A DNA stretch of 64,000 nucleotides, from the IMG/VR virus record IMGVR_UViG_3300043410_000857, positions 1,272-65,271 of that record; one strand, 5' to 3'. The notes beneath the pieces were generated by a model. That model made no database searches and was not told the DNA's origin. It was given only the letters and a program-made list of their open reading frames with translations. The stretch comes from a virus. Taxonomy: Duplodnaviria; Caudoviricetes. Below are positions 1 through 64,000 of this stretch, piece after piece. Positions within the stretch are counted from its first letter, which is position 1. Every line of letters starts with the position of its first letter. Position numbers and translations under genes: made by a program.

Positions 1-568
1 CCCATAACATTCTTTCATGCTCTGGTCTGTACTCAGGCATTGCATTGGTTAACTGATAGTTCATATCTTCTTGAACTCGTTCAGCTGCGTCTTCTTTTTC
101 TCTTGTTTGTTTACCTACGATTTGAGTTTTAACTGGGCCTGATGCTGGAAATGTCTCCATCATAGTTTCAGCTTGGAATTTAACCAGCGCTTCTGTCATC
201 AAGGGGTGGTACACATTGCATGCCCCAGGCCACGGTTCTGTGCGGTCTTCAATTTTAAGACCGAGTAATTCTAATCCGTCTACGTATGTTGTTAACCAAT
301 CTTTTCTAGAATTAATATCGGCATCATATTCACCAATAAGATCACCAGACAATTCTGTAAGTTGTCCTTCCTCTAACTCTTCTGCTAAGTTAGCGTTAAA
401 TTCATCATTAGCTTCTTTACCTGGAGTAATTGTAATTTCCATACTGCCATCAGCAAGTGTGACGCTTTCTGGGTTTTCAATTTCAATACTTAAATCAGGT
501 TGAGCACTCGCTAACTCTTCTAATCCTTGAGGAGCTTGACTTACACTTTTATCTATATTGACTGCCAT
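1..568 (-). CDS. Portal protein, N-terminal part (runs off window start)
   Basis: Not in ORF track. Hand translation from ATG at 568: MAVNIDKSVSQAPQGLEE...SRKDWLTTYVDGLELLGLKIEDRTEPWPGACNVYHPLMTEALVKFQAETMMETFPASGPVKTQIVG...MNYQLT. Lies directly downstream of the terminase large subunit with an AAGGA RBS. Confidence 0.85.
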   Translation of the reverse strand, partial: MAVNIDKSVSQAPQGLEELASAQPDLSIEIENPESVTLADGSMEITITPGKEANDEFNANLAEELEEGQLTELSGDLIGEYDADINSRKDWLTTYVDGLELLGLKIEDRTEPWPGACNVYHPLMTEALVKFQAETMMETFPASGPVKTQIVGKQTREKEDAAERVQEDMNYQLTNAMPEYRPEHERMLW

Positions 569-578
569 AATTTAATCC

Positions 579-2135
579 TTATACTAAATACAATCTATTT
601 TTATTTGACTTGAACCCATATATTTCTTCAGGTTCATCACTAGGTAATCTAATAAAGCCACCTTGTCTAAACCTCATTAATGCTAGTGTTGTTGCGTCGA
701 CTAAGTCGTCATTTGCTCCACTAGGAAAATCATTACATTCCTCTATTACTTCTTTTGCCCAACGTCTATCAGGTGCCCAGACAATGCCTGATCTAAATAA
801 ATCTGATACACTATTAACACGACTGATTTTATCTTGGCCTTTACCCGGCGTATATTCACCGACAGGAATACCCATCCTTCTGAACTCTTGGTAGAGTGCA
901 GCGCCGTTAGATTTCTTTTCTACAATAAACGCATCAGGCTCCCACTCTTTGTATTCTTCAATACACATTTCTTTAAGCTCAGGAAACTCCATACGCTTTT
1001 TGATGCTGTTTAATAGTATTATATTATAATTATTGGTTTCTTCGTTAAAAAAGACACCCCAAGTCGTTAAAGCATTGAAGTCAGCCCTGTTATTAGACTC
1101 TTGAGCCGCGTCTAGACTCATGATTGTGAATTCACAATGAGGTGGATCTTCTTCTTCCCATATCTTCCACCACTCTCTTTTAATCAGTGCACCCTCTTCT
1201 GATACAGGGTTTTGCATGTATTGCGAGTTCCAATACCGAATATCTAACGCTGCTTTCTTAGCTAGTAACTCTTTTAAAGGCCAGAACTCAGGCCAGAGTG
1301 ACTCCATCTCACCTTGTTTATTCTCAATAATAGCTGGAAACTCAACCACTTCCCACTGATCTACTTCATCGTTCTTCACCATCTGGTTAATAATTTCACC
1401 AGTTAAATCTAATTTACTCCACCTAGTCATCACTACGATGATCGAACCACCAGGCATAAGACGTTGTAGAGGACCAGACTGAAACCACTCCCAAGCAGGC
1501 TTAAAGACATCAGCCCTTCCAAGTTTTGCATCTTGCTCTGAGTGTGGATCATCAATGATAAAAAGATCAGCCCCGCGACCAGCGAGGGCACCACCAACAC
1601 CAATAGCAAAATACTCTCCATTAAAGTTTGTTCCCCATCGTGAAGCGCTCTTCGAGTCAGCTTGTAATTCTACTTGCGGAAATATATCTTTATACGCGTC
1701 ACTACCCACAAGATTACGTACGCGACGTCCAAAATTAACCGCCAAATCAGCCGTGTGGGATGCCATGATAACCTTCTTGTGAGGATATTTACCAAGGAAC
1801 CATGCAGGAGCCAAGTAGGATATGAGCTCGGACTTGCCATGACGAGGCGCAATATTAACGATAACTCTCTTCTTTTTACCATTAGCGATGTCTTCAAATA
1901 TTTGAGCCAGTTTTCGATGATGTTCTCCTATAATATAACCTGGGTATACGTGTTGTATAAAATCTAAAAATGTTTCTTTACCTGACTTCTGTACGATTTG
2001 TTTTTTATATACTTTGAGCAGGCGATTGGCTTTAACCTTTTGTTCATCTGTTAAATCAGCGAAGCTTGCTTCTAGTAGTGCAATATCTTCCTCGGTGATT
2101 TTTGGTTTTACTTCGTTACTCGCTACGACTGTCAT
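579..2135 (-). CDS. terL: Terminase large subunit
   Basis: Walker A (APRHGKS), Walker B (FIIDDPH), coupling motif VMTRW, RNase H-like nuclease (SLDAA...NDDLVDA). Confidence 0.95.
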   Translation of the reverse strand: MTVVASNEVKPKITEEDIALLEASFADLTDEQKVKANRLLKVYKKQIVQKSGKETFLDFIQHVYPGYIIGEHHRKLAQIFEDIANGKKKRVIVNIAPRHGKSELISYLAPAWFLGKYPHKKVIMASHTADLAVNFGRRVRNLVGSDAYKDIFPQVELQADSKSASRWGTNFNGEYFAIGVGGALAGRGADLFIIDDPHSEQDAKLGRADVFKPAWEWFQSGPLQRLMPGGSIIVVMTRWSKLDLTGEIINQMVKNDEVDQWEVVEFPAIIENKQGEMESLWPEFWPLKELLAKKAALDIRYWNSQYMQNPVSEEGALIKREWWKIWEEEDPPHCEFTIMSLDAAQESNNRADFNALTTWGVFFNEETNNYNIILLNSIKKRMEFPELKEMCIEEYKEWEPDAFIVEKKSNGAALYQEFRRMGIPVGEYTPGKGQDKISRVNSVSDLFRSGIVWAPDRRWAKEVIEECNDFPSGANDDLVDATTLALMRFRQGGFIRLPSDEPEEIYGFKSNKNRLYLV

Positions 2136-2754
2136 CTTCGTCTTCTATAATTTCTGCGTCTACTGTTTGTGGTGCGGGTTTAATAAGTGCTTTTTGTTTT
2201 AGCTCGGACAACATCGATAATAATTCTTTTTCAACTTCTTCCATCGTCTCCATTTTATGCACAACTTCTGTTTTCTTCTTAAATGCATCTACACCATCTA
2301 CTTCACCAATGGATCTTAACGCTGTAATTTGTTCTTTTGGGTTTTCTGATTTTTCAACAATGTCAACGAGTCTATTTACTACGTATAACTTTAAATCTGC
2401 TAAGTCTTTCACTATCATATGATTGTAGCAACCTACTAAGCCACCTAAGTAAGCCATGGTTTCATTTGCGTATAACCCAAATTCTTGTTTCATACCTGGG
2501 TTTTGAACCATTTTTCGAGCTAAGTCTTCTGCTTCTTTGATATTTTCTGCATCTGGCTTGATTTCTTCACCCGTTATGTCACTTATTTCTTTAATTGTGG
2601 TAGCACGAAGCGTAACTTCGTCTTCTACGGTCATACTTGGTAGGGCTTCTGTGGAACTTTTTGGAATAGGTATACCTTCTTCGATAGAAGGCACGATAAC
2701 TACGGGGTTATTCGCGTTATCTTGTTGATTTTCTTGGATATTCTGGTCTTGCAT
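2116..2754 (-). CDS. Probable terminase small subunit
   Basis: 212-aa helical protein immediately upstream of and overlapping terL. Confidence 0.6.
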   Translation of the reverse strand: MQDQNIQENQQDNANNPVVIVPSIEEGIPIPKSSTEALPSMTVEDEVTLRATTIKEISDITGEEIKPDAENIKEAEDLARKMVQNPGMKQEFGLYANETMAYLGGLVGCYNHMIVKDLADLKLYVVNRLVDIVEKSENPKEQITALRSIGEVDGVDAFKKKTEVVHKMETMEEVEKELLSMLSELKQKALIKPAPQTVDAEIIEDEDDSRSE

Positions 2755-2800
2755 GTGTCGCTGTTTACACCTTTTATATATTATGCAGCTGATTTGTGGG

Positions 2801-2809
2801 ATTTTAACA
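2801..2809 (-). promoter_or_regulatory. Extended -10 promoter for terS/terL
   Basis: TGTTAAAAT on - strand about 45 nt upstream of the terS start. Confidence 0.45.
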
Positions 2810-2859
2810 CAGAATTTTAGGAAAACAAGGTAAAATATAGTTTCAGAATAGGAGGTTTT

Positions 2860-2928
2860 ATGGAGATTGATATAGTTTCTGTTGTTGATGTTGGTATTAA
2901 CCTTGTTTACTTGGTAGTTACATTTTGA
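2860..2928 (+). CDS. Putative 22-aa hydrophobic peptide
   Basis: GGAGG RBS then MEIDIVSVVDVGINLVYLVVTF*. Confidence 0.35.
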   Translation: MEIDIVSVVDVGINLVYLVVTF

Positions 2929-3004
2929 ATTCTACGGATATCTTAATAGCGGTTGTGTATTGCATCGTGATTTACCTAGTCTATCTTATGCTATCTATGC
3001 CTGT

Positions 3005-3352
3005 ATGAAGTTAACCACGTTAACCTCGGCCAACTTAGCTCACCTCTATGACATGGCATGCAAACTGCCACCATTTAACAAACTAAAAATGCCTAAGTCT
3101 AGCAAAGTTAAATTTAAAGTCATTAGTGACCCTGGTATTTACGGATGTTTTGACGAAGTTGAAATGCAGATTGAAATTAGTTCTGGTTCATGTGGTCACT
3201 TCACTACTATCTTTGCAACACTCCTTCATGAAATGGTTCACCTCGCTCTCTATATAAAGAAAGATCCTAAGTTTCACCTCCATGAGGAATCCTTCCTCAA
3301 AATTAAAGCTGTGTATTCCGAAGTTTATAGCCTCGATCCTAAAGCTATTTAA
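3005..3352 (+). CDS. SprT-like zinc metalloprotease domain protein
   Basis: TLLHEMVH (HExxH) followed by H-x-x-x-F (HEESF). Confidence 0.75.
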   Translation: MKLTTLTSANLAHLYDMACKLPPFNKLKMPKSSKVKFKVISDPGIYGCFDEVEMQIEISSGSCGHFTTIFATLLHEMVHLALYIKKDPKFHLHEESFLKIKAVYSEVYSLDPKAI

Positions 3353-3869
3353 TCTCTAATATAAAATTAATTACTCTTCTCTTATTTGTTTTTATAGGTA
3401 ATAACCCTGTATGCCATATATTTGATTTGAATATAACTGCACGATTTCTTTTTGGAGTCACTCTCATCAATTCTGTTTTCTTATCTTCTTTGTACAATAT
3501 AGTATCCCCATCTGCATCATCTACGTAATATAAAAGAGAGACATAGTTATCTTTAGTTGTGTCTTGGTGAATTGTTTTTTCTACGTACTCTTTTGGTATA
3601 ACTCTATTTGTTAATAGATTAGCTTTTATTCTACCTATGCTATTTATTTTGTACTCAGTTTTATTTTCAAACACTTCAAGCATAGGATGTATATTTAAAT
3701 ACCACGCTGATAAAGGTTGGTCGTTGTAAAAATTATGTACGAGCTGAGGTTCGTTGTCCCCTTCGTATGATGTGTATTGATTTAAGTACCACGGGAAATT
3801 AGCTGAGTTTAACTCTTGTAATACTTGGTTAGCGAAGTCTTGAGGTAAGAAGTTATCTATAATCTGCAT
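3345..3869 (-). CDS. 2OG-Fe(II) oxygenase
   Basis: IIDNFLP start, HxD (HQD), distal H (WHTG), R-x-V-I-N-F; TATAAT just upstream. Confidence 0.8.
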   Translation of the reverse strand: MQIIDNFLPQDFANQVLQELNSANFPWYLNQYTSYEGDNEPQLVHNFYNDQPLSAWYLNIHPMLEVFENKTEYKINSIGRIKANLLTNRVIPKEYVEKTIHQDTTKDNYVSLLYYVDDADGDTILYKEDKKTELMRVTPKRNRAVIFKSNIWHTGLLPIKTNKRRVINFILEIK

Positions 3870-4121
3870 CGTTCTATTATACCCTAATATTTGATAATTT
3901 TTTTGTAGAAATTTTTTTCTATGTGCCTATTTTTTAAGCACGGGGGGTGTTTCTATATTTTGAGTTTTATTGTAGTTATTCGCGCAAATCTAAGTGTATA
4001 TGATAAAAAATAATTCTTTCTACATTTTTGGGGTCCCGGGGTATAGGTGGGGTCCAGCCCTGGAGGCCTCTCGATCCTGGTGCGCCGGTAAAATAATTTA
4101 TATTAATTAGTAAAATAATAC

Positions 4122-4150
4122 TTGACATATATTAATTTAATATGTATCCT
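4122..4150 (+). promoter_or_regulatory. Sigma70 early promoter for ardC
   Basis: TTGACA-17 nt-TATCCT with TG extension. Confidence 0.75.
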
Positions 4151-4196
4151 TGATCCTGCAGTATTTAATTAACTATTCTAAACAGGAGTATCAAAT

Positions 4197-5021
4197 ATGA
4201 ATATAGCTCAAACAATAACCGATAACATTATTAAACAGTTAGAAGCTGGAGTGGCTCCCTGGGTTAAGCCCTGGCATTCACACGGCATCGATGCACCATA
4301 TAATCCAGTAACCAAGCGTTACTATAATGGTATTAATTTCGTACAGCTCTCGATGATGCCTGGATCAACTCACAATTGGTTAACATATAAACAAGCTCAA
4401 AGCATCGGCGCTCAAGTGCGCAAGGGTTCCGTTGGAGTTCCAGTTATCTATTTCAGTCCGCTCGAGGTTACTGATAAGGTAACAGGCGACGCTAAAAAGA
4501 TTCCAATGCTTAAGCATTACACTGTATTTAATGCGGATCAGATCGACGGCCTGGAGTTACCAGCATCAACCGAGCGCACCGAGATCGAGGCCATTGAATC
4601 ATGCGAGGCATTCATTAAAAGACAACGTGCACGTATCCAGTTCGGAGGCGATCGCGCATTCTATACTCCAACGTTCGATTATATTCAACTCCCGGAGCGT
4701 AACCAATTCAAGTCAACTGGTGATTATTATGCGACAGCATTACATGAGTTATCACACTGGACAGGCCACGAGTCACGACTTAACCGCGACTTTAAGAATA
4801 AGTTCGGATCAGAGGCTTATGCGTTCGAGGAGTTAGTAGCGGAGTTAGGTAGCGCTATGCTATGCGCTCACAATAAGATCGACGGTCAATTACAGCATGC
4901 TAGTTATATCGAGTCATGGCTTCAAGTATTAAAAAGCGATCCTAAGAATATTCTTAAGGCAAGTGCGCTAGCTCAAAAGATCCTAGCATTTACAACCAAC
5001 GAGGAGGCAGAGGAGGCTTAG
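4197..5021 (+). CDS. ardC: ArdC-family antirestriction / ssDNA-binding protein (DUF1738 plus zincin-like domain)
   Basis: ITDNIIKQLEAGVAPWVKPW, YNGIN, WLTYKQA, VRKG, VFNADQ, ALHELSHWTGH, YAFEELVAELGSA. Confidence 0.92.
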   Translation: MNIAQTITDNIIKQLEAGVAPWVKPWHSHGIDAPYNPVTKRYYNGINFVQLSMMPGSTHNWLTYKQAQSIGAQVRKGSVGVPVIYFSPLEVTDKVTGDAKKIPMLKHYTVFNADQIDGLELPASTERTEIEAIESCEAFIKRQRARIQFGGDRAFYTPTFDYIQLPERNQFKSTGDYYATALHELSHWTGHESRLNRDFKNKFGSEAYAFEELVAELGSAMLCAHNKIDGQLQHASYIESWLQVLKSDPKNILKASALAQKILAFTTNEEAEEA

Positions 5022-5039
5022 GCCTCCCTGGAGTTTATT

Positions 5040-5273
5040 ATGAATACATATATTAAGAATAGAATCGACCTACATAAACTAGCTATAAAAGAGGAATGCC
5101 GAGGCGGTGATCTCGATGAGAAATATGCCGGTGGTTTATGGGACTGGGCTGGAGAAATTGTTCATAACGTAGCAGATGAATCGCTCCAGGAGGATTTACA
5201 ATGCGAAATCTATTATGCACTTCAAGAAGTATTTGAATCATTTTATAAAGGAGCTAACCATGAGTATCTATGA
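5040..5273 (+). CDS. Hypothetical early protein
   Basis: GGAG RBS, in operon with ardC. Confidence 0.65.
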   Translation: MNTYIKNRIDLHKLAIKEECRGGDLDEKYAGGLWDWAGEIVHNVADESLQEDLQCEIYYALQEVFESFYKGANHEYL

Positions 5274-5487
5274 GGAATATTTTGATGGCCGTAAACCAAG
5301 TAACAACCAAGTTATGCAAAGCATCAAGCGCGGTTTAAAACAAGGTTACACCGAGTTCGAGGTAAGCTGGGGCGAGAACATGGTATCACTTCAAAAGAAC
5401 TATGACGGCACCTGGTTCGGACACGGCTGGATTAGGAATATATCCGGTGACACGTTAGCAAAACATTTTGAACAGGGAGGATTTTAA
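5260..5487 (+). CDS. Hypothetical early protein
   Basis: AAGGAG RBS before ATG 5260. Confidence 0.65.
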   Translation: MSIYEEYFDGRKPSNNQVMQSIKRGLKQGYTEFEVSWGENMVSLQKNYDGTWFGHGWIRNISGDTLAKHFEQGGF

Positions 5488-5488
5488 T

Positions 5489-5686
5489 ATGAATTACTAT
5501 GCGCTAACAAGTAACATGGTATGGGATTTAGGAGTCCAGTTATCACCAGGCAATGCCGAGTACTATGCCGTGGATCAATTCAATATACACCACGCGCCTG
5601 GAGGCTTTCTTATATTAAACTCAAATGAACTAAAAGAAGTGGTTCGACTTAGTAACAAAAGGTTAGAAGCGGAGGGCGTCTTTTGA
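5489..5686 (+). CDS. Hypothetical early protein
   Basis: GGAGG RBS before ATG 5489. Confidence 0.6.
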   Translation: MNYYALTSNMVWDLGVQLSPGNAEYYAVDQFNIHHAPGGFLILNSNELKEVVRLSNKRLEAEGVF

Positions 5687-5700
5687 CGCCTTTTCTTTTT
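5673..5700 (+). terminator. Rho-independent terminator
   Basis: GGCGTC-TTTT-GACGCC followed by TTTTCTTTTT. Confidence 0.8.
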
Positions 5701-5708
5701 GGGGTAGA

Positions 5709-5732
5709 GAACAGGTATCAAGGCCTCTTGCT
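5709..5732 (+). repeat. Conserved intergenic motif, copy 1
   Basis: GAACAGGTATCAAGGCCTCTTGCT; 23/24 identical to 6582-6605. Confidence 0.85.
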
Positions 5733-5756
5733 TATTTTGTATTTGCTTTTTGTAAC

Positions 5757-5785
5757 TTGACAAATAAACTAATTTAGCGTATTTT
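5757..5785 (+). promoter_or_regulatory. Sigma70 promoter
   Basis: TTGACA-17 nt-TATTTT. Confidence 0.7.
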
Positions 5786-5816
5786 AATAGGACATTCATT
5801 ATCGGAAAGGGATAAC

Positions 5817-6473
5817 ATGCAAGTGATTAAATTCTTAAAACGCGATGCTATTAACATAGCTGGATCGTGTACTAAAACATCTAAAATGCCTAGTGAATCT
5901 TATTCATTACCAGCCAAGGCATGCATAACCGGATCGAAGCTAGCTAACATTAAGGGCTCAGTATGCGAAGATTGCTACGCATTAAAAGGTAATTATCATC
6001 GCTTTGCTAAAACAATAGAGCCGTTACAATATAAAAGGCTTGAATCTATTAATCATCCGTTATGGGTCGATGCTATGGTTAAGCTAATAGGTAATAAACC
6101 CTATTTTCGCTGGCATGATTCGGGGGATCTACAAAGCGTAGAACATCTACAAAAAATAGCAACGATCGCAAGGCGCCTAGATCAAACATTATTTTGGTTA
6201 CCGACCCGCGAGTATGACATTGTTAAGGACTTTTTGAAAACCGAGTCAATCCCAGTGAACCTAGTTATACGTATGTCAGCCATGTATAAAGATCAACCAG
6301 CTAAGTTACCGAGGTCACTCAAGGGTTATGCTAATGTTTTAACCTCAACCGTACATAGTACAACCGAGTTAGACGGTTTTAAGTGCCTAGCACCTAGCCA
6401 ACAAGGTCAATGTGGTTCATGCCGTGCTTGCTGGGATAACAAGGTTACTAATGTTTCATACCTTGCTCACTAG
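5817..6473 (+). CDS. Gp88-like phage protein (Cys-rich, radical-SAM-like fold)
   Basis: TSKMP..SYSLPAKAC, CEDCYA.KG.Y, FRWHDSGD, FWLPTRE, C-terminal CGSCRACW; typical of the mycobacteriophage L5 gp88 family. Confidence 0.8.
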   Translation: MQVIKFLKRDAINIAGSCTKTSKMPSESYSLPAKACITGSKLANIKGSVCEDCYALKGNYHRFAKTIEPLQYKRLESINHPLWVDAMVKLIGNKPYFRWHDSGDLQSVEHLQKIATIARRLDQTLFWLPTREYDIVKDFLKTESIPVNLVIRMSAMYKDQPAKLPRSLKGYANVLTSTVHSTTELDGFKCLAPSQQGQCGSCRACWDNKVTNVSYLAH

Positions 6474-6492
6474 GTTTAACCTAGTTTTACCG

Positions 6493-6520
6493 AGCCCTCT
6501 TAGGAGGGCTTTTTGTTTTT
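6493..6520 (+). terminator. Rho-independent terminator
   Basis: AGCCCTC-TTAG-GAGGGCT followed by TTTTGTTTTT. Confidence 0.85.
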
Positions 6521-6581
6521 CTATAGTTGACTATTTTACTCAAGTTTTATTTTTTAGGGGGATCGACATCAACGGGGGAGG

Positions 6582-6605
6582 GAACAGGTATCAAGGCTTC
6601 TTGCT
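6582..6605 (+). repeat. Conserved intergenic motif, copy 2
   Basis: GAACAGGTATCAAGGCTTCTTGCT. Confidence 0.85.
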
Positions 6606-7260
6606 CAGTTTTAATTTTGTTTTGCCAAGTTAAACTCGGTTTTAACGTGGTTTTAACTAGGTTTTTCCGTGTTCTCCTTTTTGTTCTCTCCATGTTCTCC
6701 TTTTTTTAAGCTAAGTTATTGATTTTATTGGTTTGTTCCATGTTCTCCTTGTAAAAATAGGGGATGGAGGGGTAAAAGTTTGGTAAAACTTGGTCTTACT
6801 TGGCTCTTTTTCGCAGTGTAATTTTCCAACCCATTCACTCTCGTTGAAGTGAGAGAACAGAGAACATTGCACAAAAAATAAGCATCTATAATAATAATAA
6901 TAATAAAAATATTTATATATATCATATACTTAGTAATACCTTGTTTTCTTTTTTTCCATGTTCTCTGTAGCTATATGTAAAGTTAACCAAGTAGAACATA
7001 GAGAACATCAATAAAATCAAGCACTTACAAGGGACTCAAAACCAAGTCCCACCAAGCAAAACCCTTTAAAATCAAAGACTTACCAAAAAAACAAGGTAAA
7101 AACGAGGTAGAACACAGAAAACAAGAACAACAAAACAATAACCGAGTAAAAAACTCAAGTATTAAACACATCGCGACATCGAACCCATATAAAAAAGCCT
7201 AGCAAAAACCATGCCAAGTTAGTAAAGCTAAGTAAAAATAAATATATAAAATAAGTAAAC
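6606..7260. other. Non-coding origin-like region with TGTTCTC/GAGAACA repeats and IHF sites
   Basis: Multiple TGTTCTC on the left and AGAACA on the right, AT-rich core with (ATA)n, WATCAANNNNTTR matches at 6712-6724(-), 7015-7027(+) and 7070-7082(+); T-rich to A-rich switch. Confidence 0.55.
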
Positions 7261-7266
7261 TAAGTG

Positions 7267-7295
7267 TTTACAAATGAGAAAAAGAAGCGTATTGT
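7267..7295 (+). promoter_or_regulatory. Sigma70 promoter for early small-gene array
   Basis: TTTACA-17 nt-TATTGT. Confidence 0.6.
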
Positions 7296-7339
7296 TATTT
7301 CCAAGTAGTACAATCATTAACCACCGAGGAGAAGCAAAC

Positions 7340-7558
7340 ATGGCAACACTAACAATAAACATTACTAGTCAAGAACAAGATTTATTAACAACGGCATTAC
7401 AATCCCACAAGGATTATTTAGAACAATTCGCATTAGAGTTTATGAACTCAGATAACGCAGACACAAGAAAAGAAGCTGAGAAGTTAAGAAGAGAGTTTTT
7501 TGAATCAACACTACTATGGAAAAAGATTCTTCACGCTAATGGAAAGGAGGGTAAATAA
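7340..7558 (+). CDS. Hypothetical early protein
   Basis: GAGGAG RBS before ATG 7340. Confidence 0.65.
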   Translation: MATLTINITSQEQDLLTTALQSHKDYLEQFALEFMNSDNADTRKEAEKLRREFFESTLLWKKILHANGKEGK

Positions 7559-7708
7559 ATGTACGAATTTTGGTATGAAGCGTTAGACAAAAAGGGCAGA
7601 TTGTTAGGTATGGTACATGGTAAGAACGATGAAGATGCTATGAGTAAGGCAAGACATCTTTATGGACTAGCAGTCATTGAAGTTAACATTGTGGAGGAAA
7701 CAAAATGA
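7559..7708 (+). CDS. 49-aa hypothetical protein (not in ORF track)
   Basis: AGGAGG RBS; MYEFWYEALDKKGRLLGMVHGKNDEDAMSKARHLYGLAVIEVNIVEETK*. Confidence 0.65.
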   Translation: MYEFWYEALDKKGRLLGMVHGKNDEDAMSKARHLYGLAVIEVNIVEETK

Positions 7709-7914
7709 AAACATTTAAAGTAAGCATACCAAGACGAGTGTCTTTTACCGATTGCGAAGTATTCTTTGTTGAGGCAGAGACAGAACAAGAAGCTATTAGT
7801 ATGGTGCATGAAAGTAATGACATAGGGGAGTTTGTGAATCAAGGCGATTATGAAACCGAGTATGTCTATGAAACCGAGGCAGAAGAAGTTAAACCATTGG
7901 AGGTGGCAGTATGA
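7705..7914 (+). CDS. Hypothetical protein (VEAxxxxEA small phage domain)
   Basis: ATGA overlap, GGAGG RBS. Confidence 0.65.
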   Translation: MKTFKVSIPRRVSFTDCEVFFVEAETEQEAISMVHESNDIGEFVNQGDYETEYVYETEAEEVKPLEVAV

Positions 7915-8120
7915 AAGTAAAAGACCTAATAGAAAAGTTAAGAGTTATGCCAATGGACTACGATGTAAGGATTGAGTATGACAAATCTTTAAAAGAAATG
8001 GAGTCAATGGCACCGGAAGATTTCCTAGTAAACTTTTGGATTGATAATGTAGAACTTCACAAGCATGGTTCAAGTGGGTATGAAGAGTTTGGCGAAGTTG
8101 TGATAAGGGGGACAGAATGA
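7911..8120 (+). CDS. Hypothetical protein
   Basis: MKVKDLIEKL start common in small phage proteins; ATGA overlap. Confidence 0.65.
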   Translation: MKVKDLIEKLRVMPMDYDVRIEYDKSLKEMESMAPEDFLVNFWIDNVELHKHGSSGYEEFGEVVIRGTE

Positions 8121-8374
8121 TAGCGATTAACAACATAGAAGAACTAAAGAAGCATTGTAATGAAGACCCATACAACGAGTTTGTGATGCGTTTGAATGGT
8201 GGGTTTAGGTCAACCAAGCGTATCCAGTATTGGAAAGATGTTGACGCGTGGTACGTAGTACATGAGATTGACGATAGCGAAGTTGAATATGGTAGTACCA
8301 AAGAACTCATAGAAAACGAGCCAATGATTGTTAAGGCAATAGAGAACAACGCTTTTTATAAGGAGGATGTATGA
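8117..8374 (+). CDS. Hypothetical protein
   Basis: ATGA overlap in tightly packed operon. Confidence 0.65.
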   Translation: MIAINNIEELKKHCNEDPYNEFVMRLNGGFRSTKRIQYWKDVDAWYVVHEIDDSEVEYGSTKELIENEPMIVKAIENNAFYKEDV

Positions 8375-8682
8375 GTGAAAGACTAAAAATAGAGGCATGG
8401 TATCTGAATGTAAGGTGGAATAAAGAAGTGAATGGGTATCAAGAAGAAGAGATTTACGATTTGCCTGTTGAAATTGTCAGACAGATTGATATATTTCTAG
8501 ACGGAGTTGAGGAAGAGCGCAACAAGGAGGAAGAAAATGAATAACAAAGAAATACATAGCATGACACTTCGCGACTTGAAATCCCTATTAAAACAATTTA
8601 AGAGTGGACTAGTAGGCATGGGTATGCGAGATATTTATTTAATGCACTTAATTGAAGACGAGATTGATAGGAGGACTAACAG

Positions 8683-9027
8683 ATGAAACGAGCAGACCAA
8701 ATATATAACAAAGTATTAGACGCGATGCAATTAGCTGATGAGATAGAGGGAATAGAAGACCCAAAAGAATATCAGAACTTAATGCAACGGATAGAGAACA
8801 CGGCACGAGTTAGGTTTTATAACTCAGTTGATTGGGAAAGAGATAATAAACAAAAATTTATTTCGGTCGATGAGATGACATCTAAACTTGTTAAGTTTGA
8901 AGCAGACTATTTAATAGAACACGAAGAATATTTATATGATATGCTTAGAGACGGCTTTAAGGGATTCGATAACTTTAGTGATGAAGAAATAGTTAAAGCA
9001 TATATGGATAAATTTGGGGAGGATTAA
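8683..9027 (+). CDS. Hypothetical protein
   Basis: GGAGG RBS. Confidence 0.65.
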   Translation: MKRADQIYNKVLDAMQLADEIEGIEDPKEYQNLMQRIENTARVRFYNSVDWERDNKQKFISVDEMTSKLVKFEADYLIEHEEYLYDMLRDGFKGFDNFSDEEIVKAYMDKFGED

Positions 9028-9292
9028 GATGAATAAAGAATGGACGGCAGAGAAGTTTGAACCTGCAGAGGAATGGTATGACGAGTTAGAAGACGGAGTT
9101 GAGTACTGTGTTTATTGCTATGAAGAAGCGATGGATAAAATAGGTTGTTGTGGAGAGAATCACTTCTTGACAGGCAAAGAAATAAAAGACTACGAGAAAT
9201 CAAGTAAAACCTATGACCCACCAATGACACAGACAGAAGAGTATTTACTAAACAAAGAACGTGAAGAGGAGCATAAGAGTTATGATTATTGA
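9014..9292 (+). CDS. Hypothetical protein with Cys cluster
   Basis: YCVYC...GCCGENHF putative Zn site. Confidence 0.6.
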   Translation: MGRIKMNKEWTAEKFEPAEEWYDELEDGVEYCVYCYEEAMDKIGCCGENHFLTGKEIKDYEKSSKTYDPPMTQTEEYLLNKEREEEHKSYDY

Positions 9293-9461
9293 AGACATTG
9301 AGTTAGATACGATAACGCTGACAGGCAGATACTATATTGAAAACCAAGTAGAGCCGGAAGAATTTGTAATGAGGAGTGACGCATTGTCAGACGAGACGCT
9401 GAATATGATTTTTAGAGACCTAGGAAGAAGAAATATAAAACTAGAAAGGGTAGAGAAATGA
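9261..9461 (+). CDS. Hypothetical protein
   Basis: ORF in early array; start probably MIIED. Confidence 0.55.
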   Translation: MKRSIRVMIIEDIELDTITLTGRYYIENQVEPEEFVMRSDALSDETLNMIFRDLGRRNIKLERVEK

Positions 9462-9785
9462 GTTTAAATTACGCAACACCAAGTATTAATTATATGAGAC
9501 AATATATAACCGAGTACATCAAAGCACGATACCCAAAGTCGCAGTTTAGCGAGGAAGTATTTGATGATGACACGATAAAAGAAATGTATGCAGAAGTTAA
9601 TAGCAAATATAGGGAATAAAAATGACAGATAAAGAAAAAGGAAAACAGATTATCGTAGAGCAAGTGGTCGTGACAGGCTACGTTAAACATAGTAATGGCA
9701 GAAAAACACCGTTCGCATTCAACAAGAACGATTTTAAACCTAATGATTTAGTAGGTATTTTTGAAGGAGTAGGGAGGATATATAA

Positions 9786-10025
9786 ATGACAGAAGAACAG
9801 AACATGACGCCAGAGCAACGACAGTTTGAAGAAGCCATTATAGATATGGCCGTGGCCGAGCATCACAAATACTGCATGGTATATAAAAGAGCCAAGTCAG
9901 AGAAAGATGCACGGATGTTTTATACTGCGTTCAAACTAGGTGTCACCAAGGGTATGCAATACGCAACAAATAAAATCATAGAACACAACTTAAAAGTGGA
10001 GGAAGAAAATGGAAACAATAGATAA
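9786..10025 (+). CDS. Hypothetical protein
   Basis: GGAGG RBS. Confidence 0.6.
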   Translation: MTEEQNMTPEQRQFEEAIIDMAVAEHHKYCMVYKRAKSEKDARMFYTAFKLGVTKGMQYATNKIIEHNLKVEEENGNNR

Positions 10026-10354
10026 TGTAATGGAAGAAGTGCAAAAGGATATGGCAACAAGATATGATGCCGAGTTTAACAAGATTAGATTCTATGTGGA
10101 TACGGCGTATGAGTTAGGTTTATCACATGGTAGAGCCTCAGCAAAAACAGAAATCATTAACTTAATACAAGGGGATAACAAATGAAACGAGAACTAAAAA
10201 GCAAAATGGTATACGACGCATGGAAAGAATATGATAGGGAGATAACTATGAGTGAGTATGTGACCGTACCAAAGGCTAGGCTTCGCCGTTTAATTGTGAC
10301 AGAAGTGATTGCATGGGGAATTAGTGTGTTCCTATTACTAATAAGTGTGTTAAG

Positions 10355-10552
10355 ATGATAGACCAAGTTAAGAAAAAGGAAATCGTAAACGCATACATCA
10401 CTGCAATCTTGTCGACTGATGACGTAGAGAAAAATATAAATCATGTGGGTGAGATAACAAAGCATTTATCTTTAGAAGAGATTCAAGAATGTAGAGCAGA
10501 GGCGTTAGCATTTATATATAGCGAACCCGTAAACAAGAACCAAGTAAACTAA
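10355..10552 (+). CDS. Hypothetical protein
   Basis: ATGA overlap with upstream small membrane-protein ORF. Confidence 0.55.
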   Translation: MIDQVKKKEIVNAYITAILSTDDVEKNINHVGEITKHLSLEEIQECRAEALAFIYSEPVNKNQVN

Positions 10553-10562
10553 GGAGAACCAT

Positions 10563-10829
10563 ATGAAAAGAGTAGCAGTTGATTTATCAGAAGGACAACG
10601 AGAGTTATTACGCCAAGCATCAAGTGGTTTATCAGGGCAAGAGTGGGACAAACTTCCACCGGCCGAGAAGCGTGAGTATATGACCAAGTTAAACAAAGTG
10701 ATTGATTGGTTAGTCGAGATTAACCCATATGCCTTCGGCGTATCAACCATCAAGCAACACTTTGGTAGAACAAGAACAGAAGCGATTGAAAGAAACAGAG
10801 AAGAGAAAGAGGAGAAAGATAATGACTAA
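10563..10829 (+). CDS. Hypothetical protein
   Basis: AAGGAG RBS. Confidence 0.6.
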   Translation: MKRVAVDLSEGQRELLRQASSGLSGQEWDKLPPAEKREYMTKLNKVIDWLVEINPYAFGVSTIKQHFGRTRTEAIERNREEKEEKDND

Positions 10830-11103
10830 GTTTAGCGCAGTTGTAGAAGTTAGTATGGACGATGTATATCTCAAGCAAGTAGAGAGTTGGGGAGTAGAAC
10901 CAAGTGACCATGTTGCAACCCTACTCACCGAACACTTACGCGAGAAAGGCCTTGTCGCCAAGGCATCGGTACTAGAATCAGAACACACATTATTTGAAAG
11001 GTTAAAGAAACATCAAGAACACTTAATACAAGCGGATGCTTATAATGATTTAGAAGAAGAGATTATTAGCCGTGCTTGTATTGGTGGAGTATGTGAGGAT
11101 TAA
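10822..11103 (+). CDS. Hypothetical protein with C-terminal CxxGxCED
   Basis: GAGGAG RBS before ATG 10822. Confidence 0.6.
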   Translation: MTKFSAVVEVSMDDVYLKQVESWGVEPSDHVATLLTEHLREKGLVAKASVLESEHTLFERLKKHQEHLIQADAYNDLEEEIISRACIGGVCED

Positions 11104-11104
11104 T

Positions 11105-11305
11105 ATGAGAACATTAGAAGATTTAATTAATGAACAAAGTATGTTTGAAGATAGCGCGTTAGAAGATGCGAGTGCGTATGCTCGTATGGTGAACAACGGT
11201 GCTAATAGATTCAAGACACAATCCTTCAATATATTTAAGGCAGTAGAAGATGGTATGAAGTTAAGCATCCAACAACAACGAGGAGAAGTAGCATGGAAGA
11301 AGTAG
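11105..11305 (+). CDS. Hypothetical protein
   Basis: GAGG RBS before ATG 11105. Confidence 0.55.
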   Translation: MRTLEDLINEQSMFEDSALEDASAYARMVNNGANRFKTQSFNIFKAVEDGMKLSIQQQRGEVAWKK

Positions 11306-11502
11306 GACAAAAAATACAAGACAAATCAGTAGAACTTGTGACAGATTTTATGATGAATAAATTTACATTCGGAGAAGCTATGGCATCACTATCTATGGCG
11401 ATGATTACCATTGCTCAAACTACAGGGGTAGATAGACAAACTTTCGTAGACAACATGGGTAATGATTGGGACAGAATAATTAAAAGCAAGAAAACACACT
11501 AA
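11293..11502 (+). CDS. Hypothetical protein
   Basis: GAGGAG RBS. Confidence 0.6.
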   Translation: MEEVGQKIQDKSVELVTDFMMNKFTFGEAMASLSMAMITIAQTTGVDRQTFVDNMGNDWDRIIKSKKTH

Positions 11503-11513
11503 GGAGAAGTATC

Positions 11514-11795
11514 ATGAATGAACCAATACAGAAAGATTTATTTGAACAGACAGATGCAAACGTACGTGAACATTGGAACAACCTCGCTAGTAATTTCTTA
11601 GTAGGTAAAACAATTAGACGTGTACGATACTTAGATGATCGTGAAAAAGATGACATCGCTTGGAGTCATTCCGGTTTAGTGATTGAGTTTACGGACGGTC
11701 ATTGGATAGTACCGATGAGTGATGATGAAGGTAATGATGCCGGTGCGTTATGGACATCAAGCCAATCAGAAGTTAATGTCTTACCGGTAATTTAA
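11514..11795 (+). CDS. Conserved hypothetical phage protein
   Basis: LVGKTIRRVRYL...PMSDDEGNDAGAL motif; AAGGAG RBS. Confidence 0.7.
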   Translation: MNEPIQKDLFEQTDANVREHWNNLASNFLVGKTIRRVRYLDDREKDDIAWSHSGLVIEFTDGHWIVPMSDDEGNDAGALWTSSQSEVNVLPVI

Positions 11796-11796
11796 T

Positions 11797-12132
11797 ATGG
11801 GAACGGCACTCGTTAGAATGAAAAGCGATAAACAGATTGTGGGTATGTTTGTTTATAAGAATGAGAAAGATTTATTTTGGTTAGTAGACCAAGCCACAGA
11901 CCCGTATGACTGTGAGTATGTAGACATCGATCATGGTGGTCTTATATGGTTAGGTCAATCTGAAAAACTTGTCGATGATGAGTATCAGAAGTGGGTCGAT
12001 GAAAGTGAAGATGAAGACGCACCTCATGAAATGATATTTAATAATGCAACGATTGATGAGTATGCTTATGATCGAGTTGTCGCTAATGAATGGATAGATG
12101 TGACCGATGATGAGGAGAACTATTACAGATGA
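11797..12132 (+). CDS. Hypothetical acidic protein
   Basis: 111-aa ORF in operon. Confidence 0.6.
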   Translation: MGTALVRMKSDKQIVGMFVYKNEKDLFWLVDQATDPYDCEYVDIDHGGLIWLGQSEKLVDDEYQKWVDESEDEDAPHEMIFNNATIDEYAYDRVVANEWIDVTDDEENYYR

Positions 12133-12416
12133 CACCCGAAGGTAAAGTAAAGAAGCAAGTTAAAAAGATATTAGATGATCTTGGTGCATACCATTTCTCA
12201 CCTATGACCGCAGGTTATGGTAAGAGTGGTGTGCCTGATATCATTGCTTGTTATAAAGGATGCTTCATTGGAATCGAATGCAAGGCCGGAAAGAATGAAC
12301 CTACGTTGTTGCAAAAACACAACATGAAACAGATCATTGCTCAGAAAGGCTTGGCAATCGTGGTAAATGAGAGTAATATTGAGGAACTATTAGCCATGCT
12401 AAAGGAGTTAGAATGA
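12129..12416 (+). CDS. VRR-NUC domain nuclease (putative Holliday junction resolvase)
   Basis: TPEGKVK, GVPDII, IECKAG, PTLLQ: PD-(D/E)xK VRR-NUC signature. Confidence 0.85.
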   Translation: MTPEGKVKKQVKKILDDLGAYHFSPMTAGYGKSGVPDIIACYKGCFIGIECKAGKNEPTLLQKHNMKQIIAQKGLAIVVNESNIEELLAMLKELE

Positions 12417-12703
12417 CTAGATTAAGAACTATTCTTAATAAGTACAAAGGTAAAGCACTTAAGTTTACCAAAAAAATCAAGGACAATGTGAATCACCCTT
12501 CACATTACACACAAGGCGCGATCGAATGTATCGACGCTATCAAGGAAGCCACCAAAGGACTATTCGGTATTGAGGCGGTATGCACTGCCAACATTATTAA
12601 ATACGTCTGGCGTTGGAAATTTAAAAACGGTATCGAGGATTTGCGTAAAGCAAGATGGTATCTCGATCGTCTTATCGATGAAGTATCCCACACAAAGAAC
12701 TGA
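12413..12703 (+). CDS. DUF3310 protein (T7 gp1.7-like nucleotide kinase family)
   Basis: DNVNHPSHY, IECIDAI, NIIKYVWR, KNGIEDLRKARWYL. Confidence 0.88.
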   Translation: MTRLRTILNKYKGKALKFTKKIKDNVNHPSHYTQGAIECIDAIKEATKGLFGIEAVCTANIIKYVWRWKFKNGIEDLRKARWYLDRLIDEVSHTKN

Positions 12704-12713
12704 TACCTGTTCC
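12701..12713 (-). repeat. Conserved motif, copy 3 (inverted core)
   Basis: TGATACCTGTTCC is the exact reverse complement of GGAACAGGTATCA (6581-6593). Confidence 0.65.
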
Positions 12714-12731
12714 TAAGAAGAAGGAGGACAT

Positions 12732-13118
12732 ATGCTAGATCAAGCATTGTTATGCCTCGCGACCACCATTTACATGGAGTCTGCGCATGAGCCACGTGAA
12801 GCCCAAGTTGCCGTAGGATACGTCTTGTATCGACGGGCTGACTTTGACCACAAGCAAATATGTAATGAGATGAAAAAACCTGCTCAGTTTAGTTGGTATG
12901 GATTTATTAAACCACCGTCGGTGATCCGACAGGAATATAAAGATATAGCATACCGAGTATTACATAGATTAGAAATTGATTATAGTTATGGAGCAACAAA
13001 TTTTCATGATACGACTATACAAAAACCAAAGTCGTGGTACAATTTAAAACCTGTGGTCAGATGGTCACACTTAATATTTTATAAACAAGGCGAAACAAAA
13101 TATGCAAGAAACCCTTAA
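12732..13118 (+). CDS. SleB/CwlJ-like cell wall hydrolase (Hydrolase_2)
   Basis: CLATTIYMESAHEP, VAVGYV, AQFSW, GATNFH, HLIFY. Confidence 0.8.
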   Translation: MLDQALLCLATTIYMESAHEPREAQVAVGYVLYRRADFDHKQICNEMKKPAQFSWYGFIKPPSVIRQEYKDIAYRVLHRLEIDYSYGATNFHDTTIQKPKSWYNLKPVVRWSHLIFYKQGETKYARNP

Positions 13119-13353
13119 ACAACCTTACGCGTGGGCGACAGAAGAATACAATATAAATGGTGAACTTGTATGGTCATCCATTACTCAATTTCGCCCGAAA
13201 GAACTCTCTTGGATTCGCGATCTGCCAACCAAGAAACATCACATCGTGATAACACCTCTTTACAAAGATGAGGCCAATGCAGAAAAGATTACAGGCATTA
13301 AGAGTTATAAAGAATCAACCAAAAAATTAACAGAAGCATTTGGAGGACTATGA
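13102..13353 (+). CDS. Hypothetical protein
   Basis: ORF in operon. Confidence 0.6.
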   Translation: MQETLKQPYAWATEEYNINGELVWSSITQFRPKELSWIRDLPTKKHHIVITPLYKDEANAEKITGIKSYKESTKKLTEAFGGL

Positions 13354-13562
13354 TGAAGAATCTAATAAGTCAAAAGTGGGTAGTAATCATTACAATGTTT
13401 TTAATAGGATACTTTACTTGCTTGGCAATAGGGGTCTACACTACAACACAAAAGAAATACAAAATGAATCTTAAATGTGTACAAGGCGAACTCTATGAAG
13501 AGATTAGACCTAACATGTTTGTGAAGTCTCACCTAGAATGTTTTGAGCAAAGAACTTTTTAA
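13350..13562 (+). CDS. Membrane-anchored hypothetical protein
   Basis: N-terminal TM segment and a Cys pair. Confidence 0.6.
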   Translation: MMKNLISQKWVVIITMFLIGYFTCLAIGVYTTTQKKYKMNLKCVQGELYEEIRPNMFVKSHLECFEQRTF

Positions 13563-13672
13563 ATGCTTGACGCTATAAGATTAATATGGGCAATTCTAAC
13601 TGCGTATGTATCAACACCTGATACGCCGAAAGAACCACCATGTCAACCAAGTCAACAATGTGAGATCAAGAA

Positions 13673-13804
13673 ATGAAATATGTTATTGTAGGTGTATTGT
13701 GCATATTAACAGGGTGTGCTAATTTCGCCGCGTCTGTAGGTGGCACGTTCGTAGGTAACATAGCCTCTGATAGAGTCATAAAAGAGATGGACAAAAAGAA
13801 ATGA
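13673..13804 (+). CDS. Small lipoprotein (not in ORF track)
   Basis: MKYVIVGVLCILTG-CANFAASVGGTFVGNIASDRVIKEMDKKK*; lipobox LTGC; ATGA-coupled. Confidence 0.65.
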   Translation: MKYVIVGVLCILTGCANFAASVGGTFVGNIASDRVIKEMDKKK

Positions 13805-13937
13805 TTGTTTACAGAGTTTTAAATTTGTTTGGAGTAAGAAAGCGATGTGTTAAACAACGCAAATCAGATAAAAATAAAAGATTGCGTGACAAGTTAAAAA
13901 GAATTAGAGGACATAGATATTGGTGGAAGGAAGTAGA

Positions 13938-14129
13938 ATGATTCCGTTTAGTTATGCCATAGTAGATGATGAAGGTGAAGTAATACGTAAACACAGATGG
14001 TCTGTCAAGGAGGCTAAATGGTTTACAGAGAACAACCCAGGTGTTAAAGTAATTAAACTAGTTACAGAAAAGATTAAGGAAATTGGATATGATGAACTTA
14101 GTAAACTATGTGGCGAAGCGCCATATTAA
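13938..14129 (+). CDS. Hypothetical protein
   Basis: ORF in operon. Confidence 0.55.
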   Translation: MIPFSYAIVDDEGEVIRKHRWSVKEAKWFTENNPGVKVIKLVTEKIKEIGYDELSKLCGEAPY

Positions 14130-14343
14130 TCTTGATACAGTAAAAGACTTAGTACAAGACGAATTAGAGTTAGCTAATAAAATTAATCAATACTTTAAAG
14201 AGAAGAAACCATTACATAGAAAAGATGTGTTAGATTATTTTGGTATTACAAAACATATGTTCTATAAATTAAAATATGCGAATGCTATTAAAGTACCTGC
14301 ATACATGACAACTAAACAAATAAGAATACATAGATATAAATGA
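14083..14343 (+). CDS. Hypothetical, possible HTH protein
   Basis: RKDVLDYFGITKHMFYKL resembles a helix-turn-helix. Confidence 0.5.
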   Translation: MDMMNLVNYVAKRHINLDTVKDLVQDELELANKINQYFKEKKPLHRKDVLDYFGITKHMFYKLKYANAIKVPAYMTTKQIRIHRYK

Positions 14344-14537
14344 TGAGTGATGAAGCAGATATAGCAAACGATTTAGCGCAACATGCAATTGATGTAGCCA
14401 TAAGGAATGCACATGATAAAGTCAAAAAACCTTCTAATCAGACAGGGTGTTGTATCTGGTGTGAAACACCGGTCAAAGATGATAGACGTTGGTGTTCGAT
14501 TGAATGCCGAAACGAATTTGAGAAATACGCAAACTAA
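14340..14537 (+). CDS. TraR/DksA-like C4 zinc-finger protein
   Basis: N-terminal DEADIA (DxxDxA) helix; CxxC...CxxxC. Confidence 0.7.
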   Translation: MMSDEADIANDLAQHAIDVAIRNAHDKVKKPSNQTGCCIWCETPVKDDRRWCSIECRNEFEKYAN

Positions 14538-14550
14538 GAGGAGAAAATTT

Positions 14551-14790
14551 GTGAATGACGCAAAATTACAAGGGTTAGAACCATGGCAAATGAAAATATT
14601 TGCAAAGAACGCAAAACGTGGATGGAGATTCTTCCAACCTGATTCGATTGAGAAGCCAACACCTCGTTCTGCTTATGAAGCTTGGGGTAGTAGTTATAAC
14701 CGAGATGACTTCGAGAAAAAAGAAAAACGCTACCAAAGAATTATGGCTTGTATATTTATCGTGGCTCTGATATTATTATCGATATTGTAA
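14551..14790 (+). CDS. Hypothetical protein with C-terminal TM helix
   Basis: GAGGAG RBS before GTG 14551; PRSAYEAWG motif. Confidence 0.55.
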   Translation: MNDAKLQGLEPWQMKIFAKNAKRGWRFFQPDSIEKPTPRSAYEAWGSSYNRDDFEKKEKRYQRIMACIFIVALILLSIL

Positions 14791-14796
14791 AGGTTA

Positions 14797-14868
14797 TGGG
14801 CGAAAGCACTTATATGTTTAAATTCGTGATGGTATTTTTGCTATATATTAACCGCGAGTAGCCCACCA
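14797..14868 (+). ncRNA. Candidate structured RNA A (loop-E stem, ACCA end)
   Basis: TGGGC-GAAAGC...GCGAGTA-GCCCA-CCA. Confidence 0.5.
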
Positions 14869-14879
14869 AAAATCCTACA

Positions 14880-14965
14880 ATGCAAGTAGGCCAGCCAGAG
14901 ATCATATACTCCTTATCGGCTGGGGTCAATGACGGCACCGCTATCTGTCGTTTGCATAAGATAGC
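14880..14965 (+). ncRNA. Candidate structured RNA B (three-way junction plus pseudoknot)
   Basis: ATGCAA/TTGCAT, CCAGCC/GGCTGG, AATGACGG/CTGTCGTT; loop GCTAT can pair with downstream ATAGC. Confidence 0.4.
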
Positions 14966-14972
14966 AAAGATA

Positions 14973-15148
14973 TGAGGGAAAGTAACACGGGCAACACGGA
15001 TGACGGCGACGCTGTTTAACAGTATCCACCCGCACATCGAGGTCGGGAAGTCTGCCTTATGCGTTAGAATTAACGTTGAGTGCTGTGACTGCAACCTTGG
15101 GAACCCGACGTGGCTAGTAGTGTACAGACTAGTATAAGTACCTCACCA
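14973..15148 (+). ncRNA. Candidate structured RNA C (multibranch, loop-E stem, ACCA end)
   Basis: TGAGG-GAAAGT...ATAAGTA-CCTCA-CCA; internal stems CGGG/CCCG, GGATG/TATCC, CTGTT/AACAG, GTCGGG/CCCGAC, CGTTA/TAACG, CTAGT/ACTAG. Confidence 0.55.
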
Positions 15149-15171
15149 ATTTAAAACGCGGAAGGGCGCAC

Positions 15172-17031
15172 ATGCAATTAGTAACACTAGACTTTGAGAC
15201 CTACTATGACGTAGGTTTTTCACTTTCAGGTTTAACCACAGAGGAGTACATCAGAGATGAAAGATTCCAAGTTATCGGCGTTGGTATTAAAATTAACGAA
15301 GGCGAAACGGAGTGGTATACGGGCAGTCAAGCCGGTGATGCGCTTAGTAAAATTAACTGGAAAGAATCCGCGCTCTTATGTCACAACACTCAGTTTGACG
15401 GTGGCATTCTGTCTTTCAGGTATGGTATTGTTCCTAGTTTATACCTTGATACTTTGTCTATGGCTCGCGCTATTAATGGCGTTGACGCCGGTGGAAGCCT
15501 TGCTTATTTGGTTGAAAGATATGAACTTGGCGCTAAAGGTACCGAAGTCGTTGACGCGAAAGGCAAGAGGTTAGAAGATTTTAACGATGACGATCTATTA
15601 AGATATGGTAGTTATTGTATCAACGACGTTGAACTCACATACAAGTTATTCCAAGTATTAGCACCGCAATTCCCCGAAGAAGAAATCAAACTTATTGACA
15701 TGACCTTGCGCATGTACACCGAGCCTACACTTGAGGTCGATGACGCCCTTTTACAAGCTAGGTTAGAAGAAGTCCAAACAGAGAAGCAGTTATTGTTACA
15801 AGGTTTAATGAGTAAACTCGAGTGTCAAACGGAAGAAGAAGTTCGTGCTAAGTTAGCATCGAATAAACAATTTGCAGAGCTCTTAGTTGAGCTTGGTATT
15901 ACGCCACCTACAAAAATAAGCCCAACAACAGGCAAAGAAACATTTGCATTAGCAAAAGGTGACCAAGCATTCTTAGATTTATGTGAACACGAAGATCCAT
16001 TTATTCAAGAACTTTGTCGCGTGAGGTTGGGTACTAAAAGTACTATAGAAGAATCTCGTATTGAAAGGTTCATCGGTATTGGTTCGCGTAATAAAGGTAA
16101 GCTTCCTATTCCGTTGAAGTATTATGGCGCACATACAGGTCGATGGGCAGGTTCAGATAAAGTTAACTTCCAAAACTTACCCGCAAGAGATAAGAAAAAG
16201 AAAGCCCTCAAGAACGCGGTCATCGCACCACAAGGACACCAAGTCATAAACTGTGACTCATCTCAAATTGAGGCTCGTGTTTTAGTTTGGGTAGCAGGAC
16301 AGAACGATGTATTGAATTGGTATGCAGAAGGTCGCGATGTATATTGTGAGTTTGCTACTAAAGTCTATGGTAAACCTATTACAAAGAAAGATAATACAGA
16401 ACGTGCCGTAGGTAAGACTTGTATTCTAGGACTAGGTTATGGCACAGGATGGGCAAAGCTACAACATACACTTAAAATCGCTGCCGGTGTAGAGTTTGAT
16501 GAACAAGAATGTAAACGCCTCGTAGGTGTGTATCGCGAGGTTAATGATAAGGTAATCCAGTTATGGAAAGCATGCGATGATGCATTACAAGATATTGCAA
16601 TATGGCCAAAAGGTAAAGAGCCATATCATCTAGGTCCTACAAAAGCTTTACTTGTAACACCTAAGGGCATACAATTACCGAACGGATTATATATTACATA
16701 TCCTGGACTTACGTGGGATACTTCAGAATCAAAGAGTAAATTTGTATATAAATCAAGACGGGGCTTTAATAGTATATGGGGTGGATCCGTAGTGGAGAAT
16801 GTGATTCAAGCGTTAGCCCGTATTATTGTAGGCCAACAGATGTTAGAGATTAATAAAAAGTATCGTCCTGTGTTAACGGTTCACGATGCGGTAGTCTGTG
16901 TTGTTCCGAAGATAGAAGTAAATGAAGCCCTTTCCTTCATAACTACGACTATGTCTAATCCTCCTAGTTGGGCAGCCGGACTACCTGTAGCGTGTGAAGC
17001 AAAGCATGGCGATAGTTATGGAGATTGTTAA
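15172..17031 (+). CDS. polA: DNA polymerase family A with 3'-5' exonuclease
   Basis: ExoI LDFETY, HNTQFD, YCINDV; HTGRW, NFQNLP; motif A DSSQIEAR, motif B RAVGKTCILGLGYG, motif C TVHDAV. Confidence 0.95.
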   Translation: MQLVTLDFETYYDVGFSLSGLTTEEYIRDERFQVIGVGIKINEGETEWYTGSQAGDALSKINWKESALLCHNTQFDGGILSFRYGIVPSLYLDTLSMARAINGVDAGGSLAYLVERYELGAKGTEVVDAKGKRLEDFNDDDLLRYGSYCINDVELTYKLFQVLAPQFPEEEIKLIDMTLRMYTEPTLEVDDALLQARLEEVQTEKQLLLQGLMSKLECQTEEEVRAKLASNKQFAELLVELGITPPTKISPTTGKETFALAKGDQAFLDLCEHEDPFIQELCRVRLGTKSTIEESRIERFIGIGSRNKGKLPIPLKYYGAHTGRWAGSDKVNFQNLPARDKKKKALKNAVIAPQGHQVINCDSSQIEARVLVWVAGQNDVLNWYAEGRDVYCEFATKVYGKPITKKDNTERAVGKTCILGLGYGTGWAKLQHTLKIAAGVEFDEQECKRLVGVYREVNDKVIQLWKACDDALQDIAIWPKGKEPYHLGPTKALLVTPKGIQLPNGLYITYPGLTWDTSESKSKFVYKSRRGFNSIWGGSVVENVIQALARIIVGQQMLEINKKYRPVLTVHDAVVCVVPKIEVNEALSFITTTMSNPPSWAAGLPVACEAKHGDSYGDC

Positions 17032-17273
17032 TGAAGAAGACTGCACGCAACGATATCACAGGTGATTTTATTCACAGTAAACCAAGCAGTGATATGTTTG
17101 AAGAAGGTTGGGATAGAATATTCGGCAAGAAAAAAGAAATAGTAGAAGACTCAAGAAAGAATATAAAACCTGAAATATTTACTATACCGAAAGAAAAACA
17201 CGAACATACAATGTTACCAGAATACGAACTCGACAAATCGACAGGTGAGGTAATTAAAAAGGATACACCATGA
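17031..17273 (+). CDS. Hypothetical protein
   Basis: TARNDITGD..SK..S..FEEGWDRIFGK motif common in aquatic phages. Confidence 0.7.
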   Translation: MKKTARNDITGDFIHSKPSSDMFEEGWDRIFGKKKEIVEDSRKNIKPEIFTIPKEKHEHTMLPEYELDKSTGEVIKKDTP

Positions 17274-17896
17274 TAAAAGAACCTAACTTTGAATTATTAT
17301 TTCCGACTCCTGTTATGTTCAGTGAACTTGGTCGTGACTTTACTCAAGCTGAATTAGACTATATAAAAGGTCATGGCGAAGAAGGTAAGACTAATCGTAA
17401 TGTAGGTAATGTCACATCTAATAATAATTACATATTAGAAGAACCTGAAATGGCAGGCTTAAAGAAGTTTGTAACAGAAGCTTTGAATGAATATGTTAAA
17501 CGTGTATATAAACCTAAATATCCTGCAGAATCTTTCGTGACACAATCATGGTTAAACTATACGGCTAAAGGTGAGTTTCATCATAAGCATGAACATCCTA
17601 ACAGTTTTATATCAGGTGTATTATATATTCATACTGATTCAACTAAAGACAAAATTACTTTCCATAGATCGGGATATAAACAATTACAATTAGCTACTGA
17701 CACTTTTGATATTTACAATTCAGATTCATGGTGGTTCAATGTAAAAACGGGTGGTATTGTTATGTTTCCTTCAAGCTTAACGCATCATGTAGAAGATGTT
17801 GTAGCCGATGAAACAAGAATTAGTTTAGCCTTTAATAGTTTTATTAAGGGAACACTCGGTGATAACCGATCATTAACGGAGTTTAAAAATGGCTAA
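17270..17896 (+). CDS. Putative 2OG-Fe(II) oxygenase (TIGR02466-like)
   Basis: LFPTPV, SWLN, HxHxHPNSFISGVLY, FPSSLTHHV, RISLAFN. Confidence 0.85.
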   Translation: MIKEPNFELLFPTPVMFSELGRDFTQAELDYIKGHGEEGKTNRNVGNVTSNNNYILEEPEMAGLKKFVTEALNEYVKRVYKPKYPAESFVTQSWLNYTAKGEFHHKHEHPNSFISGVLYIHTDSTKDKITFHRSGYKQLQLATDTFDIYNSDSWWFNVKTGGIVMFPSSLTHHVEDVVADETRISLAFNSFIKGTLGDNRSLTEFKNG

Positions 17897-18455
17897 AAAC
17901 CTAGAAGACTATATTAAGATTTATCCAACATTAGATACAGAATTATGTGACAAGATTAGAAAAGAATTAGAGGAAGTATCTTGGGAGCAACATCTTTTTT
18001 ATAATTCTGACGGAAAGTATGTTACTCAAAGTGGCAACAGAGAATTAGATATATCATGGGATAATATTCCTAGCCGTGCTGACCTTACTCAAAAGGTTTG
18101 GGAAACAATATCTAAATATATTTTAGAAGATTTTAAAAATCCATACTTTGATGGATGGTCAGGGTTTACTACAATTAGATTTAATCGATATCATCCTGAT
18201 AGATTAATGGCATTACATTGCGATCATATTCATGATATGTTTGATGGCCAACGAAAAGGTATTCCAACACTGACTATATTAGGCGCATTAAATAATGACT
18301 ATGAAGGCGGTGAGTTCTTAATGTTTGATGAAGAAAAAGAATTTAAAATTAAAGCAGGCGAGATTATGATATTCCCGTCAGTCTTTTTATACCCACATCG
18401 TGTGGCTCCTGTTACCAAAGGTGTTAGAGATACATTCGTAAGTTGGGTGTGGTAA
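17889..18455 (+). CDS. 2OG-Fe(II) oxygenase, prolyl-4-hydroxylase-like
   Basis: HCD, LNNDYEGGEF, FPSVFLYPHRVAPVTKGVR. Confidence 0.88.
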   Translation: MAKNLEDYIKIYPTLDTELCDKIRKELEEVSWEQHLFYNSDGKYVTQSGNRELDISWDNIPSRADLTQKVWETISKYILEDFKNPYFDGWSGFTTIRFNRYHPDRLMALHCDHIHDMFDGQRKGIPTLTILGALNNDYEGGEFLMFDEEKEFKIKAGEIMIFPSVFLYPHRVAPVTKGVRDTFVSWVW

Positions 18456-19111
18456 TGTCTGACTTTACTTGGTCGTACTCATCCCTCAAGCAATATCAAA
18501 ACTGCCCTAAGCAATATTATGAAATCAAGGTTGCAGAAAACTATACGATCATTCCTTCGGAGCAAATGAAATATGGAACAGAAGTACATAAAGCTTTGGA
18601 AGACTATGTTAAAGATGGCAAAGAATTGGCGACAAACTATCTCCGGTTTAAAAACATGGTTGATTCACTCAAAGAAATCCCTGGTCAAAAATATCCTGAA
18701 TATGAAATGGCCCTCTATCGAGACCGTACGCCTTGCGATTTCAAGGATCCTAATCGTTGGGTGCGTGGTATTGTTGACTTACTTATTGTTGATGGAGATT
18801 ATGGTTTTATTGTGGATTATAAAACTGGGTCTCACAAGTATCCCGACCCTAAACAATTGCGCCTAATGGCTTTAATGACCTTTGCACATTTTCCACAAAT
18901 CAATAAGATTAAAGCAGGTTTATTATTTGTAATGCACGATGTATTTATTACAGAAGAATATAAAAGAGAAGATATTGATAAGTCATGGGAAAAGTTTACA
19001 GGCCCTTTAATGAGACTTACAAAGTCTTACCAAGAAGATACATGGCCGCCAAACCCTACGCCGTTATGTAGATTCTGCCCAGTTAAAACCTGCGAGTTTA
19101 ATCGAACCTAA
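18455..19111 (+). CDS. PD-(D/E)xK Cas4/RecB-like exonuclease
   Basis: WSYSSL..Y..CP, GTEVH, RGIVD, VDYKTG, QL..Y-like motif, C-terminal CxxC..C. Confidence 0.88.
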   Translation: MSDFTWSYSSLKQYQNCPKQYYEIKVAENYTIIPSEQMKYGTEVHKALEDYVKDGKELATNYLRFKNMVDSLKEIPGQKYPEYEMALYRDRTPCDFKDPNRWVRGIVDLLIVDGDYGFIVDYKTGSHKYPDPKQLRLMALMTFAHFPQINKIKAGLLFVMHDVFITEEYKREDIDKSWEKFTGPLMRLTKSYQEDTWPPNPTPLCRFCPVKTCEFNRT

Positions 19112-19112
19112 T

Positions 19113-19559
19113 ATGAACTGCTGCGTTTGTGGAAACGAGCTTTTAAAATATGCAGGCAGAGGTAGGCCTTTCGTATATTGTAGTGATAAATGTAAAAGAG
19201 TTGGACAAATCCGGGCTACAAATAAATGGATAAATAATAATTGGGAACGATATTTTGATACTTTATGTAGACTAAAAAACCGTAAAGAACAAGGATTAAA
19301 TTCAAAAATTTTAATAGAAATATTAAAGCGTCAAAATTATAAGTGTGCTTTGACAGGATTAGAATTAACATGTTTAAGAGACCCTAACAAACGATACGGT
19401 ACAAATGCAAGTATTGATAGAATTGATAGTAATTTAGGGTATAATATAGACAATATCCATTTAGTGTGTGCGGATATAAATGTATTTAAACGAGATATGA
19501 CCGTCGATGAATTTGTCGATTGGTGTAAGAGAGTAGTGGTATATGCCCTTTGTAAATAA
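19113..19559 (+). CDS. HNH-type homing endonuclease with N-terminal Zn ribbon
   Basis: CxxC..CSDKC; CALTG...SIDRIDSNLGYNIDNIHLVC..IN..K. Confidence 0.75.
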   Translation: MNCCVCGNELLKYAGRGRPFVYCSDKCKRVGQIRATNKWINNNWERYFDTLCRLKNRKEQGLNSKILIEILKRQNYKCALTGLELTCLRDPNKRYGTNASIDRIDSNLGYNIDNIHLVCADINVFKRDMTVDEFVDWCKRVVVYALCK

Positions 19560-19845
19560 ACCTAGACCTATCTATAAAGATTCCCCGCTTGAACATAAGA
19601 AGCGTATGGAACGCCAACGTGCACGCCGTGCAATAGATAAGAAGTATCCAGATAAAAATGGTAATGGCGAAGCTGACATTAGAGAAGGTAAAGATGTATC
19701 ACATAAGAAAGCCCTTGACAAGGGTGGTTCAAACAAGGACGGATATTTTATCCAGTCTGCCAAGAAAAACCGTTCTTTCAAACGAGATTCAAAGCATAAT
19801 TTAGTTTCTGAATCAAGTAAACGCGAACGTAAAAAATCTAAATAA
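19543..19845 (+). CDS. Basic HNH-like small protein
   Basis: GKDVSHKKAL.KGGSN...NRS. Confidence 0.6.
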   Translation: MPFVNKPRPIYKDSPLEHKKRMERQRARRAIDKKYPDKNGNGEADIREGKDVSHKKALDKGGSNKDGYFIQSAKKNRSFKRDSKHNLVSESSKRERKKSK

Positions 19846-19860
19846 ATAGTAAAATTTTAG

Positions 19861-19889
19861 TTGACAGATAGAAATACCTATAGTAATAT
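19861..19889 (+). promoter_or_regulatory. Sigma70 promoter, probably giving a leaderless helicase mRNA
   Basis: TTGACA-17 nt-TAATAT; ATG 6 nt after the -10 box. Confidence 0.65.
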
Positions 19890-19895
19890 AGGCAA

Positions 19896-21461
19896 ATGGA
19901 AATCTTAAACAACACAGCTGTAAAGCTCACAGTACCGGAACACATAGTTCCGCATATCACAAGTAACATAGAGAAAGCAGAAATTATTTCTCGCAATGGT
20001 AACCTGACAGAAATGTTAGTTTATTGGGGTGTGCCAGAGATGACCAAGCTCAACCAGATTGTTTCATTCCGAAACAATTTACCTTCACCTATTTCACGTG
20101 ATTATAACTACCCAGGTTTATATAAACCTTTTGATCACCAAAAAACCACTGCTGAATTTTTAAGCATTAATCGTCGTGCCTTTTGTTTTAACGAAGCAGG
20201 TACAGGTAAAACTTCTTCAGTGATTTGGGCTGCGGATTATCTAATGTCACAAAAAGAAATAAAGCGTGTCTTGGTGATATGTCCGTTATCTATTATGTAT
20301 TCAGCATGGCAAGCCGATATCTTAAATACAGCAATGCATCGTCCTGTTGCAGTAGCACATGGTAGTGCAGAAAAGCGTAAGAAGATTATAGAAGGTCCGT
20401 ATGAATTTGTAATTATTAATTATGATGGTGTGGCTATTGTTAAAGATGTAATTGCTAATGGTGGTTTTGATTTAATAGTGATTGATGAAGCAAATGCATA
20501 CAAAAGTCCACAAACTACGCGCTGGAAAACCCTAGCTAAACTTCTTAAGCCTGAGACAAGACTATGGATGATGACAGGTACACCTGCGTCTCAATCTCCA
20601 GTTGATGCATACGGGCTAGCTAAACTTGTGTGCCCACAGAACGTGCCTAAATTTAGTATGGCATGGCGTGATAAGGTTATGCAACAAGTCACAAGATTCA
20701 AATGGGTTCCTAAAAATAATGCTAGACATGAAGTCTTTAAAGTATTACAACCTGCGATTCGGTTCTCTAAAGATGAATGCTTAGACTTACCTGATGTGAT
20801 GTATCAAACAAGAGAAGTACCACTATCACCTCAAGTACAAAAATATTATAAACAATTAAAAGAACAAATGATGATTGAAGCTGCCGGTACACAGATTAGT
20901 GCTGTCAATGCTGCAGCAGGTTTAAGCAAGTTATTACAAATATCAGGCGGTGCAGTTTACACAGATAAGAAAGAAGTATTAGAGTTTGATATTCAACCTC
21001 GTCTATCTGCATTAATGGAAGTAATAGATGAGACTGAACATAAAGTTATTATCTTTGTACCGTTTAAACATACGATAGATTTATTAGAAAGATATTTAAC
21101 TGATCATCATATACCAAATGAAGTTATTCAAGGAGATGTATCAGCAACCCAACGAGCGAATATTATTAATCAATTTCAATCCATGGAAAATCCTAGGGTT
21201 CTTATTATTCAACCTCAATCAGCATCTCATGGCGTGACTTTAACTGCAGCTAACACAGTTGTATTCTGGTCACCTGTGATGTCAGTTGAGACATACTTAC
21301 AATGTATCGCTCGTATGGATCGTGTTGGACAAAAAAACAAGATGACAGTAGTACACTTACAAGGTTCGGAAGTAGAAAAAAGAATGTACAAAATGTTACA
21401 AGGTAAAGTAGATATGCATACTAAACTAGTTGATTTATATAGAGAGGAATTAGAAGCATGA
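19896..21461 (+). CDS. SNF2-family (SF2) helicase
   Basis: NEAGTGKT, VIDEA, MTGTP, SHGVTLTAA, QCIARMDRVGQ. Confidence 0.92.
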   Translation: MEILNNTAVKLTVPEHIVPHITSNIEKAEIISRNGNLTEMLVYWGVPEMTKLNQIVSFRNNLPSPISRDYNYPGLYKPFDHQKTTAEFLSINRRAFCFNEAGTGKTSSVIWAADYLMSQKEIKRVLVICPLSIMYSAWQADILNTAMHRPVAVAHGSAEKRKKIIEGPYEFVIINYDGVAIVKDVIANGGFDLIVIDEANAYKSPQTTRWKTLAKLLKPETRLWMMTGTPASQSPVDAYGLAKLVCPQNVPKFSMAWRDKVMQQVTRFKWVPKNNARHEVFKVLQPAIRFSKDECLDLPDVMYQTREVPLSPQVQKYYKQLKEQMMIEAAGTQISAVNAAAGLSKLLQISGGAVYTDKKEVLEFDIQPRLSALMEVIDETEHKVIIFVPFKHTIDLLERYLTDHHIPNEVIQGDVSATQRANIINQFQSMENPRVLIIQPQSASHGVTLTAANTVVFWSPVMSVETYLQCIARMDRVGQKNKMTVVHLQGSEVEKRMYKMLQGKVDMHTKLVDLYREELEA

Positions 21462-22222
21462 TTGAAATACACTATTCTTTACCAGATTATAGTAGTCAAA
21501 CTATTCTTACAGGGGATCCTAATAAATATGCCTGGAGAGAAATAGCTTACTTCGACCCAGAACCTGTCTTAAATCTTTTGGCACAAGAACGTGATAAAAA
21601 TATATCGTACTTACAATGCCCAGCATTCACAAATTATTATAAGAATTGTTATTTAATAAGGTGTCCTTTTGATTTGACTATATCTTTAGACCCAGTAACT
21701 AATAGTTTTAGAACTAATGAATTTGATCAGGAGTTTTATGATAAGTATTTAGTAGATAGAGTAGACCAAAATAATATTTATAGGATGTTAAGTTTAAGGA
21801 TATTGTATTTATTCTATAGTGAACATGAAGTATTGATGCAACAAATATCTCCTTCTATGCATAAAACAGAACTAATAAACAATATAAATATAATTCATGG
21901 GGAGTTTGACATATCTAAATGGATAAGACCAGTAGAGTTTTCTTTTGAGATTGTAGATAAAACTAAGCCCCTTATTTTAAAAAGAGGAGACCCTTTATTT
22001 TATATACGATTTGCAACAAACGAGACAGTTAAATTAATAAGGAGCCCTATGACAGAAGAATTAAATTATATAAGTAGTGCATGTTTATATGCAAAAGATG
22101 TAATAAGAAAACAATCATTAAATGAAAGATACGAATCCGCTAAGAGTTTAATTAGTTCGTATAAAGATAAAATATTTGGTAAGAAATCAAAATGTCCATT
22201 CAGTTTTTTAAGGAGGAAATAA
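21458..22222 (+). CDS. Conserved hypothetical protein (AT-rich insertion)
   Basis: CPAF..Y....RCPFD, GEFDISKWIRP, KRGDPL, C-terminal KCPF. Confidence 0.65.
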   Translation: MIEIHYSLPDYSSQTILTGDPNKYAWREIAYFDPEPVLNLLAQERDKNISYLQCPAFTNYYKNCYLIRCPFDLTISLDPVTNSFRTNEFDQEFYDKYLVDRVDQNNIYRMLSLRILYLFYSEHEVLMQQISPSMHKTELINNINIIHGEFDISKWIRPVEFSFEIVDKTKPLILKRGDPLFYIRFATNETVKLIRSPMTEELNYISSACLYAKDVIRKQSLNERYESAKSLISSYKDKIFGKKSKCPFSFLRRK

Positions 22223-22678
22223 ATGAGTGAAAATTTAAATGAAGATCTAGGTATATCAGTAGAGGCCGATTCTAATTCTGCCCCTAAACTAGAAGAATTA
22301 GTAAAAACTTACTTGACAATACGAGATGCTAAGAGTACTCTATATCGTGAGTACACTACAAAAAGTGGGCAGTTAGAAGAAGAATTAAAACAGATTGAAG
22401 CTGTATTGATTGACGAGTGTAACCATATTGGCGCAGATAGTATTCGTACTAATGCAGGCACAATTACTAAGTCTGTAAAAGAAGAATACTCATGTGGTAA
22501 TTGGGATGAGTTTAAACAATTCGTGATCCAAGAAAATGCACTAGAGTTATTAGCGCAGAAGATTCATCAAAGTAATTTTAGAGAGTTTATGGCTAATCAT
22601 GGCGGTGATGGATTACCACCTGGTATTAGTTCCGTAAGAGAATTTAGAGCAGTAGTAAGAAAACCAACAGCAAAATAA
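22223..22678 (+). CDS. Conserved replication-module protein
   Basis: Coiled coil, SIRTNAGT, NWDEFKQF, PPGI; lies upstream of the SSB-like gene. Confidence 0.7.
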   Translation: MSENLNEDLGISVEADSNSAPKLEELVKTYLTIRDAKSTLYREYTTKSGQLEEELKQIEAVLIDECNHIGADSIRTNAGTITKSVKEEYSCGNWDEFKQFVIQENALELLAQKIHQSNFREFMANHGGDGLPPGISSVREFRAVVRKPTAK

Positions 22679-22688
22679 GGAGAAGTAT

Positions 22689-23540
22689 ATGAGTACCGAT
22701 TTAATAGCGCAGTTACAACAAAATTCTTTAATGGCCCCTGGCGGTCTTAATGAAGATACATTAGCAGTTGCAGGTCGTGCTAATACAAGACGTCTATCTA
22801 CGGATGGCGGTAAGTTTAATTTATTAGTGAATGGTAATGAAGTTGCATCTACAGATAAAGAGATTGAAGTAGTCTTTGTCAAGATGGCTCACTCACCTTC
22901 ACGTACATTCTATGGTAGCGCTTATACACCAGGTGCTAAATCTAAACCACTATGTTGGTCTAATAATGCACAGACACCTGACGCAGAAGTAAAAGAACCG
23001 CAAGCCCCTGCATGTAATCAATGTAAGCATAGTATTCGTGGTGCGACTCCTGCATGTAAATTATCATGGAGAACTGCAGTAGTTCAACCTACAAAACCTA
23101 CAGAAGTAATGCAATTAATCTTGTCTCCTAAGTCTTGCTTTGGTGATGAAGTTAATGGTAAGCGTCCGTTCCAAACCTATATTAGATACCTTGCTGCAAG
23201 CGGTATTAATAATAACAATGTGATCACTAAGATTTCTTTCGACAAATCTGTGACATATCAGAAGTTATTATTTGAACCAAGTGGTGCCGTGCCTATGGAT
23301 ATGTTAGGTACATTAAACAATGTAGGCCAATCAGACGAGGCTAAAAACTATGTAACACTACGAGTATTCCAAGAGGCAGATGATACTCCACCTGTTGCAC
23401 AGCCAACCCTTAATACACCACAACCACAAGCAGATGTTGTTGAGCCAACATTAAGAGCAACTGAACCTGCACCGGCGCAACCAGCTGCACCAAAAGCTGA
23501 TGTAAGTTCTATCATTAATAAATGGTCTGCAAAGTCATAG
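22689..23540 (+). CDS. Putative single-stranded DNA-binding/annealing protein
   Basis: RTFY...KPLCWS, CxxC, Pro/Ala-rich tail ending in W; position in replication module. Confidence 0.55.
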   Translation: MSTDLIAQLQQNSLMAPGGLNEDTLAVAGRANTRRLSTDGGKFNLLVNGNEVASTDKEIEVVFVKMAHSPSRTFYGSAYTPGAKSKPLCWSNNAQTPDAEVKEPQAPACNQCKHSIRGATPACKLSWRTAVVQPTKPTEVMQLILSPKSCFGDEVNGKRPFQTYIRYLAASGINNNNVITKISFDKSVTYQKLLFEPSGAVPMDMLGTLNNVGQSDEAKNYVTLRVFQEADDTPPVAQPTLNTPQPQADVVEPTLRATEPAPAQPAAPKADVSSIINKWSAKS

Positions 23541-23549
23541 GAGAAAATA

Positions 23550-23858
23550 ATGGCTAGACCATATAGTGAACAATTTATATTAGGATTGAATAAAGCTGAT
23601 CCTACGCGTATCGGAGTACAACTGGGTAAGGTTTGTGTAAAAGCAAACCTCCCAACCTCTTATGTTGCAGAAGCTTTCAATGTATCTAGGATGTCAATAC
23701 ATAGTTGGTTTCGCGGTCAATATGTAAGAGAAAAGAATTATGAGCGTATCGTAAAGTTTATAGAAAAAATTAACCAAGGACTTGACAAAGGTATATTACC
23801 TGCGCCGGATATGACCGTGGCTAAAAATTATTTAAACGCAATACGTGACAAAGTATAA
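23550..23858 (+). CDS. HTH DNA-binding protein
   Basis: SYVAEAFNVSRMSIHSWFRG, XRE-like helix-turn-helix. Confidence 0.75.
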   Translation: MARPYSEQFILGLNKADPTRIGVQLGKVCVKANLPTSYVAEAFNVSRMSIHSWFRGQYVREKNYERIVKFIEKINQGLDKGILPAPDMTVAKNYLNAIRDKV

Positions 23859-23952
23859 AAACGTAGTAGAATAGAGATATCCCGTAGTAAATTTTAAAAA
23901 CACACAATTTGTGTGGTGGGATACTGTTGACTAAAAAATTAGGAAACTGCAA

Positions 23953-26811
23953 ATGATTACAGAATTTTATAAGAAAGTATTACCAAGTAAGGGTGTGTAT
24001 TGCATAGCAACAAAAGACCCGGGCGAAGGTACATACATGAAACACAAATTTGTTGAGAACATCGATGACATAGAACCAACAGTCAAAGACCTCATCAAAA
24101 CAAATACTAATATCTTCGTAGCCTTAAGTTCATTCGATGGCTATAGTCGTAAAGCAGAAAATGCAATACTAGCCAAGTCATTCTTTGTTGATCTTGATGT
24201 TGGCGAAGGTAAAGGCTATTTATCTAAAGGCGAAGCTAATCAAGCATTAGAAGATTTTGTTAATAAAGAAGGCTTACCTCCTCCAGTTAAAGTAGATTCA
24301 GGCGGTGGTATACATGCATACTGGCCTCTTGATCACGATATCCCTACACCTGAATGGAAACCCTACGCTGAAAAGTTTAAAGAGTTTTGTTTAGGTAGAG
24401 GACTTAAGATTGATCCAGTTGTTACTGCAGACGTAGCACGTATCTTACGTTGCCCTGATACATTCAATCAAAAATCTGATCCACCAAGTCGTACCTATAT
24501 GTTGACTGAAGATGTACCGGTTTATTCTTATGAAGAATTTAAGAACTTCTTAGGTGAAGTCCAAGTAGCACATGATGATATTCTAGCTTCTATCCCTAAA
24601 GGACTTAGTGAAGATCAGAAGAAAATGTTAAAGCTAGATAACTATGAGTCCAAGTTTAAAGACATAGCTATCAAGTCATTAGAAGGTAATGGTTGTAATC
24701 AGATTAAGTTTATATTAGAGAATGCTAAAGAAGTGCCAGAACCTTTATGGTGGGCAGGGCTTTCTATTGCTAGAAATTGTTCTGATGGGGACGAAGCTAT
24801 TCACATGATGTCGGAAGATCATCCTGACTATAACAAAATAGCAACCATCAGAAAGGCAGAAACAACACGAGGTAAGCCTCAGTCATGCGAAACATTTAAC
24901 AATGTTAATCCAGGTGGATGCGACGGCTGTCCGTTTAAAGGCAAAATCAAACCGGCTAACCCATTAGGAATTAGTAATCAACTTCAAATATCACCTGCCG
25001 TAAGTGAGACGGTACTAGAAACAATTACTACTACAACCACAACTACAACTAAAGTATCAACTAAACTTAATGGTTTACCACAAGAGTTACAACCGTTTGT
25101 ATATGGTAAGAATGGCGGTATCTATTATTTACCTCCTATGGAATATGATTCAGAGGGAGTACCGATAGCTAAAGAACCTATCATTGTATCATTGTATGAC
25201 ATCTATCCAGTCAAGCGTATATTCAGTGTGGCTGACGGTGAATGCTTACTTATGAAAGCTATGTTACCTAATGATCCAGAAAGAGAATTTTTATTACCAA
25301 TTAAACATGTCTATGCTATTGAGAAATTCAAAGAAGTCATAGCAAGTAATGGCGTGTTATTTAATCCAGGAAACAAGGAGGTAGGATATTTAATGAACTA
25401 TATAATCAAGTGGGGACAGTACCTCATGAACAAATCCTCTGCAGAAATTATGCGTATGCAGATGGGGTGGACACCTAACAGAGAATCTTTTGTAATTGGT
25501 GGAACCGAGTATTTACGAGATGGTACAGATGTATCATCACCAACATCACCATTATGCCGAGGTATTGCTAAGCATTTAGCACCTGCAGGTAGCTTTGATA
25601 ACTGGAAGATTGCAGCAGATAAACTTAATCAACCAAGTTTAGAACTACATGCCTTTACTATGTTAGCAGGGTTTGGCTCAGCATTGATGGATTACACATC
25701 AACCTCCGGCGTGACAATATGTTTAACAGGTGAATCAGGTGCAGCGAAGACTGGTGCTTTATATTCAGCTTTATCTGTATGGGGTAACCCTAAAGATTTA
25801 TCCGTGTTAGATGCAACAGAGAACGGTATGACAGGTCGTTACCTAGGCTTACATAATATTCCATTTGGTCTAGACGAAGTGGGTAACATATTACCTAAGA
25901 CTCTATCTCAGTTAATCCATAAGATTTCACAAGGTAAATCTAAGATCCGTATGCAAGCATCAGTCAATGCAGAACGAGACCATGAGATGTCAGCATCATT
26001 AATAGCAATCTTTACATCAAATCATTCTTTATATGACAAGTTAACGACATTGAAGAAAGACCCTAATGGTGAAGTAGCACGGCTTATTGAATTATCTGTG
26101 CGCAAGCCAGACGTATTTAAAACTGATGCAGCGATTGGCCGTGAGATTTTTGATAGCTTTAGATTTAATTATGGATGGGCAGGACCTAAATTTGTCCAAG
26201 CTGTTTATACCACAGGCGAACAATCAATCAGTAACATGATAGATAAATGGTGCTTGAAGTTTAAGAAAGACTTTGGTGAAGATACATCCTATCGATTCTA
26301 TGAGAACTTAGTAGCTGCAGCAATGACAGCAGGCGAAATAACTAACACTGCCGGTATTACAAACTTTGATTTGACTAGAGTTTATAAACGTATCGTAACA
26401 GAAATGATTACAATTAAAGATAACGTAGTTAAGGTCAATAGTGTTGATTATGAATCTGTACTATCAGACTATGTCAATAAGAATCAAACTGGCATCCTAG
26501 CTTATAAAGACGGTAAGATGATTATGGAACCTAGAACTGCATTGGTTATTCGTGTAGAAAATGATAGTCATACGATGTATATATCTAAGACTGAATTTGA
26601 TAAGTACCTAGGCGAGATGTCTGTAAGTAGAAAAGAATTCTTATTCCAATTAGTACAAGCAGGTATTGATATTCAAACAGGTAAAGATGTGAAGAAGCGT
26701 ATGAATGCAGGATGGAAAGATTTTGGTAAAGCTGCAACAAGTGTTTATAAACTTAATCTATCCTCACTACCTGAAGAGATTCTAAAGGGATTAGATGAGT
26801 CTACACACTGA
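23953..26811 (+). CDS. Primase-helicase (N-terminal primase, Zn domain, DUF927 helicase)
   Basis: FFVDLD, SGGGIHAYW, ARILRCPDTFN; CxxC; GESGAAKT Walker A, LDE Walker B. Confidence 0.85.
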   Translation: MITEFYKKVLPSKGVYCIATKDPGEGTYMKHKFVENIDDIEPTVKDLIKTNTNIFVALSSFDGYSRKAENAILAKSFFVDLDVGEGKGYLSKGEANQALEDFVNKEGLPPPVKVDSGGGIHAYWPLDHDIPTPEWKPYAEKFKEFCLGRGLKIDPVVTADVARILRCPDTFNQKSDPPSRTYMLTEDVPVYSYEEFKNFLGEVQVAHDDILASIPKGLSEDQKKMLKLDNYESKFKDIAIKSLEGNGCNQIKFILENAKEVPEPLWWAGLSIARNCSDGDEAIHMMSEDHPDYNKIATIRKAETTRGKPQSCETFNNVNPGGCDGCPFKGKIKPANPLGISNQLQISPAVSETVLETITTTTTTTTKVSTKLNGLPQELQPFVYGKNGGIYYLPPMEYDSEGVPIAKEPIIVSLYDIYPVKRIFSVADGECLLMKAMLPNDPEREFLLPIKHVYAIEKFKEVIASNGVLFNPGNKEVGYLMNYIIKWGQYLMNKSSAEIMRMQMGWTPNRESFVIGGTEYLRDGTDVSSPTSPLCRGIAKHLAPAGSFDNWKIAADKLNQPSLELHAFTMLAGFGSALMDYTSTSGVTICLTGESGAAKTGALYSALSVWGNPKDLSVLDATENGMTGRYLGLHNIPFGLDEVGNILPKTLSQLIHKISQGKSKIRMQASVNAERDHEMSASLIAIFTSNHSLYDKLTTLKKDPNGEVARLIELSVRKPDVFKTDAAIGREIFDSFRFNYGWAGPKFVQAVYTTGEQSISNMIDKWCLKFKKDFGEDTSYRFYENLVAAAMTAGEITNTAGITNFDLTRVYKRIVTEMITIKDNVVKVNSVDYESVLSDYVNKNQTGILAYKDGKMIMEPRTALVIRVENDSHTMYISKTEFDKYLGEMSVSRKEFLFQLVQAGIDIQTGKDVKKRMNAGWKDFGKAATSVYKLNLSSLPEEILKGLDESTH

Positions 26812-26995
26812 GCCTGAATGGGTATTCCCTTTTGAAGCAATGTCCATTGGGGAAAGTTTCTTTATTCCTACGCTAAAGCCTTCGCCTATGATTTATGCAA
26901 TCGAGACGGGGGCTAAACGTGCTGGGGTCAAAATGAAAGCTTTTGTTACAGTGAAAGACAATTGTCTAGGTGTTAGAGCCTGGCGTATTAATTAA
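26795..26995 (+). CDS. Small conserved putative DNA-binding protein
   Basis: FPFEAMSIGESFFIP...GVRAWR; last gene of the + arm. Confidence 0.65.
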   Translation: MSLHTEPEWVFPFEAMSIGESFFIPTLKPSPMIYAIETGAKRAGVKMKAFVTVKDNCLGVRAWRIN

Positions 26996-29900
26996 TCGCC
27001 GTATTCTTCTATAAGTTGATTCTTAAGTTTCTTATTAAGATAAACACCGTCTACTGAATTCTTAACACGCTCTTCCTTACCAATATAAGAACGTCTTAAT
27101 GTATCTGTAGATATTGAATATGAAGGATGAGCTTCATTAAAGTTGCGTCGTTTCTGATCAATCTCAGCTAGCATCTCATCATCACCTGAAATCTTAGCTA
27201 GGTAATATAAGTCTAGAATAGAAGTACGTCTTGCTTGAATTAGTTGTTCAGCTTTCTTCATAGAGTTAGCTCTAGCATAAGCCTCTGATAGCTCTGCATT
27301 ACTGAATCCAAATATCTGCATGAAGGAACTCATAGCACTTACATCGTCTACAATTTTAGCACCGCTTGATGTTAATGCACCTTCTGTTGCAAATCTAAAT
27401 GCTTTAACAGGATTCTTCACGAAAGATGGAGTCATAGTCTCTAATGCTTTCATTGATTCACCTTGATTGAATTGTGTCATTGCACGTTCAGGATTTACAA
27501 GTAAAGCTTGGTAAGCTGGGCCGAAGAAGTGTTCTGCTACGTATGGAGCAAATCCAACTTCAGATAAGCGTCGGTCATCGGTATGCCATACCATGCCATT
27601 GAAACCTGTTCTCGAAGCAATATCGAGATTTGTTAATTTATTGAGTGGGCCTTTATAACCGAGATCCCCGATGGCTGATCGAACTTGTTCATCAAAATCA
27701 TATGGCTCATCGTCATCACCAAACATAGCTGCGCAAGCAGACATAAACATATTAGCTGCGCCGTAGAGAGGTAAGCCTTGAGCACCAGAGAATGCATAAG
27801 TCATACCCATAATACCTGCTAATTGTTTTTGTGCAATTAACCGAGTAGGCTTATCAACACCTTGGAATGCTTGATGAAACAGTCTAGCTACGTTATAAAT
27901 CTGTGTTTGAGCAAAGCGTTTGAAAGTAAATGCAACCTTACCTAGTCCAGTTTGGAACATCTTAGGACCAGCTTCAGATAAAGCATGTGAATGAGATCTA
28001 ACTGTAATATCAATTGCTTCTTTAATAGCTTGTTCTGGGGATAAACCTTTTTCAATACCTAAATCATATGCAGCAATTAATGTAACTTCTCTATTCAATC
28101 TTTCTGAATTACCGAATACCCAACCAAGTCCTGTCTCAATCTTGGCTCTAGTTCCAGTAAATTCATCTGCTGTAGAACGACGCATTTCGGTCAATTCATA
28201 ACCTACGTTACGACGAAGTGCTGATTGACTTACCGCTGCATGATAAAGTTTGTAGTATTTATCACCAGGTTTTAAATTAGCACCGAAGCTAAAGTCAGGC
28301 ATGAATCTTCTATTAGTATCAAAGCCGCCTTTTCTATAAGTACCATATGCATTACTTAAAGCTTTAAATGTAGCACCCCAACCATATTTACCACTAAGCA
28401 TAGGCACTACAACCATAGGAACTTGAGTTAAGTTGATAAGCGCAGAAGATACGTTACCTGCAATATGCCACATGTAACTGAACCAACCTAAGTTAGAAGA
28501 TAAGTTATCTGCTACAGGATTGTCTAAGAATTTCTTTTGATCATACATATTTTGAGCGACTTGAGAAATCACTTTGTTTTGATTAAAGTCAGGATTATTT
28601 TGCCTATATGCTGCTTCTTGATCTTTTAACTCTTTATAGTGTTCATCTAACTCAGGTCTAAATTCTAGGTTAGATAATTGATTAGCTAGTTTAGAACCTA
28701 CATCAGCAAAGCCGCCTACTACGTCTTTAATATATCCTTCTACGCCTTCACGAGTACGCATTTGTTGACGTAAGGATTCATCTGGGAATAGATCTAGGTA
28801 TGATTTATAAACTTCATTAATAAGTCGTTCTTTGCTTTCACGTTGTACTGGGTCTTCTTCATTAATAACCATTTGCTTATCTAGTAAGTCAATAATATTT
28901 TTAACGAAGCCAATAGGAGGTGTATCTTTATAGTTTACTTCTCGAGTAATAAGAGATGATTCAAAATCTTTACCGCCTGCAGCTTGAGCTTTTCTTTGTT
29001 CATCAGCTATTTCAGCAGGGGATTCTCTATGAACTACAACGCGTTCACCATTCTTATCATTATAAGCAAGTCTATAATTGCCTTTACGACGTAGTGGTAA
29101 GTAGAATGAAATCTTTTCATTTTCAAAACGAGTTCTTAATTGATCTGCAATACTCTTGCCTGCACGACGTTCTACTTGATCAATCATTTTATTACGGTAT
29201 TCAGCGTATTGATTAGAATACTTATATGCTAAGTCAGTTAATTCTTTAGGTAAGTTATTCCAAGCACGGATAAGTTCTTCATCATAATTCTCTTGGTCTT
29301 TCTTCGCTACTCTAGGATCGATACGGTTAGCAGTAAGCTTATGTGCAATATCATTAAATTTATCTATAACTGGTTTTGGGTACTTCTTAAGAATGTCAAC
29401 ACCGTCAAATACCATATGTTCAACTTTTTCACGAAGTTGTTCTAAGACATTACCACGTCTATTAATAGTATCTAAAATCTTATTAAGTGCAGGTAATTCA
29501 GTGCCAAATAACTCTGTCATCTGAGGTAATGACAAGAATGACATACTTAGAGCTCTTAATTTATCTGGAATAATAGAGTAGACGTTACGTACTTCACGGC
29601 CAAGCTTACTATTATAAACTGGAGTAGATCTAATTGTTTCACCTACAGAATCTACTAAACTTCTAGACTCTTGTACATCATATTGATTAAGGTCTTTCTT
29701 AGCTTGCAATGCCATCGCTGGCGCAGCTGTCTCTTTTTGTTTTAATGTTGTACGTAGTGAATGCAAGATCATGTCTTGGATATCAGCAGACGTCATATTA
29801 TTAGGATTATATAACCCAGCTTTAGTTAAGAATGTTTTAACTGCAGCAACAACTCGACGCCAAATAGTATTTTGTGGCGCTGTTTCACCAATTCTAGCAA

Positions 29901-32343
29901 GTACTTCACGTAGATAAGCTTCAGAATTAGGTTGTAATTCAGGATACATTTTAGTTACATGATCATGTGCTGCCGTAACTGCAGGATCCATTTTGTTTAA
30001 TTGTTTAACTTGGCGCAATACTTGTTTATAAATATCTTTACCAAGCATACCTTCTAAACCTTGATGCTCACCTACTTCATGTAATAATGTACGACGTGCA
30101 GTATCTTTTGATACTCGGTTAGCAATAATGTAGGATTTACCTTTATGGTATGCACCTACTGTAGAGGCACCAATCTTATCTTGAATCTCACGAGGTAAAT
30201 CTTTTACATCATTCACAATACCTATGACACCACGTTTGATTGCATTGCGGATGTTATTACCAAATTCTTTTACTAGATGGCTAATAAGTGATTCAGATGT
30301 TTCGCCTGTTGTTGGGGCAGCTGCTCTTGATTCTTGTGGAGTAGTAGGCATCGATACATCTACTTGATTACCTTCTCGATTAAACGGGAACGGCATAGCC
30401 CAATTACCATCTTCATTAGCTAAATGCATAGGAAGATTTTCTTGATAATCAAAATTGTTTCTATCAAACTGTTCAGACCATCTTATATTTCCTTCTACGT
30501 CTACAGGCATATGAGTGTATCCAGCTTCTTTTAAAGCTAGTGCCCTATGTCTTCCTTCATGTCCTGTTACTTTAGCAACGGTAGGATTTTTTTCAGAAGT
30601 ATTAAAAAATAATTGAGGGATACCTTTAAAGTTTCTATCTTCAAATTGACCACCTTTTGCAACAATTTCTCTAGCATTTTTAAGTTTATCAGCGTCTACT
30701 TTATCCTCTTTAGCTAACGCTAAAAACTGATCAATAGGCATCAGTACTCTATTAGTACGATTCTTATGCTGGTTAACTGCTTGATTAAATGTTTCAGGTT
30801 CAGCGCCTTTAAAGAATTTAATTGAGTCTTCTGGTTTTAATGCACCAGGCTCTGGCGTTTTTCCTCTTTCAGGTTGTCCAATAATACCTGTAGTGTCGCT
30901 AGGTCCAGCTCCGAGGCGTTTTTCAGTTCTTCCGGGTAATCCTCGCTCCACGGGCTGTCCAAGTAACGAAATATCTTGTGTAGTTGCTGGGGGGACCAAT
31001 CCTTCATCTTTAACTCTCATTTCCTGAATAGGTGGTTTAAATTGTATTTCCTCAACAAGTTTCTCGTCAAGCTTGCCTTTTTTCATAGCATCAATCACTG
31101 CATACTTATCTTCGTTTGCAAGTTGATCAAACTTAATATCACTCATTGAGTTCCATTTTTCAATGGCTTGTTGTTCGTATGGAATATTTTTAGCACCGCT
31201 TGGTGGGGCAGGAGGTGGTGCACCAGGTAACACATTCGCTGATGCTAAGTCGCCTAGTTCTGGTGGAGGTGGAGCTGGCTCTTCTTTAGTTTCTGTTTTA
31301 CCACGTATACCTTCTACTGCACCAGCAGGAGCACCAAAGATACCACCAGCAATAGAACCACGTAGACCAGACTCAATAATTCTATCCCACTCTTTTGAAC
31401 CAAATACTTCTGGGTGATCTGCAATAAAACGTTCTGCTGCAATACTGATGCCTTCTTGAGCTGACTCAGTTAAACCTTCCATTGCCATGCCTTCACCGAG
31501 TGCGGCTGTAGCACTTCTAAGTACACCTGGTTTCATACCAGATTTTTCTAGAATCTTTTCAGCGATAGACATCTTTAACTGTTTGTCTGCTGGGCCTGCT
31601 AATTTTTTAAATACGTAAGCTGGGAATGCTGAATCTAAACCAGCACTGACTGAAGAATATAACGCAGCTGCACCAGGTTCTAATTTACCTGTAGCATCGT
31701 ATACATTTTGAAATAATTCAGGATAGTTTTGTGCGTATGAACCTAAGTAAATACCTAAGTTTTGACCAACCATTTGTCTCTTAGCTAATTCAGGTGCTGC
31801 TTCTTTTAACTTATTAGCCGCGTATAGTTGAGCAGCTTCACCAGTAAGACCAGCTTCTGCGGCAGCTTTTTCAGCTGCTTCCATTAAACCACGTTTAGCT
31901 AATGCACCAGCACCAACACGACCTACAGCACCAGGACCAATACTTGTTAATAAATTAAGTGCTTGTTCACCTGCTGTTTCTAAAGCGTAAGTACCAAGAC
32001 TTGTAGGACCTGTAATTTCTTTATAGGATTGTACTTCGGCAGGATGTTGTGCTTGGATCATGCGTTGTGTTTCAGTCGCTTCATCCATTTGACGCTTAGC
32101 ATAATCTTCAAAACCTAATGCAGAACCTACCGCTGCAGGAATAACATCTCCAAATGCAGAACTAAGTTGCATCTTACCACGCTCCCAAGCATGACCTAAA
32201 GCTTCAGAAGGTGTGTAATCAGGGCGGAAAGGTTTTTGTTCAGGTAGTTTTTCGTTTTCAATTGCGCTTGCAATTTGATCTTTGGTCATATCATCTGGGA
32301 ATGATACAACGCCATAACCTTGAATATTAATTAACTGAGGCAT
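26992..32343 (-). CDS. Large internal virion / ejection protein (polyvalent: ParB-like, zincin, PLxRFG-like)
   Basis: 1783 aa, last late gene; GHEGRHRALAL, LLHEVGEH, YLPLRRKGNY. Confidence 0.7.
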   Translation of the reverse strand: MPQLINIQGYGVVSFPDDMTKDQIASAIENEKLPEQKPFRPDYTPSEALGHAWERGKMQLSSAFGDVIPAAVGSALGFEDYAKRQMDEATETQRMIQAQHPAEVQSYKEITGPTSLGTYALETAGEQALNLLTSIGPGAVGRVGAGALAKRGLMEAAEKAAAEAGLTGEAAQLYAANKLKEAAPELAKRQMVGQNLGIYLGSYAQNYPELFQNVYDATGKLEPGAAALYSSVSAGLDSAFPAYVFKKLAGPADKQLKMSIAEKILEKSGMKPGVLRSATAALGEGMAMEGLTESAQEGISIAAERFIADHPEVFGSKEWDRIIESGLRGSIAGGIFGAPAGAVEGIRGKTETKEEPAPPPPELGDLASANVLPGAPPPAPPSGAKNIPYEQQAIEKWNSMSDIKFDQLANEDKYAVIDAMKKGKLDEKLVEEIQFKPPIQEMRVKDEGLVPPATTQDISLLGQPVERGLPGRTEKRLGAGPSDTTGIIGQPERGKTPEPGALKPEDSIKFFKGAEPETFNQAVNQHKNRTNRVLMPIDQFLALAKEDKVDADKLKNAREIVAKGGQFEDRNFKGIPQLFFNTSEKNPTVAKVTGHEGRHRALALKEAGYTHMPVDVEGNIRWSEQFDRNNFDYQENLPMHLANEDGNWAMPFPFNREGNQVDVSMPTTPQESRAAAPTTGETSESLISHLVKEFGNNIRNAIKRGVIGIVNDVKDLPREIQDKIGASTVGAYHKGKSYIIANRVSKDTARRTLLHEVGEHQGLEGMLGKDIYKQVLRQVKQLNKMDPAVTAAHDHVTKMYPELQPNSEAYLREVLARIGETAPQNTIWRRVVAAVKTFLTKAGLYNPNNMTSADIQDMILHSLRTTLKQKETAAPAMALQAKKDLNQYDVQESRSLVDSVGETIRSTPVYNSKLGREVRNVYSIIPDKLRALSMSFLSLPQMTELFGTELPALNKILDTINRRGNVLEQLREKVEHMVFDGVDILKKYPKPVIDKFNDIAHKLTANRIDPRVAKKDQENYDEELIRAWNNLPKELTDLAYKYSNQYAEYRNKMIDQVERRAGKSIADQLRTRFENEKISFYLPLRRKGNYRLAYNDKNGERVVVHRESPAEIADEQRKAQAAGGKDFESSLITREVNYKDTPPIGFVKNIIDLLDKQMVINEEDPVQRESKERLINEVYKSYLDLFPDESLRQQMRTREGVEGYIKDVVGGFADVGSKLANQLSNLEFRPELDEHYKELKDQEAAYRQNNPDFNQNKVISQVAQNMYDQKKFLDNPVADNLSSNLGWFSYMWHIAGNVSSALINLTQVPMVVVPMLSGKYGWGATFKALSNAYGTYRKGGFDTNRRFMPDFSFGANLKPGDKYYKLYHAAVSQSALRRNVGYELTEMRRSTADEFTGTRAKIETGLGWVFGNSERLNREVTLIAAYDLGIEKGLSPEQAIKEAIDITVRSHSHALSEAGPKMFQTGLGKVAFTFKRFAQTQIYNVARLFHQAFQGVDKPTRLIAQKQLAGIMGMTYAFSGAQGLPLYGAANMFMSACAAMFGDDDEPYDFDEQVRSAIGDLGYKGPLNKLTNLDIASRTGFNGMVWHTDDRRLSEVGFAPYVAEHFFGPAYQALLVNPERAMTQFNQGESMKALETMTPSFVKNPVKAFRFATEGALTSSGAKIVDDVSAMSSFMQIFGFSNAELSEAYARANSMKKAEQLIQARRTSILDLYYLAKISGDDEMLAEIDQKRRNFNEAHPSYSISTDTLRRSYIGKEERVKNSVDGVYLNKKLKNQLIEEYGD

Positions 32344-32353
32344 GTTCTAGGTT

Positions 32354-33829
32354 TTATTGAAAGCCTTTACCAGGTACATATGTAGCAGCAATATTTGGAG
32401 TAGCTGCAGTGCCAGCAGATGGATTACCTGTTAATGCTTGTAATCTTAAATCTTGTCTAGCTTTTTCCATACGTCGTAAATATTCATCGTAGTTTTTAGA
32501 ACCTTTTTCTTTTGCATTACCACCAAGTTCAGCTAAGATTTCTTTTTCTCTAGATGGTAAATGCTCGTTAATATACTCAATAGCTTTTAAGTTCTCTGTA
32601 ACTGTAGGTTGTTTACCTGCTGTAGCTTTGTTTAATGCAGCTAAGTTATCTTCTTTATTGATTTGATATAGAACTTTATCATGTTTATCTTGTAATTTTT
32701 CTTTGAAGTTTCTTTCTTCAGCTGCTTGTTTACTATCAGCACCGTATTTACCAACTGCAATTTTCTCTGCACGGTCTGCTTTAGCAATGTCATTAAGTAA
32801 TGAGAAGCGTTTTTCTTCTAGAGCTGCCATTTTTTCTCTAGACTCACCATAAGCTTTAAGTCCTGCAGTAGCACCTTCAGCAATATTTTGTAATGCATAT
32901 GGAGACTTACCCGCAGCTATACCAAAACCTGCTTGAGCTAAAGCCATCCATGGAGCAATACGTTCTTGTTCAGTCGCACCTTTTTCCATCTTAGCTAGTC
33001 TATCCGCAAGCTGTTGTTTCATAGGATCTACACCTAAGTAATCTTGGAACTCTTTACCATACTCTGCGATACCTTTTACTTTTTCAGGCGTATAAGAACC
33101 TGGGTATCCTTCAAATGGATTAATAGGTTTAGGTGGTACATTTTTATCTTGTGTAGCAATATTTTGAGTAGTGTCTAATATAGGTTTTTTATTTACGGTA
33201 GGAGCACTTGGTAAATCTACTGGAGTCGCTGCAGTAGCACCTGACATAGCGTTAACTACACCGCGTTCTTGTAATAGTGCTTTCTCATCCATTGTAAGTG
33301 GTATACCTTGTTGAGATTTTTGTATTGCAATTTTAGCGGCTTGTCGTTTACCTTCTTCAATTTTAGCTTGTACATCAGCCATAGCAGCTGATTGATCTGG
33401 AGAAGCTGTATAAAAGTTAGGTGAAATATAAGAACCATCAGTTATACCTGCATAACTAGGCACATGACCACCTTCATCAAACGCTACAATACCGCCAGCT
33501 GCCATACCTTGACCGCTAAACATTTGATCAGGTACTGGTAACCCAGCAACACCTGGTTCTGTAGGAGCACTTGACATGGTAGGATTACCTTGTGCAGGGT
33601 TTTTAGCTAGCATCGCAAGGCCGCTAGGTTGTGACTGTTGTTTTATATCGTCTGCCACTGTAGTTTCAGGTGCTTTTTGTTTTTCATAGTTAGCACGCAT
33701 TTCTTTTCTACGTTGTAACTCAGATAAAGCTAAGTAACTTGGTACTTGGCCAGTAGGATTTTGCACATAATTAATAAGTGCGTTGTCAGGTACACCTTTT
33801 AATTCGTTTTGTAATTTAACAATATTCAT
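32354..33829 (-). CDS. Internal virion / DNA ejection protein
   Basis: Ala/Gln-rich helical protein; MAAGG and FDEGG motifs; position. Confidence 0.6.
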   Translation of the reverse strand: MNIVKLQNELKGVPDNALINYVQNPTGQVPSYLALSELQRRKEMRANYEKQKAPETTVADDIKQQSQPSGLAMLAKNPAQGNPTMSSAPTEPGVAGLPVPDQMFSGQGMAAGGIVAFDEGGHVPSYAGITDGSYISPNFYTASPDQSAAMADVQAKIEEGKRQAAKIAIQKSQQGIPLTMDEKALLQERGVVNAMSGATAATPVDLPSAPTVNKKPILDTTQNIATQDKNVPPKPINPFEGYPGSYTPEKVKGIAEYGKEFQDYLGVDPMKQQLADRLAKMEKGATEQERIAPWMALAQAGFGIAAGKSPYALQNIAEGATAGLKAYGESREKMAALEEKRFSLLNDIAKADRAEKIAVGKYGADSKQAAEERNFKEKLQDKHDKVLYQINKEDNLAALNKATAGKQPTVTENLKAIEYINEHLPSREKEILAELGGNAKEKGSKNYDEYLRRMEKARQDLRLQALTGNPSAGTAATPNIAATYVPGKGFQ

Positions 33830-33832
33830 GCT

Positions 33833-34945
33833 TTATCCTTTGCCTAGTACATTAGCTAAACCAAGACCTGCTAAACCGAGTCCACCAATTTGAGATATGG
33901 TTGAAGGTTGTGGTGTGTATTGAACTTGAGTAGAACCAAGCGCCGCAGCGTTCCCCCTAAGAATATTACTGAGGTATTCAAGTTGTTGTTTTTGATAGTT
34001 CTGTTGTTCTTGGAAGGTTTGATATTTAAGATCATCAATTTTTTGTTGTAAGGCTTGTTTCTCACCTTCAGTTGCAGCTTGTGCTTTCATTCTTTCTAGA
34101 TCAGAAGTTTGTTGAGCAGCGGCAGCGGCAGCTTGTTTAGCAGAAGCATCAATACCTGTAGTAATACCAGCAAGACCAATGTCTTTACCAAGTCCTGCAG
34201 CGTATTGTTGAGCTTGTTGATTAAGTTGTTCAGCTTGTAGACGTCTAGCTTGGTCAGCTTGGAACTGTGCTTGCGCATTTGTATATGCTTCTTGTTGACC
34301 TTTAGCTCTAATATCTGCAATATTTTGAGCAGCACCACGACCTTGTTCAGCTTGTAATAATGCTTGACGTGCACCACCAAATGTACCACGGCTAATAGCA
34401 CCAGTCATACCAGCAGCTTTAGCTAAGTCTCTTTGTTTTTCTGCTTCACGAACTGCAATATCAGTAACATTAGTTGAGTAAGGAGACATGTAATATGAAG
34501 CAGCACCCGGAGTAAATGTACCACCAGTTGTTGTTGTAGGTGTATATCCGAAGGCTTGAGTAAGACCTGTAGCACCAGCACCAAAACCTAATCTTTGACC
34601 TTCTGTAAGACCTGCTGTAGCAGCACCAAAACCACCTGGTCTTGTCATACCCGCTACTTCTTTTTGTAATGCTAATTGACCTGGTGTGAACCCTGCAATT
34701 CTTTCGCCTTCATAAGTAGGCATGCCTTTAACGCCTGTAACTTCACCAGCTGGGCCTGTAGTATATACTGCTTTACCTGTTTGTTTTAATAGTTCTTCAT
34801 AGTATGGCTTAGCATATTCAGGTAAGTTAGTAGAATAAGATGTAGAAGTTTGTGAGCCTCCACCACCTGATCCACCACCAGAACCATAAAAGGTAAATGC
34901 TTCTACAAGGTTTTGAACCCAGTTAAACAAGTTTAATAATTTCAT
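33833..34945 (-). CDS. Internal virion / DNA pilot protein
   Basis: LPEYAKPY, GTFGGARQAL, Gln/Ala-rich, C-terminal glycine zipper. Confidence 0.65.
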   Translation of the reverse strand: MKLLNLFNWVQNLVEAFTFYGSGGGSGGGGSQTSTSYSTNLPEYAKPYYEELLKQTGKAVYTTGPAGEVTGVKGMPTYEGERIAGFTPGQLALQKEVAGMTRPGGFGAATAGLTEGQRLGFGAGATGLTQAFGYTPTTTTGGTFTPGAASYYMSPYSTNVTDIAVREAEKQRDLAKAAGMTGAISRGTFGGARQALLQAEQGRGAAQNIADIRAKGQQEAYTNAQAQFQADQARRLQAEQLNQQAQQYAAGLGKDIGLAGITTGIDASAKQAAAAAAQQTSDLERMKAQAATEGEKQALQQKIDDLKYQTFQEQQNYQKQQLEYLSNILRGNAAALGSTQVQYTPQPSTISQIGGLGLAGLGLANVLGKG

Positions 34946-35355
34946 AAATCTTTCTCCACAACCATTCTTACAGTGTTAAAGTTTGCTTTTAGTTTATATA
35001 ATCTAGCTTGCGCCTCTTGGCACCAAGCACTTACTTTTGTTGCACCTTGCATTCTAGCCCAGTTCTCTACCTGCTCGAATGTTTCATTATTTACAATTCC
35101 ATTACCACCAAGGGCTGTAATAAACATCACTCGGTTACTTGGTCTATTTTGAAACTCTACTGTCATAGCACCATTAAGTTTGCCATTCTCATCAGTAGAT
35201 ACTAATAAAGTTTGCTCACCTCGTACTAATAAAAGTTGTAACTGCTCTAGAGTACAATCTCCTGTTGCAGTATTAAGTGAAGCATTTAAAAAACTATCTA
35301 TATCACTCCAAACACTATATATGTTATTAGGAGCTACAATTTGTACTTTGTTCAT
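34942..35355 (-). CDS. GNAT-like acetyltransferase-fold protein
   Basis: FITALGG, WARMQGATKV; usual position between ejection genes. Confidence 0.55.
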   Translation of the reverse strand: MNKVQIVAPNNIYSVWSDIDSFLNASLNTATGDCTLEQLQLLLVRGEQTLLVSTDENGKLNGAMTVEFQNRPSNRVMFITALGGNGIVNNETFEQVENWARMQGATKVSAWCQEAQARLYKLKANFNTVRMVVEKDL

Positions 35356-37082
35356 GCAGGCATGTATTTTTCTGGTTTAATTTCTTTACCTTGTTTAGTA
35401 TGACCAGTTCTAGCTTTTCTTACTCGGTCTAACATAGAATATAATCTTTTTGATCCTGCTTTAGATGAACCATTACCAATATGACTTACAACATCTGCAG
35501 GTACTACAAATTCACCATCTGCTAAACGTGCTGGTTGTTTACCTTCTATTGTAGCAGGAATTGAATCACTCATGCCATCGCCTTGACCATCTAAGTAACC
35601 ACCATGAGCATAACCACGTGGAGCATTCATACCAGCATAATAAGTTGGACCCATAGCCACAGAAGGATTATAACTTGGTGCCATAGGTTGGCTAGGTGCT
35701 AATGAACCGAGACCTTGACCTTGTTGAGCTTGGTCAGTGCCTTTAATTTGTTTAACAATAGCAGACTCAATAGGATTTTTAGGTTGATAGTTAGGATCAG
35801 CTTTTAAATTATTTACTACTTGAGTCACAATACTACCGTCTGAACTTGGTGCATTACCTAATGTAGCCGCTGCAGTTTGTACTGCTTGAGAAGGCACTGT
35901 TTGTGCAGATGCTGTAGGGCTAGAAGTTGGTATTATTGAACCTAATCCCATATTTTGATCTAACGCAGGTAAATCTTCTTTTGTAGCATCGCCACCATCA
36001 GCAAAGCTTACTGGACCGCCCATAGCATATCCCATAGTTTGTGCTTGGTTTAATGATTGTTCACGAGCTAAAGAATCTAATCTTCCTACACCATAACCAT
36101 CACGGCTTAGCGCTGGATTAGTTTGTGTGTCGGTCGCAGAATATAAATCTCTTAAACCGCCTGTAGTAACTGTACCACCAACTGCATATCCATCAATATA
36201 ACCACCTTCAGCAACTAATCGAAGACCAGTATCATTACCTAAACTTAGTGTTGAATATGGATCATATTTATCTTTAGTGCTTGGTTTTATAGGTTCGCCA
36301 TAAATATCTGATGGTTCTATTCCGCTTAAAACAGCGCCACCTATAGGCATAGCAATTTTACTATAGCCTGCTAAGTCACTAATTTGTTTTGAACCCTCTG
36401 GAGTATAATAGTTTTTAAACTTATCCCATGCGCCTTCTTGTCCAGTAGCTATATTTTTAATACCTGAACCCATTTTATCAAGACCGCCTAAAAAGCTTTT
36501 ATCTACACCCGTAGCTCCTGTACCTGCAGAACCCGCAAAACCTGATGCATTTGCTTGATTTAATAAATTAGTTGGGTATAGATTTTGAGTTTGAAGACCC
36601 GTGTTCATACCAGATAAAGGATTAGCGATACCTTGTTTTACTACATCTGTAGCATTAGCTGCAGTCATAGGATCTACATATCCCGAAGTAGCAACAGAAG
36701 GAGGAGTGGGCGTACCCGCAGCTGCAAAACCTTGACCTAAATTAAATCCACCATAGCCACCTAAACCACCGGTTAATGCACCCATCAAATGATCTTTATT
36801 AGTAGCAGCCCCCGTTGCAGCCCCTGCCGCAATACCTGCCCATAAAGGCATACCAGCACCACCTGTCATAGCGCCAGCAAACATAGGTAATAAACCCTTG
36901 AAGAATCCACCTAAGCTAAATGCTTCTGGAAGACCTGTATGAGGGTTAATAGTTAAGCTAGTGCCTTGTTTTTTAGCTAAATAGTTAAGTCCAGCCACTT
37001 CATGTGGGCTCATATGAACGAGCATAGTATCGCCATGGCGACCTAAGGAAGCTAAACCGTGAGCTGTGTGGGATGTAGTCAT
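35352..37082 (-). CDS. Internal virion protein
   Basis: GRHGDTMLVHMSPHEV, TINPHTGLPEAF, DGMSDSIPA..ARLADGEFVVPADVVS; repeated xAxGG. Confidence 0.7.
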   Translation of the reverse strand: MTTSHTAHGLASLGRHGDTMLVHMSPHEVAGLNYLAKKQGTSLTINPHTGLPEAFSLGGFFKGLLPMFAGAMTGGAGMPLWAGIAAGAATGAATNKDHLMGALTGGLGGYGGFNLGQGFAAAGTPTPPSVATSGYVDPMTAANATDVVKQGIANPLSGMNTGLQTQNLYPTNLLNQANASGFAGSAGTGATGVDKSFLGGLDKMGSGIKNIATGQEGAWDKFKNYYTPEGSKQISDLAGYSKIAMPIGGAVLSGIEPSDIYGEPIKPSTKDKYDPYSTLSLGNDTGLRLVAEGGYIDGYAVGGTVTTGGLRDLYSATDTQTNPALSRDGYGVGRLDSLAREQSLNQAQTMGYAMGGPVSFADGGDATKEDLPALDQNMGLGSIIPTSSPTASAQTVPSQAVQTAAATLGNAPSSDGSIVTQVVNNLKADPNYQPKNPIESAIVKQIKGTDQAQQGQGLGSLAPSQPMAPSYNPSVAMGPTYYAGMNAPRGYAHGGYLDGQGDGMSDSIPATIEGKQPARLADGEFVVPADVVSHIGNGSSKAGSKRLYSMLDRVRKARTGHTKQGKEIKPEKYMPA

Positions 37083-37115
37083 AAAAGATCCTTCATAATT
37101 AGTGTAATAATACCA

Positions 37116-37856
37116 TTAATACAGCGCCGATACAAACGTTGAAGTAAGAATGATTGATGGGGAAGCGGGATGTACTGGGCTTGTACCTGGCGGATATGTA
37201 GCCGCTACTGTGTTACCTGTATCTGATGACATTAATAATTGTATATATTGCCCTGCGTTAAATGGTAAAACAATGTTCCATGAAATAATAGCTGTACCGG
37301 GAGAGCCTCCATGTGTACTTGGAACTGTTGCAACCCCTGCACTAAATGGCACATCAACACCATCTTGTCTAAACCATAAAGTCACATTATCCGCACTATC
37401 TTCAGTAAGTAATTGGATACTAAACTGAATATTATAATACCCAGCTATAGAATGGACTACTTTAGTTTTATCTGCCGGATCTATATAAACTTGATTACTT
37501 GCATCTGTCGTTGTAAATACAACCGTTAATGCCGATGTAGGTGAGGGCACAGGTTGAGCTTCTGATACATAAGTACCAATAGGATGGCTAGATCCGCTAG
37601 AACTATAAGCAGCTCTTGTAATTCCAGTAAATGATGTAGCAGTCTTGCCCGTATATTTAATTAACTCATGACCTATATATAATGCACCCGCATCTAAAAA
37701 ACCAGCTGTAGAAACTACATCAATATCTGCCGTTGATGTTGGATTTGGTATAGCTACAGTTAATGTAGTATAGCCATCCTGATGAAACGCACCATTAGGG
37801 AACTGAATCTGTGCCCCATATGATGTAGGTTTAATAGGATAGTAAGCAATACTCAT
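37116..37856 (-). CDS. Tail-associated structural protein
   Basis: C1q-like beta-rich C-terminus (AGYYNIQFSIQL, PASPSIILT). Confidence 0.55.
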   Translation of the reverse strand: MSIAYYPIKPTSYGAQIQFPNGAFHQDGYTTLTVAIPNPTSTADIDVVSTAGFLDAGALYIGHELIKYTGKTATSFTGITRAAYSSSGSSHPIGTYVSEAQPVPSPTSALTVVFTTTDASNQVYIDPADKTKVVHSIAGYYNIQFSIQLLTEDSADNVTLWFRQDGVDVPFSAGVATVPSTHGGSPGTAIISWNIVLPFNAGQYIQLLMSSDTGNTVAATYPPGTSPVHPASPSIILTSTFVSALY

Positions 37857-38188
37857 ACTGCTTCGCCACCACTTACTGTAATAGTACAACCTGTAGCTGA
37901 TGCTTTAACTTGGATTGTATCTCCTGCATTTAATATTTGAGAACCAGCCCATTGCACAATTGTATTTAATGGTAGAGGTGTATTATAAAATAATGCATTA
38001 GAAGTTCCTGCTGTACCACCACTTGGAACTAAACTTACATAAATACCAATAGTAGCTGAAGTTGTATTAACAATATCCATGTCTTTAACATATGTTCTTG
38101 TGTTTGCAGGTACTGTATAAATCGTAGCATATGAAGTTGTGATCGCAGCTTGACCTAGTTGTAGTGGAGTTATATTATTGTAAGCCAT
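37853..38188 (-). CDS. Small virion structural protein
   Basis: TIYTVPA...LNAGDTIQV beta-sandwich. Confidence 0.6.
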   Translation of the reverse strand: MAYNNITPLQLGQAAITTSYATIYTVPANTRTYVKDMDIVNTTSATIGIYVSLVPSGGTAGTSNALFYNTPLPLNTIVQWAGSQILNAGDTIQVKASATGCTITVSGGEAV

Positions 38189-38388
38189 CAGAAAATCCCC
38201 GTTCCTGCATTAAGCCATACAAGTGCATTAAGTTTGTTATCTTCTACAATTGTCTGTCCATTTGCATTATCAAGTGTATTAAAATAAACGCGAAGCTGTT
38301 GGCTATATAAGTCAAAGTGTTGTTGTGAAAATGTAATAGGACTTAATGCTAATGCCGGTGCTTTTGATTTAACAATATAATCTGCCAT
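38188..38388 (-). CDS. Small tail protein
   Basis: APAL...LRVYFNTLD; follows the nozzle-like gene. Confidence 0.55.
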   Translation of the reverse strand: MADYIVKSKAPALALSPITFSQQHFDLYSQQLRVYFNTLDNANGQTIVEDNKLNALVWLNAGTGIF

Positions 38389-38389
38389 A

Positions 38390-40336
38390 TTAGTTCCTTC
38401 TTCCGTCTGGGCGTGCATCTACACGAGGCATACCAAGTTGCCATTGTGTACCTACACCGCTTGATTCAATTCTAAAATTCATTTGACGACCACGGGCACG
38501 AATAAATACTTGGTTAGTATATTGGTCAATCGTTGCTGTTGAAGTTACTACGTTAGCTGCAGTTGTAACACCTTCTGCATTAGTTGTAGCTGATGCTGCA
38601 CCAGGGAAATTACGTACACCTACAGTGATAGTTGCTTGTGGGACTATAGCAGTACCTGTTACAGGATTAGTTGTTTGAGAGCCATTAAAGTTAACATCAG
38701 GAATAATACGACGTATAAGCATATATTTATCGCCGTCATCGATGTCAACGTCAGCAGATTGAATATAAGCACTTAGTGGTAATGGAGGTGCACCAAGTGG
38801 TTGTCCATCATTAGGTCCATCTTCATGGTAATAAACCCAGCCATTATCAAATGCAATAGGTTTAGCAAAGTCGCCTGCATCAATCCAAGCAGTTCTTTCT
38901 AGATTGCCGTAATACCAGATATTTTCATTATAGTTATAGATAACATATCGATCAATCTCGTTAGAATTTTGTGAACAATAGAACCATACAATTTCATTAT
39001 ATTCGTTATTAGTGCCTGCAAAAAAGATTTGGCTTTGTTCATAGTTGATATTGTTAAATATGTATTGACGTAGTGTACAAGGTAATGCATCTACACGACC
39101 TGAGTATGTGAAGAATTTATCTCGACCCATCCAGTAAACTACGTTATTAATACCAATCACAGCATTAGGACCTACGATTGAAATATTATGTGATAGCTCT
39201 TGTAAACCAAATACTTCTTGTGTACCTAAATATTGCATAGAAGTTAAAGCCGTATCAGTAAAGATAAGCATTTCTTGGCGAGAGTTAATTGCTGCTACAA
39301 TACGAGAACCTGATTGTAATCTTAAGAAGCCTGCTGTATTAGTAAGTTCTGGTTTCCAGTTTTCTGGTTCTGGACCAATGTCAGGATCTACGTTTGCCCA
39401 ACGAATAAGTAATGGATCATAAGTACCTAAATAATTAGGTGCAGAAGCTAAAGGGTCATAAGTAGTACAACCAAGAGCTACATAGTGACCAGATGCTGCA
39501 AATAAAGATATATTAACTTGTTGAGGAACCGCAACGGCACCTGAAATAGAATTTAATAATACCGCACGAGTTGTAAATGTTGGATCATATGCCCAATAAT
39601 AAAGATCATTTGCCCAAAGATTAAATACTAAATCATTATTAAAATTATCAAAGAACTCTAATCTAGGGTAGAAATAAACAGGTAATGTAGAACCTGAACC
39701 CCATGTGCCACGAGACCAAGGACCCGCACCCCAGCCATAACCTAATGTAGTTATTGAGTATCCAATATTAATTTGGAATGCTGCAGTAATATTAGTATTG
39801 CCCGTAGAAGTTGCAGTAGAAGTTGCAGTAGTTGCAACAGTGATATAGGGCGTACCACTAATAACATCAATTTGGAATTCTTTATTAAAGTCAGATGCAG
39901 GAACGCCACCTACAGCATTTGTGACGCCACTAAATGTAACCCATTCACCGTCTTCGATGCCTGAAGTAATATTTAATATTTCAACAAGTTTAGAACCTGA
40001 TGTTGTTTTAAAGCAATTATCTGAACTAGGGATTGATGCATGTGTATAAGTAATACGAAGTGGAGTAATATCGTATAAAGTTGTGCCTGAATTTACATAG
40101 ATTTTTTCATTGGTACCTACTGCTACCAAACGACTGGCATCTGTTGTAGTCCAAGTAAATATACTACGTGCAGAACCTACATATGGATCAAACGTTTTTA
40201 CAGTCCAGCCACCTAGTTTTTCAGGAAACCCTGAACGGAAGCGAACTTTGTCCATATAGTACCAACCACCTTCTGAAGCATAATCAGTTTGGTCTTTGTT
40301 GATACCTGGTTTAAATATGAGTTTACTTAATGGCAT
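38390..40336 (-). CDS. Tail nozzle / packaged-DNA stabilisation protein (P22 gp10-like)
   Basis: KPGINK, DKVRFRSGFPEKLGGW, beta-propeller-like, RARGRQ, DARPDGRR. Confidence 0.65.
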   Translation of the reverse strand: MPLSKLIFKPGINKDQTDYASEGGWYYMDKVRFRSGFPEKLGGWTVKTFDPYVGSARSIFTWTTTDASRLVAVGTNEKIYVNSGTTLYDITPLRITYTHASIPSSDNCFKTTSGSKLVEILNITSGIEDGEWVTFSGVTNAVGGVPASDFNKEFQIDVISGTPYITVATTATSTATSTGNTNITAAFQINIGYSITTLGYGWGAGPWSRGTWGSGSTLPVYFYPRLEFFDNFNNDLVFNLWANDLYYWAYDPTFTTRAVLLNSISGAVAVPQQVNISLFAASGHYVALGCTTYDPLASAPNYLGTYDPLLIRWANVDPDIGPEPENWKPELTNTAGFLRLQSGSRIVAAINSRQEMLIFTDTALTSMQYLGTQEVFGLQELSHNISIVGPNAVIGINNVVYWMGRDKFFTYSGRVDALPCTLRQYIFNNINYEQSQIFFAGTNNEYNEIVWFYCSQNSNEIDRYVIYNYNENIWYYGNLERTAWIDAGDFAKPIAFDNGWVYYHEDGPNDGQPLGAPPLPLSAYIQSADVDIDDGDKYMLIRRIIPDVNFNGSQTTNPVTGTAIVPQATITVGVRNFPGAASATTNAEGVTTAANVVTSTATIDQYTNQVFIRARGRQMNFRIESSGVGTQWQLGMPRVDARPDGRRN

Positions 40337-40785
40337 TATTTACTTTCAAAAAGTGCACGTTCATCCAATCTACGAGTTTGTAGACCTTTCAGTATTTTAA
40401 CACCAGAACGACAATATTTCACTAACGATTCCATAGCCGCCTTTTTATCGCCCCTAAGAAGCGCTTGACGGAGTGTTGATCTTTGAAACGCCCCCAAGCC
40501 CAAATTAAAGGAAAAAGAGACCAAGCAATCAAATTCACCTTGTCGAAGAGGCACGTTAGGTAGCATCTTGCATATTCCCAACTCGAAGCGTCGTAAGTCA
40601 CGTATAAGAAGTCCATCTATTTCTTCCTTTGTAAAAGTACGATTCCAATCTGCAGGCAAAGATTTGCCGTCCCCGATAAGATGACCAACACCAACAGTCC
40701 AAAGGCCAGCAGGACATTTATAGGGCCTATTACGCACGCCTTCATGATGTTTAATAAGTTGGATACCACGTTCTGAGGTCTTCAT
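40336..40785 (-). CDS. Endolysin, GH24 lysozyme
   Basis: IKHHEG, YKCPAGLWTVGVGH, FSFNLG.G, GLQTRRLDE. Confidence 0.92.
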   Translation of the reverse strand: MKTSERGIQLIKHHEGVRNRPYKCPAGLWTVGVGHLIGDGKSLPADWNRTFTKEEIDGLLIRDLRRFELGICKMLPNVPLRQGEFDCLVSFSFNLGLGAFQRSTLRQALLRGDKKAAMESLVKYCRSGVKILKGLQTRRLDERALFESK

Positions 40786-41297
40786 TATCTACTATTATGT
40801 TTTTCCCATTGACGAGACCCAAACCAGAATCCGATAATGGACGCTAGAATACTCATCTCCTCAGTTGAGAACACTTTATCTAATGCAGTTAAAAAGAAAT
40901 CTAAGTTAGGATTTTGTGCAGTTAATACAAGAACCCAGATTAAAGAAACAATATCTACAAATACAAGTAAACCTACAAACATAAATGTAATATAAGGTCT
41001 TACTTTAGCATTTAAATCTACTACATTTTGAGATGCTTTTTCTATAAGTTGTTTATCATGGTCATATAAAGCTACACGTTCTTGAGCGTACGTTTCTGCG
41101 TACGTTCCTTCTAATTCTATTGCAGCTACTTTTTCTTGTGAAGCAAAACCTTTTTCTGCCATAAGCAAAGCTTGAGCATTTTGTAATTGAGCCATCTCAC
41201 GTTCATGTTTCTGGTCTCCCTTTTGTTGGAAGAAACTTAATACGTTTGGCAACGCTGATGATGTGATGCCTAGTAAGGCTGAGATAATTGATAGCAT
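40785..41297 (-). CDS. Holin (3TM-holin-like)
   Basis: VRPYIT, TM helices, IIGFWFGSR; adjacent to lysozyme. Confidence 0.75.
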   Translation of the reverse strand: MLSIISALLGITSSALPNVLSFFQQKGDQKHEREMAQLQNAQALLMAEKGFASQEKVAAIELEGTYAETYAQERVALYDHDKQLIEKASQNVVDLNAKVRPYITFMFVGLLVFVDIVSLIWVLVLTAQNPNLDFFLTALDKVFSTEEMSILASIIGFWFGSRQWEKHNSR

Positions 41298-41298
41298 A

Positions 41299-41694
41299 TT
41301 AGTTATTCAATGGGTTAACCATTGCCTTTCTTAATTGTTTCATTTCGTCTTTAACATTAGTTACAGTATCTACAACTTTATCTGCGGTACCTTTAGCAAC
41401 GCTATTAGCTTCAATGGCTTTACCATAAGCTTCATTTGCTTTTTCTAATGCACGATTGTTAGACATCATCACATCGACTAATTGACGTTCTACTGATTTA
41501 GATCTATCTTCAAGCACTGTGATTCTTGTTTCAACTGTGCTCATCTTTTTTACTTCCTCAATCGTCGAGGTCAAATCGTTGAAGAGGGTTATCCCGTAAT
41601 ATACTGCGCCACCTATTGGCACTAGCACTGATAAGATAATCCCCAGTATCATTTGCGCTGATAAATTCAAGGAGTATGTTTTGTTGTCGTCCAT
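41299..41694 (-). CDS. TM plus coiled-coil protein (i-spanin-like)
   Basis: One N-terminal TM, long coiled coil ending in NPL. Confidence 0.5.
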   Translation of the reverse strand: MDDNKTYSLNLSAQMILGIILSVLVPIGGAVYYGITLFNDLTSTIEEVKKMSTVETRITVLEDRSKSVERQLVDVMMSNNRALEKANEAYGKAIEANSVAKGTADKVVDTVTNVKDEMKQLRKAMVNPLNN

Positions 41695-42625
41695 AATCTT
41701 CTTCCTGTATGAGTTTTATTTGTTCTTCTATCTGTGATTGCTGCAGGTTGTAGCCTGAGTTTAAAAGCTGCATTGATAATACAATGCCAAAGCCTGGTAC
41801 TAATTCTTTACCCTTCGGTGTTTCTGGTGCTTTCACGGTACCCGATGTCGTCGTAGTACTTTGTGTTACTGAGCTTACTGTAGAGCTTGTCGTTGTCGTC
41901 GATGCTGTCCCAGATGTGCTTTCTGATTTTTGTGTATTCCCACTTGGTGTTACTGCCAAAGTAGTGTCCAGATTCCCCGTCGGTAGCGCACTTAGATCCT
42001 GCACAGTTACAGGTTCTGTTTGGGGTACTGGAGCAGTTGTGACTTGCTGACTTATCACCGAGTTTGGATTTGTTGGACTGATCGGACTTATAGGGCTCAC
42101 TGGGTTGTTGATATTCGTCGCTGTCATCGTGCAAGTATCTGACGTTGTTGACCAAGATGTCCAAGTTGGCGAACCATATGGATCCGAGCATATCGAAGTT
42201 CTTGATTCTGTTATTAATCCAGTGTAACCAGCTTGGCATGTTATTTGTCTCGTTTCAGTAGAACTAACACACGTTGGAGGATCTTGTGTGCAGTTGTTAG
42301 AAGTTGTTGTCCAAGCTCCCCAACTTTGTGAAGAACATTCATAAGTCCTAGTTTCATTAATGGCACCTGATTGGTGAATCGGGCAAGACAAAGTTCTATA
42401 TTCAACTTGAGCTGTGCAAGCAGGTTGCGAAATAGTGTAACCGCATTCGGGAATGTGTGGATAAAGTTGACAAGCCAAAGCCTGACAAGCTTGCATAGTT
42501 GTACTATCCGTAACCCCAAGACTTGAATATACTGGACCATAAGTTGACCACTGCGTCGCATAACAGTAAGCATATGCGTTACTCCTTAGTAGGAGGAAGA
42601 GCAGGAATATTGTAATCCTCACCAT
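41558..42625 (-). CDS. Secreted Cys-rich repeat protein
   Basis: Signal peptide (AYA), two ExRTxxC..G.I.ExRT..C...WxxW..TSxxC repeats, Thr/Ser/Pro-rich linker. Confidence 0.6.
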   Translation of the reverse strand: MVRITIFLLFLLLRSNAYAYCYATQWSTYGPVYSSLGVTDSTTMQACQALACQLYPHIPECGYTISQPACTAQVEYRTLSCPIHQSGAINETRTYECSSQSWGAWTTTSNNCTQDPPTCVSSTETRQITCQAGYTGLITESRTSICSDPYGSPTWTSWSTTSDTCTMTATNINNPVSPISPISPTNPNSVISQQVTTAPVPQTEPVTVQDLSALPTGNLDTTLAVTPSGNTQKSESTSGTASTTTTSSTVSSVTQSTTTTSGTVKAPETPKGKELVPGFGIVLSMQLLNSGYNLQQSQIEEQIKLIQEEDYGRQQNILLEFISANDTGDYLISASANRWRSILRDNPLQRFDLDD

Positions 42626-43061
42626 ATAGTTTTTTAAATCTTTCTGGATATTTAGTAAACCAAGCTTTCTTTGCAGCTGCGCCTACAGCACCGCCCATAG
42701 GACAAGGTGAGCCTGACATCTCCATAGCATCCCATACAGTTTGATCTTGGCATAATACTGACACTGCTGCTACTTTTAAACCTAAGTCATTTAATGTTTT
42801 GGCTAATTTAATTTTCACACAGTTCTGATCAAGGAGTACCGTCCCTGCAGAAACAGAAAATACGCCAACGTTGCCAGCACCTGATACAGGCACAGCACAA
42901 ACATCTTGACTAAATGCAGACATGGAGGGAGCCATGGCACTAGGTACCGGCATCCCTTTATTCTGTATTACAGTAGTTTCAGCGCGAGCTGGTGATGAAA
43001 GATGTAGCTCAACTAGCAGTATTAAAAATACTGTAATTAAAAACCCAGCTAGGATTTTCAT
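42579..43061 (-). CDS. Secreted Cys-containing conserved phage protein
   Basis: Signal peptide (ARA), SAMAPS..C, DQNC...LGLKVAAVSVLCQD, GSPCP. Confidence 0.65.
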   Translation of the reverse strand: MKILAGFLITVFLILLVELHLSSPARAETTVIQNKGMPVPSAMAPSMSAFSQDVCAVPVSGAGNVGVFSVSAGTVLLDQNCVKIKLAKTLNDLGLKVAAVSVLCQDQTVWDAMEMSGSPCPMGGAVGAAAKKAWFTKYPERFKKLYGEDYNIPALPPTKE

Positions 43062-43387
43062 TATGCAGCTGGTGGTTCTACTGGTGCTGGATTAGGATTT
43101 TCCCATGTCCATGTAGTTGTATTTAATACCCAATCATCACCTGGTTTAGGTGCATAGAATACATCGTTAGCACGATCATATGTATAACCAATACCAGCAT
43201 AGTTGCCTCTTAATGCAACACCGCCATCTGGTTGACCATCTTGACCATAGTGTACGCCACCACGAGTATTGTATGATGTTTGAATCCATTCACCTGGTGT
43301 AGAATCTACATAGGTATCAAAGAATTCTTTTTCAGCAACGATAACTTGCGTTACCTTACCGTCTGTTACTTTTGCAAAATGTGACAT
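43061..43387 (-). CDS. Small fibre-associated protein
   Basis: MSHFAKV, WIQTSYN, RGNYAGIGYTYD, DVFYAPKP. Confidence 0.65.
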   Translation of the reverse strand: MSHFAKVTDGKVTQVIVAEKEFFDTYVDSTPGEWIQTSYNTRGGVHYGQDGQPDGGVALRGNYAGIGYTYDRANDVFYAPKPGDDWVLNTTTWTWENPNPAPVEPPAA

Positions 43388-43413
43388 TTACTTCTCCTTG
43401 TGTTAAAAAATTG

Positions 43414-44409
43414 TTAAGCTGTGTATGTACCAGAACCGCTGGTCCATTTAATTATAGTATTACTTCCTGATGTTGTCACGGTCGGTGAGCCAGTTGTAGT
43501 ACCTGTATAATTTGCTGTAGGTACTGAAATAATAACTACACCCGAACCTCCAGCACCAGAATAATTTGTGCCATTAGCGCCTCCACCTCCACCACCACCA
43601 GTGTTTGCAGTTCCAGCAATTGCAGCACCTCCGCCTCCGCCATTTCCATCACCTGCACCTCTACCACCTCCACCAGCTCCACCTGAGCCTGCTGTGCCAG
43701 TAGTTGTATATGATGCCCCTCCACCTCCACCAGCGTATGTAACTGAAGAACCTGTAATAGAAGATGCGGTTCCAGCACCACCATTACCACCAGCAGAAGA
43801 AGTTCCTAATCCGCCTACAGCACTTGCCCCACCACCTCCGCCTGATCCATAAACTGGTGCTGTTTCAGTACCTAATCCACCAGCGTTACCTTGTCCTGGT
43901 GTACCAGATCCTGCTGTGCCTGATCCATTATAAGTAGCCGCTCCACCGCCTGATCCACCATTTGCACCATTTCTATTATTTGGTGAATCTGTTCCTGCTC
44001 CGCCACCACCTCCGCCTATGGCGGTTGTTAATCCAGTAAATGTAGAATTACTTCCAGACGCAGAAGATCCATAAGTCTGACTAGATCCGCCAGCACCTAC
44101 TACCGCTGTATAAACTGTACCGACAGCTAGAGTTGTAGTACCAGTTAAATATCCACCAGCACCTCCTCCGCCACCCCGTCCAGTATTTGGTCCATTTTGA
44201 CCTCCGCCTCCGCCTCCAGCAACTACTAAATATGAAGCAGTATATGTAGGTGCAGTAGAAACTAAGACCCATGAAGTACCGTTATAAACTTCTAGCTGAG
44301 CATAGCTTGTGTTATATCCAGTTTGTCCTGTTGCGGGTGATGTAGGCCTTGCTGCTGTTGTCCAGCTAGGAAATCCTGCGCCTGTTGTTCCACCTAATAT
44401 AAATGCCAT
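43414..44409 (-). CDS. Glycine-rich tail fibre / receptor-binding protein 5
   Basis: YLVVAGGGGGG...ANTGGGGGG...GGSGVVII; conserved C-terminus SGTYTA. Confidence 0.75.
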   Translation of the reverse strand: MAFILGGTTGAGFPSWTTAARPTSPATGQTGYNTSYAQLEVYNGTSWVLVSTAPTYTASYLVVAGGGGGGQNGPNTGRGGGGGAGGYLTGTTTLAVGTVYTAVVGAGGSSQTYGSSASGSNSTFTGLTTAIGGGGGGAGTDSPNNRNGANGGSGGGAATYNGSGTAGSGTPGQGNAGGLGTETAPVYGSGGGGGASAVGGLGTSSAGGNGGAGTASSITGSSVTYAGGGGGASYTTTGTAGSGGAGGGGRGAGDGNGGGGGAAIAGTANTGGGGGGGANGTNYSGAGGSGVVIISVPTANYTGTTTGSPTVTTSGSNTIIKWTSGSGTYTA

Positions 44410-44427
44410 TTGTTTCTCCTAAAATCT

Positions 44428-45432
44428 TTAAGCTGTATAAGTTCCTGAACCAGAGGTCCATTTAATAATTGTATTAGCACCTGATGTTGTAATCGTAGGA
44501 CTTCCTGTCGTTGTACCTGAATAGTTTGCAGTTGGGACAGATAAAATAACTACACCCGAACCTCCAGCTCCACCAGCTAATCTTGGATAAGGTGAAGTAT
44601 CTCCATTAGTGCCACCACCTCCACCACCACCACCTGTATTGGCTGTAGCCGTACCTCCTACTGTACCTGCTGAACCCCCATTTCCTCCATTAGCACCACC
44701 ACCTGCTGAAGCAGTTCCGCCTGTGCCTCCATTTTGACCTCCAGCACCACCACCACCTGAAGCGTATGTTACTGATGATCCTGTAATTGATGAAGCAGTA
44801 CCAGATCCGCCAGAACCTCCTACTCCCGTGCTTGTAGCAGTTCCATTACCACCTGTACTGCCAGATCCACCACCTCCACCACCTACTTGATTACTACCAC
44901 CATTTCCACCATTATTACCTTGGCCTGGAGTACCAGAACCTATTGCACTTGATGCTCCTGCACCACCACCTCCAGAACCTCCAGAACCTCCTGTATTATT
45001 TGTATCACCCCCCGCACCATAACCTCCAGCAGTTGATGTAATAGTTGTCAATCCTGAGCCTGATATAGATGAATCATTTCCTGAAGTGCCTTTTGTACCT
45101 GCTCCATTAACTTGTTGTGGTGATCCAGCTCCTCCACCTCCAACTGTAGCTGTATAAATAATACCGGCATTTAAAGTCATAGTTCCAGTTAAATAACCAC
45201 CAGCACCGCCACCTCCATTATTACCACCACCCCCTCCACCAGCAACTACTAAATAAGAAGCTGTATAGGTAGGGGCTGTAGCTGTAATAATCCAAGATGA
45301 CCCATTATATACTTCTAAAGAATTTAAAGATGTATTAAATCCTGTTTGGCCTGCAGATGGTGTAGATGGGCGAGTTGCCGATGTCCATGTAGGTAAAGTC
45401 ATTCCACCAGTACTAGATATACCTAAGCTCAT
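44428..45432 (-). CDS. Glycine-rich tail fibre / receptor-binding protein 4
   Basis: Same polyglycine domain and C-terminus. Confidence 0.75.
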   Translation of the reverse strand: MSLGISSTGGMTLPTWTSATRPSTPSAGQTGFNTSLNSLEVYNGSSWIITATAPTYTASYLVVAGGGGGGNNGGGGAGGYLTGTMTLNAGIIYTATVGGGGAGSPQQVNGAGTKGTSGNDSSISGSGLTTITSTAGGYGAGGDTNNTGGSGGSGGGGAGASSAIGSGTPGQGNNGGNGGSNQVGGGGGGSGSTGGNGTATSTGVGGSGGSGTASSITGSSVTYASGGGGAGGQNGGTGGTASAGGGANGGNGGSAGTVGGTATANTGGGGGGGGTNGDTSPYPRLAGGAGGSGVVILSVPTANYSGTTTGSPTITTSGANTIIKWTSGSGTYTA

Positions 45433-45719
45433 GCGGCTTTCCTGACCCTAGTTTTTTTATTCTTTTTATTTGCTTCTAACATATCTATAAATTCACGAAT
45501 CGTTTGGTGACGAATATATTCATCTCGTATTTCTTGTGATGATGGTGGTGGTAATTCGTTTGACTCATCCCACGATACGATTTCAAAAGTACCTCCAGAG
45601 GCTGATAAGCCGTAAAGTGCACCTGGTCGTAATGACTTCATCACAATGTCAATACCAAATTGAAAACCTTGTTCGTTACTAAATTCTTTAATTAATTCTT
45701 CTATAGTCATCTTTGCCAT
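45429..45719 (-). CDS. Small fibre-associated protein (XkdW-like)
   Basis: SLRPGA...W......PPSSQEI. Confidence 0.5.
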   Translation of the reverse strand: MAKMTIEELIKEFSNEQGFQFGIDIVMKSLRPGALYGLSASGGTFEIVSWDESNELPPPSSQEIRDEYIRHQTIREFIDMLEANKKNKKTRVRKAA

Positions 45720-45728
45720 AATTATACC

Positions 45729-46988
45729 CTATGCTGTGTAAGTTCCTGAAGCTGTATATTTTAATATAGTATTTGACCCAGAGGTAGTTACAGTAGGTGA
45801 ACCAGTGGTTGTACCTGTGTATTTAGCAGTTGGAATAGAAAGAACAACTACACCAGAACCACCTGTACCTCCAGTACCACTATTTCTACGGCCTCCACCG
45901 CCACCGCCACCAGTATTAGCAGTTGCATTACCACCAGCACCAGCACCGCCACCACCAGCACCACCAGCACCTGCAGTAGCAGTTTCAGATCCACCTCCGC
46001 CACCACCACCATAATTAGCTGGAGTTCCTGTAATAGATGAAGCAGCACCTGCACCACCTGCTGTTGGATTATTATCTGAAGCATTTAATGCCGCTGCCGC
46101 TGTACCACCTCCGCCACCTGCTGATGAGTTAGATGAAACACCGCCACCATTACCCCCACCATATCCTTGACCAGGCGTACCAGCACCACCAGTAGCAAAA
46201 GTACCAGGTTGAGCAGCTCCACCGCCACCGCCACAACCGCCTGAAGCACCATTAAAACCAGGTCCATTATTACCTCCATAACCCCCACCTACGGCAGTTT
46301 GGGTTGTAACGCCTGATCCTGATAATACAGAGTTTGTACCATTTGTATTTACCGCACCACCACCACCCACAGTAATTGTATAAACTTGCGTTGGCGTAAA
46401 TGATGCAGTTCCTGTTAGTAATCCACCAGCTCCACCGCCTCCACCAGCATATGGAAATCCAGTAGTTGTACATGAGCCTCCGCCAGCACCACCAGCTTCA
46501 ACTAAATAAGAAATTGAATAGGGCTGTGTAAAAGGCGTTGATCCACCATAAACGTTACTTGAAGCTAACCAACCTTGTGTTGAATCAATATAAGTTAGTG
46601 TAATACCTTGACGGTTTGTTTTTAAAGTTGCATTACCAGAGGTGCCATTAATATTTGCACCGTTACCTGCCACAGTTATATTATTAGTAGCTGCAGTTCC
46701 TGCATAATCAACAATGACTACAAACTGACCACGAGTTGGAGTTGCTGGTAGTGTTACTGTAAACGCTGCACTTGTTGTATTACAAAAATATCCTGCGTTA
46801 GCAGTAGCTGTAAATCCAGTTGTTTGCGGTGTTGTATTCCATGCAATTGTATTTGGCATGGTTGATGAATTACTTAAAACCGCAGTACCTGTTTCTGCTG
46901 GCCATGTTAATGTGTTTGATCCTGCAATTGCTGGACCTTGCACTGTTATAACACCAGACGTATCTCCTGCTATACCAAACTTTGCCAT
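45729..46988 (-). CDS. Glycine-rich tail fibre / receptor-binding protein 3
   Basis: VTLPATP..G..DYAGTAATNNITV module plus polyglycine domain. Confidence 0.75.
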   Translation of the reverse strand: MAKFGIAGDTSGVITVQGPAIAGSNTLTWPAETGTAVLSNSSTMPNTIAWNTTPQTTGFTATANAGYFCNTTSAAFTVTLPATPTRGQFVVIVDYAGTAATNNITVAGNGANINGTSGNATLKTNRQGITLTYIDSTQGWLASSNVYGGSTPFTQPYSISYLVEAGGAGGGSCTTTGFPYAGGGGGAGGLLTGTASFTPTQVYTITVGGGGAVNTNGTNSVLSGSGVTTQTAVGGGYGGNNGPGFNGASGGCGGGGGAAQPGTFATGGAGTPGQGYGGGNGGGVSSNSSAGGGGGTAAAALNASDNNPTAGGAGAASSITGTPANYGGGGGGGSETATAGAGGAGGGGAGAGGNATANTGGGGGGGRRNSGTGGTGGSGVVVLSIPTAKYTGTTTGSPTVTTSGSNTILKYTASGTYTA

Positions 46989-48223
46989 TATGCTGTGTAG
47001 CTTCCTGAACCAGAAGTAAATTTAATAATTGTATTGCTACCTGATGTTGTAATTGTAGGAGAGCCTGTTGTAGTACCAGTATAGTTTGCAGTAGGTACGG
47101 ATAAAATAACTACGCCTGAACCGCCAGTAGAACCTGTACCTCCTCCAGAACCACCACCGCCACCACCAGTATTAGCAGTTCCTGCAGAACCTGTACCACC
47201 TTGTGAACCTGTACCACCACCTCCACTACCACCAGTACCTTGTGGGTTTACGTTAGATGCTCCGCCACCTCCGCCTGCATAGAAAGCAGGTGTACCTGTA
47301 ATTGAAGAAGCTGATCCAACTCCACCAGAAGCACCACCAGATGAAGGACCATTAGATCCAACTCCACCTGCACCGCCTCCGCCACCACTAGCAAAAGAAG
47401 GAGAACCTGGATAACCTGTACCACCTGCAAAACCTTGACCTGGAGTACCAGATCCACCAGCAGTACCACCGTTTTGACCAGATCCACCACCGCCTGATCC
47501 TCCAGAAGCACCACCACTATTAGCACCACCAGCACCTCCACCTACTGCAGTTGTAACTCCAGTTAAAGTTGAAGAACCACCTGCACTAGCTGCAGCACCT
47601 CCGCCACCTACAGTGACTGAATAAGTTGTTCCTGCTGTTGCAGAAAATGAACCAGATACTAATCCACCAGCGCCACCAGCACCACCAACCCAAAAGTTAC
47701 CTCCTTGACCACCGCCACCGCCGCCTGCTACGGATAAATATGTAATTGTGTATTGAACAGGAGAAGGGTTTCCTGAAGAGTAAACATCGGAATAATATAA
47801 CCAACCTTGAGTTGAGTCTACATAAACTAAATTTACGCAAGTACGGTTTGTACTAATTATGCCTGTACCTGTAGAACCTTGTAATTTATTACCATTTGGA
47901 TTAACTGTAATATTATTTGTAGCTGCCGTTCCTGCATAGTCAAGAATAGAAATAATTTGCCCTGCTGTAGGAGATGCTGGAAGTGTTACAGATAATGTAC
48001 CAGACGTCGTATTCATTGGGTAGCCTGTACCTGCTACTGCTGGGTTCACACTTGATGTTTGCACTGTGGTCCAGTTGACAGTATTAGGTATGTTTGATGT
48101 TGACGCTGTTGTGATAATCGTACCTGTAGCTGCTGGCAGTGTGATGGTATTAGAGCCCGCTATTGCTGGCACTGTCAGTGTTAAGGTACCTGATGTATCT
48201 CCGTTAAGTAAAATGCTTGACAT
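46988..48223 (-). CDS. Glycine-rich tail fibre / receptor-binding protein 2
   Basis: Paralogue of 45729-46988. Confidence 0.75.
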   Translation of the reverse strand: MSSILLNGDTSGTLTLTVPAIAGSNTITLPAATGTIITTASTSNIPNTVNWTTVQTSSVNPAVAGTGYPMNTTSGTLSVTLPASPTAGQIISILDYAGTAATNNITVNPNGNKLQGSTGTGIISTNRTCVNLVYVDSTQGWLYYSDVYSSGNPSPVQYTITYLSVAGGGGGGQGGNFWVGGAGGAGGLVSGSFSATAGTTYSVTVGGGGAAASAGGSSTLTGVTTAVGGGAGGANSGGASGGSGGGGSGQNGGTAGGSGTPGQGFAGGTGYPGSPSFASGGGGGAGGVGSNGPSSGGASGGVGSASSITGTPAFYAGGGGGASNVNPQGTGGSGGGGTGSQGGTGSAGTANTGGGGGGSGGGTGSTGGSGVVILSVPTANYTGTTTGSPTITTSGSNTIIKFTSGSGSYTA

Positions 48224-48232
48224 AGTTTATCC

Positions 48233-49363
48233 TTAAGCTGTGTATGTACCTGAACCAGAGGTCCACTTGATAATTGTATTAGAACCTGATGTAGTAATTG
48301 TTGGGCTACCTGTTGTAGTACCTGAGTATACTGCAGTAGGTACTGAAAGAATAACTACACCTGAACCGCCATTACCTCCTGGTCCATCTCCTGGGTTACT
48401 AAATGCACCGCCACCACCGCCGCCACCAGTGTTTGCAGTTCCTGCAGTTCCTGCATTTGATGGTCCAGATCCCCCTGCACCACCTCCGCTAGACGCTGTT
48501 CCTCCAGCTGTACTTAATGGCGCTCTTATGTCTCCACCTCCGCCACCACCTCCAGCATAACCAACAGGTGTGCCAGTAATAGAGTTAGAAGTTCCTGTTC
48601 CACCCGCACCAGCTGGTGCTACTAAACCTCCAGGAGCAGCATTAGTTCCGTTACTTGATGCTCCACCGCCTCCAGCACCTAAACCATATGTACTATAGTT
48701 AGTACTAAATCCACCACTATTACCTTGTCCAGGAGTTCCTGCATATCCTGAGTATGTACCGAATCCACCACTTGCTCCACCTCCAGAACCTCCAGTAGCT
48801 CCAGCAGCACCAAATGATGTTCCAGCACCTCCACCTACTGCGGTAGTAGCGCCTGTAAATGTTGAGTTTGATCCAGAAGAAGATGCAGCATTTCTACTTG
48901 TTGCTCCAGAACCACCAGCTCCAACGACAGCTGTATAAACAGTTCCTGATCCTAAATTTATAGTAAATGATCCAGTAATATAACCACCAGCGCCGCCACC
49001 TCCGCCTTGTGTTGATCCTCCACCAGCGCCTCCAGCAACGACTAAATAAGTTGCTGTACCAGATGCACCTGAAGTACCAGCATTAGCCCATGATGAATAT
49101 GTAGCATTGTAAACTTCAATTTGATTAGTTGTTGTATTGTATCCAGTTGTACCTGTTGGAGGTGTTGAAGGACGTGTACCTGTAGTCCATGTAGGAAGAT
49201 TTAATTGACCAGAAGCTGATAATGCACCAGTAATTGTAAGTCCAGTAGAAGTTAAAGTAGCTACTGTAGATCCATTTGATTGAAGTCCTATTTGTCCTGA
49301 TGAGTCACCCGTTGTGACTATACCACCAGCTCCTGTTGTGATTGCATTTATCGTTGATGCCAT
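48233..49363 (-). CDS. Glycine-rich tail fibre / receptor-binding protein 1
   Basis: LPTWTTGTRPS..G.TGYNT module plus polyglycine domain. Confidence 0.75.
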   Translation of the reverse strand: MASTINAITTGAGGIVTTGDSSGQIGLQSNGSTVATLTSTGLTITGALSASGQLNLPTWTTGTRPSTPPTGTTGYNTTTNQIEVYNATYSSWANAGTSGASGTATYLVVAGGAGGGSTQGGGGGAGGYITGSFTINLGSGTVYTAVVGAGGSGATSRNAASSSGSNSTFTGATTAVGGGAGTSFGAAGATGGSGGGASGGFGTYSGYAGTPGQGNSGGFSTNYSTYGLGAGGGGASSNGTNAAPGGLVAPAGAGGTGTSNSITGTPVGYAGGGGGGGDIRAPLSTAGGTASSGGGAGGSGPSNAGTAGTANTGGGGGGGAFSNPGDGPGGNGGSGVVILSVPTAVYSGTTTGSPTITTSGSNTIIKWTSGSGTYTA

Positions 49364-49376
49364 TGTGTTCTCCTAA

Positions 49377-50345
49377 TTATAATACTAACCAAGTACTGTC
49401 AGTTGGCACTGTGACAGAGATACCTGAGTTGATTGTGATTGGGCCAACGCTTGATGCATTGTAGCCAGTTGAAATAGATTGGTTTTCTGTAATTGTATAT
49501 GCATTTTGCCATAGACCTGTATCAGTTTTATTACCGCCACCTAATGGACCCCAAGAGGTACCATCGTAACCTTCAAATTTATTTGTCGTTGTGTTAAATC
49601 TTACCATACCTGCAGTCGGTGTGCCAGGTTCTTCTGCGGTAGTACCTGTTGGTAGAGTGATAGATCCTGTACCACTAAATATTAAGTTATTAGGTATAAC
49701 CGCTGTACCTGCATTGAAGGTAACTGTGTCAGATGAAGCATCGCCTAGTGTTACATTACCTGTTGTTTGTAATGTTGTAAATTTACCAGTATTAGCAGTT
49801 GTAGCGCCAATAGAACCGTTTAAAGCACCACCTGTAGAATTTAATGTAGTAAATCCACCTGTTGACGGAGTGATAGAACCTATAGGTGTATTCTCAATAT
49901 CCCCGCCTAATATATACGCAGCACTTGATAGAATCTCACCTTCAAAGAAACTTAGTGTGGATTTAATACCAGCGCCTGTACTAAATACTTGGCCTGTAGT
50001 TCCTGCTGGAATGGTATAAGTTGTACCAGTTGAATTTTTAACAGTAACATCGTCTGCTAATTCATTAGCAACTAAATAGAATTTTTCAATATCTGGCACG
50101 GTTAAATTACGAGCACCACCAGAAGTACCAGTAAGTCTTAGTCTTAAATTACGAGCAGTTTGAGAACCATTAGTATTAGTGAGGGTTAGCGTTACATCAG
50201 CACTTGAAAAAGATACGTCAGCTGAGCCTGTAATAGCTTCTTCAATCGCTGTACCTAAATTGGTATTCGTAGTCGTACCCCAGGTACCAGACTGATCGCC
50301 TGTCCCGATGAGCTCTATTTTTAGGTTTGAATAGGTGCTTGCCAT
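49377..50345 (-). CDS. Tail fibre / fibre-attachment protein
   Basis: MASTYS..KIELIGTGDQSGTWG, LPTGTTA..GMVRFN..FEGY, C-terminal GPITI..VTVP..WLVL. Confidence 0.7.
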   Translation of the reverse strand: MASTYSNLKIELIGTGDQSGTWGTTTNTNLGTAIEEAITGSADVSFSSADVTLTLTNTNGSQTARNLRLRLTGTSGGARNLTVPDIEKFYLVANELADDVTVKNSTGTTYTIPAGTTGQVFSTGAGIKSTLSFFEGEILSSAAYILGGDIENTPIGSITPSTGGFTTLNSTGGALNGSIGATTANTGKFTTLQTTGNVTLGDASSDTVTFNAGTAVIPNNLIFSGTGSITLPTGTTAEEPGTPTAGMVRFNTTTNKFEGYDGTSWGPLGGGNKTDTGLWQNAYTITENQSISTGYNASSVGPITINSGISVTVPTDSTWLVL

Positions 50346-50377
50346 AAATCGTCCTTTTTATATTTCCGTATTATACC

Positions 50378-51346
50378 TTAACTACAAGGTTGTTTTGTAT
50401 CAATATCGTTCCAACTTGGTGTTTGAGCATCGTTTACATCTACCCATACGCCAGTAGGTGTTGTTATTCCTGTCCATCCAGCAGACTGACTATCGTCGAC
50501 TTTAAACCAGCCGTTATAGCATAATGAATCTACTAAAGTTATAGCTTCTGCTACAGTAGGGTTAAAATTAGCTACTACTACATAAGTATCTGTAATACCT
50601 ACATTATCGACAATTGTTACATTATAAGCAAAAGATGCGTTTGTATCGTCTGTATAAGTAGCTGATTCGTCAACCTCAACATAGAATACAAATCCTGCTT
50701 CATAAACATCTGATAAAGTAATCGTATCATCAATTACATCATAATAATCAGCATTACCTATTTCTTCATCTGTAAATGTAGCACTTTCATCAATAGCGCC
50801 TACAAAGTCAGCTTGAGCATCTTCAGTATCTGTAAATGTAATTGCTTCAGCTTCTATTCCTGCAAAGTCAGCTTGTGCTGCTTCTGTTGTAGTTAATGTT
50901 ATTGTTTCTTCGTCTAATCCTACAAAGCCAGCATTAGCATTCTCAGTTGTATCTAATGTAGAAGTTTCATCGGTTTCAGCTGTAAATTTAACTAAAGTTG
51001 ATACAACTTCGCTTAGTGGGAATAATTCCGCTACACTAGCACTTGTATCCCAAGCACCATACTCTTCTGTAGTAAGCGCTAAACTTTCATCATTTGCAGC
51101 ATATGTATTCCAAGTAGCTGTAGTTTCTGCATCAATATTAACTGAATCATCAGTAGCTACAAAGAAATTAAAATTAGATGGAGAATCATCATTAACTGTA
51201 AATGCCTCATCAACTTGCCCAGCATAATCAACTTTAGATATAGCATATATATCACTTAAACTATAACTTTCAGTTACTGCTACATCATACTTTGTTCCAC
51301 CTAGTGAAGCAAAAGGTGCTTGAGCAAAGGTCGATAAACCAAACAT
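50378..51346 (-). CDS. Acidic repeat structural protein
   Basis: MFGLSTFAQAPFASLG start, ~20-aa acidic repeats, C-terminal W-x-x-[IV] repeats. Confidence 0.65.
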   Translation of the reverse strand: MFGLSTFAQAPFASLGGTKYDVAVTESYSLSDIYAISKVDYAGQVDEAFTVNDDSPSNFNFFVATDDSVNIDAETTATWNTYAANDESLALTTEEYGAWDTSASVAELFPLSEVVSTLVKFTAETDETSTLDTTENANAGFVGLDEETITLTTTEAAQADFAGIEAEAITFTDTEDAQADFVGAIDESATFTDEEIGNADYYDVIDDTITLSDVYEAGFVFYVEVDESATYTDDTNASFAYNVTIVDNVGITDTYVVVANFNPTVAEAITLVDSLCYNGWFKVDDSQSAGWTGITTPTGVWVDVNDAQTPSWNDIDTKQPCS

Positions 51347-51347
51347 G

Positions 51348-53021
51348 TTACAACACCAACCAACGAGATCCTGAAGGTATTGTTACCGCTGCACCAGAAG
51401 CTACAGTCATAGGGCCAGCTGCAATTGCGTTAGATCCCGCAGGTATAGAATAGCTTGTTGATACAGTTGAACTATGAACTAACATACCATTTGAAGCTAC
51501 AATTTCAGGTGCCGCTAAAGCACCAGTCGATGGTGTGAAGTTTAACTTAGTACTTGTAACACTAAGACCTGATACAGATCCAGATGTAGCACTTGTAAAT
51601 GTTGGGTAAATTGCTGTAGCAGTAGATGTATCATTAGTAATCGTAACACCAGAAGATGAAGCTACCCAAGAAGCTGTTGTACCATTAGAAGTTAATACAT
51701 AACCATTAGCACCTATACCTAATCTTGTAGCGCTATTAGTACCATTACCTAATATTAAATCACCTGTAGTTGTAATAGGGCTTAATGCATTAAATGCGGC
51801 AGACGCTGTAGTTTGTCCTGTACCGCCATAACCTATTGCTAAAGTTCCTGCTACTGTAACCGCACCTTGTGTTGCTGTTGATGGTGTTAACCCTGTAGAA
51901 CCAAAACTAATTGATGTGACACCAACGCTTGTAGCCGCAGTCCATTGAGGACCTGAACCTGATGACGTTAAAACATATCCATTGGTACCAATACCTAGTT
52001 TAGATAATGTTGAAGTGCCGGATGCATATAACAAGTCACCAGTTGTATAAGAACTATTTCCTGTACCACCAGCTGAAGCTGGAAGTGTTCCACTTGTTAA
52101 AGCAGAAGTTGATGTTGCATATAAAGCTCCACCAGAAGTAAATGATGTTAGCCCTGTACCACCATAACCTGTAGCAATTGTTGTACCTTGCCATGTAGCA
52201 TTAGATACTATAGCTCCGCCTAAATCAGCAGATAATGTACCCCAATTAACTTCACTAGGTAATGAGCCAAATCTACCCCATACACCATTTGATGTACTAG
52301 ATGATTCTAAGAATACAGTAGCATAACCGCCTGCAGCAACAGTATCAATCGCACCACTACCATTATTAACTATGTATAAATTACCACTAGAATCATTATC
52401 AAATAAAAATGATGTGCCAACAGTTAACGTAGTAGCATCAGGTAATTGAAAGGTTTGAGTAGTAGATCCTGTTAATCTTTGGAAATAAGTAGACGCCGCA
52501 GTAAGAACTGTTGTACCAGCAGCTGAAACAGTAGAAGTCCAACCAGGAATAGTATTGTTATATACAATGTTAGCATTACTGTCTCGTAATACTACAGAAT
52601 TAGCTCCTGATGAAGTCGTTACACCTGTACCGCCATAAGAAACACCAACCGTAGTTCCTTGCCAAGTGCCAGACGCAATGGTACCTAAAGGAGTAACATT
52701 ACCAGAGCTATCTAGGTTAACCGACTTTTCAGCGGGGTATGTAAGAAAGACTTGAGCTAATCCACCAGACAATGTAATAGGAGAAGTATTACCTGATGAG
52801 TTAGATAGAACAGTAGTACGGGCTAGTGTAGGACCAGAAGTTGAATATGTACCAATACCTACTTCCCAGTTAGCACCATCTGTAATAGTGTAATAGGTAG
52901 TATTGCCATTTCCAACAACAGCAAACGATTGGAATCCGCTAACTGCACCGAGTAAGGTTACTGAACCTGTACCCGATGTAGTCGTGGTTTCCTGGACACG
53001 ATCATAGACCACTAGAGCCAT
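51348..53021 (-). CDS. Tail fibre protein
   Basis: DRVQETTTTSGTG, WEVGIGTY, repeated GGTG / GTNGYVLTS units. Confidence 0.75.
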   Translation of the reverse strand: MALVVYDRVQETTTTSGTGSVTLLGAVSGFQSFAVVGNGNTTYYTITDGANWEVGIGTYSTSGPTLARTTVLSNSSGNTSPITLSGGLAQVFLTYPAEKSVNLDSSGNVTPLGTIASGTWQGTTVGVSYGGTGVTTSSGANSVVLRDSNANIVYNNTIPGWTSTVSAAGTTVLTAASTYFQRLTGSTTQTFQLPDATTLTVGTSFLFDNDSSGNLYIVNNGSGAIDTVAAGGYATVFLESSSTSNGVWGRFGSLPSEVNWGTLSADLGGAIVSNATWQGTTIATGYGGTGLTSFTSGGALYATSTSALTSGTLPASAGGTGNSSYTTGDLLYASGTSTLSKLGIGTNGYVLTSSGSGPQWTAATSVGVTSISFGSTGLTPSTATQGAVTVAGTLAIGYGGTGQTTASAAFNALSPITTTGDLILGNGTNSATRLGIGANGYVLTSNGTTASWVASSSGVTITNDTSTATAIYPTFTSATSGSVSGLSVTSTKLNFTPSTGALAAPEIVASNGMLVHSSTVSTSYSIPAGSNAIAAGPMTVASGAAVTIPSGSRWLVL

Positions 53022-53031
53022 TTAGGACTCC

Positions 53032-53628
53032 TTAGCCTGCAGCTGATAAAGTATATGTTACGTTAATTGTATCGCCAGATGTTACAGTTTTAGATCCAGC
53101 AGTAAAGTTACCTGCAGAGAACAATGTACCTGTCGTATTATCAATAGATGATGAACCACCAACATTAATAAATGCACCTGTTACAGTGCCAGAACCTGTC
53201 ATTGAAAATACTACGGCAGTTGCTGTAGATAATACTGATGGGTTAGCATTCGTAGCTGCACTAAATGATGGTGTTTTTCTATTGCCTGAATATGTAGGTG
53301 CGTGTGCTGATCCTGCTTCATACCATCCTGCATGAGATGCTTGTGTATCTGTATATGCTGGTGTTGAAGTACTAGAACCATTATTAGTCATAAGACCCAT
53401 AACAACTGCACCGCCACCTGTGTTAGCAAAGTATGAATCTAGTAAGTTTTCACGGCCTACATTTGTTGTTAAATTGTCAAAGCCATCAGTCCATTTGATA
53501 TTGCCATTTTTATCATAGCAAGTAAATGTGTAATGACCTTCAAGACCAACTTGATCAGCTGACCCTGCGTTTCTTGTCACGGATGCGTCTACTGAATCAC
53601 CCATTCCAAATTTGTCTATATTGCTCAT
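53032..53628 (-). CDS. Virion structural protein
   Basis: Beta-rich; GTLFSAG.F...VTSGDTINVTY. Confidence 0.6.
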   Translation of the reverse strand: MSNIDKFGMGDSVDASVTRNAGSADQVGLEGHYTFTCYDKNGNIKWTDGFDNLTTNVGRENLLDSYFANTGGGAVVMGLMTNNGSSTSTPAYTDTQASHAGWYEAGSAHAPTYSGNRKTPSFSAATNANPSVLSTATAVVFSMTGSGTVTGAFINVGGSSSIDNTTGTLFSAGNFTAGSKTVTSGDTINVTYTLSAAG

Positions 53629-53638
53629 AATTACTCCT

Positions 53639-54064
53639 TTAGTTAATTCTTAATACAGCAGTGGTTGAAGTTGCTGTAGGAAATTGGATTGTAAAAGTGG
53701 ATGTCGCTACCTTTTCTCCACCAAAATTTAATACTGCGACTGATGCATTTGTAGTGCTATTATATATCAAAGCGCCAGCAGCGGTAAAATTTGCAGGACT
53801 CCATGTCACATTAGCGAACGTCACATAGGCTGTATTATTACTTGTATCACTACCAATCGTAGGAGTTAAAACTTTACCCCCAGCAACATAGCCTGTACCC
53901 GTAATTTCATGGTCTGTTGTATATGCAGTAGTTTCGCTATTAATAGTAGCCGTTGCATCATACAAAGCAATCTTATATGTATAAGGCGATGTGCCTGTAA
54001 AATTCTCTAGACCTTGTAATAAATTAAGTTTAAAGGTCGTGGTTTGTGCTTGTCCTAATATCAT
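53639..54064 (-). CDS. Virion structural protein
   Basis: KIALY, EITGTGYVAGG, GALIYN, VLNFG. Confidence 0.65.
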   Translation of the reverse strand: MILGQAQTTTFKLNLLQGLENFTGTSPYTYKIALYDATATINSETTAYTTDHEITGTGYVAGGKVLTPTIGSDTSNNTAYVTFANVTWSPANFTAAGALIYNSTTNASVAVLNFGGEKVATSTFTIQFPTATSTTAVLRIN

Positions 54065-54705
54065 GTTCTAACTGGAACCCTAACTTGACCAGAACGATAA
54101 GCATCTTGTCTATTCTTACCATCACCAAGTTGAATTAATAATTGCATCGCATCATCATAACGTTTTTGATACTCAGTTATAACGTCTTGCTCACCCTTCA
54201 TATAGGTATAAGCTTCTAATAATGAACCGTATAAAAGAACAGAACTAAAGTTATCACCTAACCAAGTTTGTCCTCCAGCCACTGTCGTAATTGACTCAGG
54301 ATAATAAAAATAATGTAGTTCAACATTGTAACTAGCATCAGGTGTCGGGCCTACGATAAACGCAGAATTATCAAACACTGCATAATATTGAGGTTCACCA
54401 TAAAAATCTGAATCCGTATCTGGAAACGATTGTCTAATAAAGTTCACATCTTTATTTAATAAGTAATTATACTCGTTAGCAGCATTGATCACGGCTAAGC
54501 TAAACGTAGATAACCAATTAGTAGGTATCGCTAAATATTTATTACCTGCAGTTAATGTACCTGTTACATTCTTACGCAAAGCAGGAAGCTGCACTGAGTT
54601 ATAGATACGTTGTTCTGCTTGGGTTATAAAAGTATTTATATCCGCTGTTTGAAACGTATTCTCAGTGTAGCTTTGTATCTCGTTAACTAGCTGTGTATAG
54701 TTCAT
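54061..54705 (-). CDS. Head-tail adaptor / tail tubular protein A-like
   Basis: MNYTQL..IQSY.E, FITQAEQRI, PQYYA, GPTPD, LLYGSLLEAY. Confidence 0.7.
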   Translation of the reverse strand: MNYTQLVNEIQSYTENTFQTADINTFITQAEQRIYNSVQLPALRKNVTGTLTAGNKYLAIPTNWLSTFSLAVINAANEYNYLLNKDVNFIRQSFPDTDSDFYGEPQYYAVFDNSAFIVGPTPDASYNVELHYFYYPESITTVAGGQTWLGDNFSSVLLYGSLLEAYTYMKGEQDVITEYQKRYDDAMQLLIQLGDGKNRQDAYRSGQVRVPVRT

Positions 54706-54708
54706 TTA

Positions 54709-54924
54709 TTACGCCATAGGGCCACGAGCTTTAGTACCTTTTGTAGCTGCACCACAACCACGGATTGTAATACCGTCTGTTTTAATAGCACGAGCAGGAT
54801 CGCCTACGCTTACACGTTGTACGCCTGTCTTTGGGCTAATCTGTTGTGACTTTAGTTTATTAGGATCTTCACTAAAATGAATATCTGCATTAGGTACATT
54901 TACGGGCTGTTTATATTCTGCCAT
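54709..54924 (-). CDS. Small basic late protein
   Basis: RGCGAATKGTKARGPMA C-terminus. Confidence 0.7.
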   Translation of the reverse strand: MAEYKQPVNVPNADIHFSEDPNKLKSQQISPKTGVQRVSVGDPARAIKTDGITIRGCGAATKGTKARGPMA

Positions 54925-54929
54925 GTTAA

Positions 54930-55124
54930 TTATCCTTTTTTCTGTGCTGCGACTTTAGCTAAACCACGACCCATTTTTTTCATGTCAGCATTAGTTTTAC
55001 CACCTTTGCTACCTGATTCTTTTGGACCATTTTGAATAGCTACCTTAGCACCATCATCACCTAAATTACGACCTTTGGTTTTACCTTTTTTAGTAATACC
55101 GTCAGCTGCTGATCTATATGCCAT
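54930..55124 (-). CDS. Small basic late protein
   Basis: ADGITKKGKTKG motif; AAGGAG RBS. Confidence 0.7.
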   Translation of the reverse strand: MAYRSAADGITKKGKTKGRNLGDDGAKVAIQNGPKESGSKGGKTNADMKKMGRGLAKVAAQKKG

Positions 55125-55134
55125 ATACTTCTCC

Positions 55135-55566
55135 TTATGTTGTTGTTACTGTTACTGTGCCTACATTACCTATTGCAACTAGATCATTAGGCGTTAATCC
55201 AGCATCGTTTGCTCTTGAACCACCTACAGGATTCCATCCCCATTGAATAATTCTACTACCCAATAGTGGAACACCAGTTTGTAGTGGTGAAACTCCGGTA
55301 CCTGCTTCTGCTTGTAATCCATCTAAACCAGACTGATAATAACTTGGGCTATCAGGTCTTGGATCGCGTATAGCTTGTGGATCATAAACTGGATATAGAC
55401 CAAGACTTAATTGAGGTTGATCTGGTTCCCAGCAAGTTTTGCATACGAGTATATTAACATTTTTGGTCTTAATAACCAATCGTTTTAACTCGGTTAATTT
55501 ATATCTAAAGTTACAGCGATCACACTGGGCAATCGCATTTTTACCACTAGCGTATTTGGTTCCCAT
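55135..55566 (-). CDS. Zn-finger virion-associated protein
   Basis: CDRC...CxxC, QPQL, DPQAIRDPRPD. Confidence 0.7.
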   Translation of the reverse strand: MGTKYASGKNAIAQCDRCNFRYKLTELKRLVIKTKNVNILVCKTCWEPDQPQLSLGLYPVYDPQAIRDPRPDSPSYYQSGLDGLQAEAGTGVSPLQTGVPLLGSRIIQWGWNPVGGSRANDAGLTPNDLVAIGNVGTVTVTTT

Positions 55567-55568
55567 GA

Positions 55569-56507
55569 CTAGTTTCTATAATAGAACATATCTCTAGGTA
55601 CGAAGCGAACTGATGCTTTTTCACGGTCTTCATCTGCAGCTAACTGGAATGACTCATCATAAGCTGCCTTTAACATCTGTATTCTTGGTTCTGCACCTGG
55701 TAATTTTAAACTTAAATAGTAAGCCAATCCTGCCACCATAGGTGGAATAAATCTAAACGGAATATCTTCAATCGTTAGACCATTACCTGCATCTTGAATA
55801 CGTCTTAATCTGTAATATACAAATTGATAAAAGTTGCTTTGATCAGGCGCTGGCCATACATTCACTGTAGGTAAGTTTTGCACATAGATTTTAGCACCGA
55901 TTGCATGTGACGCGATGGCCGTATTATTTACAGCTCGGATACATCCAGTAATTGTGTTACCACTTATACCACCATATTGAATCGTTTCTTCGCCAATCTT
56001 AATAAAACCAAATTGAGCTAAGCCCACAGTTGAAGAAAGAGTTATAGTATCGTCTGCAGTTGTATCAGTAGCAGTTAAAGTTTCTGCTAATAAAAGATCC
56101 GTAGGACTTGTCATACCACTTTGTCTATTAATCCATACTTGGATAGGACGACCTGTAGCATTTTTATTAGGGATTGTAAGATACGTAGATTCAGAAATAC
56201 GATTAATATTAATGTCTTGTTGAGTAGAACCTGAACCTGTACGGGTTACCATATCTAATAAATCAATCGTATCCACAGGTAATGGATACATAATCTGACC
56301 TTGATTTAACGTGATTTGACCTGGTTCAATGGTCCACATATTAATACCACGATTAGCCCATTCAGCTGTCATAATATTAAGTGAACGACGTGCAGTTCTT
56401 AAGTCGTACCCAGTACGTAACTCTTGACCACAACGTTCAAACGCATCTTCAACTAAGTTATTTAAATCTAAGTTAAAGGTCGAGGTACCTGAAGTTAATT
56501 CAGCCAT
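55569..56507 (-). CDS. Head-tail connector-like structural protein
   Basis: AFERCG, TARRSLN..AEWANRG, GRPIQ, PFRF...GLAYYL. Confidence 0.65.
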   Translation of the reverse strand: MAELTSGTSTFNLDLNNLVEDAFERCGQELRTGYDLRTARRSLNIMTAEWANRGINMWTIEPGQITLNQGQIMYPLPVDTIDLLDMVTRTGSGSTQQDININRISESTYLTIPNKNATGRPIQVWINRQSGMTSPTDLLLAETLTATDTTADDTITLSSTVGLAQFGFIKIGEETIQYGGISGNTITGCIRAVNNTAIASHAIGAKIYVQNLPTVNVWPAPDQSNFYQFVYYRLRRIQDAGNGLTIEDIPFRFIPPMVAGLAYYLSLKLPGAEPRIQMLKAAYDESFQLAADEDREKASVRFVPRDMFYYRN

Positions 56508-56771
56508 TTATTTTTTTCCTTTAGGAAATCCTGCCTTCATATTTGCATATGCTTCTGGCGTAATGGTAGATTTTGATTTTGATCTAGAAATACCTTTTTC
56601 TTTACGCTTATTTATATTTGCATATAATCCTACAGAACCACCTTTTTTATATAGTTCTACTTTGTTAGGATCATCTTTACGATGAATAATCTTTTTAGCA
56701 GGCATCTTACTTGGCATAGCACCAGGTATTTTAGTTTTCTTAATTGCGCCCATACCTCTACTCGCTCTCAT
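56508..56771 (-). CDS. Small basic late protein
   Basis: MRASRGMG, YKKGG, GLYANINKR. Confidence 0.7.
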   Translation of the reverse strand: MRASRGMGAIKKTKIPGAMPSKMPAKKIIHRKDDPNKVELYKKGGSVGLYANINKRKEKGISRSKSKSTITPEAYANMKAGFPKGKK

Positions 56772-57028
56772 TAAATAATACGTCCTCTTGATTTACCACG
56801 AACTGCGATACCGTTAGCTTTAGCTAATTGAGAAACTTTACCACCTTTAGCATATTTCTTAGCAGGTTTTTTAGTTGGTAATGGGCCCATATCATTTTCT
56901 GTAGGAGGCTGGATTTTACCTTCATGTAAATTTTGCCAAGTTTTTTCAGCATTCTCTGCTTGTGCTTTTTGAGCTGCTTCAGTTTCTTTTTTTAATCTAT
57001 CTGCTGCTTGTTGGTTTGGATCTGCCAT
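56771..57028 (-). CDS. Small late protein
   Basis: YAKGG, NGIAVRGKSRG. Confidence 0.7.
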   Translation of the reverse strand: MADPNQQAADRLKKETEAAQKAQAENAEKTWQNLHEGKIQPPTENDMGPLPTKKPAKKYAKGGKVSQLAKANGIAVRGKSRGRII

Positions 57029-57030
57029 GA

Positions 57031-57459
57031 TTAACACATCTTTCCTTTAGTTTTACCACGAACTTCAATACCACCGCCACGTGCATATAATTTAGCACCG
57101 CGTTTTGATTTAGTTTGAACAGGATGTTCACCTTTAGAAGCTAGACGACCACCTTCTGCATAGCCTTTACACATACCACCTTTTTTAAGTGTTAACTTAG
57201 TGCCTTTGCTACCTTTGTGTTCTTGAGCATCATGTTGTTTGAATGCTTTTTTGATCATAGCCTTATCTTGAGCCATGTCCATTTTTGTATCTTCTTTCAT
57301 ATCTGATTTAGCCATACCGCCTCCTTTAAATTTTTTACCTTTATCGGCAGAAAGAAACTCTTCACCGACGCTTTGTTTGATACCAACTTTCTTAGCAAAC
57401 GCAGGATTTTTAGCTACGGCTGCCATTAAATTATGTTGTTTTTTAGATACACTAGGCAT
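57031..57459 (-). CDS. Small basic late protein
   Basis: MPSVSKKQHNLMAAVA; four xxxGG motifs; GIEVRGKTKG. Confidence 0.7.
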   Translation of the reverse strand: MPSVSKKQHNLMAAVAKNPAFAKKVGIKQSVGEEFLSADKGKKFKGGGMAKSDMKEDTKMDMAQDKAMIKKAFKQHDAQEHKGSKGTKLTLKKGGMCKGYAEGGRLASKGEHPVQTKSKRGAKLYARGGGIEVRGKTKGKMC

Positions 57460-57460
57460 A

Positions 57461-57652
57461 CTAATCTTTCTTATTTCTATCAATAAAATTTGGAAATTCT
57501 TCGTTGTCTTCTACTTTAGTTTCTACTTCAATAGCTTCGATAGCAGCTTCTGTAGCTTGCTCTGTAACTTCTGTAGTAATTGTTTCATCAAGTAATTCCT
57601 CTTGTTTTTTATTTTTCTTAGCCATAAAGACCCTTTCTATAAAAGCTTTCAT
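57461..57652 (-). CDS. Small acidic hypothetical protein
   Basis: Fills the gap in the late operon. Confidence 0.5.
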   Translation of the reverse strand: MKAFIERVFMAKKNKKQEELLDETITTEVTEQATEAAIEAIEVETKVEDNEEFPNFIDRNKKD

Positions 57653-57660
57653 ATTAATTC

Positions 57661-57879
57661 CTATTTAAGCCAGTGTGTCACTATCCAACTAATAATTGCT
57701 GATCCAACACCTGCAATAAATATAAACGCTTTCCAACCACCTTTGATTTCATTAAGTGTGTTCTCAATGGCATCAAGTCTTTTTTTCAATTCATTCATAT
57801 CTTCCATGAGAGTATCCACATCTGTTTGAATATGTTTAATTTCTACACCGTGTTCAGCTAATTCGCGTTCTGTACTCAT
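57661..57879 (-). CDS. Coiled-coil plus C-terminal TM protein (XhlA/holin-like)
   Basis: Coiled coil, KGGWK, TM helix. Confidence 0.55.
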   Translation of the reverse strand: MSTERELAEHGVEIKHIQTDVDTLMEDMNELKKRLDAIENTLNEIKGGWKAFIFIAGVGSAIISWIVTHWLK

Positions 57880-58139
57880 TTACAATTCCACCTTTTTAAA
57901 GAAGCAGCCTTACGAGTAGGTCTACCTTTTTCATCTTTCATAGGACCTGGCATACCAGACATACGTGCACAAAATGATCTCTTACGAGGGCCACCTTGTG
58001 GTTGCGGTGCTTTTAAATTTGATCCTGTTGCAGCATTATATTTAGCACGACCTTTAGCGGTAAGACCTGCACCTTTTGATACAGGGAGCTTCTCACCACG
58101 TCCAACTGCTAAGCTTGGACCTTTTTTCTTACTAGCCAT
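57876..58139 (-). CDS. Conserved basic phage protein
   Basis: GLTAKGRAKYN..TGSNLKAP, RKRSFCARM, LKRWNC. Confidence 0.75.
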   Translation of the reverse strand: MASKKKGPSLAVGRGEKLPVSKGAGLTAKGRAKYNAATGSNLKAPQPQGGPRKRSFCARMSGMPGPMKDEKGRPTRKAASLKRWNCK

Positions 58140-58440
58140 AAATTAACATCACTGAATCAACGTTAGTAATAGCAGCGTAAACACCTGTACGTGCTCTAAT
58201 ACCTTCACCTGGAAGTAAGAGATAGTAAGTGCCTTGATTAGCCGCTGTTGGAGTACTAACTGTAGCTAATGGAATACCGCTTGTATTTGATCCGTCATAT
58301 AAAACTACAGTACCTGCAAGAGCTGCAGAAGTTCCGTAAATAGCTTTGATACGGCAAGGACCTAATACAGTAGCTTGTTGAGTCTTAAATGTATTACTTG
58401 AGCCTAGTGGTTGCGTTACTAGTACATCGGTTTGCATCAT
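58132..58440 (-). CDS. Small virion structural protein
   Basis: MQTDV, LPGEGI, beta-rich. Confidence 0.65.
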   Translation of the reverse strand: MMQTDVLVTQPLGSSNTFKTQQATVLGPCRIKAIYGTSAALAGTVVLYDGSNTSGIPLATVSTPTAANQGTYYLLLPGEGIRARTGVYAAITNVDSVMLIYG

Positions 58441-58443
58441 AAT

Positions 58444-58599
58444 TTATTCCCCTTGTGGTTCTTCTGTATCTAATCTTTCCACTAATGCAGTATATGCATC
58501 GATGGCGCCTTGAGATGCTGTAACAAAACTAGATGCTTGATTACGCTCTGCCTCAAGACGCTTGATCTCAGACAAAAGAAACTCTTTTGTAATTTCCAT
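58444..58599 (-). CDS. 51-aa coiled-coil protein (not in ORF track)
   Basis: MEITKEFLLSEIKRLEAERNQASSFVTASQGAIDAYTALVERLDTEEPQGE*; TAATG coupling. Confidence 0.65.
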   Translation of the reverse strand: MEITKEFLLSEIKRLEAERNQASSFVTASQGAIDAYTALVERLDTEEPQGE

Positions 58600-59180
58600 T
58601 ATTGTGCGTTAGAAACCATTAAGTAGTAAGGAGTGCTACCAACCATAATCTTGATTGTATGAGTCACTGCCGCTGCTGTCTTAGCTGGAACTAATGCTGA
58701 AGGTAAGTTAAAGAGGTTAGTAATAGCACCTGTAGTAGCACCAGAATCTGTTACTCTAATAAATGATGCTGTAGCTGGAACTGTAACACCTGCACCAAAG
58801 TTTGTATCAGCTTGAATAACTGATAGTGTACCTGTTTGAGCTGTTTGTGTACCACCTAAAGTAGCTCTGATTGCATTACCTGCACCAGAAATCTTACCTG
58901 AACCATCTACTTCTAAAGAAATATGAGCACCATTGATTGTGCCACCTACAGCTGCTGTAGTTGTAGTAACTACTGAGAAAGCTCTTAATGTTTCGCCAGA
59001 ACCTGCTGCTGTAAATGTTAATTTGTCATACATTAAACGAGTATCACCTGTTGTAGCAGATGTTGTACCGTAAGATGCATTGATATTTTGTGCTGTTGTT
59101 ACTGTGATTGGGCTTGTAGCTGTACCGCCAATAAAGCCATTTTGAGACGACACTGGGCCGCTAAACGTTGTTAATGCCAT
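58599..59180 (-). CDS. Virion structural protein (head fibre/decoration-like)
   Basis: MALTTFSGPVSSQNGF N-terminus typical of post-capsid genes. Confidence 0.65.
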   Translation of the reverse strand: MALTTFSGPVSSQNGFIGGTATSPITVTTAQNINASYGTTSATTGDTRLMYDKLTFTAAGSGETLRAFSVVTTTTAAVGGTINGAHISLEVDGSGKISGAGNAIRATLGGTQTAQTGTLSVIQADTNFGAGVTVPATASFIRVTDSGATTGAITNLFNLPSALVPAKTAAAVTHTIKIMVGSTPYYLMVSNAQ

Positions 59181-59185
59181 GATAT

Positions 59186-59261
59186 TTTTCCTTCATACAA
59201 AGTTAAGCTTATCCGTCTTGTATGCGTCTGCCGGGACAGTCTGATAAGCCGGGTAACCCGG
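59186..59261 (-). promoter_or_regulatory. Candidate pseudoknotted 5' leader RNA
   Basis: GGCUUAUC/GAUAAGCU crossed by CAUACAAG/UUUGUAUG, ending at the AAGGA RBS. Confidence 0.5.
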
Positions 59262-59299
59262 ATTCCCAAATAATACCTGAATTGATACTATTTGCAAGC

Positions 59300-59308
59300 A
59301 TTATAGCA
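59300..59308 (-). promoter_or_regulatory. Extended -10 late promoter
   Basis: TGCTATAAT. Confidence 0.65.
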
Positions 59309-59314
59309 CAGAAT

Positions 59315-59341
59315 AAAAAGAAAACCCCTATTTCTAGGGGT
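59315..59341 (-). terminator. Terminator after pqqA
   Basis: ACCCCTAG-AAA-TAGGGGT followed by TTTCTTTTT on - strand. Confidence 0.8.
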
Positions 59342-59360
59342 CTCAGTCGTACGTTTTTTA

Positions 59361-59438
59361 TTACTTATTCATCACGTACATAGTCACTTCAAAGCCAAAT
59401 CTCATTTCAGTTGCTGCTGGTTTTGTCCATTTTGACAT
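59361..59438 (-). CDS. pqqA: Pyrroloquinoline quinone precursor peptide PqqA (auxiliary metabolic gene)
   Basis: Hand translation MSKWTKPAATEMRFGFEVTMYVMNK*; W-x-x-P...R-x-G-x-E-V-T-x-Y PqqA signature; AAGGAGAA RBS; not in ORF track. Confidence 0.95.
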   Translation of the reverse strand: MSKWTKPAATEMRFGFEVTMYVMNK

Positions 59439-59536
59439 AGTAATTCTCCTTAAAATTTTCGTACACACCATGTGTACAGTTGTCAATATATTACTTTTTT
59501 GACTTTAATTCTTACGTAAAACCATGAAAACAGGGT

Positions 59537-59572
59537 AAAGAAAAAGGGCCTACGTTTTAAGTAAGCCCTTTT
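59537..59572 (-). terminator. Terminator after major capsid gene
   Basis: AAAAGGGCTTAC...GTAGGCCCTTTTTCTTT on - strand. Confidence 0.8.
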
Positions 59573-59595
59573 AGTAGTACGTAGCCAGTTGCTAA

Positions 59596-60510
59596 TTAAG
59601 CACCTGGTGAACCCCACATACCGAGAGGATCTGACCAACCAAAGCTGTAACGTTCACGAGCTTTGTAACGTACGTTACCTGTATCAAAGTCACCGTCCAT
59701 AGATGTTGATAATGGAATACGTTCAAAGTGTTTCATGCCGTTAGGAACATCAGTTGTTAAGAAGTAAGCGTTGCTATCTGTTAAGAAGTGGTTAATTGTG
59801 TAACCTTCTGGGATAGAACCGTTGTTCTTAATCGCGTTGATGTCATTGTCAGCTGTTGATACACGTAATTCAGTTTCTAGCAAGCGAGTTGCAACGAATT
59901 GCAATGCTGGTGGAACAACTAATTTACGTGGTTGAGCAGCGATCAAGAGACCACGCTCATCAGTCCAAGCAGCAATTTGAATAACTGCATTTTCAAGAGC
60001 AGTTTCATTTAAGTCTGTTGGAGTTGATTGAGTGTTGCTGTTTGAACCGCCACCAACAAGTGGGTGAGCTGTGTTGAATAATGAAACGCCATCACCACCG
60101 TTGTAAGAACCAGAAGTGTTAAAGCCATTATTAAGAACAGAAGCTGCCTTAACTTGTTTTGTGTATGCCATAGCGCGAGCTAAAGCTTTTGTGTAACGTG
60201 CTGATAATGTGTCATACAAGTTATCTTCTACAGCTTCTTCAGTTAAGCTGAAGCCAAGAGCGATAGTTTGATGATTGTATCGAGCTGTCCAAGCTTCTTG
60301 AGCATTGTCATAAGCGATTGCAGTGCCTTCGTTTTTGACTGGTGCTGCTGAGAAACCTGAAAGTTTTGTTTCTTCTTCGAATGAACGTTCTGATGATTCT
60401 GTTTCATAAATCTCTTTATGTTCTTCACCGTAACGTTTGTATTCTAGACCAAATAATGCATTTAGTCCTGGTAATAGCTCTTTAAGGAGCTGTGCGCGTG
60501 AAATTGCCAT
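59596..60510 (-). CDS. Major capsid protein
   Basis: MAISRAQLLKELLPGLNALFGLEY, LFNTAHP, PRKLVVP, DFDTGNVRYKARERYSFGWSDP. Confidence 0.9.
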   Translation of the reverse strand: MAISRAQLLKELLPGLNALFGLEYKRYGEEHKEIYETESSERSFEEETKLSGFSAAPVKNEGTAIAYDNAQEAWTARYNHQTIALGFSLTEEAVEDNLYDTLSARYTKALARAMAYTKQVKAASVLNNGFNTSGSYNGGDGVSLFNTAHPLVGGGSNSNTQSTPTDLNETALENAVIQIAAWTDERGLLIAAQPRKLVVPPALQFVATRLLETELRVSTADNDINAIKNNGSIPEGYTINHFLTDSNAYFLTTDVPNGMKHFERIPLSTSMDGDFDTGNVRYKARERYSFGWSDPLGMWGSPGA

Positions 60511-60526
60511 GTTATTTTCTCCTTAG

Positions 60527-61132
60527 TTAAGCTGTGGCAGTGCCAAGTGTGTTAAGTTGTTGATGCCATGTACCATTAAACTTAACGATAACTTCTGAGT
60601 AATAACCAGTAGTTGGATCGACAGTTTCAGGAACAAGAGCAGTCACTCTGAATAAGAATGTTGCGTCAGCAGCAGCAGAAGTACCATCAACAGATGAATT
60701 GATATTACCTGTTGAAGCACTGCCTGTACCTGCAACACCTTTAACGTTTGTATTTAAAATAGTACCTGCTACTGGAGTAATCGTTTGATTATTGCCTGTA
60801 ACTGCTACTTTAAATTCAGCAGCTGGATCATTAACAACATAAGCAATAACGTTAGTTACGCCTGTTGCTGGTGCATATTGAGCTTGCACTGTTTGACCAG
60901 ATGAATTTGTATATTGTACACCTACACAAACACCGACAGCGTAAACGCTTGTGCCGTGAATGTCTGCAGCAGATTGTACTGTGCCGCCTGCGACGAAAGC
61001 CAATACTTGACCATTGTAAACAGCTTGACCAGATGTAACAGGGTACTGATTAGTAGCACCTGCATATGGCATGCCGTCAAAACGGTTGATTGGTTTAAAG
61101 CCGTAGGGAGCGGTAACTGATGGATAAGCCAT
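60527..61132 (-). CDS. Capsid decoration / minor capsid protein
   Basis: APYGFKP, VGVCVGVQYT, AYVVNDP; directly upstream of the capsid gene. Confidence 0.65.
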   Translation of the reverse strand: MAYPSVTAPYGFKPINRFDGMPYAGATNQYPVTSGQAVYNGQVLAFVAGGTVQSAADIHGTSVYAVGVCVGVQYTNSSGQTVQAQYAPATGVTNVIAYVVNDPAAEFKVAVTGNNQTITPVAGTILNTNVKGVAGTGSASTGNINSSVDGTSAAADATFLFRVTALVPETVDPTTGYYSEVIVKFNGTWHQQLNTLGTATA

Positions 61133-61155
61133 AGTAATCTCCTTAAATATTTATA

Positions 61156-61602
61156 TTAATTGCCTTTACCGAATGATGTCGATGACTTCTTGTCCGCAAA
61201 CAATGGCATACGAGGATCATTCTGTTTCATAAAGCTGTTATCAACGGCTTGTTCTTGTTGCTTAGCCTGATTAATGTAATAATCATTACGTTGAGTAACG
61301 AACTCTTCTGGGATCTTGCAAAGTAATAATCCACCAATTTCTACACCGTCTTTAAAACGGGAGTTTTGGTCGACCATTAACTTCATTTCAGGGTGGTCCG
61401 CTAATTTAACGGGTTCCCATCCTTCACGCATTCTTGTAGAAACGTTTAGGTTATCAGCTTCGTTTAACAAGCTAGTTCTAATCCAACGATAAGCCCAACC
61501 AGGTACCTTCTTAAATTCAGGTAGTAATGATGCAGGTTTCCAGCTATCTGGTCTTACAAACTCACTTCTTGTTTCTTGTTCACGATCTTTTCTGTTATCC
61601 AT
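61156..61602 (-). CDS. Conserved head-module protein
   Basis: W.PASLLP, YRWIR, REGWEPV, IGGLLLCKIP. Confidence 0.7.
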   Translation of the reverse strand: MDNRKDREQETRSEFVRPDSWKPASLLPEFKKVPGWAYRWIRTSLLNEADNLNVSTRMREGWEPVKLADHPEMKLMVDQNSRFKDGVEIGGLLLCKIPEEFVTQRNDYYINQAKQQEQAVDNSFMKQNDPRMPLFADKKSSTSFGKGN

Positions 61603-62647
61603 TTGCGTTCTCCAATTTTAAAGTTTCTCTTGCATATTGCTCCGGTGTTAGACCAAATTTCTTGGCTAACGCTACTTGTGTCTTCGTCAGACGCACTTTT
61701 TTAGGCGCGGTGCTACGCGTTGCCGGGGCAACTACAGTCGAAGGTTTTGTGCGCTGGGCGGGTGTTTCCTCGTCTAGCGTTGCATCCCCAAAGTATTCTG
61801 GGAATCGTTTTTGCATCGTACTATCAATACGACGGTAATATTCGTCAGATGTAGGATTTACTCCACTTCTAACCAATTTTTCATGTAAGCCTAATGCAAG
61901 GCTTGTCATCTCTTCATCAGATCCAAACCATTCATTTTTTTCCTGCCAAGCTGCTGCTTTTGGATCAGGCTTAAATGCTTGTGTTTGAGGCTGTTGTTGT
62001 AATTGTGGTATATATACCTCATTTTGTTCGTCTTGTAAAGGACTTTCGTATTGAGGTCTATAATTTTGAGCTTGAGACAGCCTTAACTGTGCATCATTCA
62101 TCTTTTGTTGAGCTTCAACAATTTGATCTGTATTACCAGAATCATAAGCTTCACGATATTCTCGTTTAGCTAAACTAAGCTGATGCTCTAATCCACTCTT
62201 AAGTGTTTCAATATAAGTTGCTTCGCCTGAACTTAATGTAGCTTTTAGCTTCTTATTATCTTCTGCAATCTTTTGAGCAAATTTAATAGCCTCTTCACGC
62301 TCTCTATCAGCAGCTTCTTTAGCACGTCTTTCGTCATGCCAAACTTTTTTAAGCTGCGCCATTCTTTGTTTAACTCTTTCAGAATAGTCATCGAGCGTAT
62401 CTTTTTCGATTTCATCAACTACCTCTTTTGGTAAAGGCTCACGACCTTTATCTTGTGGAGGAGTATCGTCTTCTATCTCAAGGTCAAAATCTTTAGCTTC
62501 AACCTTTGGCTCTGCCTTCACTTCTCGTTTAGGCTCGGCTTCTTTAATTTCTACTTCATCTGTTTCAATAGCAGATTTCTGATTCTCCGGAATTTCAACG
62601 TCATCTGGATATTCAAAAACAATGCCATCTTGTTTTACAGTAGCCAT
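61595..62647 (-). CDS. Capsid scaffolding protein
   Basis: Acidic coiled coil; W...N.WFG; C-terminal LTKTQVALAKKFGLTPEQYA. Confidence 0.75.
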   Translation of the reverse strand: MATVKQDGIVFEYPDDVEIPENQKSAIETDEVEIKEAEPKREVKAEPKVEAKDFDLEIEDDTPPQDKGREPLPKEVVDEIEKDTLDDYSERVKQRMAQLKKVWHDERRAKEAADREREEAIKFAQKIAEDNKKLKATLSSGEATYIETLKSGLEHQLSLAKREYREAYDSGNTDQIVEAQQKMNDAQLRLSQAQNYRPQYESPLQDEQNEVYIPQLQQQPQTQAFKPDPKAAAWQEKNEWFGSDEEMTSLALGLHEKLVRSGVNPTSDEYYRRIDSTMQKRFPEYFGDATLDEETPAQRTKPSTVVAPATRSTAPKKVRLTKTQVALAKKFGLTPEQYARETLKLENANG

Positions 62648-62657
62648 TTATTTCTCC

Positions 62658-63110
62658 TTATGCGCGAGTGTAGCCGCGTGGGTCTAAAACCACACCTTCT
62701 ACAGTATCGTCGTTAATAATGCGGAATTCTCTTCCGTGGATTTTAAATCTAGTACCTGCATATGCACGTGTTAAAATAAAATCACCCTCTTTACACCATG
62801 GACCAGTCGGGAATCTTGACTCGTCTTTGTAACATAGATCACCCATTCTAACTACAAACAGTACTACAGTTGAATGTTCTTCTACATGTTTTGTTTGGCC
62901 AGCTTTCACTAGACCACTTTCATATGTATCCGCTACTTCTGGAATAGCACATAAAATTCTATAGCCTTTTGGATCTGGCAGTTGTAATCCTCTTTCTTCA
63001 ATTGGAATATTTTCTGCTTCTACTTCTTCTACCTTTGGAATAACAATCGGTCGACCATTTGCATCTACCAAATTCTTATTCATTGTGAGTATTTGATCAC
63101 TCATCGTCAT
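62658..63110 (-). CDS. groES: GroES-like co-chaperonin
   Basis: LPDPKGYRIL, mobile loop TYESGLV, VVRMG, CKEGDFIL..YAGTRFKI.G.EFRIINDD.V.GVV. Confidence 0.85.
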   Translation of the reverse strand: MTMSDQILTMNKNLVDANGRPIVIPKVEEVEAENIPIEERGLQLPDPKGYRILCAIPEVADTYESGLVKAGQTKHVEEHSTVVLFVVRMGDLCYKDESRFPTGPWCKEGDFILTRAYAGTRFKIHGREFRIINDDTVEGVVLDPRGYTRA

Positions 63111-63291
63111 AAGTCTCCATCGTTTTTGCAAGGTCTTTTAGTATTGATTCTGCAGTAGCCAGACCCTGAATAAAGCCTACTGAGTGTTGATATTGAGCGA
63201 AATCTTTCGATGCCCCATCAATAATTCCTGTTTCTATTGTTTTGCGTCTATCAGCTATTCGAGACAATAATAGCTCTAGCGTTGGTTCCAT
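63097..63291 (-). CDS. Conserved hypothetical protein
   Basis: DFAQYQ..VG.IQGL; sits between portal and groES. Confidence 0.7.
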   Translation of the reverse strand: MEPTLELLLSRIADRRKTIETGIIDGASKDFAQYQHSVGFIQGLATAESILKDLAKTMETYDDE

Positions 63292-63294
63292 ATG

Positions 63295-64000
63295 TTACTC
63301 CTGTGGTTTTTGTTGATTCCTTTGCGCTTCTACTTGTTTGGCTTGAACGCCAACTTGTTGTTCACGAATATCAAATTCACGATTAGATTTAACTGCATCA
63401 ATACCTAATTTAGTTCCTTCGACAAATTGTTTAGCTTCTAAATCTTTAGCACTCTTCACAGATTGTGCACCTAATGTAGCGCCTGCAATTCTTTCTTGTG
63501 ACTCAACACGCATCTTGTCAAGTGCAAGTCTTGCATGTTCAATCTCAATATCAGCTTGTGTTTTTTGCTGTTTGATTTGTAAGTCTTGTGCTTTTAATGC
63601 TAACTCTTGTTGTTGCATTTGGATGAGCGGATCTTGTTGCTGTTGTTCAATTTGTTTTTGTTGAACTTCAGATTGATCTTTAGCTAATAATTTAGATGCA
63701 GCAGCTGCCATGAGTTTAGAAATTTCAACTTCAACATCTTCTGGTAATACTTCATCTAAATCAGGAAGCGGTACACCAAGTTGTTCTTCAATTTGTTTTC
63801 TATATTCAAACGCAATATGTTCATTAATATGTGCCATCGCTGCAGCTTGAATAGTTTGTGCTTGAGGATTTTGGCCTACTAATTCTAAGATTTTTGGATC
63901 TTGCATAGCAGCCATATGAACTTGAATATGTGCTTGATGATCTTGATAGATAAATGCTTTAACAGGCTTACCATTAATGATCGCCATATTTTCTGTTACA
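63295..64000 (-). CDS. Portal protein, C-terminal part (enters from window end)
   Basis: Open frame from the edge: VTENMAIINGKPVKAFIYQDHQAHI...AHINEH, then Gln-rich coiled coil. Confidence 0.8.
   Translation of the reverse strand, partial: VTENMAIINGKPVKAFIYQDHQAHIQVHMAAMQDPKILELVGQNPQAQTIQAAAMAHINEHIAFEYRKQIEEQLGVPLPDLDEVLPEDVEVEISKLMAAAASKLLAKDQSEVQQKQIEQQQQDPLIQMQQQELALKAQDLQIKQQKTQADIEIEHARLALDKMRVESQERIAGATLGAQSVKSAKDLEAKQFVEGTKLGIDAVKSNREFDIREQQVGVQAKQVEAQRNQQKPQE

Follow-up and report, generated by a model that had tools for sequence, protein, structure and literature searches.

In the 64-kb window analyzed here (the whole stretch of DNA, 64,000 nucleotides), which comes from a freshwater phage, a gap of 381 nt separates the block of early small ORFs from the genes for replication. 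Three independent RNA modules, A, B, and C, fill this gap 5′ of the DNA polymerase gene, on the + strand and in the same direction as the genes, and they form a modular array that varies in which modules are present. Element A, and less surely element C, carries a rod-shaped scaffold found in hundreds of uncultured phages and prophages, and of which we collected 153 distinct copies; element B belongs to a separate family. The scaffold is a family of RNAs with a common structure on a definite strand, it occurs in modular arrays, and it is gained and lost between close relatives. We tentatively regard its members as small stable RNAs that tRNA-type maturation of their ends would release, the rod being a putative protein-binding handle, a reading of the sequences that we hold to be possible, if short of probable.

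The gene upstream of the array is a 79-aa small ORF with a GTG start (14551..14790, + strand), which ends the early block, is kept in relatives, and has no PHROG match. The ORF 5′ of it encodes a DksA-like zinc finger (14340-14537, phrog_54). On the other side of the array, a family-A DNA polymerase (15172..17031, + strand) opens a replication module that continues with 2OG-Fe oxygenases, a Cas4-like exonuclease, a helicase, and a primase. The cultured relatives of this polymerase are all distant (at most 35% identity, KPP25-like), and a BLAST search of a 1-kb region against GenBank phages gave no match. A scan for promoters and terminators around the array found nothing on the + strand and two terminator-like hairpins on the − strand only. 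None of the 21 window ORFs scanned is a tRNA-processing or RNA-binding gene.

From the outside in, the scaffold consists of a terminal stem of 4–5 bp (P1), an S-turn, a purine-rich and nearly invariant core, an inner stem (P3), and a tip of any size. P1 is formed by both ends of the RNA, and a single-stranded RCC follows directly on its 3′ side. The near-invariant core reads GAAAGCGGAUGCUG ... YGYAGCGAGUA. Its 5′ 14-mer led to 95 distinct elements that also have the 3′ core, 81 of them with a closing stem of at least four pairs, and a scan anchored on the 3′ side only gave 103 distinct elements in which the 5′ core, itself unselected, is almost invariant; the exact 14-mer is present in 113 of the 153 copies. 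In an alignment of 40 sequences, AGUA and the first GAA are invariant, and the four inner pairs of P1 are standard throughout and of GC, CG, UA, UG, and AU types. The covariation of P1 in these sequences is 0.309, compared with 0.105 in shuffles, and none of 500 shuffles reaches 0.309. All five pairs of P3 have changed on both sides among 65 distinct sequences (0/500 shuffles). The 723 P1 pairs of the 153 copies include 15 G-U and no A-C, which identifies the strand of the RNA.

The tail is ACC in 128 copies and GCC in five. Among the 151 copies with enough flank, the base that follows is U in 59%, C in 27%, A in 14%, and never G. Hence the conserved feature is RCC and not CCA, and the tRNA-like ACCA end that the earlier note had seen in elements A and C is not a property of the family, which keeps ACC or GCC in 133/153. 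On the 5′ side, positions −5 to −1 are A/U-rich, with at most 5% G from −4 to −1 (151 copies); both flanks are A/U-rich and nearly G-free. The spacing to the upstream stop codon has no fixed value. The tips range from a bare GAAA tetraloop to tRNA-like bodies, and the minimal, GAAA-capped forms (loci L335 and L353) have only 42–43 nt. The cargo is thus dispensable, and the function probably lies in the scaffold itself. The idea of a constant handle with variable cargo, also from the earlier note, stands as far as the handle goes, since this is constant and covarying whether the tip is a 4-nt loop, a tRNA-like body, or something in between, but the 42–43-nt forms do without cargo.

Element A (14797..14868, + strand, 72 nt) is a subtype of the scaffold with an AU-rich interior and reads UGGGC-GAAAGC...GCGAGUA-GCCCA-CCA. 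Its P1 pairs 14797-14801 with 14861-14865, its S-turn places GAA (14802-14804) opposite AGUA (14857-14860), its P2 (GC) pairs 14806-14807 with 14854-14855, and its CCA tail occupies 14866-14868; alternatively, A14865 is unpaired and followed by CC. The covariance model R1, built from unrelated copies without any A-type copy, scores element A at 28.5 bits (E 6.1e-6), the sole significant match in the window. As no A-type copy went into the model, this places A in the scaffold family. The pair adjoining the S-turn in 26 A-type copies is CG in 21, UA in two, UG in one, and CA in two; element A thus has homologs with compensatory changes. No conserved predicted structure was found in the AU-rich interior of these 26 copies. 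The 3′ 14-mer of A gave mostly chance matches inside ORFs of IMG/VR, and a few that led to the wider family. The inner core, GCGGAUGCUG ... YGYAGC with the covarying P3, is absent from A except for the GC/GC of P2. As A keeps only P2 and C none of this inner core, both are variants of the outer scaffold.

Element C (14973..15148, + strand, 176 nt) has the outer scaffold only and reads UGAGG-GAAAGU...AUAAGUA-CCUCA-CCA, with P1 at 14973-14977 and 15141-15145 (known from one sequence), GAA (14978-14980) opposite AGUA (15137-15140), and the CCA tail at 15146-15148. The anatomy that had first linked the two elements is correct: both strings are present, their 5-bp closing stems differ at three of five pairs and yet both pair, and each has GAA opposite AGUA. 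Both tails read A-CC-A followed by A or U. The membership of C is less sure than that of A. R1 does not report C at E ≤ 10, a miss that carries little weight either way because the model heavily penalizes the 152-nt insert, and the minimum free energy of C is no better than that of shuffles (z = +0.70; 159 of 200 shuffles fold at least as well). No homologs of C, its 152-nt interior included, were found with its 5′ 16-mer in IMG/VR (five matches, all by chance) or with a two-part pattern in metagenome contigs (at least 118 loci), where none of the 72 distinct matches listed is C-like and the best global score among those listed is 17 for the 176-nt query. C also contains an ATG ORF of 45 aa (15000-15137). 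One might thus take its likeness to A for chance and C for an unrelated insert, possibly with this ORF. We consider this improbable, because no SD stands at a usable distance from the ORF and because a pattern defined on the family and not taken from C (a stem of at least four pairs, GAAWG, AGUA, the complementary stem, and RCC) arises in only 10 of 20,000 shuffles when the remaining 303 nt of the gap are randomized. The same pattern occurs three times on the + strand of the window and never on the − strand, in A, in C, and at 10219-10266 inside a 58-aa ORF. Natural variation also argues against chance: DNA reads of a variant lack exactly C, with a DNA joint 14964->15144, and this precise deletion takes the spacer plus the whole stem-to-stem unit. 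The spacer, AAGAUA (14967..14972, + strand), moves with C in this variant, and a similar one, AGAUUA, stands 5′ of the module that follows B in loci L056 and L110. Two RNA libraries contain small parts of the region; a 201-nt contig from one RNA-library run covers 14984-15185, is blind to ends, strand, and level, and may be DNA carry-over.

Element B (14869..14966, + strand) belongs to a family of pseudoknot RNAs separate from the scaffold. Its helix H1 pairs 14874-14878 with 14886-14890, and the loop of H1 (AUGCAA, 14880-14885) pairs with UUGCAU at 14952-14957. H2 (14891-14896 with 14918-14923) has CUCCUU in its loop (14909-14914), and S1 (14932-14937 with 14946-14951) and S2 (14940-14945 with 14960-14965) follow. 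Among 34 sequences, 99.0% of the cells are paired, nine pairs have changed on both sides, and none of 500 shuffles reaches the observed value. Plant viruses of the TYMV type have pseudoknotted tRNA-like 3′ ends, which element B resembles in its H-type pseudoknot of 6+6 pairs at the 3′ end and in the ACCA of some copies. It differs from them in its loop–loop pairing, its CUCC loop, its DNA-phage origin, and its tail, which is not conserved (ACCA, ACUA, ACCU, CCUU, and AAGA are all present).

The modules are combined differently in different phages. The order is A-short+B+A-long in L056 and L110, X+A+B in L005, and A+B+C in the window, and DNA contigs from other samples have A only, A+B, or all but exactly C. 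Each of five near-complete phage records has one or two scaffold copies per genome, and the elements sit in early/replication operons in the direction of the genes. The 64 downstream ORFs scanned match 37 Pfam families, none of them matched by more than five ORFs, and include HTH types, MazG, polymerases, and nucleases. These functions are unrelated; hence the scaffold is not gene-specific. A tRNA gene lies nearby at two of the 70 loci checked, and in L264 the scaffold RNA is 5 nt 5′ of a tRNA-Met on the same strand. The motif is abundant in freshwater Burkholderiales phages, and the chromosome of Comamonas trifloxystrobinivorans J-3 has a copy (L630, 8034-8095). A stand-alone copy on a chromosome, outside any phage, is also known. 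A host housekeeping RNA as the source of the scaffold finds little backing, since R1 matches 2 of 101 Comamonas-family genomes, but this is a weak negative, as only 45 candidates were scored per genome; of five genomes in which a copy is known, two were missed. Among GenBank phages, BLAST with a canonical element gave only chance 25-nt matches, in ICP1, and R1 has no match, with filters off, in the cultured phages that share the Cas4-like exonuclease neighbor (CGphi29, PB15, 1N2-2, and MW202867).

Neither A nor C could be assigned to a tRNA or a named family, as the earlier note had anticipated. ARAGORN predicts no tRNA gene in the window, nor any in ten loci whose elements carry T-arm-like tips. 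Rfam 15 has no match in the 64 kb at the gathering score; at E ≤ 10 the sole match between 14500 and 15400 is Rev72, inside polA (E 5.1), with none over the elements, and Rfam also matches nothing in 12 loci whose copies are canonical, A-type, or minimal. Exact-string literature searches found nothing for the core 14-mers and, among the matches listed for the core 10-mers, apparently only chance or primer matches; a keyword search found no description of the scaffold family in the portions of text it returned, and a term search of two 2026 preprints gave nothing of relevance. The family may already be among the 8,495 unnamed candidate RNAs from IMG/VR that PMC10690425 catalogs.

The scaffold resembles several known systems in part. 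Like T4 rnaC and rnaD (species 1 and 2 RNA), it is phage-encoded, non-decoding, small, and arrayed with other RNA genes on one strand. The annotated 3′ end of rnaD is CACC followed by A, and rnaC has a T-arm. However, rnaC and rnaD are located within a tRNA cluster, whereas only two of the 70 scaffold loci checked have a tRNA nearby, the core is not common to both, and the T4 region has no significant R1 match (the one overlapping rnaC has 4.6 bits and E 1.2). The arrangement of GAA opposite AGUA between helices is that of the bulged-G, loop E, or sarcin-ricin motif, a building block of many RNAs that in the scaffold adjoins the terminal stem. The GAGA tip of the ribosomal loop is absent, so the scaffold is no copy of the toxin target. 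The PeSL cassettes of T4-type phages consist of a promoter plus a stem-loop and are, as the array is, short repeated non-coding cassettes among early genes, present or absent between relatives; the array differs from them in having no promoter match and a specific, covarying RNA fold.

Among the roles that had been suggested from the two elements, maturation by the tRNA machinery fits the anatomy best. Bacterial RNase P has non-tRNA substrates, such as the 4.5S RNA precursor, the C4 RNA of P1/P7, and the CI RNA of P4, in which it reads a terminal helix made of both RNA ends and then a short C-rich single-stranded 3′ tail. The scaffold has both, with no sequence or model likeness to these RNAs (neither the SRP RNA nor the C4 model of Rfam matches it). 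RNase P has a GGU loop that pairs with the RCC of a substrate, and RNase T stalls at CC. The modules would thus leave the early transcript by the route that tRNAs and other small stable RNAs take: RNase P, its GGU loop paired with RCC, would cleave where the terminal stem begins on its 5′ side, and exonucleases would trim the 3′ end until they stall at the CC beside the helix. The freed rod would present its invariant S-turn and core as a candidate protein-binding site, and cutting might also part the early mRNA from the replication mRNA. The RCC tail, the G-free 3′ neighbor, and the A/U-rich 5′ flank across copies speak for maturation, as do the discreteness of the modules and the tRNA-Met next to the scaffold in L264. 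Against it, 103 of 153 copies have C at −1, whereas bacterial RNase P prefers U, the terminal stem has only 4–5 bp, and a tip acting as tRNA elbow would be separated from the putative cut by about 20 stacked layers instead of 12. In addition, the encoded fourth base is rarely A, and tRNA genes are near only 2/70 loci.

Cleavage within an operon, a few bases past a stop codon and 7–27 nt ahead of a start codon, could equally well control translation. Alternatively, the element could be a cis-acting leader: its rod, as the aptamer of a riboswitch or as an operator bound by a protein, would govern translation or termination of the next gene, with P1 and the C-rich 3′ strand as the switch. Rod-shaped aptamers with conserved internal loops exist in the THF-II and xanthine riboswitches, the downstream start codon is 6–27 nt past the tail in 125 of 151 copies, and an SD-like AGGA follows many of them. 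In Comamonas J-3, an intrinsic terminator stands about 35 nt 3′ of the element, and its 5′ half repeats the CCACC of the element's 3′ end, which makes an alternative pairing possible. Yet the few copies compared by eye indicate no alternative pairing conserved across the family, the SD is outside the structure, and the RCC tail and G-free flanks are kept whatever follows. The unrelated downstream functions, the tandem modules, and the arrays with other RNAs are also unexpected of a leader, which we therefore think unlikely, if worth keeping in mind.

A decoy is less likely still. The short helix with RCC would then imitate a tRNA acceptor end on the invariant S-turn rod, and the RNAs, shed from early transcripts by host tRNA-maturation enzymes, would, as decoys or sponges, capture a host factor whose targets are S-turns or the 3′ ends of tRNAs, such as a defense toxin that modifies or cuts CCA. 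Such a role would explain why the elements lie among early genes and why close relatives gain and lose them rapidly. We give a little less credit to a transcription signal at the early/middle gene boundary, with a cis effect on RNA polymerase like that of nut sites or of the put RNAs of phage HK022, which the scaffold brings to mind. The one or two copies per genome in the five near-complete records, the position in early/replication operons in gene direction, and the window array exactly at the early/replication boundary would suit it, but no + strand terminator is predicted around this array, one chromosomal copy stands outside any phage, and tRNA-like tips and tRNA adjacency have no place in it.

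It seems to us quite improbable that the scaffold is a small self-cleaving ribozyme of a new kind, which would sever the operon transcript at its own 5′ edge. About 25 nearly invariant nucleotides between two freely covarying helices, a minimal form of 42 nt, and an intergenic place in phage operons, typical of small ribozymes, recall one. Nevertheless, the simple rod has no pseudoknot or junction joining distant parts, its internal loops are just three layers apart, A-type and C-type copies without the inner core keep their ends, and no known ribozyme family of Rfam matches. Least probable is a feature of the DNA itself, either a recombination linker or the boundary of a mobile cassette, conserved through gene-module exchange and not through RNA function, as suggested by the presence or absence of A, B, C, or the small zinc-finger ORF at the same site among close relatives, module joints at or beside (A)CCA, and the many different genes 3′ of the element, for compensatory changes maintain P1 and P3, the G-U pairs are on one strand only, the S-turn is an RNA motif, and mobility is compatible with an RNA function.

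The preservation of about 25 near-invariant nucleotides over hundreds of otherwise unrelated phage and prophage genomes points to a specific partner, be it a protein, an enzyme, or a ligand. The motif is small, abundant, and present in at least one cultured bacterium and is therefore directly testable. The locus shows non-coding modules being shuffled as cassettes at one hotspot. If the tRNA-type maturation is true, phages use RNase P-type punctuation within protein-coding operons, and if the decoy reading is, the scaffold would be a new class of RNA in phage counter-defense.

The window is a nearly complete 65-kb phage genome with terminal repeats, of freshwater metagenome origin, and its + strand genes run from ~3 kb to 26.8 kb. 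An early block of small ORFs, including an anti-restriction protein, a cell-wall hydrolase, a DksA-like zinc finger (14340–14537, + strand) and a 79-aa ORF (14551–14790, + strand), is followed by a 381-nt gap (14791–15171) and then directly by a family-A DNA polymerase (15172–17031, + strand). Past the polymerase, two 2OG-Fe oxygenases, a Cas4-like exonuclease, a helicase and a primase lie on the same strand. The gap holds elements A (14797–14868), B (14869–14966) and C (14973–15148), A and C reading exactly as the earlier note had given them. As that note expected, ARAGORN finds no tRNA in the window, and Rfam 15 gives no match at gathering score and none over the elements at E ≤ 10. Folding energy alone is a weak signal in this region (z-scores: A, −1.94; the A-to-C stretch, −1.36; C, +0.70, no better than shuffles).

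A search of IMG/VR with the 3′ end of A returned mostly chance matches in ORFs, plus four elements that have a much longer conserved core in common with the one at L041 (L numbers denote collected IMG/VR and GTDB loci). Scanning for the 5′ 14-mer of this core (GAAAGCGGATGCTG) gave at least 119 loci; at least 95 distinct elements also have the 3′ core, and at least 81 a complementary closing stem of at least 4 pairs. Because the 5′ core was fixed in that scan, a reciprocal one was run from the 3′ side (GCAGCGAGTACCCC), which turned up a 5′ partner for 103 distinct elements and none for 19 matches. The latter are mostly chance matches in ORFs, but L191 and L257 are genuine copies lost by the filter and L357 is truncated at the locus edge. 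The 5′ core is nearly invariant although unselected in the second scan, and the exact 14-mer occurs in 113 of the 153 distinct pooled copies. The idea of a modular scaffold was right, and the family is much larger than a first reading of the window could reveal.

From the outside in, the scaffold consists of the closing stem P1 (4 pairs in 78 copies, 5 in 62), the S-turn (GAA opposite AGUA), an A-G pair and two G-C pairs (P2); inside P2 come a purine-rich internal loop (GGAUG opposite YGYA), the stem P3 and a variable tip. When 40 elements are aligned with MAFFT (A1), all 40 have standard pairs at the four inner P1 positions, with types GC, CG, UA, UG and AU. Their covariation score is 0.309 versus 0.105 ± 0.014 for shuffles (0/500 reach the observed value), and shifting the partner by 1–3 columns lowers pairing from 81.7% to 31–47%. 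For P3 (alignment A2, 65 distinct sequences), 5/5 pairs changed on both sides and 0/500 shuffles reach the score, in an alignment that was fitted to the model and in which the 3′ side reads ACGCA or UGCA, one base apart in length, so that many cells are unpaired. There are 15 G-U among 723 P1 pairs, mismatches being absent by construction; since these would be A-C on the opposite strand, the + strand is the one that folds. The RNA fold is real, strand-specific and strongly conserved. Its tip ranges from a bare GAAA tetraloop, in whole elements of 42–43 nt (L335, L353), to more than 90 nt, so that what is conserved is the rod, and the tip can be dispensed with. Of the constant handle and variable cargo proposed in the earlier note, the handle is indeed conserved, whereas the GAAA-capped forms make the cargo optional. 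Some tips carry a T-arm, or a D-arm, mini-arm and T-arm (L235/L403, L348, L362, L191), and ARAGORN calls no tRNA in ten loci with arm-bearing tips.

Of 153 copies, 128 have ACC and 5 have GCC directly 3′ of P1, so the conserved feature is an RCC tail rather than the tRNA-like CCA end first supposed. Among the 151 copies with enough flank, +1 is A in 90%, +2 C in 91% and +3 C in 93%, while +4 is U in 59%, C in 27%, A in 14% and G in 0%, and +5 to +8 are A/U-rich (G ≤5%). On the 5′ side of these 151 copies, −5 to −2 are mostly U or A, −1 is C in 68% and U in 21%, and G is ≤5% from −4 to −1. The tail leaves P1 at the end remote from the invariant core and so cannot contact that core in cis; most likely it is read in trans. 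An A-run and then a GC hairpin without a U-run often trail the tail (L180, 1850–1895; L235, 6762–6795). In the window this occurs at 14866–14890 and 15146–15171. On the opposite strand such a site is terminator-like, and a promoter/terminator scan of the window lists two of them on the − strand.

The covariance model R1, built from A1, which contains no A-type copy, was run on the window with filters off. Its single significant match is 14791–14873 (28.5 bits, E 6.1e-6), the runner-up scoring 12.8 bits (E 0.16). A retains P1, S-turn, P2 and tail, the inner core and P3 being replaced by a conserved AU-rich stretch in which RNAalifold finds no shared structure across 26 A-type copies; in these, the P1 pair adjoining the S-turn is CG 21 times, UA twice, UG once and CA twice. 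C is not reported by R1 in the window and has no homologue among the matches listed from IMG/VR and metagenome contigs. It retains P1, GAAAG, AGUA and A-CC. When the 303 nt downstream of A were shuffled 20,000 times, the outer pattern, as defined by the family, arose in only 10 shuffles. Outside A and C, this pattern occurs once in 128 kb (both strands), at 10219–10266, in a 58-aa ORF and with G-U-rich pairing, and is taken as chance. In DNA contigs of a different sample, a joint between 14964 and 15144 deletes exactly the 6-nt spacer and the stem-to-stem unit of C and restores the B end of L005. These findings support C as a probable outer-scaffold member, and a mere chance likeness to A is very unlikely. 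A 45-aa Cys-rich ATG ORF (15000–15137) lies entirely within C, with no Shine-Dalgarno at usable distance; in it, the natural variant 15099 G>A would put Arg in place of Gly.

B is a widespread RNA family apart from the scaffold. Searching with a gapped pattern based on the 3′ portion of B gave 99 loci, with ~35 true copies (including L414, L415, L430, L433, L443, L455 and L466); many have no adjacent A element and some are tandem (L429, L457, L486). The fold proposed from 34 aligned copies (A3) has a hairpin H1, a variable hairpin H2 and an H-type pseudoknot of S1 and S2 (6 pairs each), with the invariant H1 loop (AAUGCAA) pairing with the pseudoknot loop. The H2 loop usually contains CUCC, resembling an anti-Shine-Dalgarno. 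Pairing holds in 99.0% of cells, with 9 pairs changed on both sides and 0/500 shuffles reaching the score; S2 and most of the loop-loop pairing say little because they are fixed by the search pattern, and the covariation is carried by H1 (5/5 pairs) and S1 (3/6). The tail varies (ACCA, ACUA, ACCU, CCUU, AAGA), hence the ACCA of some relatives is not a feature of this family.

A polymerase search of IMG/VR gave 42 loci with 59–87% identity, of which 40 were examined upstream, L027 and L042 being excluded as their match begins at the locus edge. A scaffold element precedes the polymerase in 13/40 (L002, L003, L004, L005, L007, L009, L010, L012, L013, L018, L028, L036, L041), and at that position the remaining loci have either a short gap with no element or a small zinc-finger ORF. 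In L011, L019, L021, L023 and L024, a ~90-aa Cys-rich (zinc-finger-like) ORF replaces the RNA array upstream of polA; the site is thus a hotspot for varied insertions. The arrays consist of A alone (L002 and others), A + B (L003, L004, L007, L009 and others), A-short + B + A-long (L056, L110), an extra module X + A + B (L005), and A + B + C in the window, and contigs of other freshwater samples have the same locus in A-only, A + B and C-less forms. The extra element of L005 (UGGGG-GAAUG...UAAGUA-CCCCA-CCA) has a closing stem and interior unlike A. A subtype with GAAUGA instead of GAAAGC on the 5′ side and another interior is seen in L005 (2396–2467) and L407, where L407 combines such a 5′ side with the 3′ core of canonical elements. 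L041, a GC-rich phage with 60% polymerase identity, has an element ending in ACC and then U. Elsewhere, L264 (3700–4180, − strand) carries a one-strand array of a scaffold RNA, a stem-closed module (GUGUUGG...CCAACAC) without S-turn core, a second scaffold RNA and, 5 nt after the tail of the latter, a tRNA-Met; tRNA genes are near 2/70 scaffold loci. L197 (7923–8078) has two elements in direct succession with 7 nt between them, and in L182 a second, diverged copy seems to lie upstream. Scaffold elements are discrete modules with rapid gain and loss.

These elements are co-directional with neighbouring genes, and in most of 89 loci the upstream ORF stops a few bases away and the downstream one starts within ~30 nt. 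The genes downstream are diverse: the 64 ORFs scanned include HTH regulators, MazG, parts of family A/B polymerases, PD-(D/E)XK nucleases and dNMP kinase. Near-complete phage records have 1–2 copies each (n = 5), and four cultured phages that share the exonuclease neighbour have none. In GTDB the full core is on 30 contigs, mostly Burkholderiales MAGs, with two isolates. The Limnohabitans and Xylophilus copies are surrounded by phage genes. The chromosome of Comamonas trifloxystrobinivorans J-3 has a canonical element (L630, 8034–8095, in the region 8034–8160) among LuxR/LysR regulator, amidase and MFS transporter genes, with no phage matches and no recognisable prophage around it; ~35 nt after it stands an intrinsic terminator, in whose 5′ half the CCACC from the 3′ end of the element recurs. 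R1 was positive in 2/101 genomes of the Comamonas family, at low sensitivity (45 candidates scored per genome).

The absence of a named family, put forward in the earlier note, holds for the scaffold as a whole, which has no match in Rfam 15; the S-turn is a building block common to many RNAs and not a family. No published description was found in the portions of the literature searched by keywords and exact core strings. PMC10690425 describes 8,495 unnamed candidate RNAs from IMG/VR, and the motif may already be among them.

With a terminal helix made from both ends, an unpaired R, CC and G-free A/U-rich flanks, the scaffold has the same end anatomy as bacterial stable-RNA precursors. In the tail, exactly R-C-C is paired by the GGU loop of RNase P, the last A taking no part, and RNase T-type trimming halts at a CC adjoining a helix; 4.5S, C4 and CI RNAs mature in such a manner. 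We tentatively favor such a maturation, with the S-turn and core as a putative protein-binding surface. It would explain why RCC is kept and the fourth base free, maturation reading RCC and not the last A, why a tRNA is tolerated 5 nt after a scaffold, and why modules follow each other like beads on a string. Against it stand the C at −1, the short terminal stem and the tight fit to stop and start codons, which equally suits a translational leader. A riboswitch or operator is an unlikely reading. A put-like transcription signal is improbable, a ribozyme still more so, and a cassette boundary at the DNA level only is the least probable. Among the nearest in kind to the scaffold are non-tRNA RNase P substrates and T4 rnaC/rnaD, R1 giving nothing significant in the T4 region fetched. 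The family is rated as lying within the phage small stable or tRNA-end-like RNAs. Under stable-RNA-type maturation, its modules would be released as small stable RNAs, and the invariant S-turn and core would be their working surface, most likely a protein-binding site.

Follow-up and report, generated by a model that had tools for sequence, protein, structure and literature searches.

A 25-codon open reading frame (ORF) immediately downstream of the major capsid gene of an uncultured freshwater phage raises the question of whether a virus can carry, as a one-gene cassette, the precursor peptide of the cofactor PQQ and, if so, where this gene came from and what the phage would gain from it. The window analyzed here is a stretch of 64,000 nt, corresponding to bases 1272-65271 of the 65,271-base IMG/VR record IMGVR_UViG_3300043410_000857. 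The record has direct terminal repeats and a completeness estimate of 100%, and the window belongs to a bona fide complete phage genome. The phage encodes a large terminase, the capsid protein, a family A DNA polymerase, an SNF2 helicase, a DUF927 primase-like protein and tail-fibre paralogs, along with an ArdC-like protein, three 2OG-Fe(II) oxygenases and a PD-(D/E)XK nuclease. No tyrosine integrase was found in the genome (controls positive in 14 of 14 cases), and the 65-kb phage is apparently lytic. No tRNA genes were found in the window, and the Rfam search returned zero families at the gathering score across the whole window and zero at E<=1 in the region 58400-60700. The features of the locus are collected in Table 1.

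Table 1. Features of the pqqA cassette and its flanking genes (positions in the window)
Feature	Position	Strand	Description
Major capsid protein gene, 304 aa	59596..60510	(-)	PF25209 Phage_capsid_4, 51.1 bits; PF10124 Mu-like gpT, 40 bits
Terminator-like hairpin and T run after the capsid stop	~59534..59572	(-)	12-pair stem; MFE and centroid folds
Upstream box TTTTCATGGTTTTACGTAAG, core ATGGTTTT	59511..59530	(-)	87 nt before ATG; conserved alignment column
-10-like hexamer TATATT	59485..59490	(-)	5/6 to TATAAT; overlaps TTGACA 59481-59486
Palindrome GTACACA-CCA-TGTGTAC	59461..59477	(-)	exact; sole copy in the window
Shine-Dalgarno site AAGGAG	59446..59451	(-)	7 nt before ATG
pqqA	59361..59438	(-)	25 codons and stop; ATG at 59438, stop TAA 59363-59361; peptide MSKWTKPAATEMRFGFEVTMYVMNK; matches to TIGR02107 and PF08042
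Intrinsic terminator	59311..59344	(-)	10-pair stem, loop GAAA, T run; terminator scan (59344-59321 and T run) and folds
Next structural-module gene, 193 aa	58599..59180	(-)	far edge of the insertion slot

The preliminary description of this DNA took the 25-codon ORF, with its AAGGAG ribosome-binding site, for a gene encoding PqqA, and both the ORF and the site are indeed present on the minus strand. The peptide matches TIGR02107 with 40 bits (cut-off 20, E 2.3e-10) and PF08042 with 42.7 bits (cut-off 21.1, E 5e-11), that is, at about twice the curated cut-off for either model, and a six-frame search of the whole record recovered it with a PqqA model score of 38 bits. An alternative TTG-started frame of 41 aa (59486-59361) obtains model scores no higher than those of the 25-aa ORF. 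The conserved E-x3-Y pair of PqqA, a peptide of some 20-40 residues, gives rise to the ring system of PQQ; its Glu and Tyr are the residues that become cross-linked (Barr et al. 2016, as cited in PMC7678222), and it is represented by E17-V-T-M-Y21 within the 25-residue peptide. The ORF is a genuine, intact pqqA, with scores far above chance.

This pqqA stands alone, as had been claimed from the outset. A tblastn search with PqqB-E of the Methylophilus metagenome-assembled genome (MAG) L124, chosen over the Klebsiella MAG locus L169 with its apparently fragmented ORFs, found no pqqB-E in the window (E<=1e-3), and four NCBIfam models together with a PQQ alcohol-dehydrogenase model detected neither pqqB-E nor such a dehydrogenase in the whole 65,271-base record. 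The TIGR02111 model had zero matches in the record, a weak answer because its controls were silent as well; tblastn with a real PqqC was likewise negative. Thus, pqqA does not co-occur with pqqBCDE in the phage genome, and the enzymes PqqB-E would have to be supplied by the host. The absence of pqqBCDE does not disqualify the phage gene, because all five Methylophilaceae genomes searched have 3-7 pqqA matches (3, 4, 5, 7 and 6, respectively) for a single PqqE above the cut-off, and because the host pqqA copy L182 also has no adjoining pqq gene. Methylophilaceae chromosomes have been described as carrying 3-12 pqqA copies along with single pqqBCDEFG genes (Beck et al. 2014, PMC4109929, as far as the accessible text goes). 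That a streamlined genome keeps three pqqA copies fits a precursor supply that is worth extra gene dosage.

We then compared the phage gene with copies of pqqA collected by a degenerate DNA pattern for an intact FGFEVTMY, to which decayed copies are invisible; conservation inside this motif is forced by the pattern, the sample is not random, and prevalence derived from it is a lower bound. In the prokaryote genome collection, the pattern occurs in at least 120 stretches, with 130 matches listed. The 22-residue core of the window peptide, W4-K25, is reproduced without change in 14 of these 130 bacterial matches; for eight of the 14, record titles are available, and these name Methylophilus, Methylotenera or Methylophilaceae. 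The commonest bacterial form (29 of the 130 matches listed) differs by one residue and comes from Methylophilaceae, too, whereas copies labelled Methylococcales or Methylophaga have just 12-15 of the 22 residues in common with the window core. The near-identity to Methylophilaceae PqqA, which the preliminary description had put forward, is therefore real. In the Methylophilus MAG L124, pqqB, C, D and E, each above its curated cut-off, come after the identical core, and the presence of this core in such a pqqABCDE operon makes it likely that the phage PqqA would be recognized by PqqD/PqqE.

Over the 66 nt that encode the core, the window DNA and the 14 bacterial copies with the identical peptide disagree at 7-12 positions (11-18%), every one of them synonymous; for 20 viral copies with the identical peptide, the figure is 1-12 positions. 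The longest exact DNA match between the region 59300-59600 and the 120 bacterial loci listed is 23 nt and lies within the coding part. When the set is limited to copies in which 18 or more of the 22 residues are identical, pN/pS is 0.119 for 109 viral copies versus 0.108 for 57 bacterial ones; with the eight pattern-fixed codons removed, the values are 0.214 and 0.203. Viral pqqA is under purifying selection much like its cellular counterparts, and the high synonymous divergence at a conserved peptide argues that the gene is old and maintained in phages. Taken together, this constraint and the repeated appearance of the gene in phages that are not related make a selected function of phage pqqA very likely.

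The gene recurs both within a clade of related phages and across lineages. The capsid protein encoded directly upstream of the cassette is 71.5% identical to that of Planktothrix phage Pag-Yong1, 66% to that of phage DSL-LC04 and ~64% to those of pelagiphages HTVC023P (63.7%) and HTVC027P, so the capsid of the window phage is related to that of HTVC023P. Among the viral loci listed, 17 encode capsids that are 77-98% identical to that of the window. The region behind the capsid genes of related phages had been proposed as a place to look for further copies, and pqqA lies downstream of the capsid gene, on the same strand, in all 17 of these loci, at a distance of 82-1160 nt (<300 nt in 14). In two loci with remoter capsids (45% and 41%), pqqA is 7.6-9.9 kb off. 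The 193-aa gene on the other side of the cassette has zero matches in Pfam and NCBIfam and is 87.6% identical to the gene that follows pqqA in locus L042. In Pag-Yong1 and HTVC023P, which are relatives on other hosts, the next structural gene begins ~105-155 nt after the capsid gene, and tblastn of the peptide found no pqqA in either record, so the cassette has been inserted, in one clade, into the gap that follows the capsid gene. Three records listed under three different cyanobacterial hosts (OQ594354.1, OL906435.1 and PP438419.1), each 65,014 bp long, have the same capsid match statistics (71.5%) and are without pqqA by tblastn of the peptide; they may represent one phage, possibly of a heterotroph in cyanobacterial cultures.

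A telling variant of this arrangement is found in locus L093, where the capsid is 81% identical to that of the window. Only 52 nt separate the capsid stop from the pqqA ATG, and a hairpin together with a Shine-Dalgarno site fills this interval; there is no space for a promoter, so pqqA would be reached solely by read-through of the capsid transcript. The preliminary description had argued that the placement behind the capsid gene matters. Such read-through makes this plausible for part of the clade. The PqqA of L093 (1620-1860, minus strand) is of a different type, ending in IANK, and the forms closest to it in the bacterial loci listed come from Burkholderiales and Betaproteobacteria MAGs, not from Methylophilaceae, which suggests that the capsid-downstream slot has been refilled in this phage to suit another host.

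Beyond this clade, 50,697 phage records were searched with the peptide by tblastn, and 12 of them matched at E<=10. Nine are isolates named for Methylophilales or Methylophilaceae hosts (Venkman, four Melnitz, MEP301, MEP401, MEP402 and P19250A), and one is an uncultured spring-water podovirus. Two records named 'Acinetobacter phage MD-2021a' were rejected as cases of phage pqqA and not counted; the one examined (L250, CAKLQF020000010.1 103207-113263) is a bacterial chromosome contig that encodes fur, ppk, pqqB, pqqC, pqqD, a radical SAM gene and a dipeptidase, with its pqqA unannotated. Five isolate records were inspected (Venkman, P19250A, MEP301, MEP402 and Melnitz-1), and all five contain an intact, ATG-started pqqA preceded by a Shine-Dalgarno site. 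In none of them is the gene annotated: the Melnitz-1 copy lies under an opposite-strand ORF, and the others fall into annotation gaps. The Melnitz-1 ORF, a 'hypothetical protein' (MZ577095.1 74848-74943; L246 2464-2559) that overlaps the intact pqqA (locus positions 2498-2572) on the other strand, is probably a miscall.

The cultured methylophages thus have the same lone, intact gene as the window phage, with PqqA 78-96% identical over residues 1-25 or 3/4-25. Unlike the window phage, they represent other lineages, with Melnitz classed by its record in Kyanoviridae, MEP402 in Zobellviridae and the rest having genomes of 35-39 kb, and their pqqA is located among early or recombination genes or beside tRNA genes rather than behind the capsid gene. 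The papers that we found on these phages (open-access papers and bioRxiv) contain no mention of pqqA; in the accessible text of the Melnitz paper, PQQ appears only as a medium ingredient, at 1 nM in the OM43 medium (PMC9004378). In IMG/VR, at least 120 stretches contain the pqqA pattern, and the 120 listed are, without exception, in-frame short PqqA-like ORFs, none of which has PqqB-E nearby.

How would such a small gene be expressed? Alignment of 20 cassettes revealed a conserved order of elements, namely, a hairpin with a T run, the box TCATG(A/G)TTTT, a TATAAT-like hexamer, a second hairpin, AAGGAG, the ORF and a terminator. That the ORF is bounded by a terminator of the capsid gene and one of its own agrees with the preliminary description, the latter being recovered by both the terminator scan and the folds and the former by the folds only. 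The capsid-side hairpin was not called by the scan; in the aligned relatives, a hairpin with a T run occupies the same place with a different stem sequence. Leader and 3'-end hairpins are common to viral and bacterial copies as a rule; the one at the 3' end has a z of -2.99 in the window, and the means are -3.1 for the 102 viral copies listed and -4.7 for the 50 bacterial ones. Of the copies listed, 99 of 104 viral and 50 of 53 bacterial ones have a Shine-Dalgarno-like site no more than 20 nt from the ATG.

The preliminary description also noted TTGACA and a palindrome upstream of the ORF. Both are present, but the promoter reading of TTGACA is not supported: only two of the 20 aligned cassettes, those of the window and of L073, contain this hexamer, and the sigma-70 scan called zero promoters upstream of pqqA, with no -35 that fits. 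TTGACA is probably not the -35 element. The overlapping TATATT, in contrast, aligns with the TATAAT-like hexamers of the relatives and is a candidate -10 element. Palindromes of this type (up to two mismatches) are not rare by chance, with at least one in 29 of 100 shuffles. The palindrome folds in both the MFE and the centroid structures, with -8.1 kcal/mol and a z of -2.66 for the 50-nt leader; in relatives, hairpins with different sequences occupy this position, and the mean z of the leader hairpin is -1.5 (102 viral and 50 bacterial copies listed; 25 shuffles). More likely, the pqqA mRNA has the palindrome as a stem-loop at its 5' end or close to it.

A further conserved element is the upstream box. 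The pattern ATGRWWWT is found upstream of 85 of the 104 viral and 43 of the 53 bacterial pqqA copies listed, compared to 16-20% of random 135-nt windows from the same loci. The variant TCATGGTTTTAC occurs a single time in the window. The 1.3-Mb genome of Ca. Methylopumilus universalis, the source of L182, contains the dyad YATGAWWWTCATKA at four sites (zero for the reversed control). The only two perfect CATGAAAATCATGA palindromes found in this genome, at C1:416025-416039 and 1186146-1186160, are each located ~100 nt upstream of an orphan pqqA, and the third pqqA copy of this genome is associated with a half-site variant, a TAATAT hexamer, a hairpin and a Shine-Dalgarno site. The two other dyad sites were considered as a sign of a wider regulon and rejected, being imperfect and located inside rhodanese and VTT-domain genes. 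Judged from these comparisons, the box is a conserved upstream element common to host and phage pqqA, with the dyad CATGAAAATCATGA in the hosts and its variant TCATGGTTTTAC in the window. We infer that it is a regulator site, a candidate operator of a pqqA regulator. If TATATT serves as the -10 element, the transcription start would fall roughly at the palindrome, with the center of the box near -42, where a bound activator could stand in for the -35 element. No paper on a pqqA promoter box was found among open-access papers and bioRxiv.

Among the closest known counterparts of the phage cassette are the dispersed orphan pqqA genes of the hosts (Beck et al. 2014, PMC4109929, in its accessible text), which encode the identical core and have the same lone, one-gene layout away from pqqBCDE. 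They also share with the phage cassette the upstream box, the leader hairpin, a strong ribosome site and the terminator. The phage copy differs in being part of a virus genome, in its DNA (by the 11-18% given above) and in the distance between the box and the ATG, the median of which is 87 nt for viral copies, exactly as in the window, versus 121 nt for bacterial ones.

Methylophilaceae (OM43, LD28/Methylopumilus and Methylotenera) are major methanol oxidizers of seas and lakes, and a member of this family is the predicted and well-supported host of the window phage. Contigs at least 99% alike to the window were recovered from the aquatic-labelled runs X1 (84 of 1047) and X5 (4 of 98) and from the freshwater-labelled run X8 (16 of 139; 0 of 26 in run X7); none of the 24 runs listed contained half of the sampled words. 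One X8 contig joins position 59444 to 59571. The GC content of the window is 38.8%, compared to 34% for the Methylopumilus locus and 40-45% for the Methylotenera loci. Given the freshwater and aquatic run labels and the GC content, the data fit a freshwater member of the family (Methylopumilus- or Methylotenera-like) rather than marine OM43. The earlier proposal of a Methylopumilus/OM43-like host is accordingly supported for the family but not for the genus, and marine OM43 does not fit. In RNA-labelled runs, there are contigs over both the capsid gene and the pqqA bin; contigs, however, cannot show transcription, the ends of a transcript or its level, and the ORF part (88% likeness) could come from any pqqA.

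The explanation that we consider probable is that pqqA was derived from a host and is maintained as a one-gene cassette in a lytic Methylophilaceae phage, as an auxiliary metabolic gene that supplies the PQQ precursor. We infer a transcription start, expression of the gene, conversion of the peptide to PQQ and a benefit to the phage, along the following lines. The two flanking hairpins would yield a short, stable and highly translated mRNA. The phage would make the peptide only; host PqqD/PqqE would cross-link Glu17 to Tyr21, and a host protease, PqqB and PqqC would complete PQQ. Each PQQ would use up one peptide, whereas the enzymes are catalytic, and because the peptide alone would be consumed in this way, the phage copy could keep the precursor flowing once host transcription falls. 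Sustained PQQ-dependent (XoxF-type) methanol oxidation would then provide energy for phage production. Against a precursor-limited supply of PQQ during the phage latent period counts the suggestion, in the accessible text of a study on a production strain, that PqqB or PqqC may be rate-limiting (PMC9851590).

A broader version of this explanation, in which the cassettes carry the host pqqA control box and thereby wire the phage precursor into the host pqqA regulator, with pqqA being a near-universal signature of Methylophilaceae phages in the manner of psbA, is a tentative extension that we consider doubtful. The same box could, conversely, be the point of the cassette: it might titrate or recruit a host factor, or else the peptide might occupy PqqD/PqqE, so that the locus would act as a regulatory decoy or in some other non-precursor role. 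Such a role would agree with a box that is common to host pqqA genes and, in one host genome, nearly specific to them. It is nevertheless unlikely: the peptide itself is under bacteria-like purifying selection, the Shine-Dalgarno-like site is kept in nearly all viral copies listed (99 of 104), L093 retains the ORF even though there is no space for the box, and a peptide identical to that of the host would be a poor inhibitor.

Two further alternatives, which we consider highly improbable and to about the same extent, dispense with a role for the gene product. The cassette could be an attachment site or a stretch of recombination homology to host pqqA loci, comparable to the tRNA fragments of temperate phages; with 3-7 dispersed copies, the host would offer many targets, and the gene is short and conserved in a tRNA-like manner. 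Yet no tyrosine integrase was found in the complete genome, copies that encode the identical peptide have diverged by 7-12 of their 66 nt, the longest exact match to the 120 bacterial loci listed, 23 nt, falls in the coding part, and what the phage carries is a complete gene, start, ribosome site and terminator included. Alternatively, pqqA could be a passenger without benefit, that is, a recent host fragment, or a phage-host assembly chimera, considering that the record is a metagenome assembly and that a tiny gene between terminators resembles many morons of unclear value. The occurrence of the same arrangement in 17 independent contigs with capsids 77-98% identical, the presence of pqqA in sequenced isolates and the combination of high synonymous divergence with a conserved peptide all argue otherwise.

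As the preliminary description had surmised, viral pqqA was not new to metagenomics. A viral PqqA was published in 2020, along with a viral methanol dehydrogenase, from phages of Lake Baikal whose predicted hosts are Methylophilaceae (Coutinho et al. 2020, Microbiome 8:163, PMC7678222). In the accessible text of that paper, the PqqA of the Baikal phage, which is likewise an uncultured freshwater phage, is read as an auxiliary gene for PQQ-dependent methanol oxidation, without a functional test. The Baikal population with PqqA also has a viral methanol dehydrogenase, whereas the window phage has neither this gene nor any other pqq gene. No paper on viral pqqA besides this one was found among open-access papers and bioRxiv. 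Viral PqqA has therefore been known since 2020, and the present phage is a further, well-supported example. The new details are the fixed post-capsid position in one clade, the control box common to host and phage, and the unannotated pqqA in five cultured methylophages.

An apt parallel is psbA of cyanophages, which encodes D1 of photosystem II, an unrelated protein of an unrelated pathway, and the expression and benefit of which have been studied experimentally. The logic would be the same, in that the phage brings only the fastest-consumed part of the host energy machinery. If the phages of Methylophilaceae supplement the PQQ precursor as a rule, infection would reshape a step of the aquatic one-carbon cycle, and pqqA, which is overlooked by gene callers, would become a simple marker by which uncultured phages could be linked to methylotroph hosts. 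If the control-box reading is correct, the box would offer a way to reach an undescribed transcription factor that is specific to pqqA. The cultured methylophage-host pairs make the precursor hypothesis directly testable.

Several other features of the genome deserve mention. The structural region contains a 1783-aa ORF (26992-32343, minus strand) and five more large ORFs (491, 370, 576, 257 and 648 aa), all without a Pfam match. The three 2OG-Fe(II) oxygenase genes are separate (3345-3869 on the minus strand; 17270-17896 and 17889-18455 on the plus strand). At the start of the early region, the ORF at 4197-5021 (plus strand) combines an ArdC N-terminal domain (PF08401) with a zincin-like metallopeptidase (PF18818), the fusion being an anti-restriction-type protein. 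Finally, five tandem paralogs (331, 334, 419, 411 and 376 aa) encoded at 43414-49363 on the minus strand each match phrog_2295, with weaker matches to tail-fibre or tail-spike families, and look like a cassette of alternative receptor-binding proteins.
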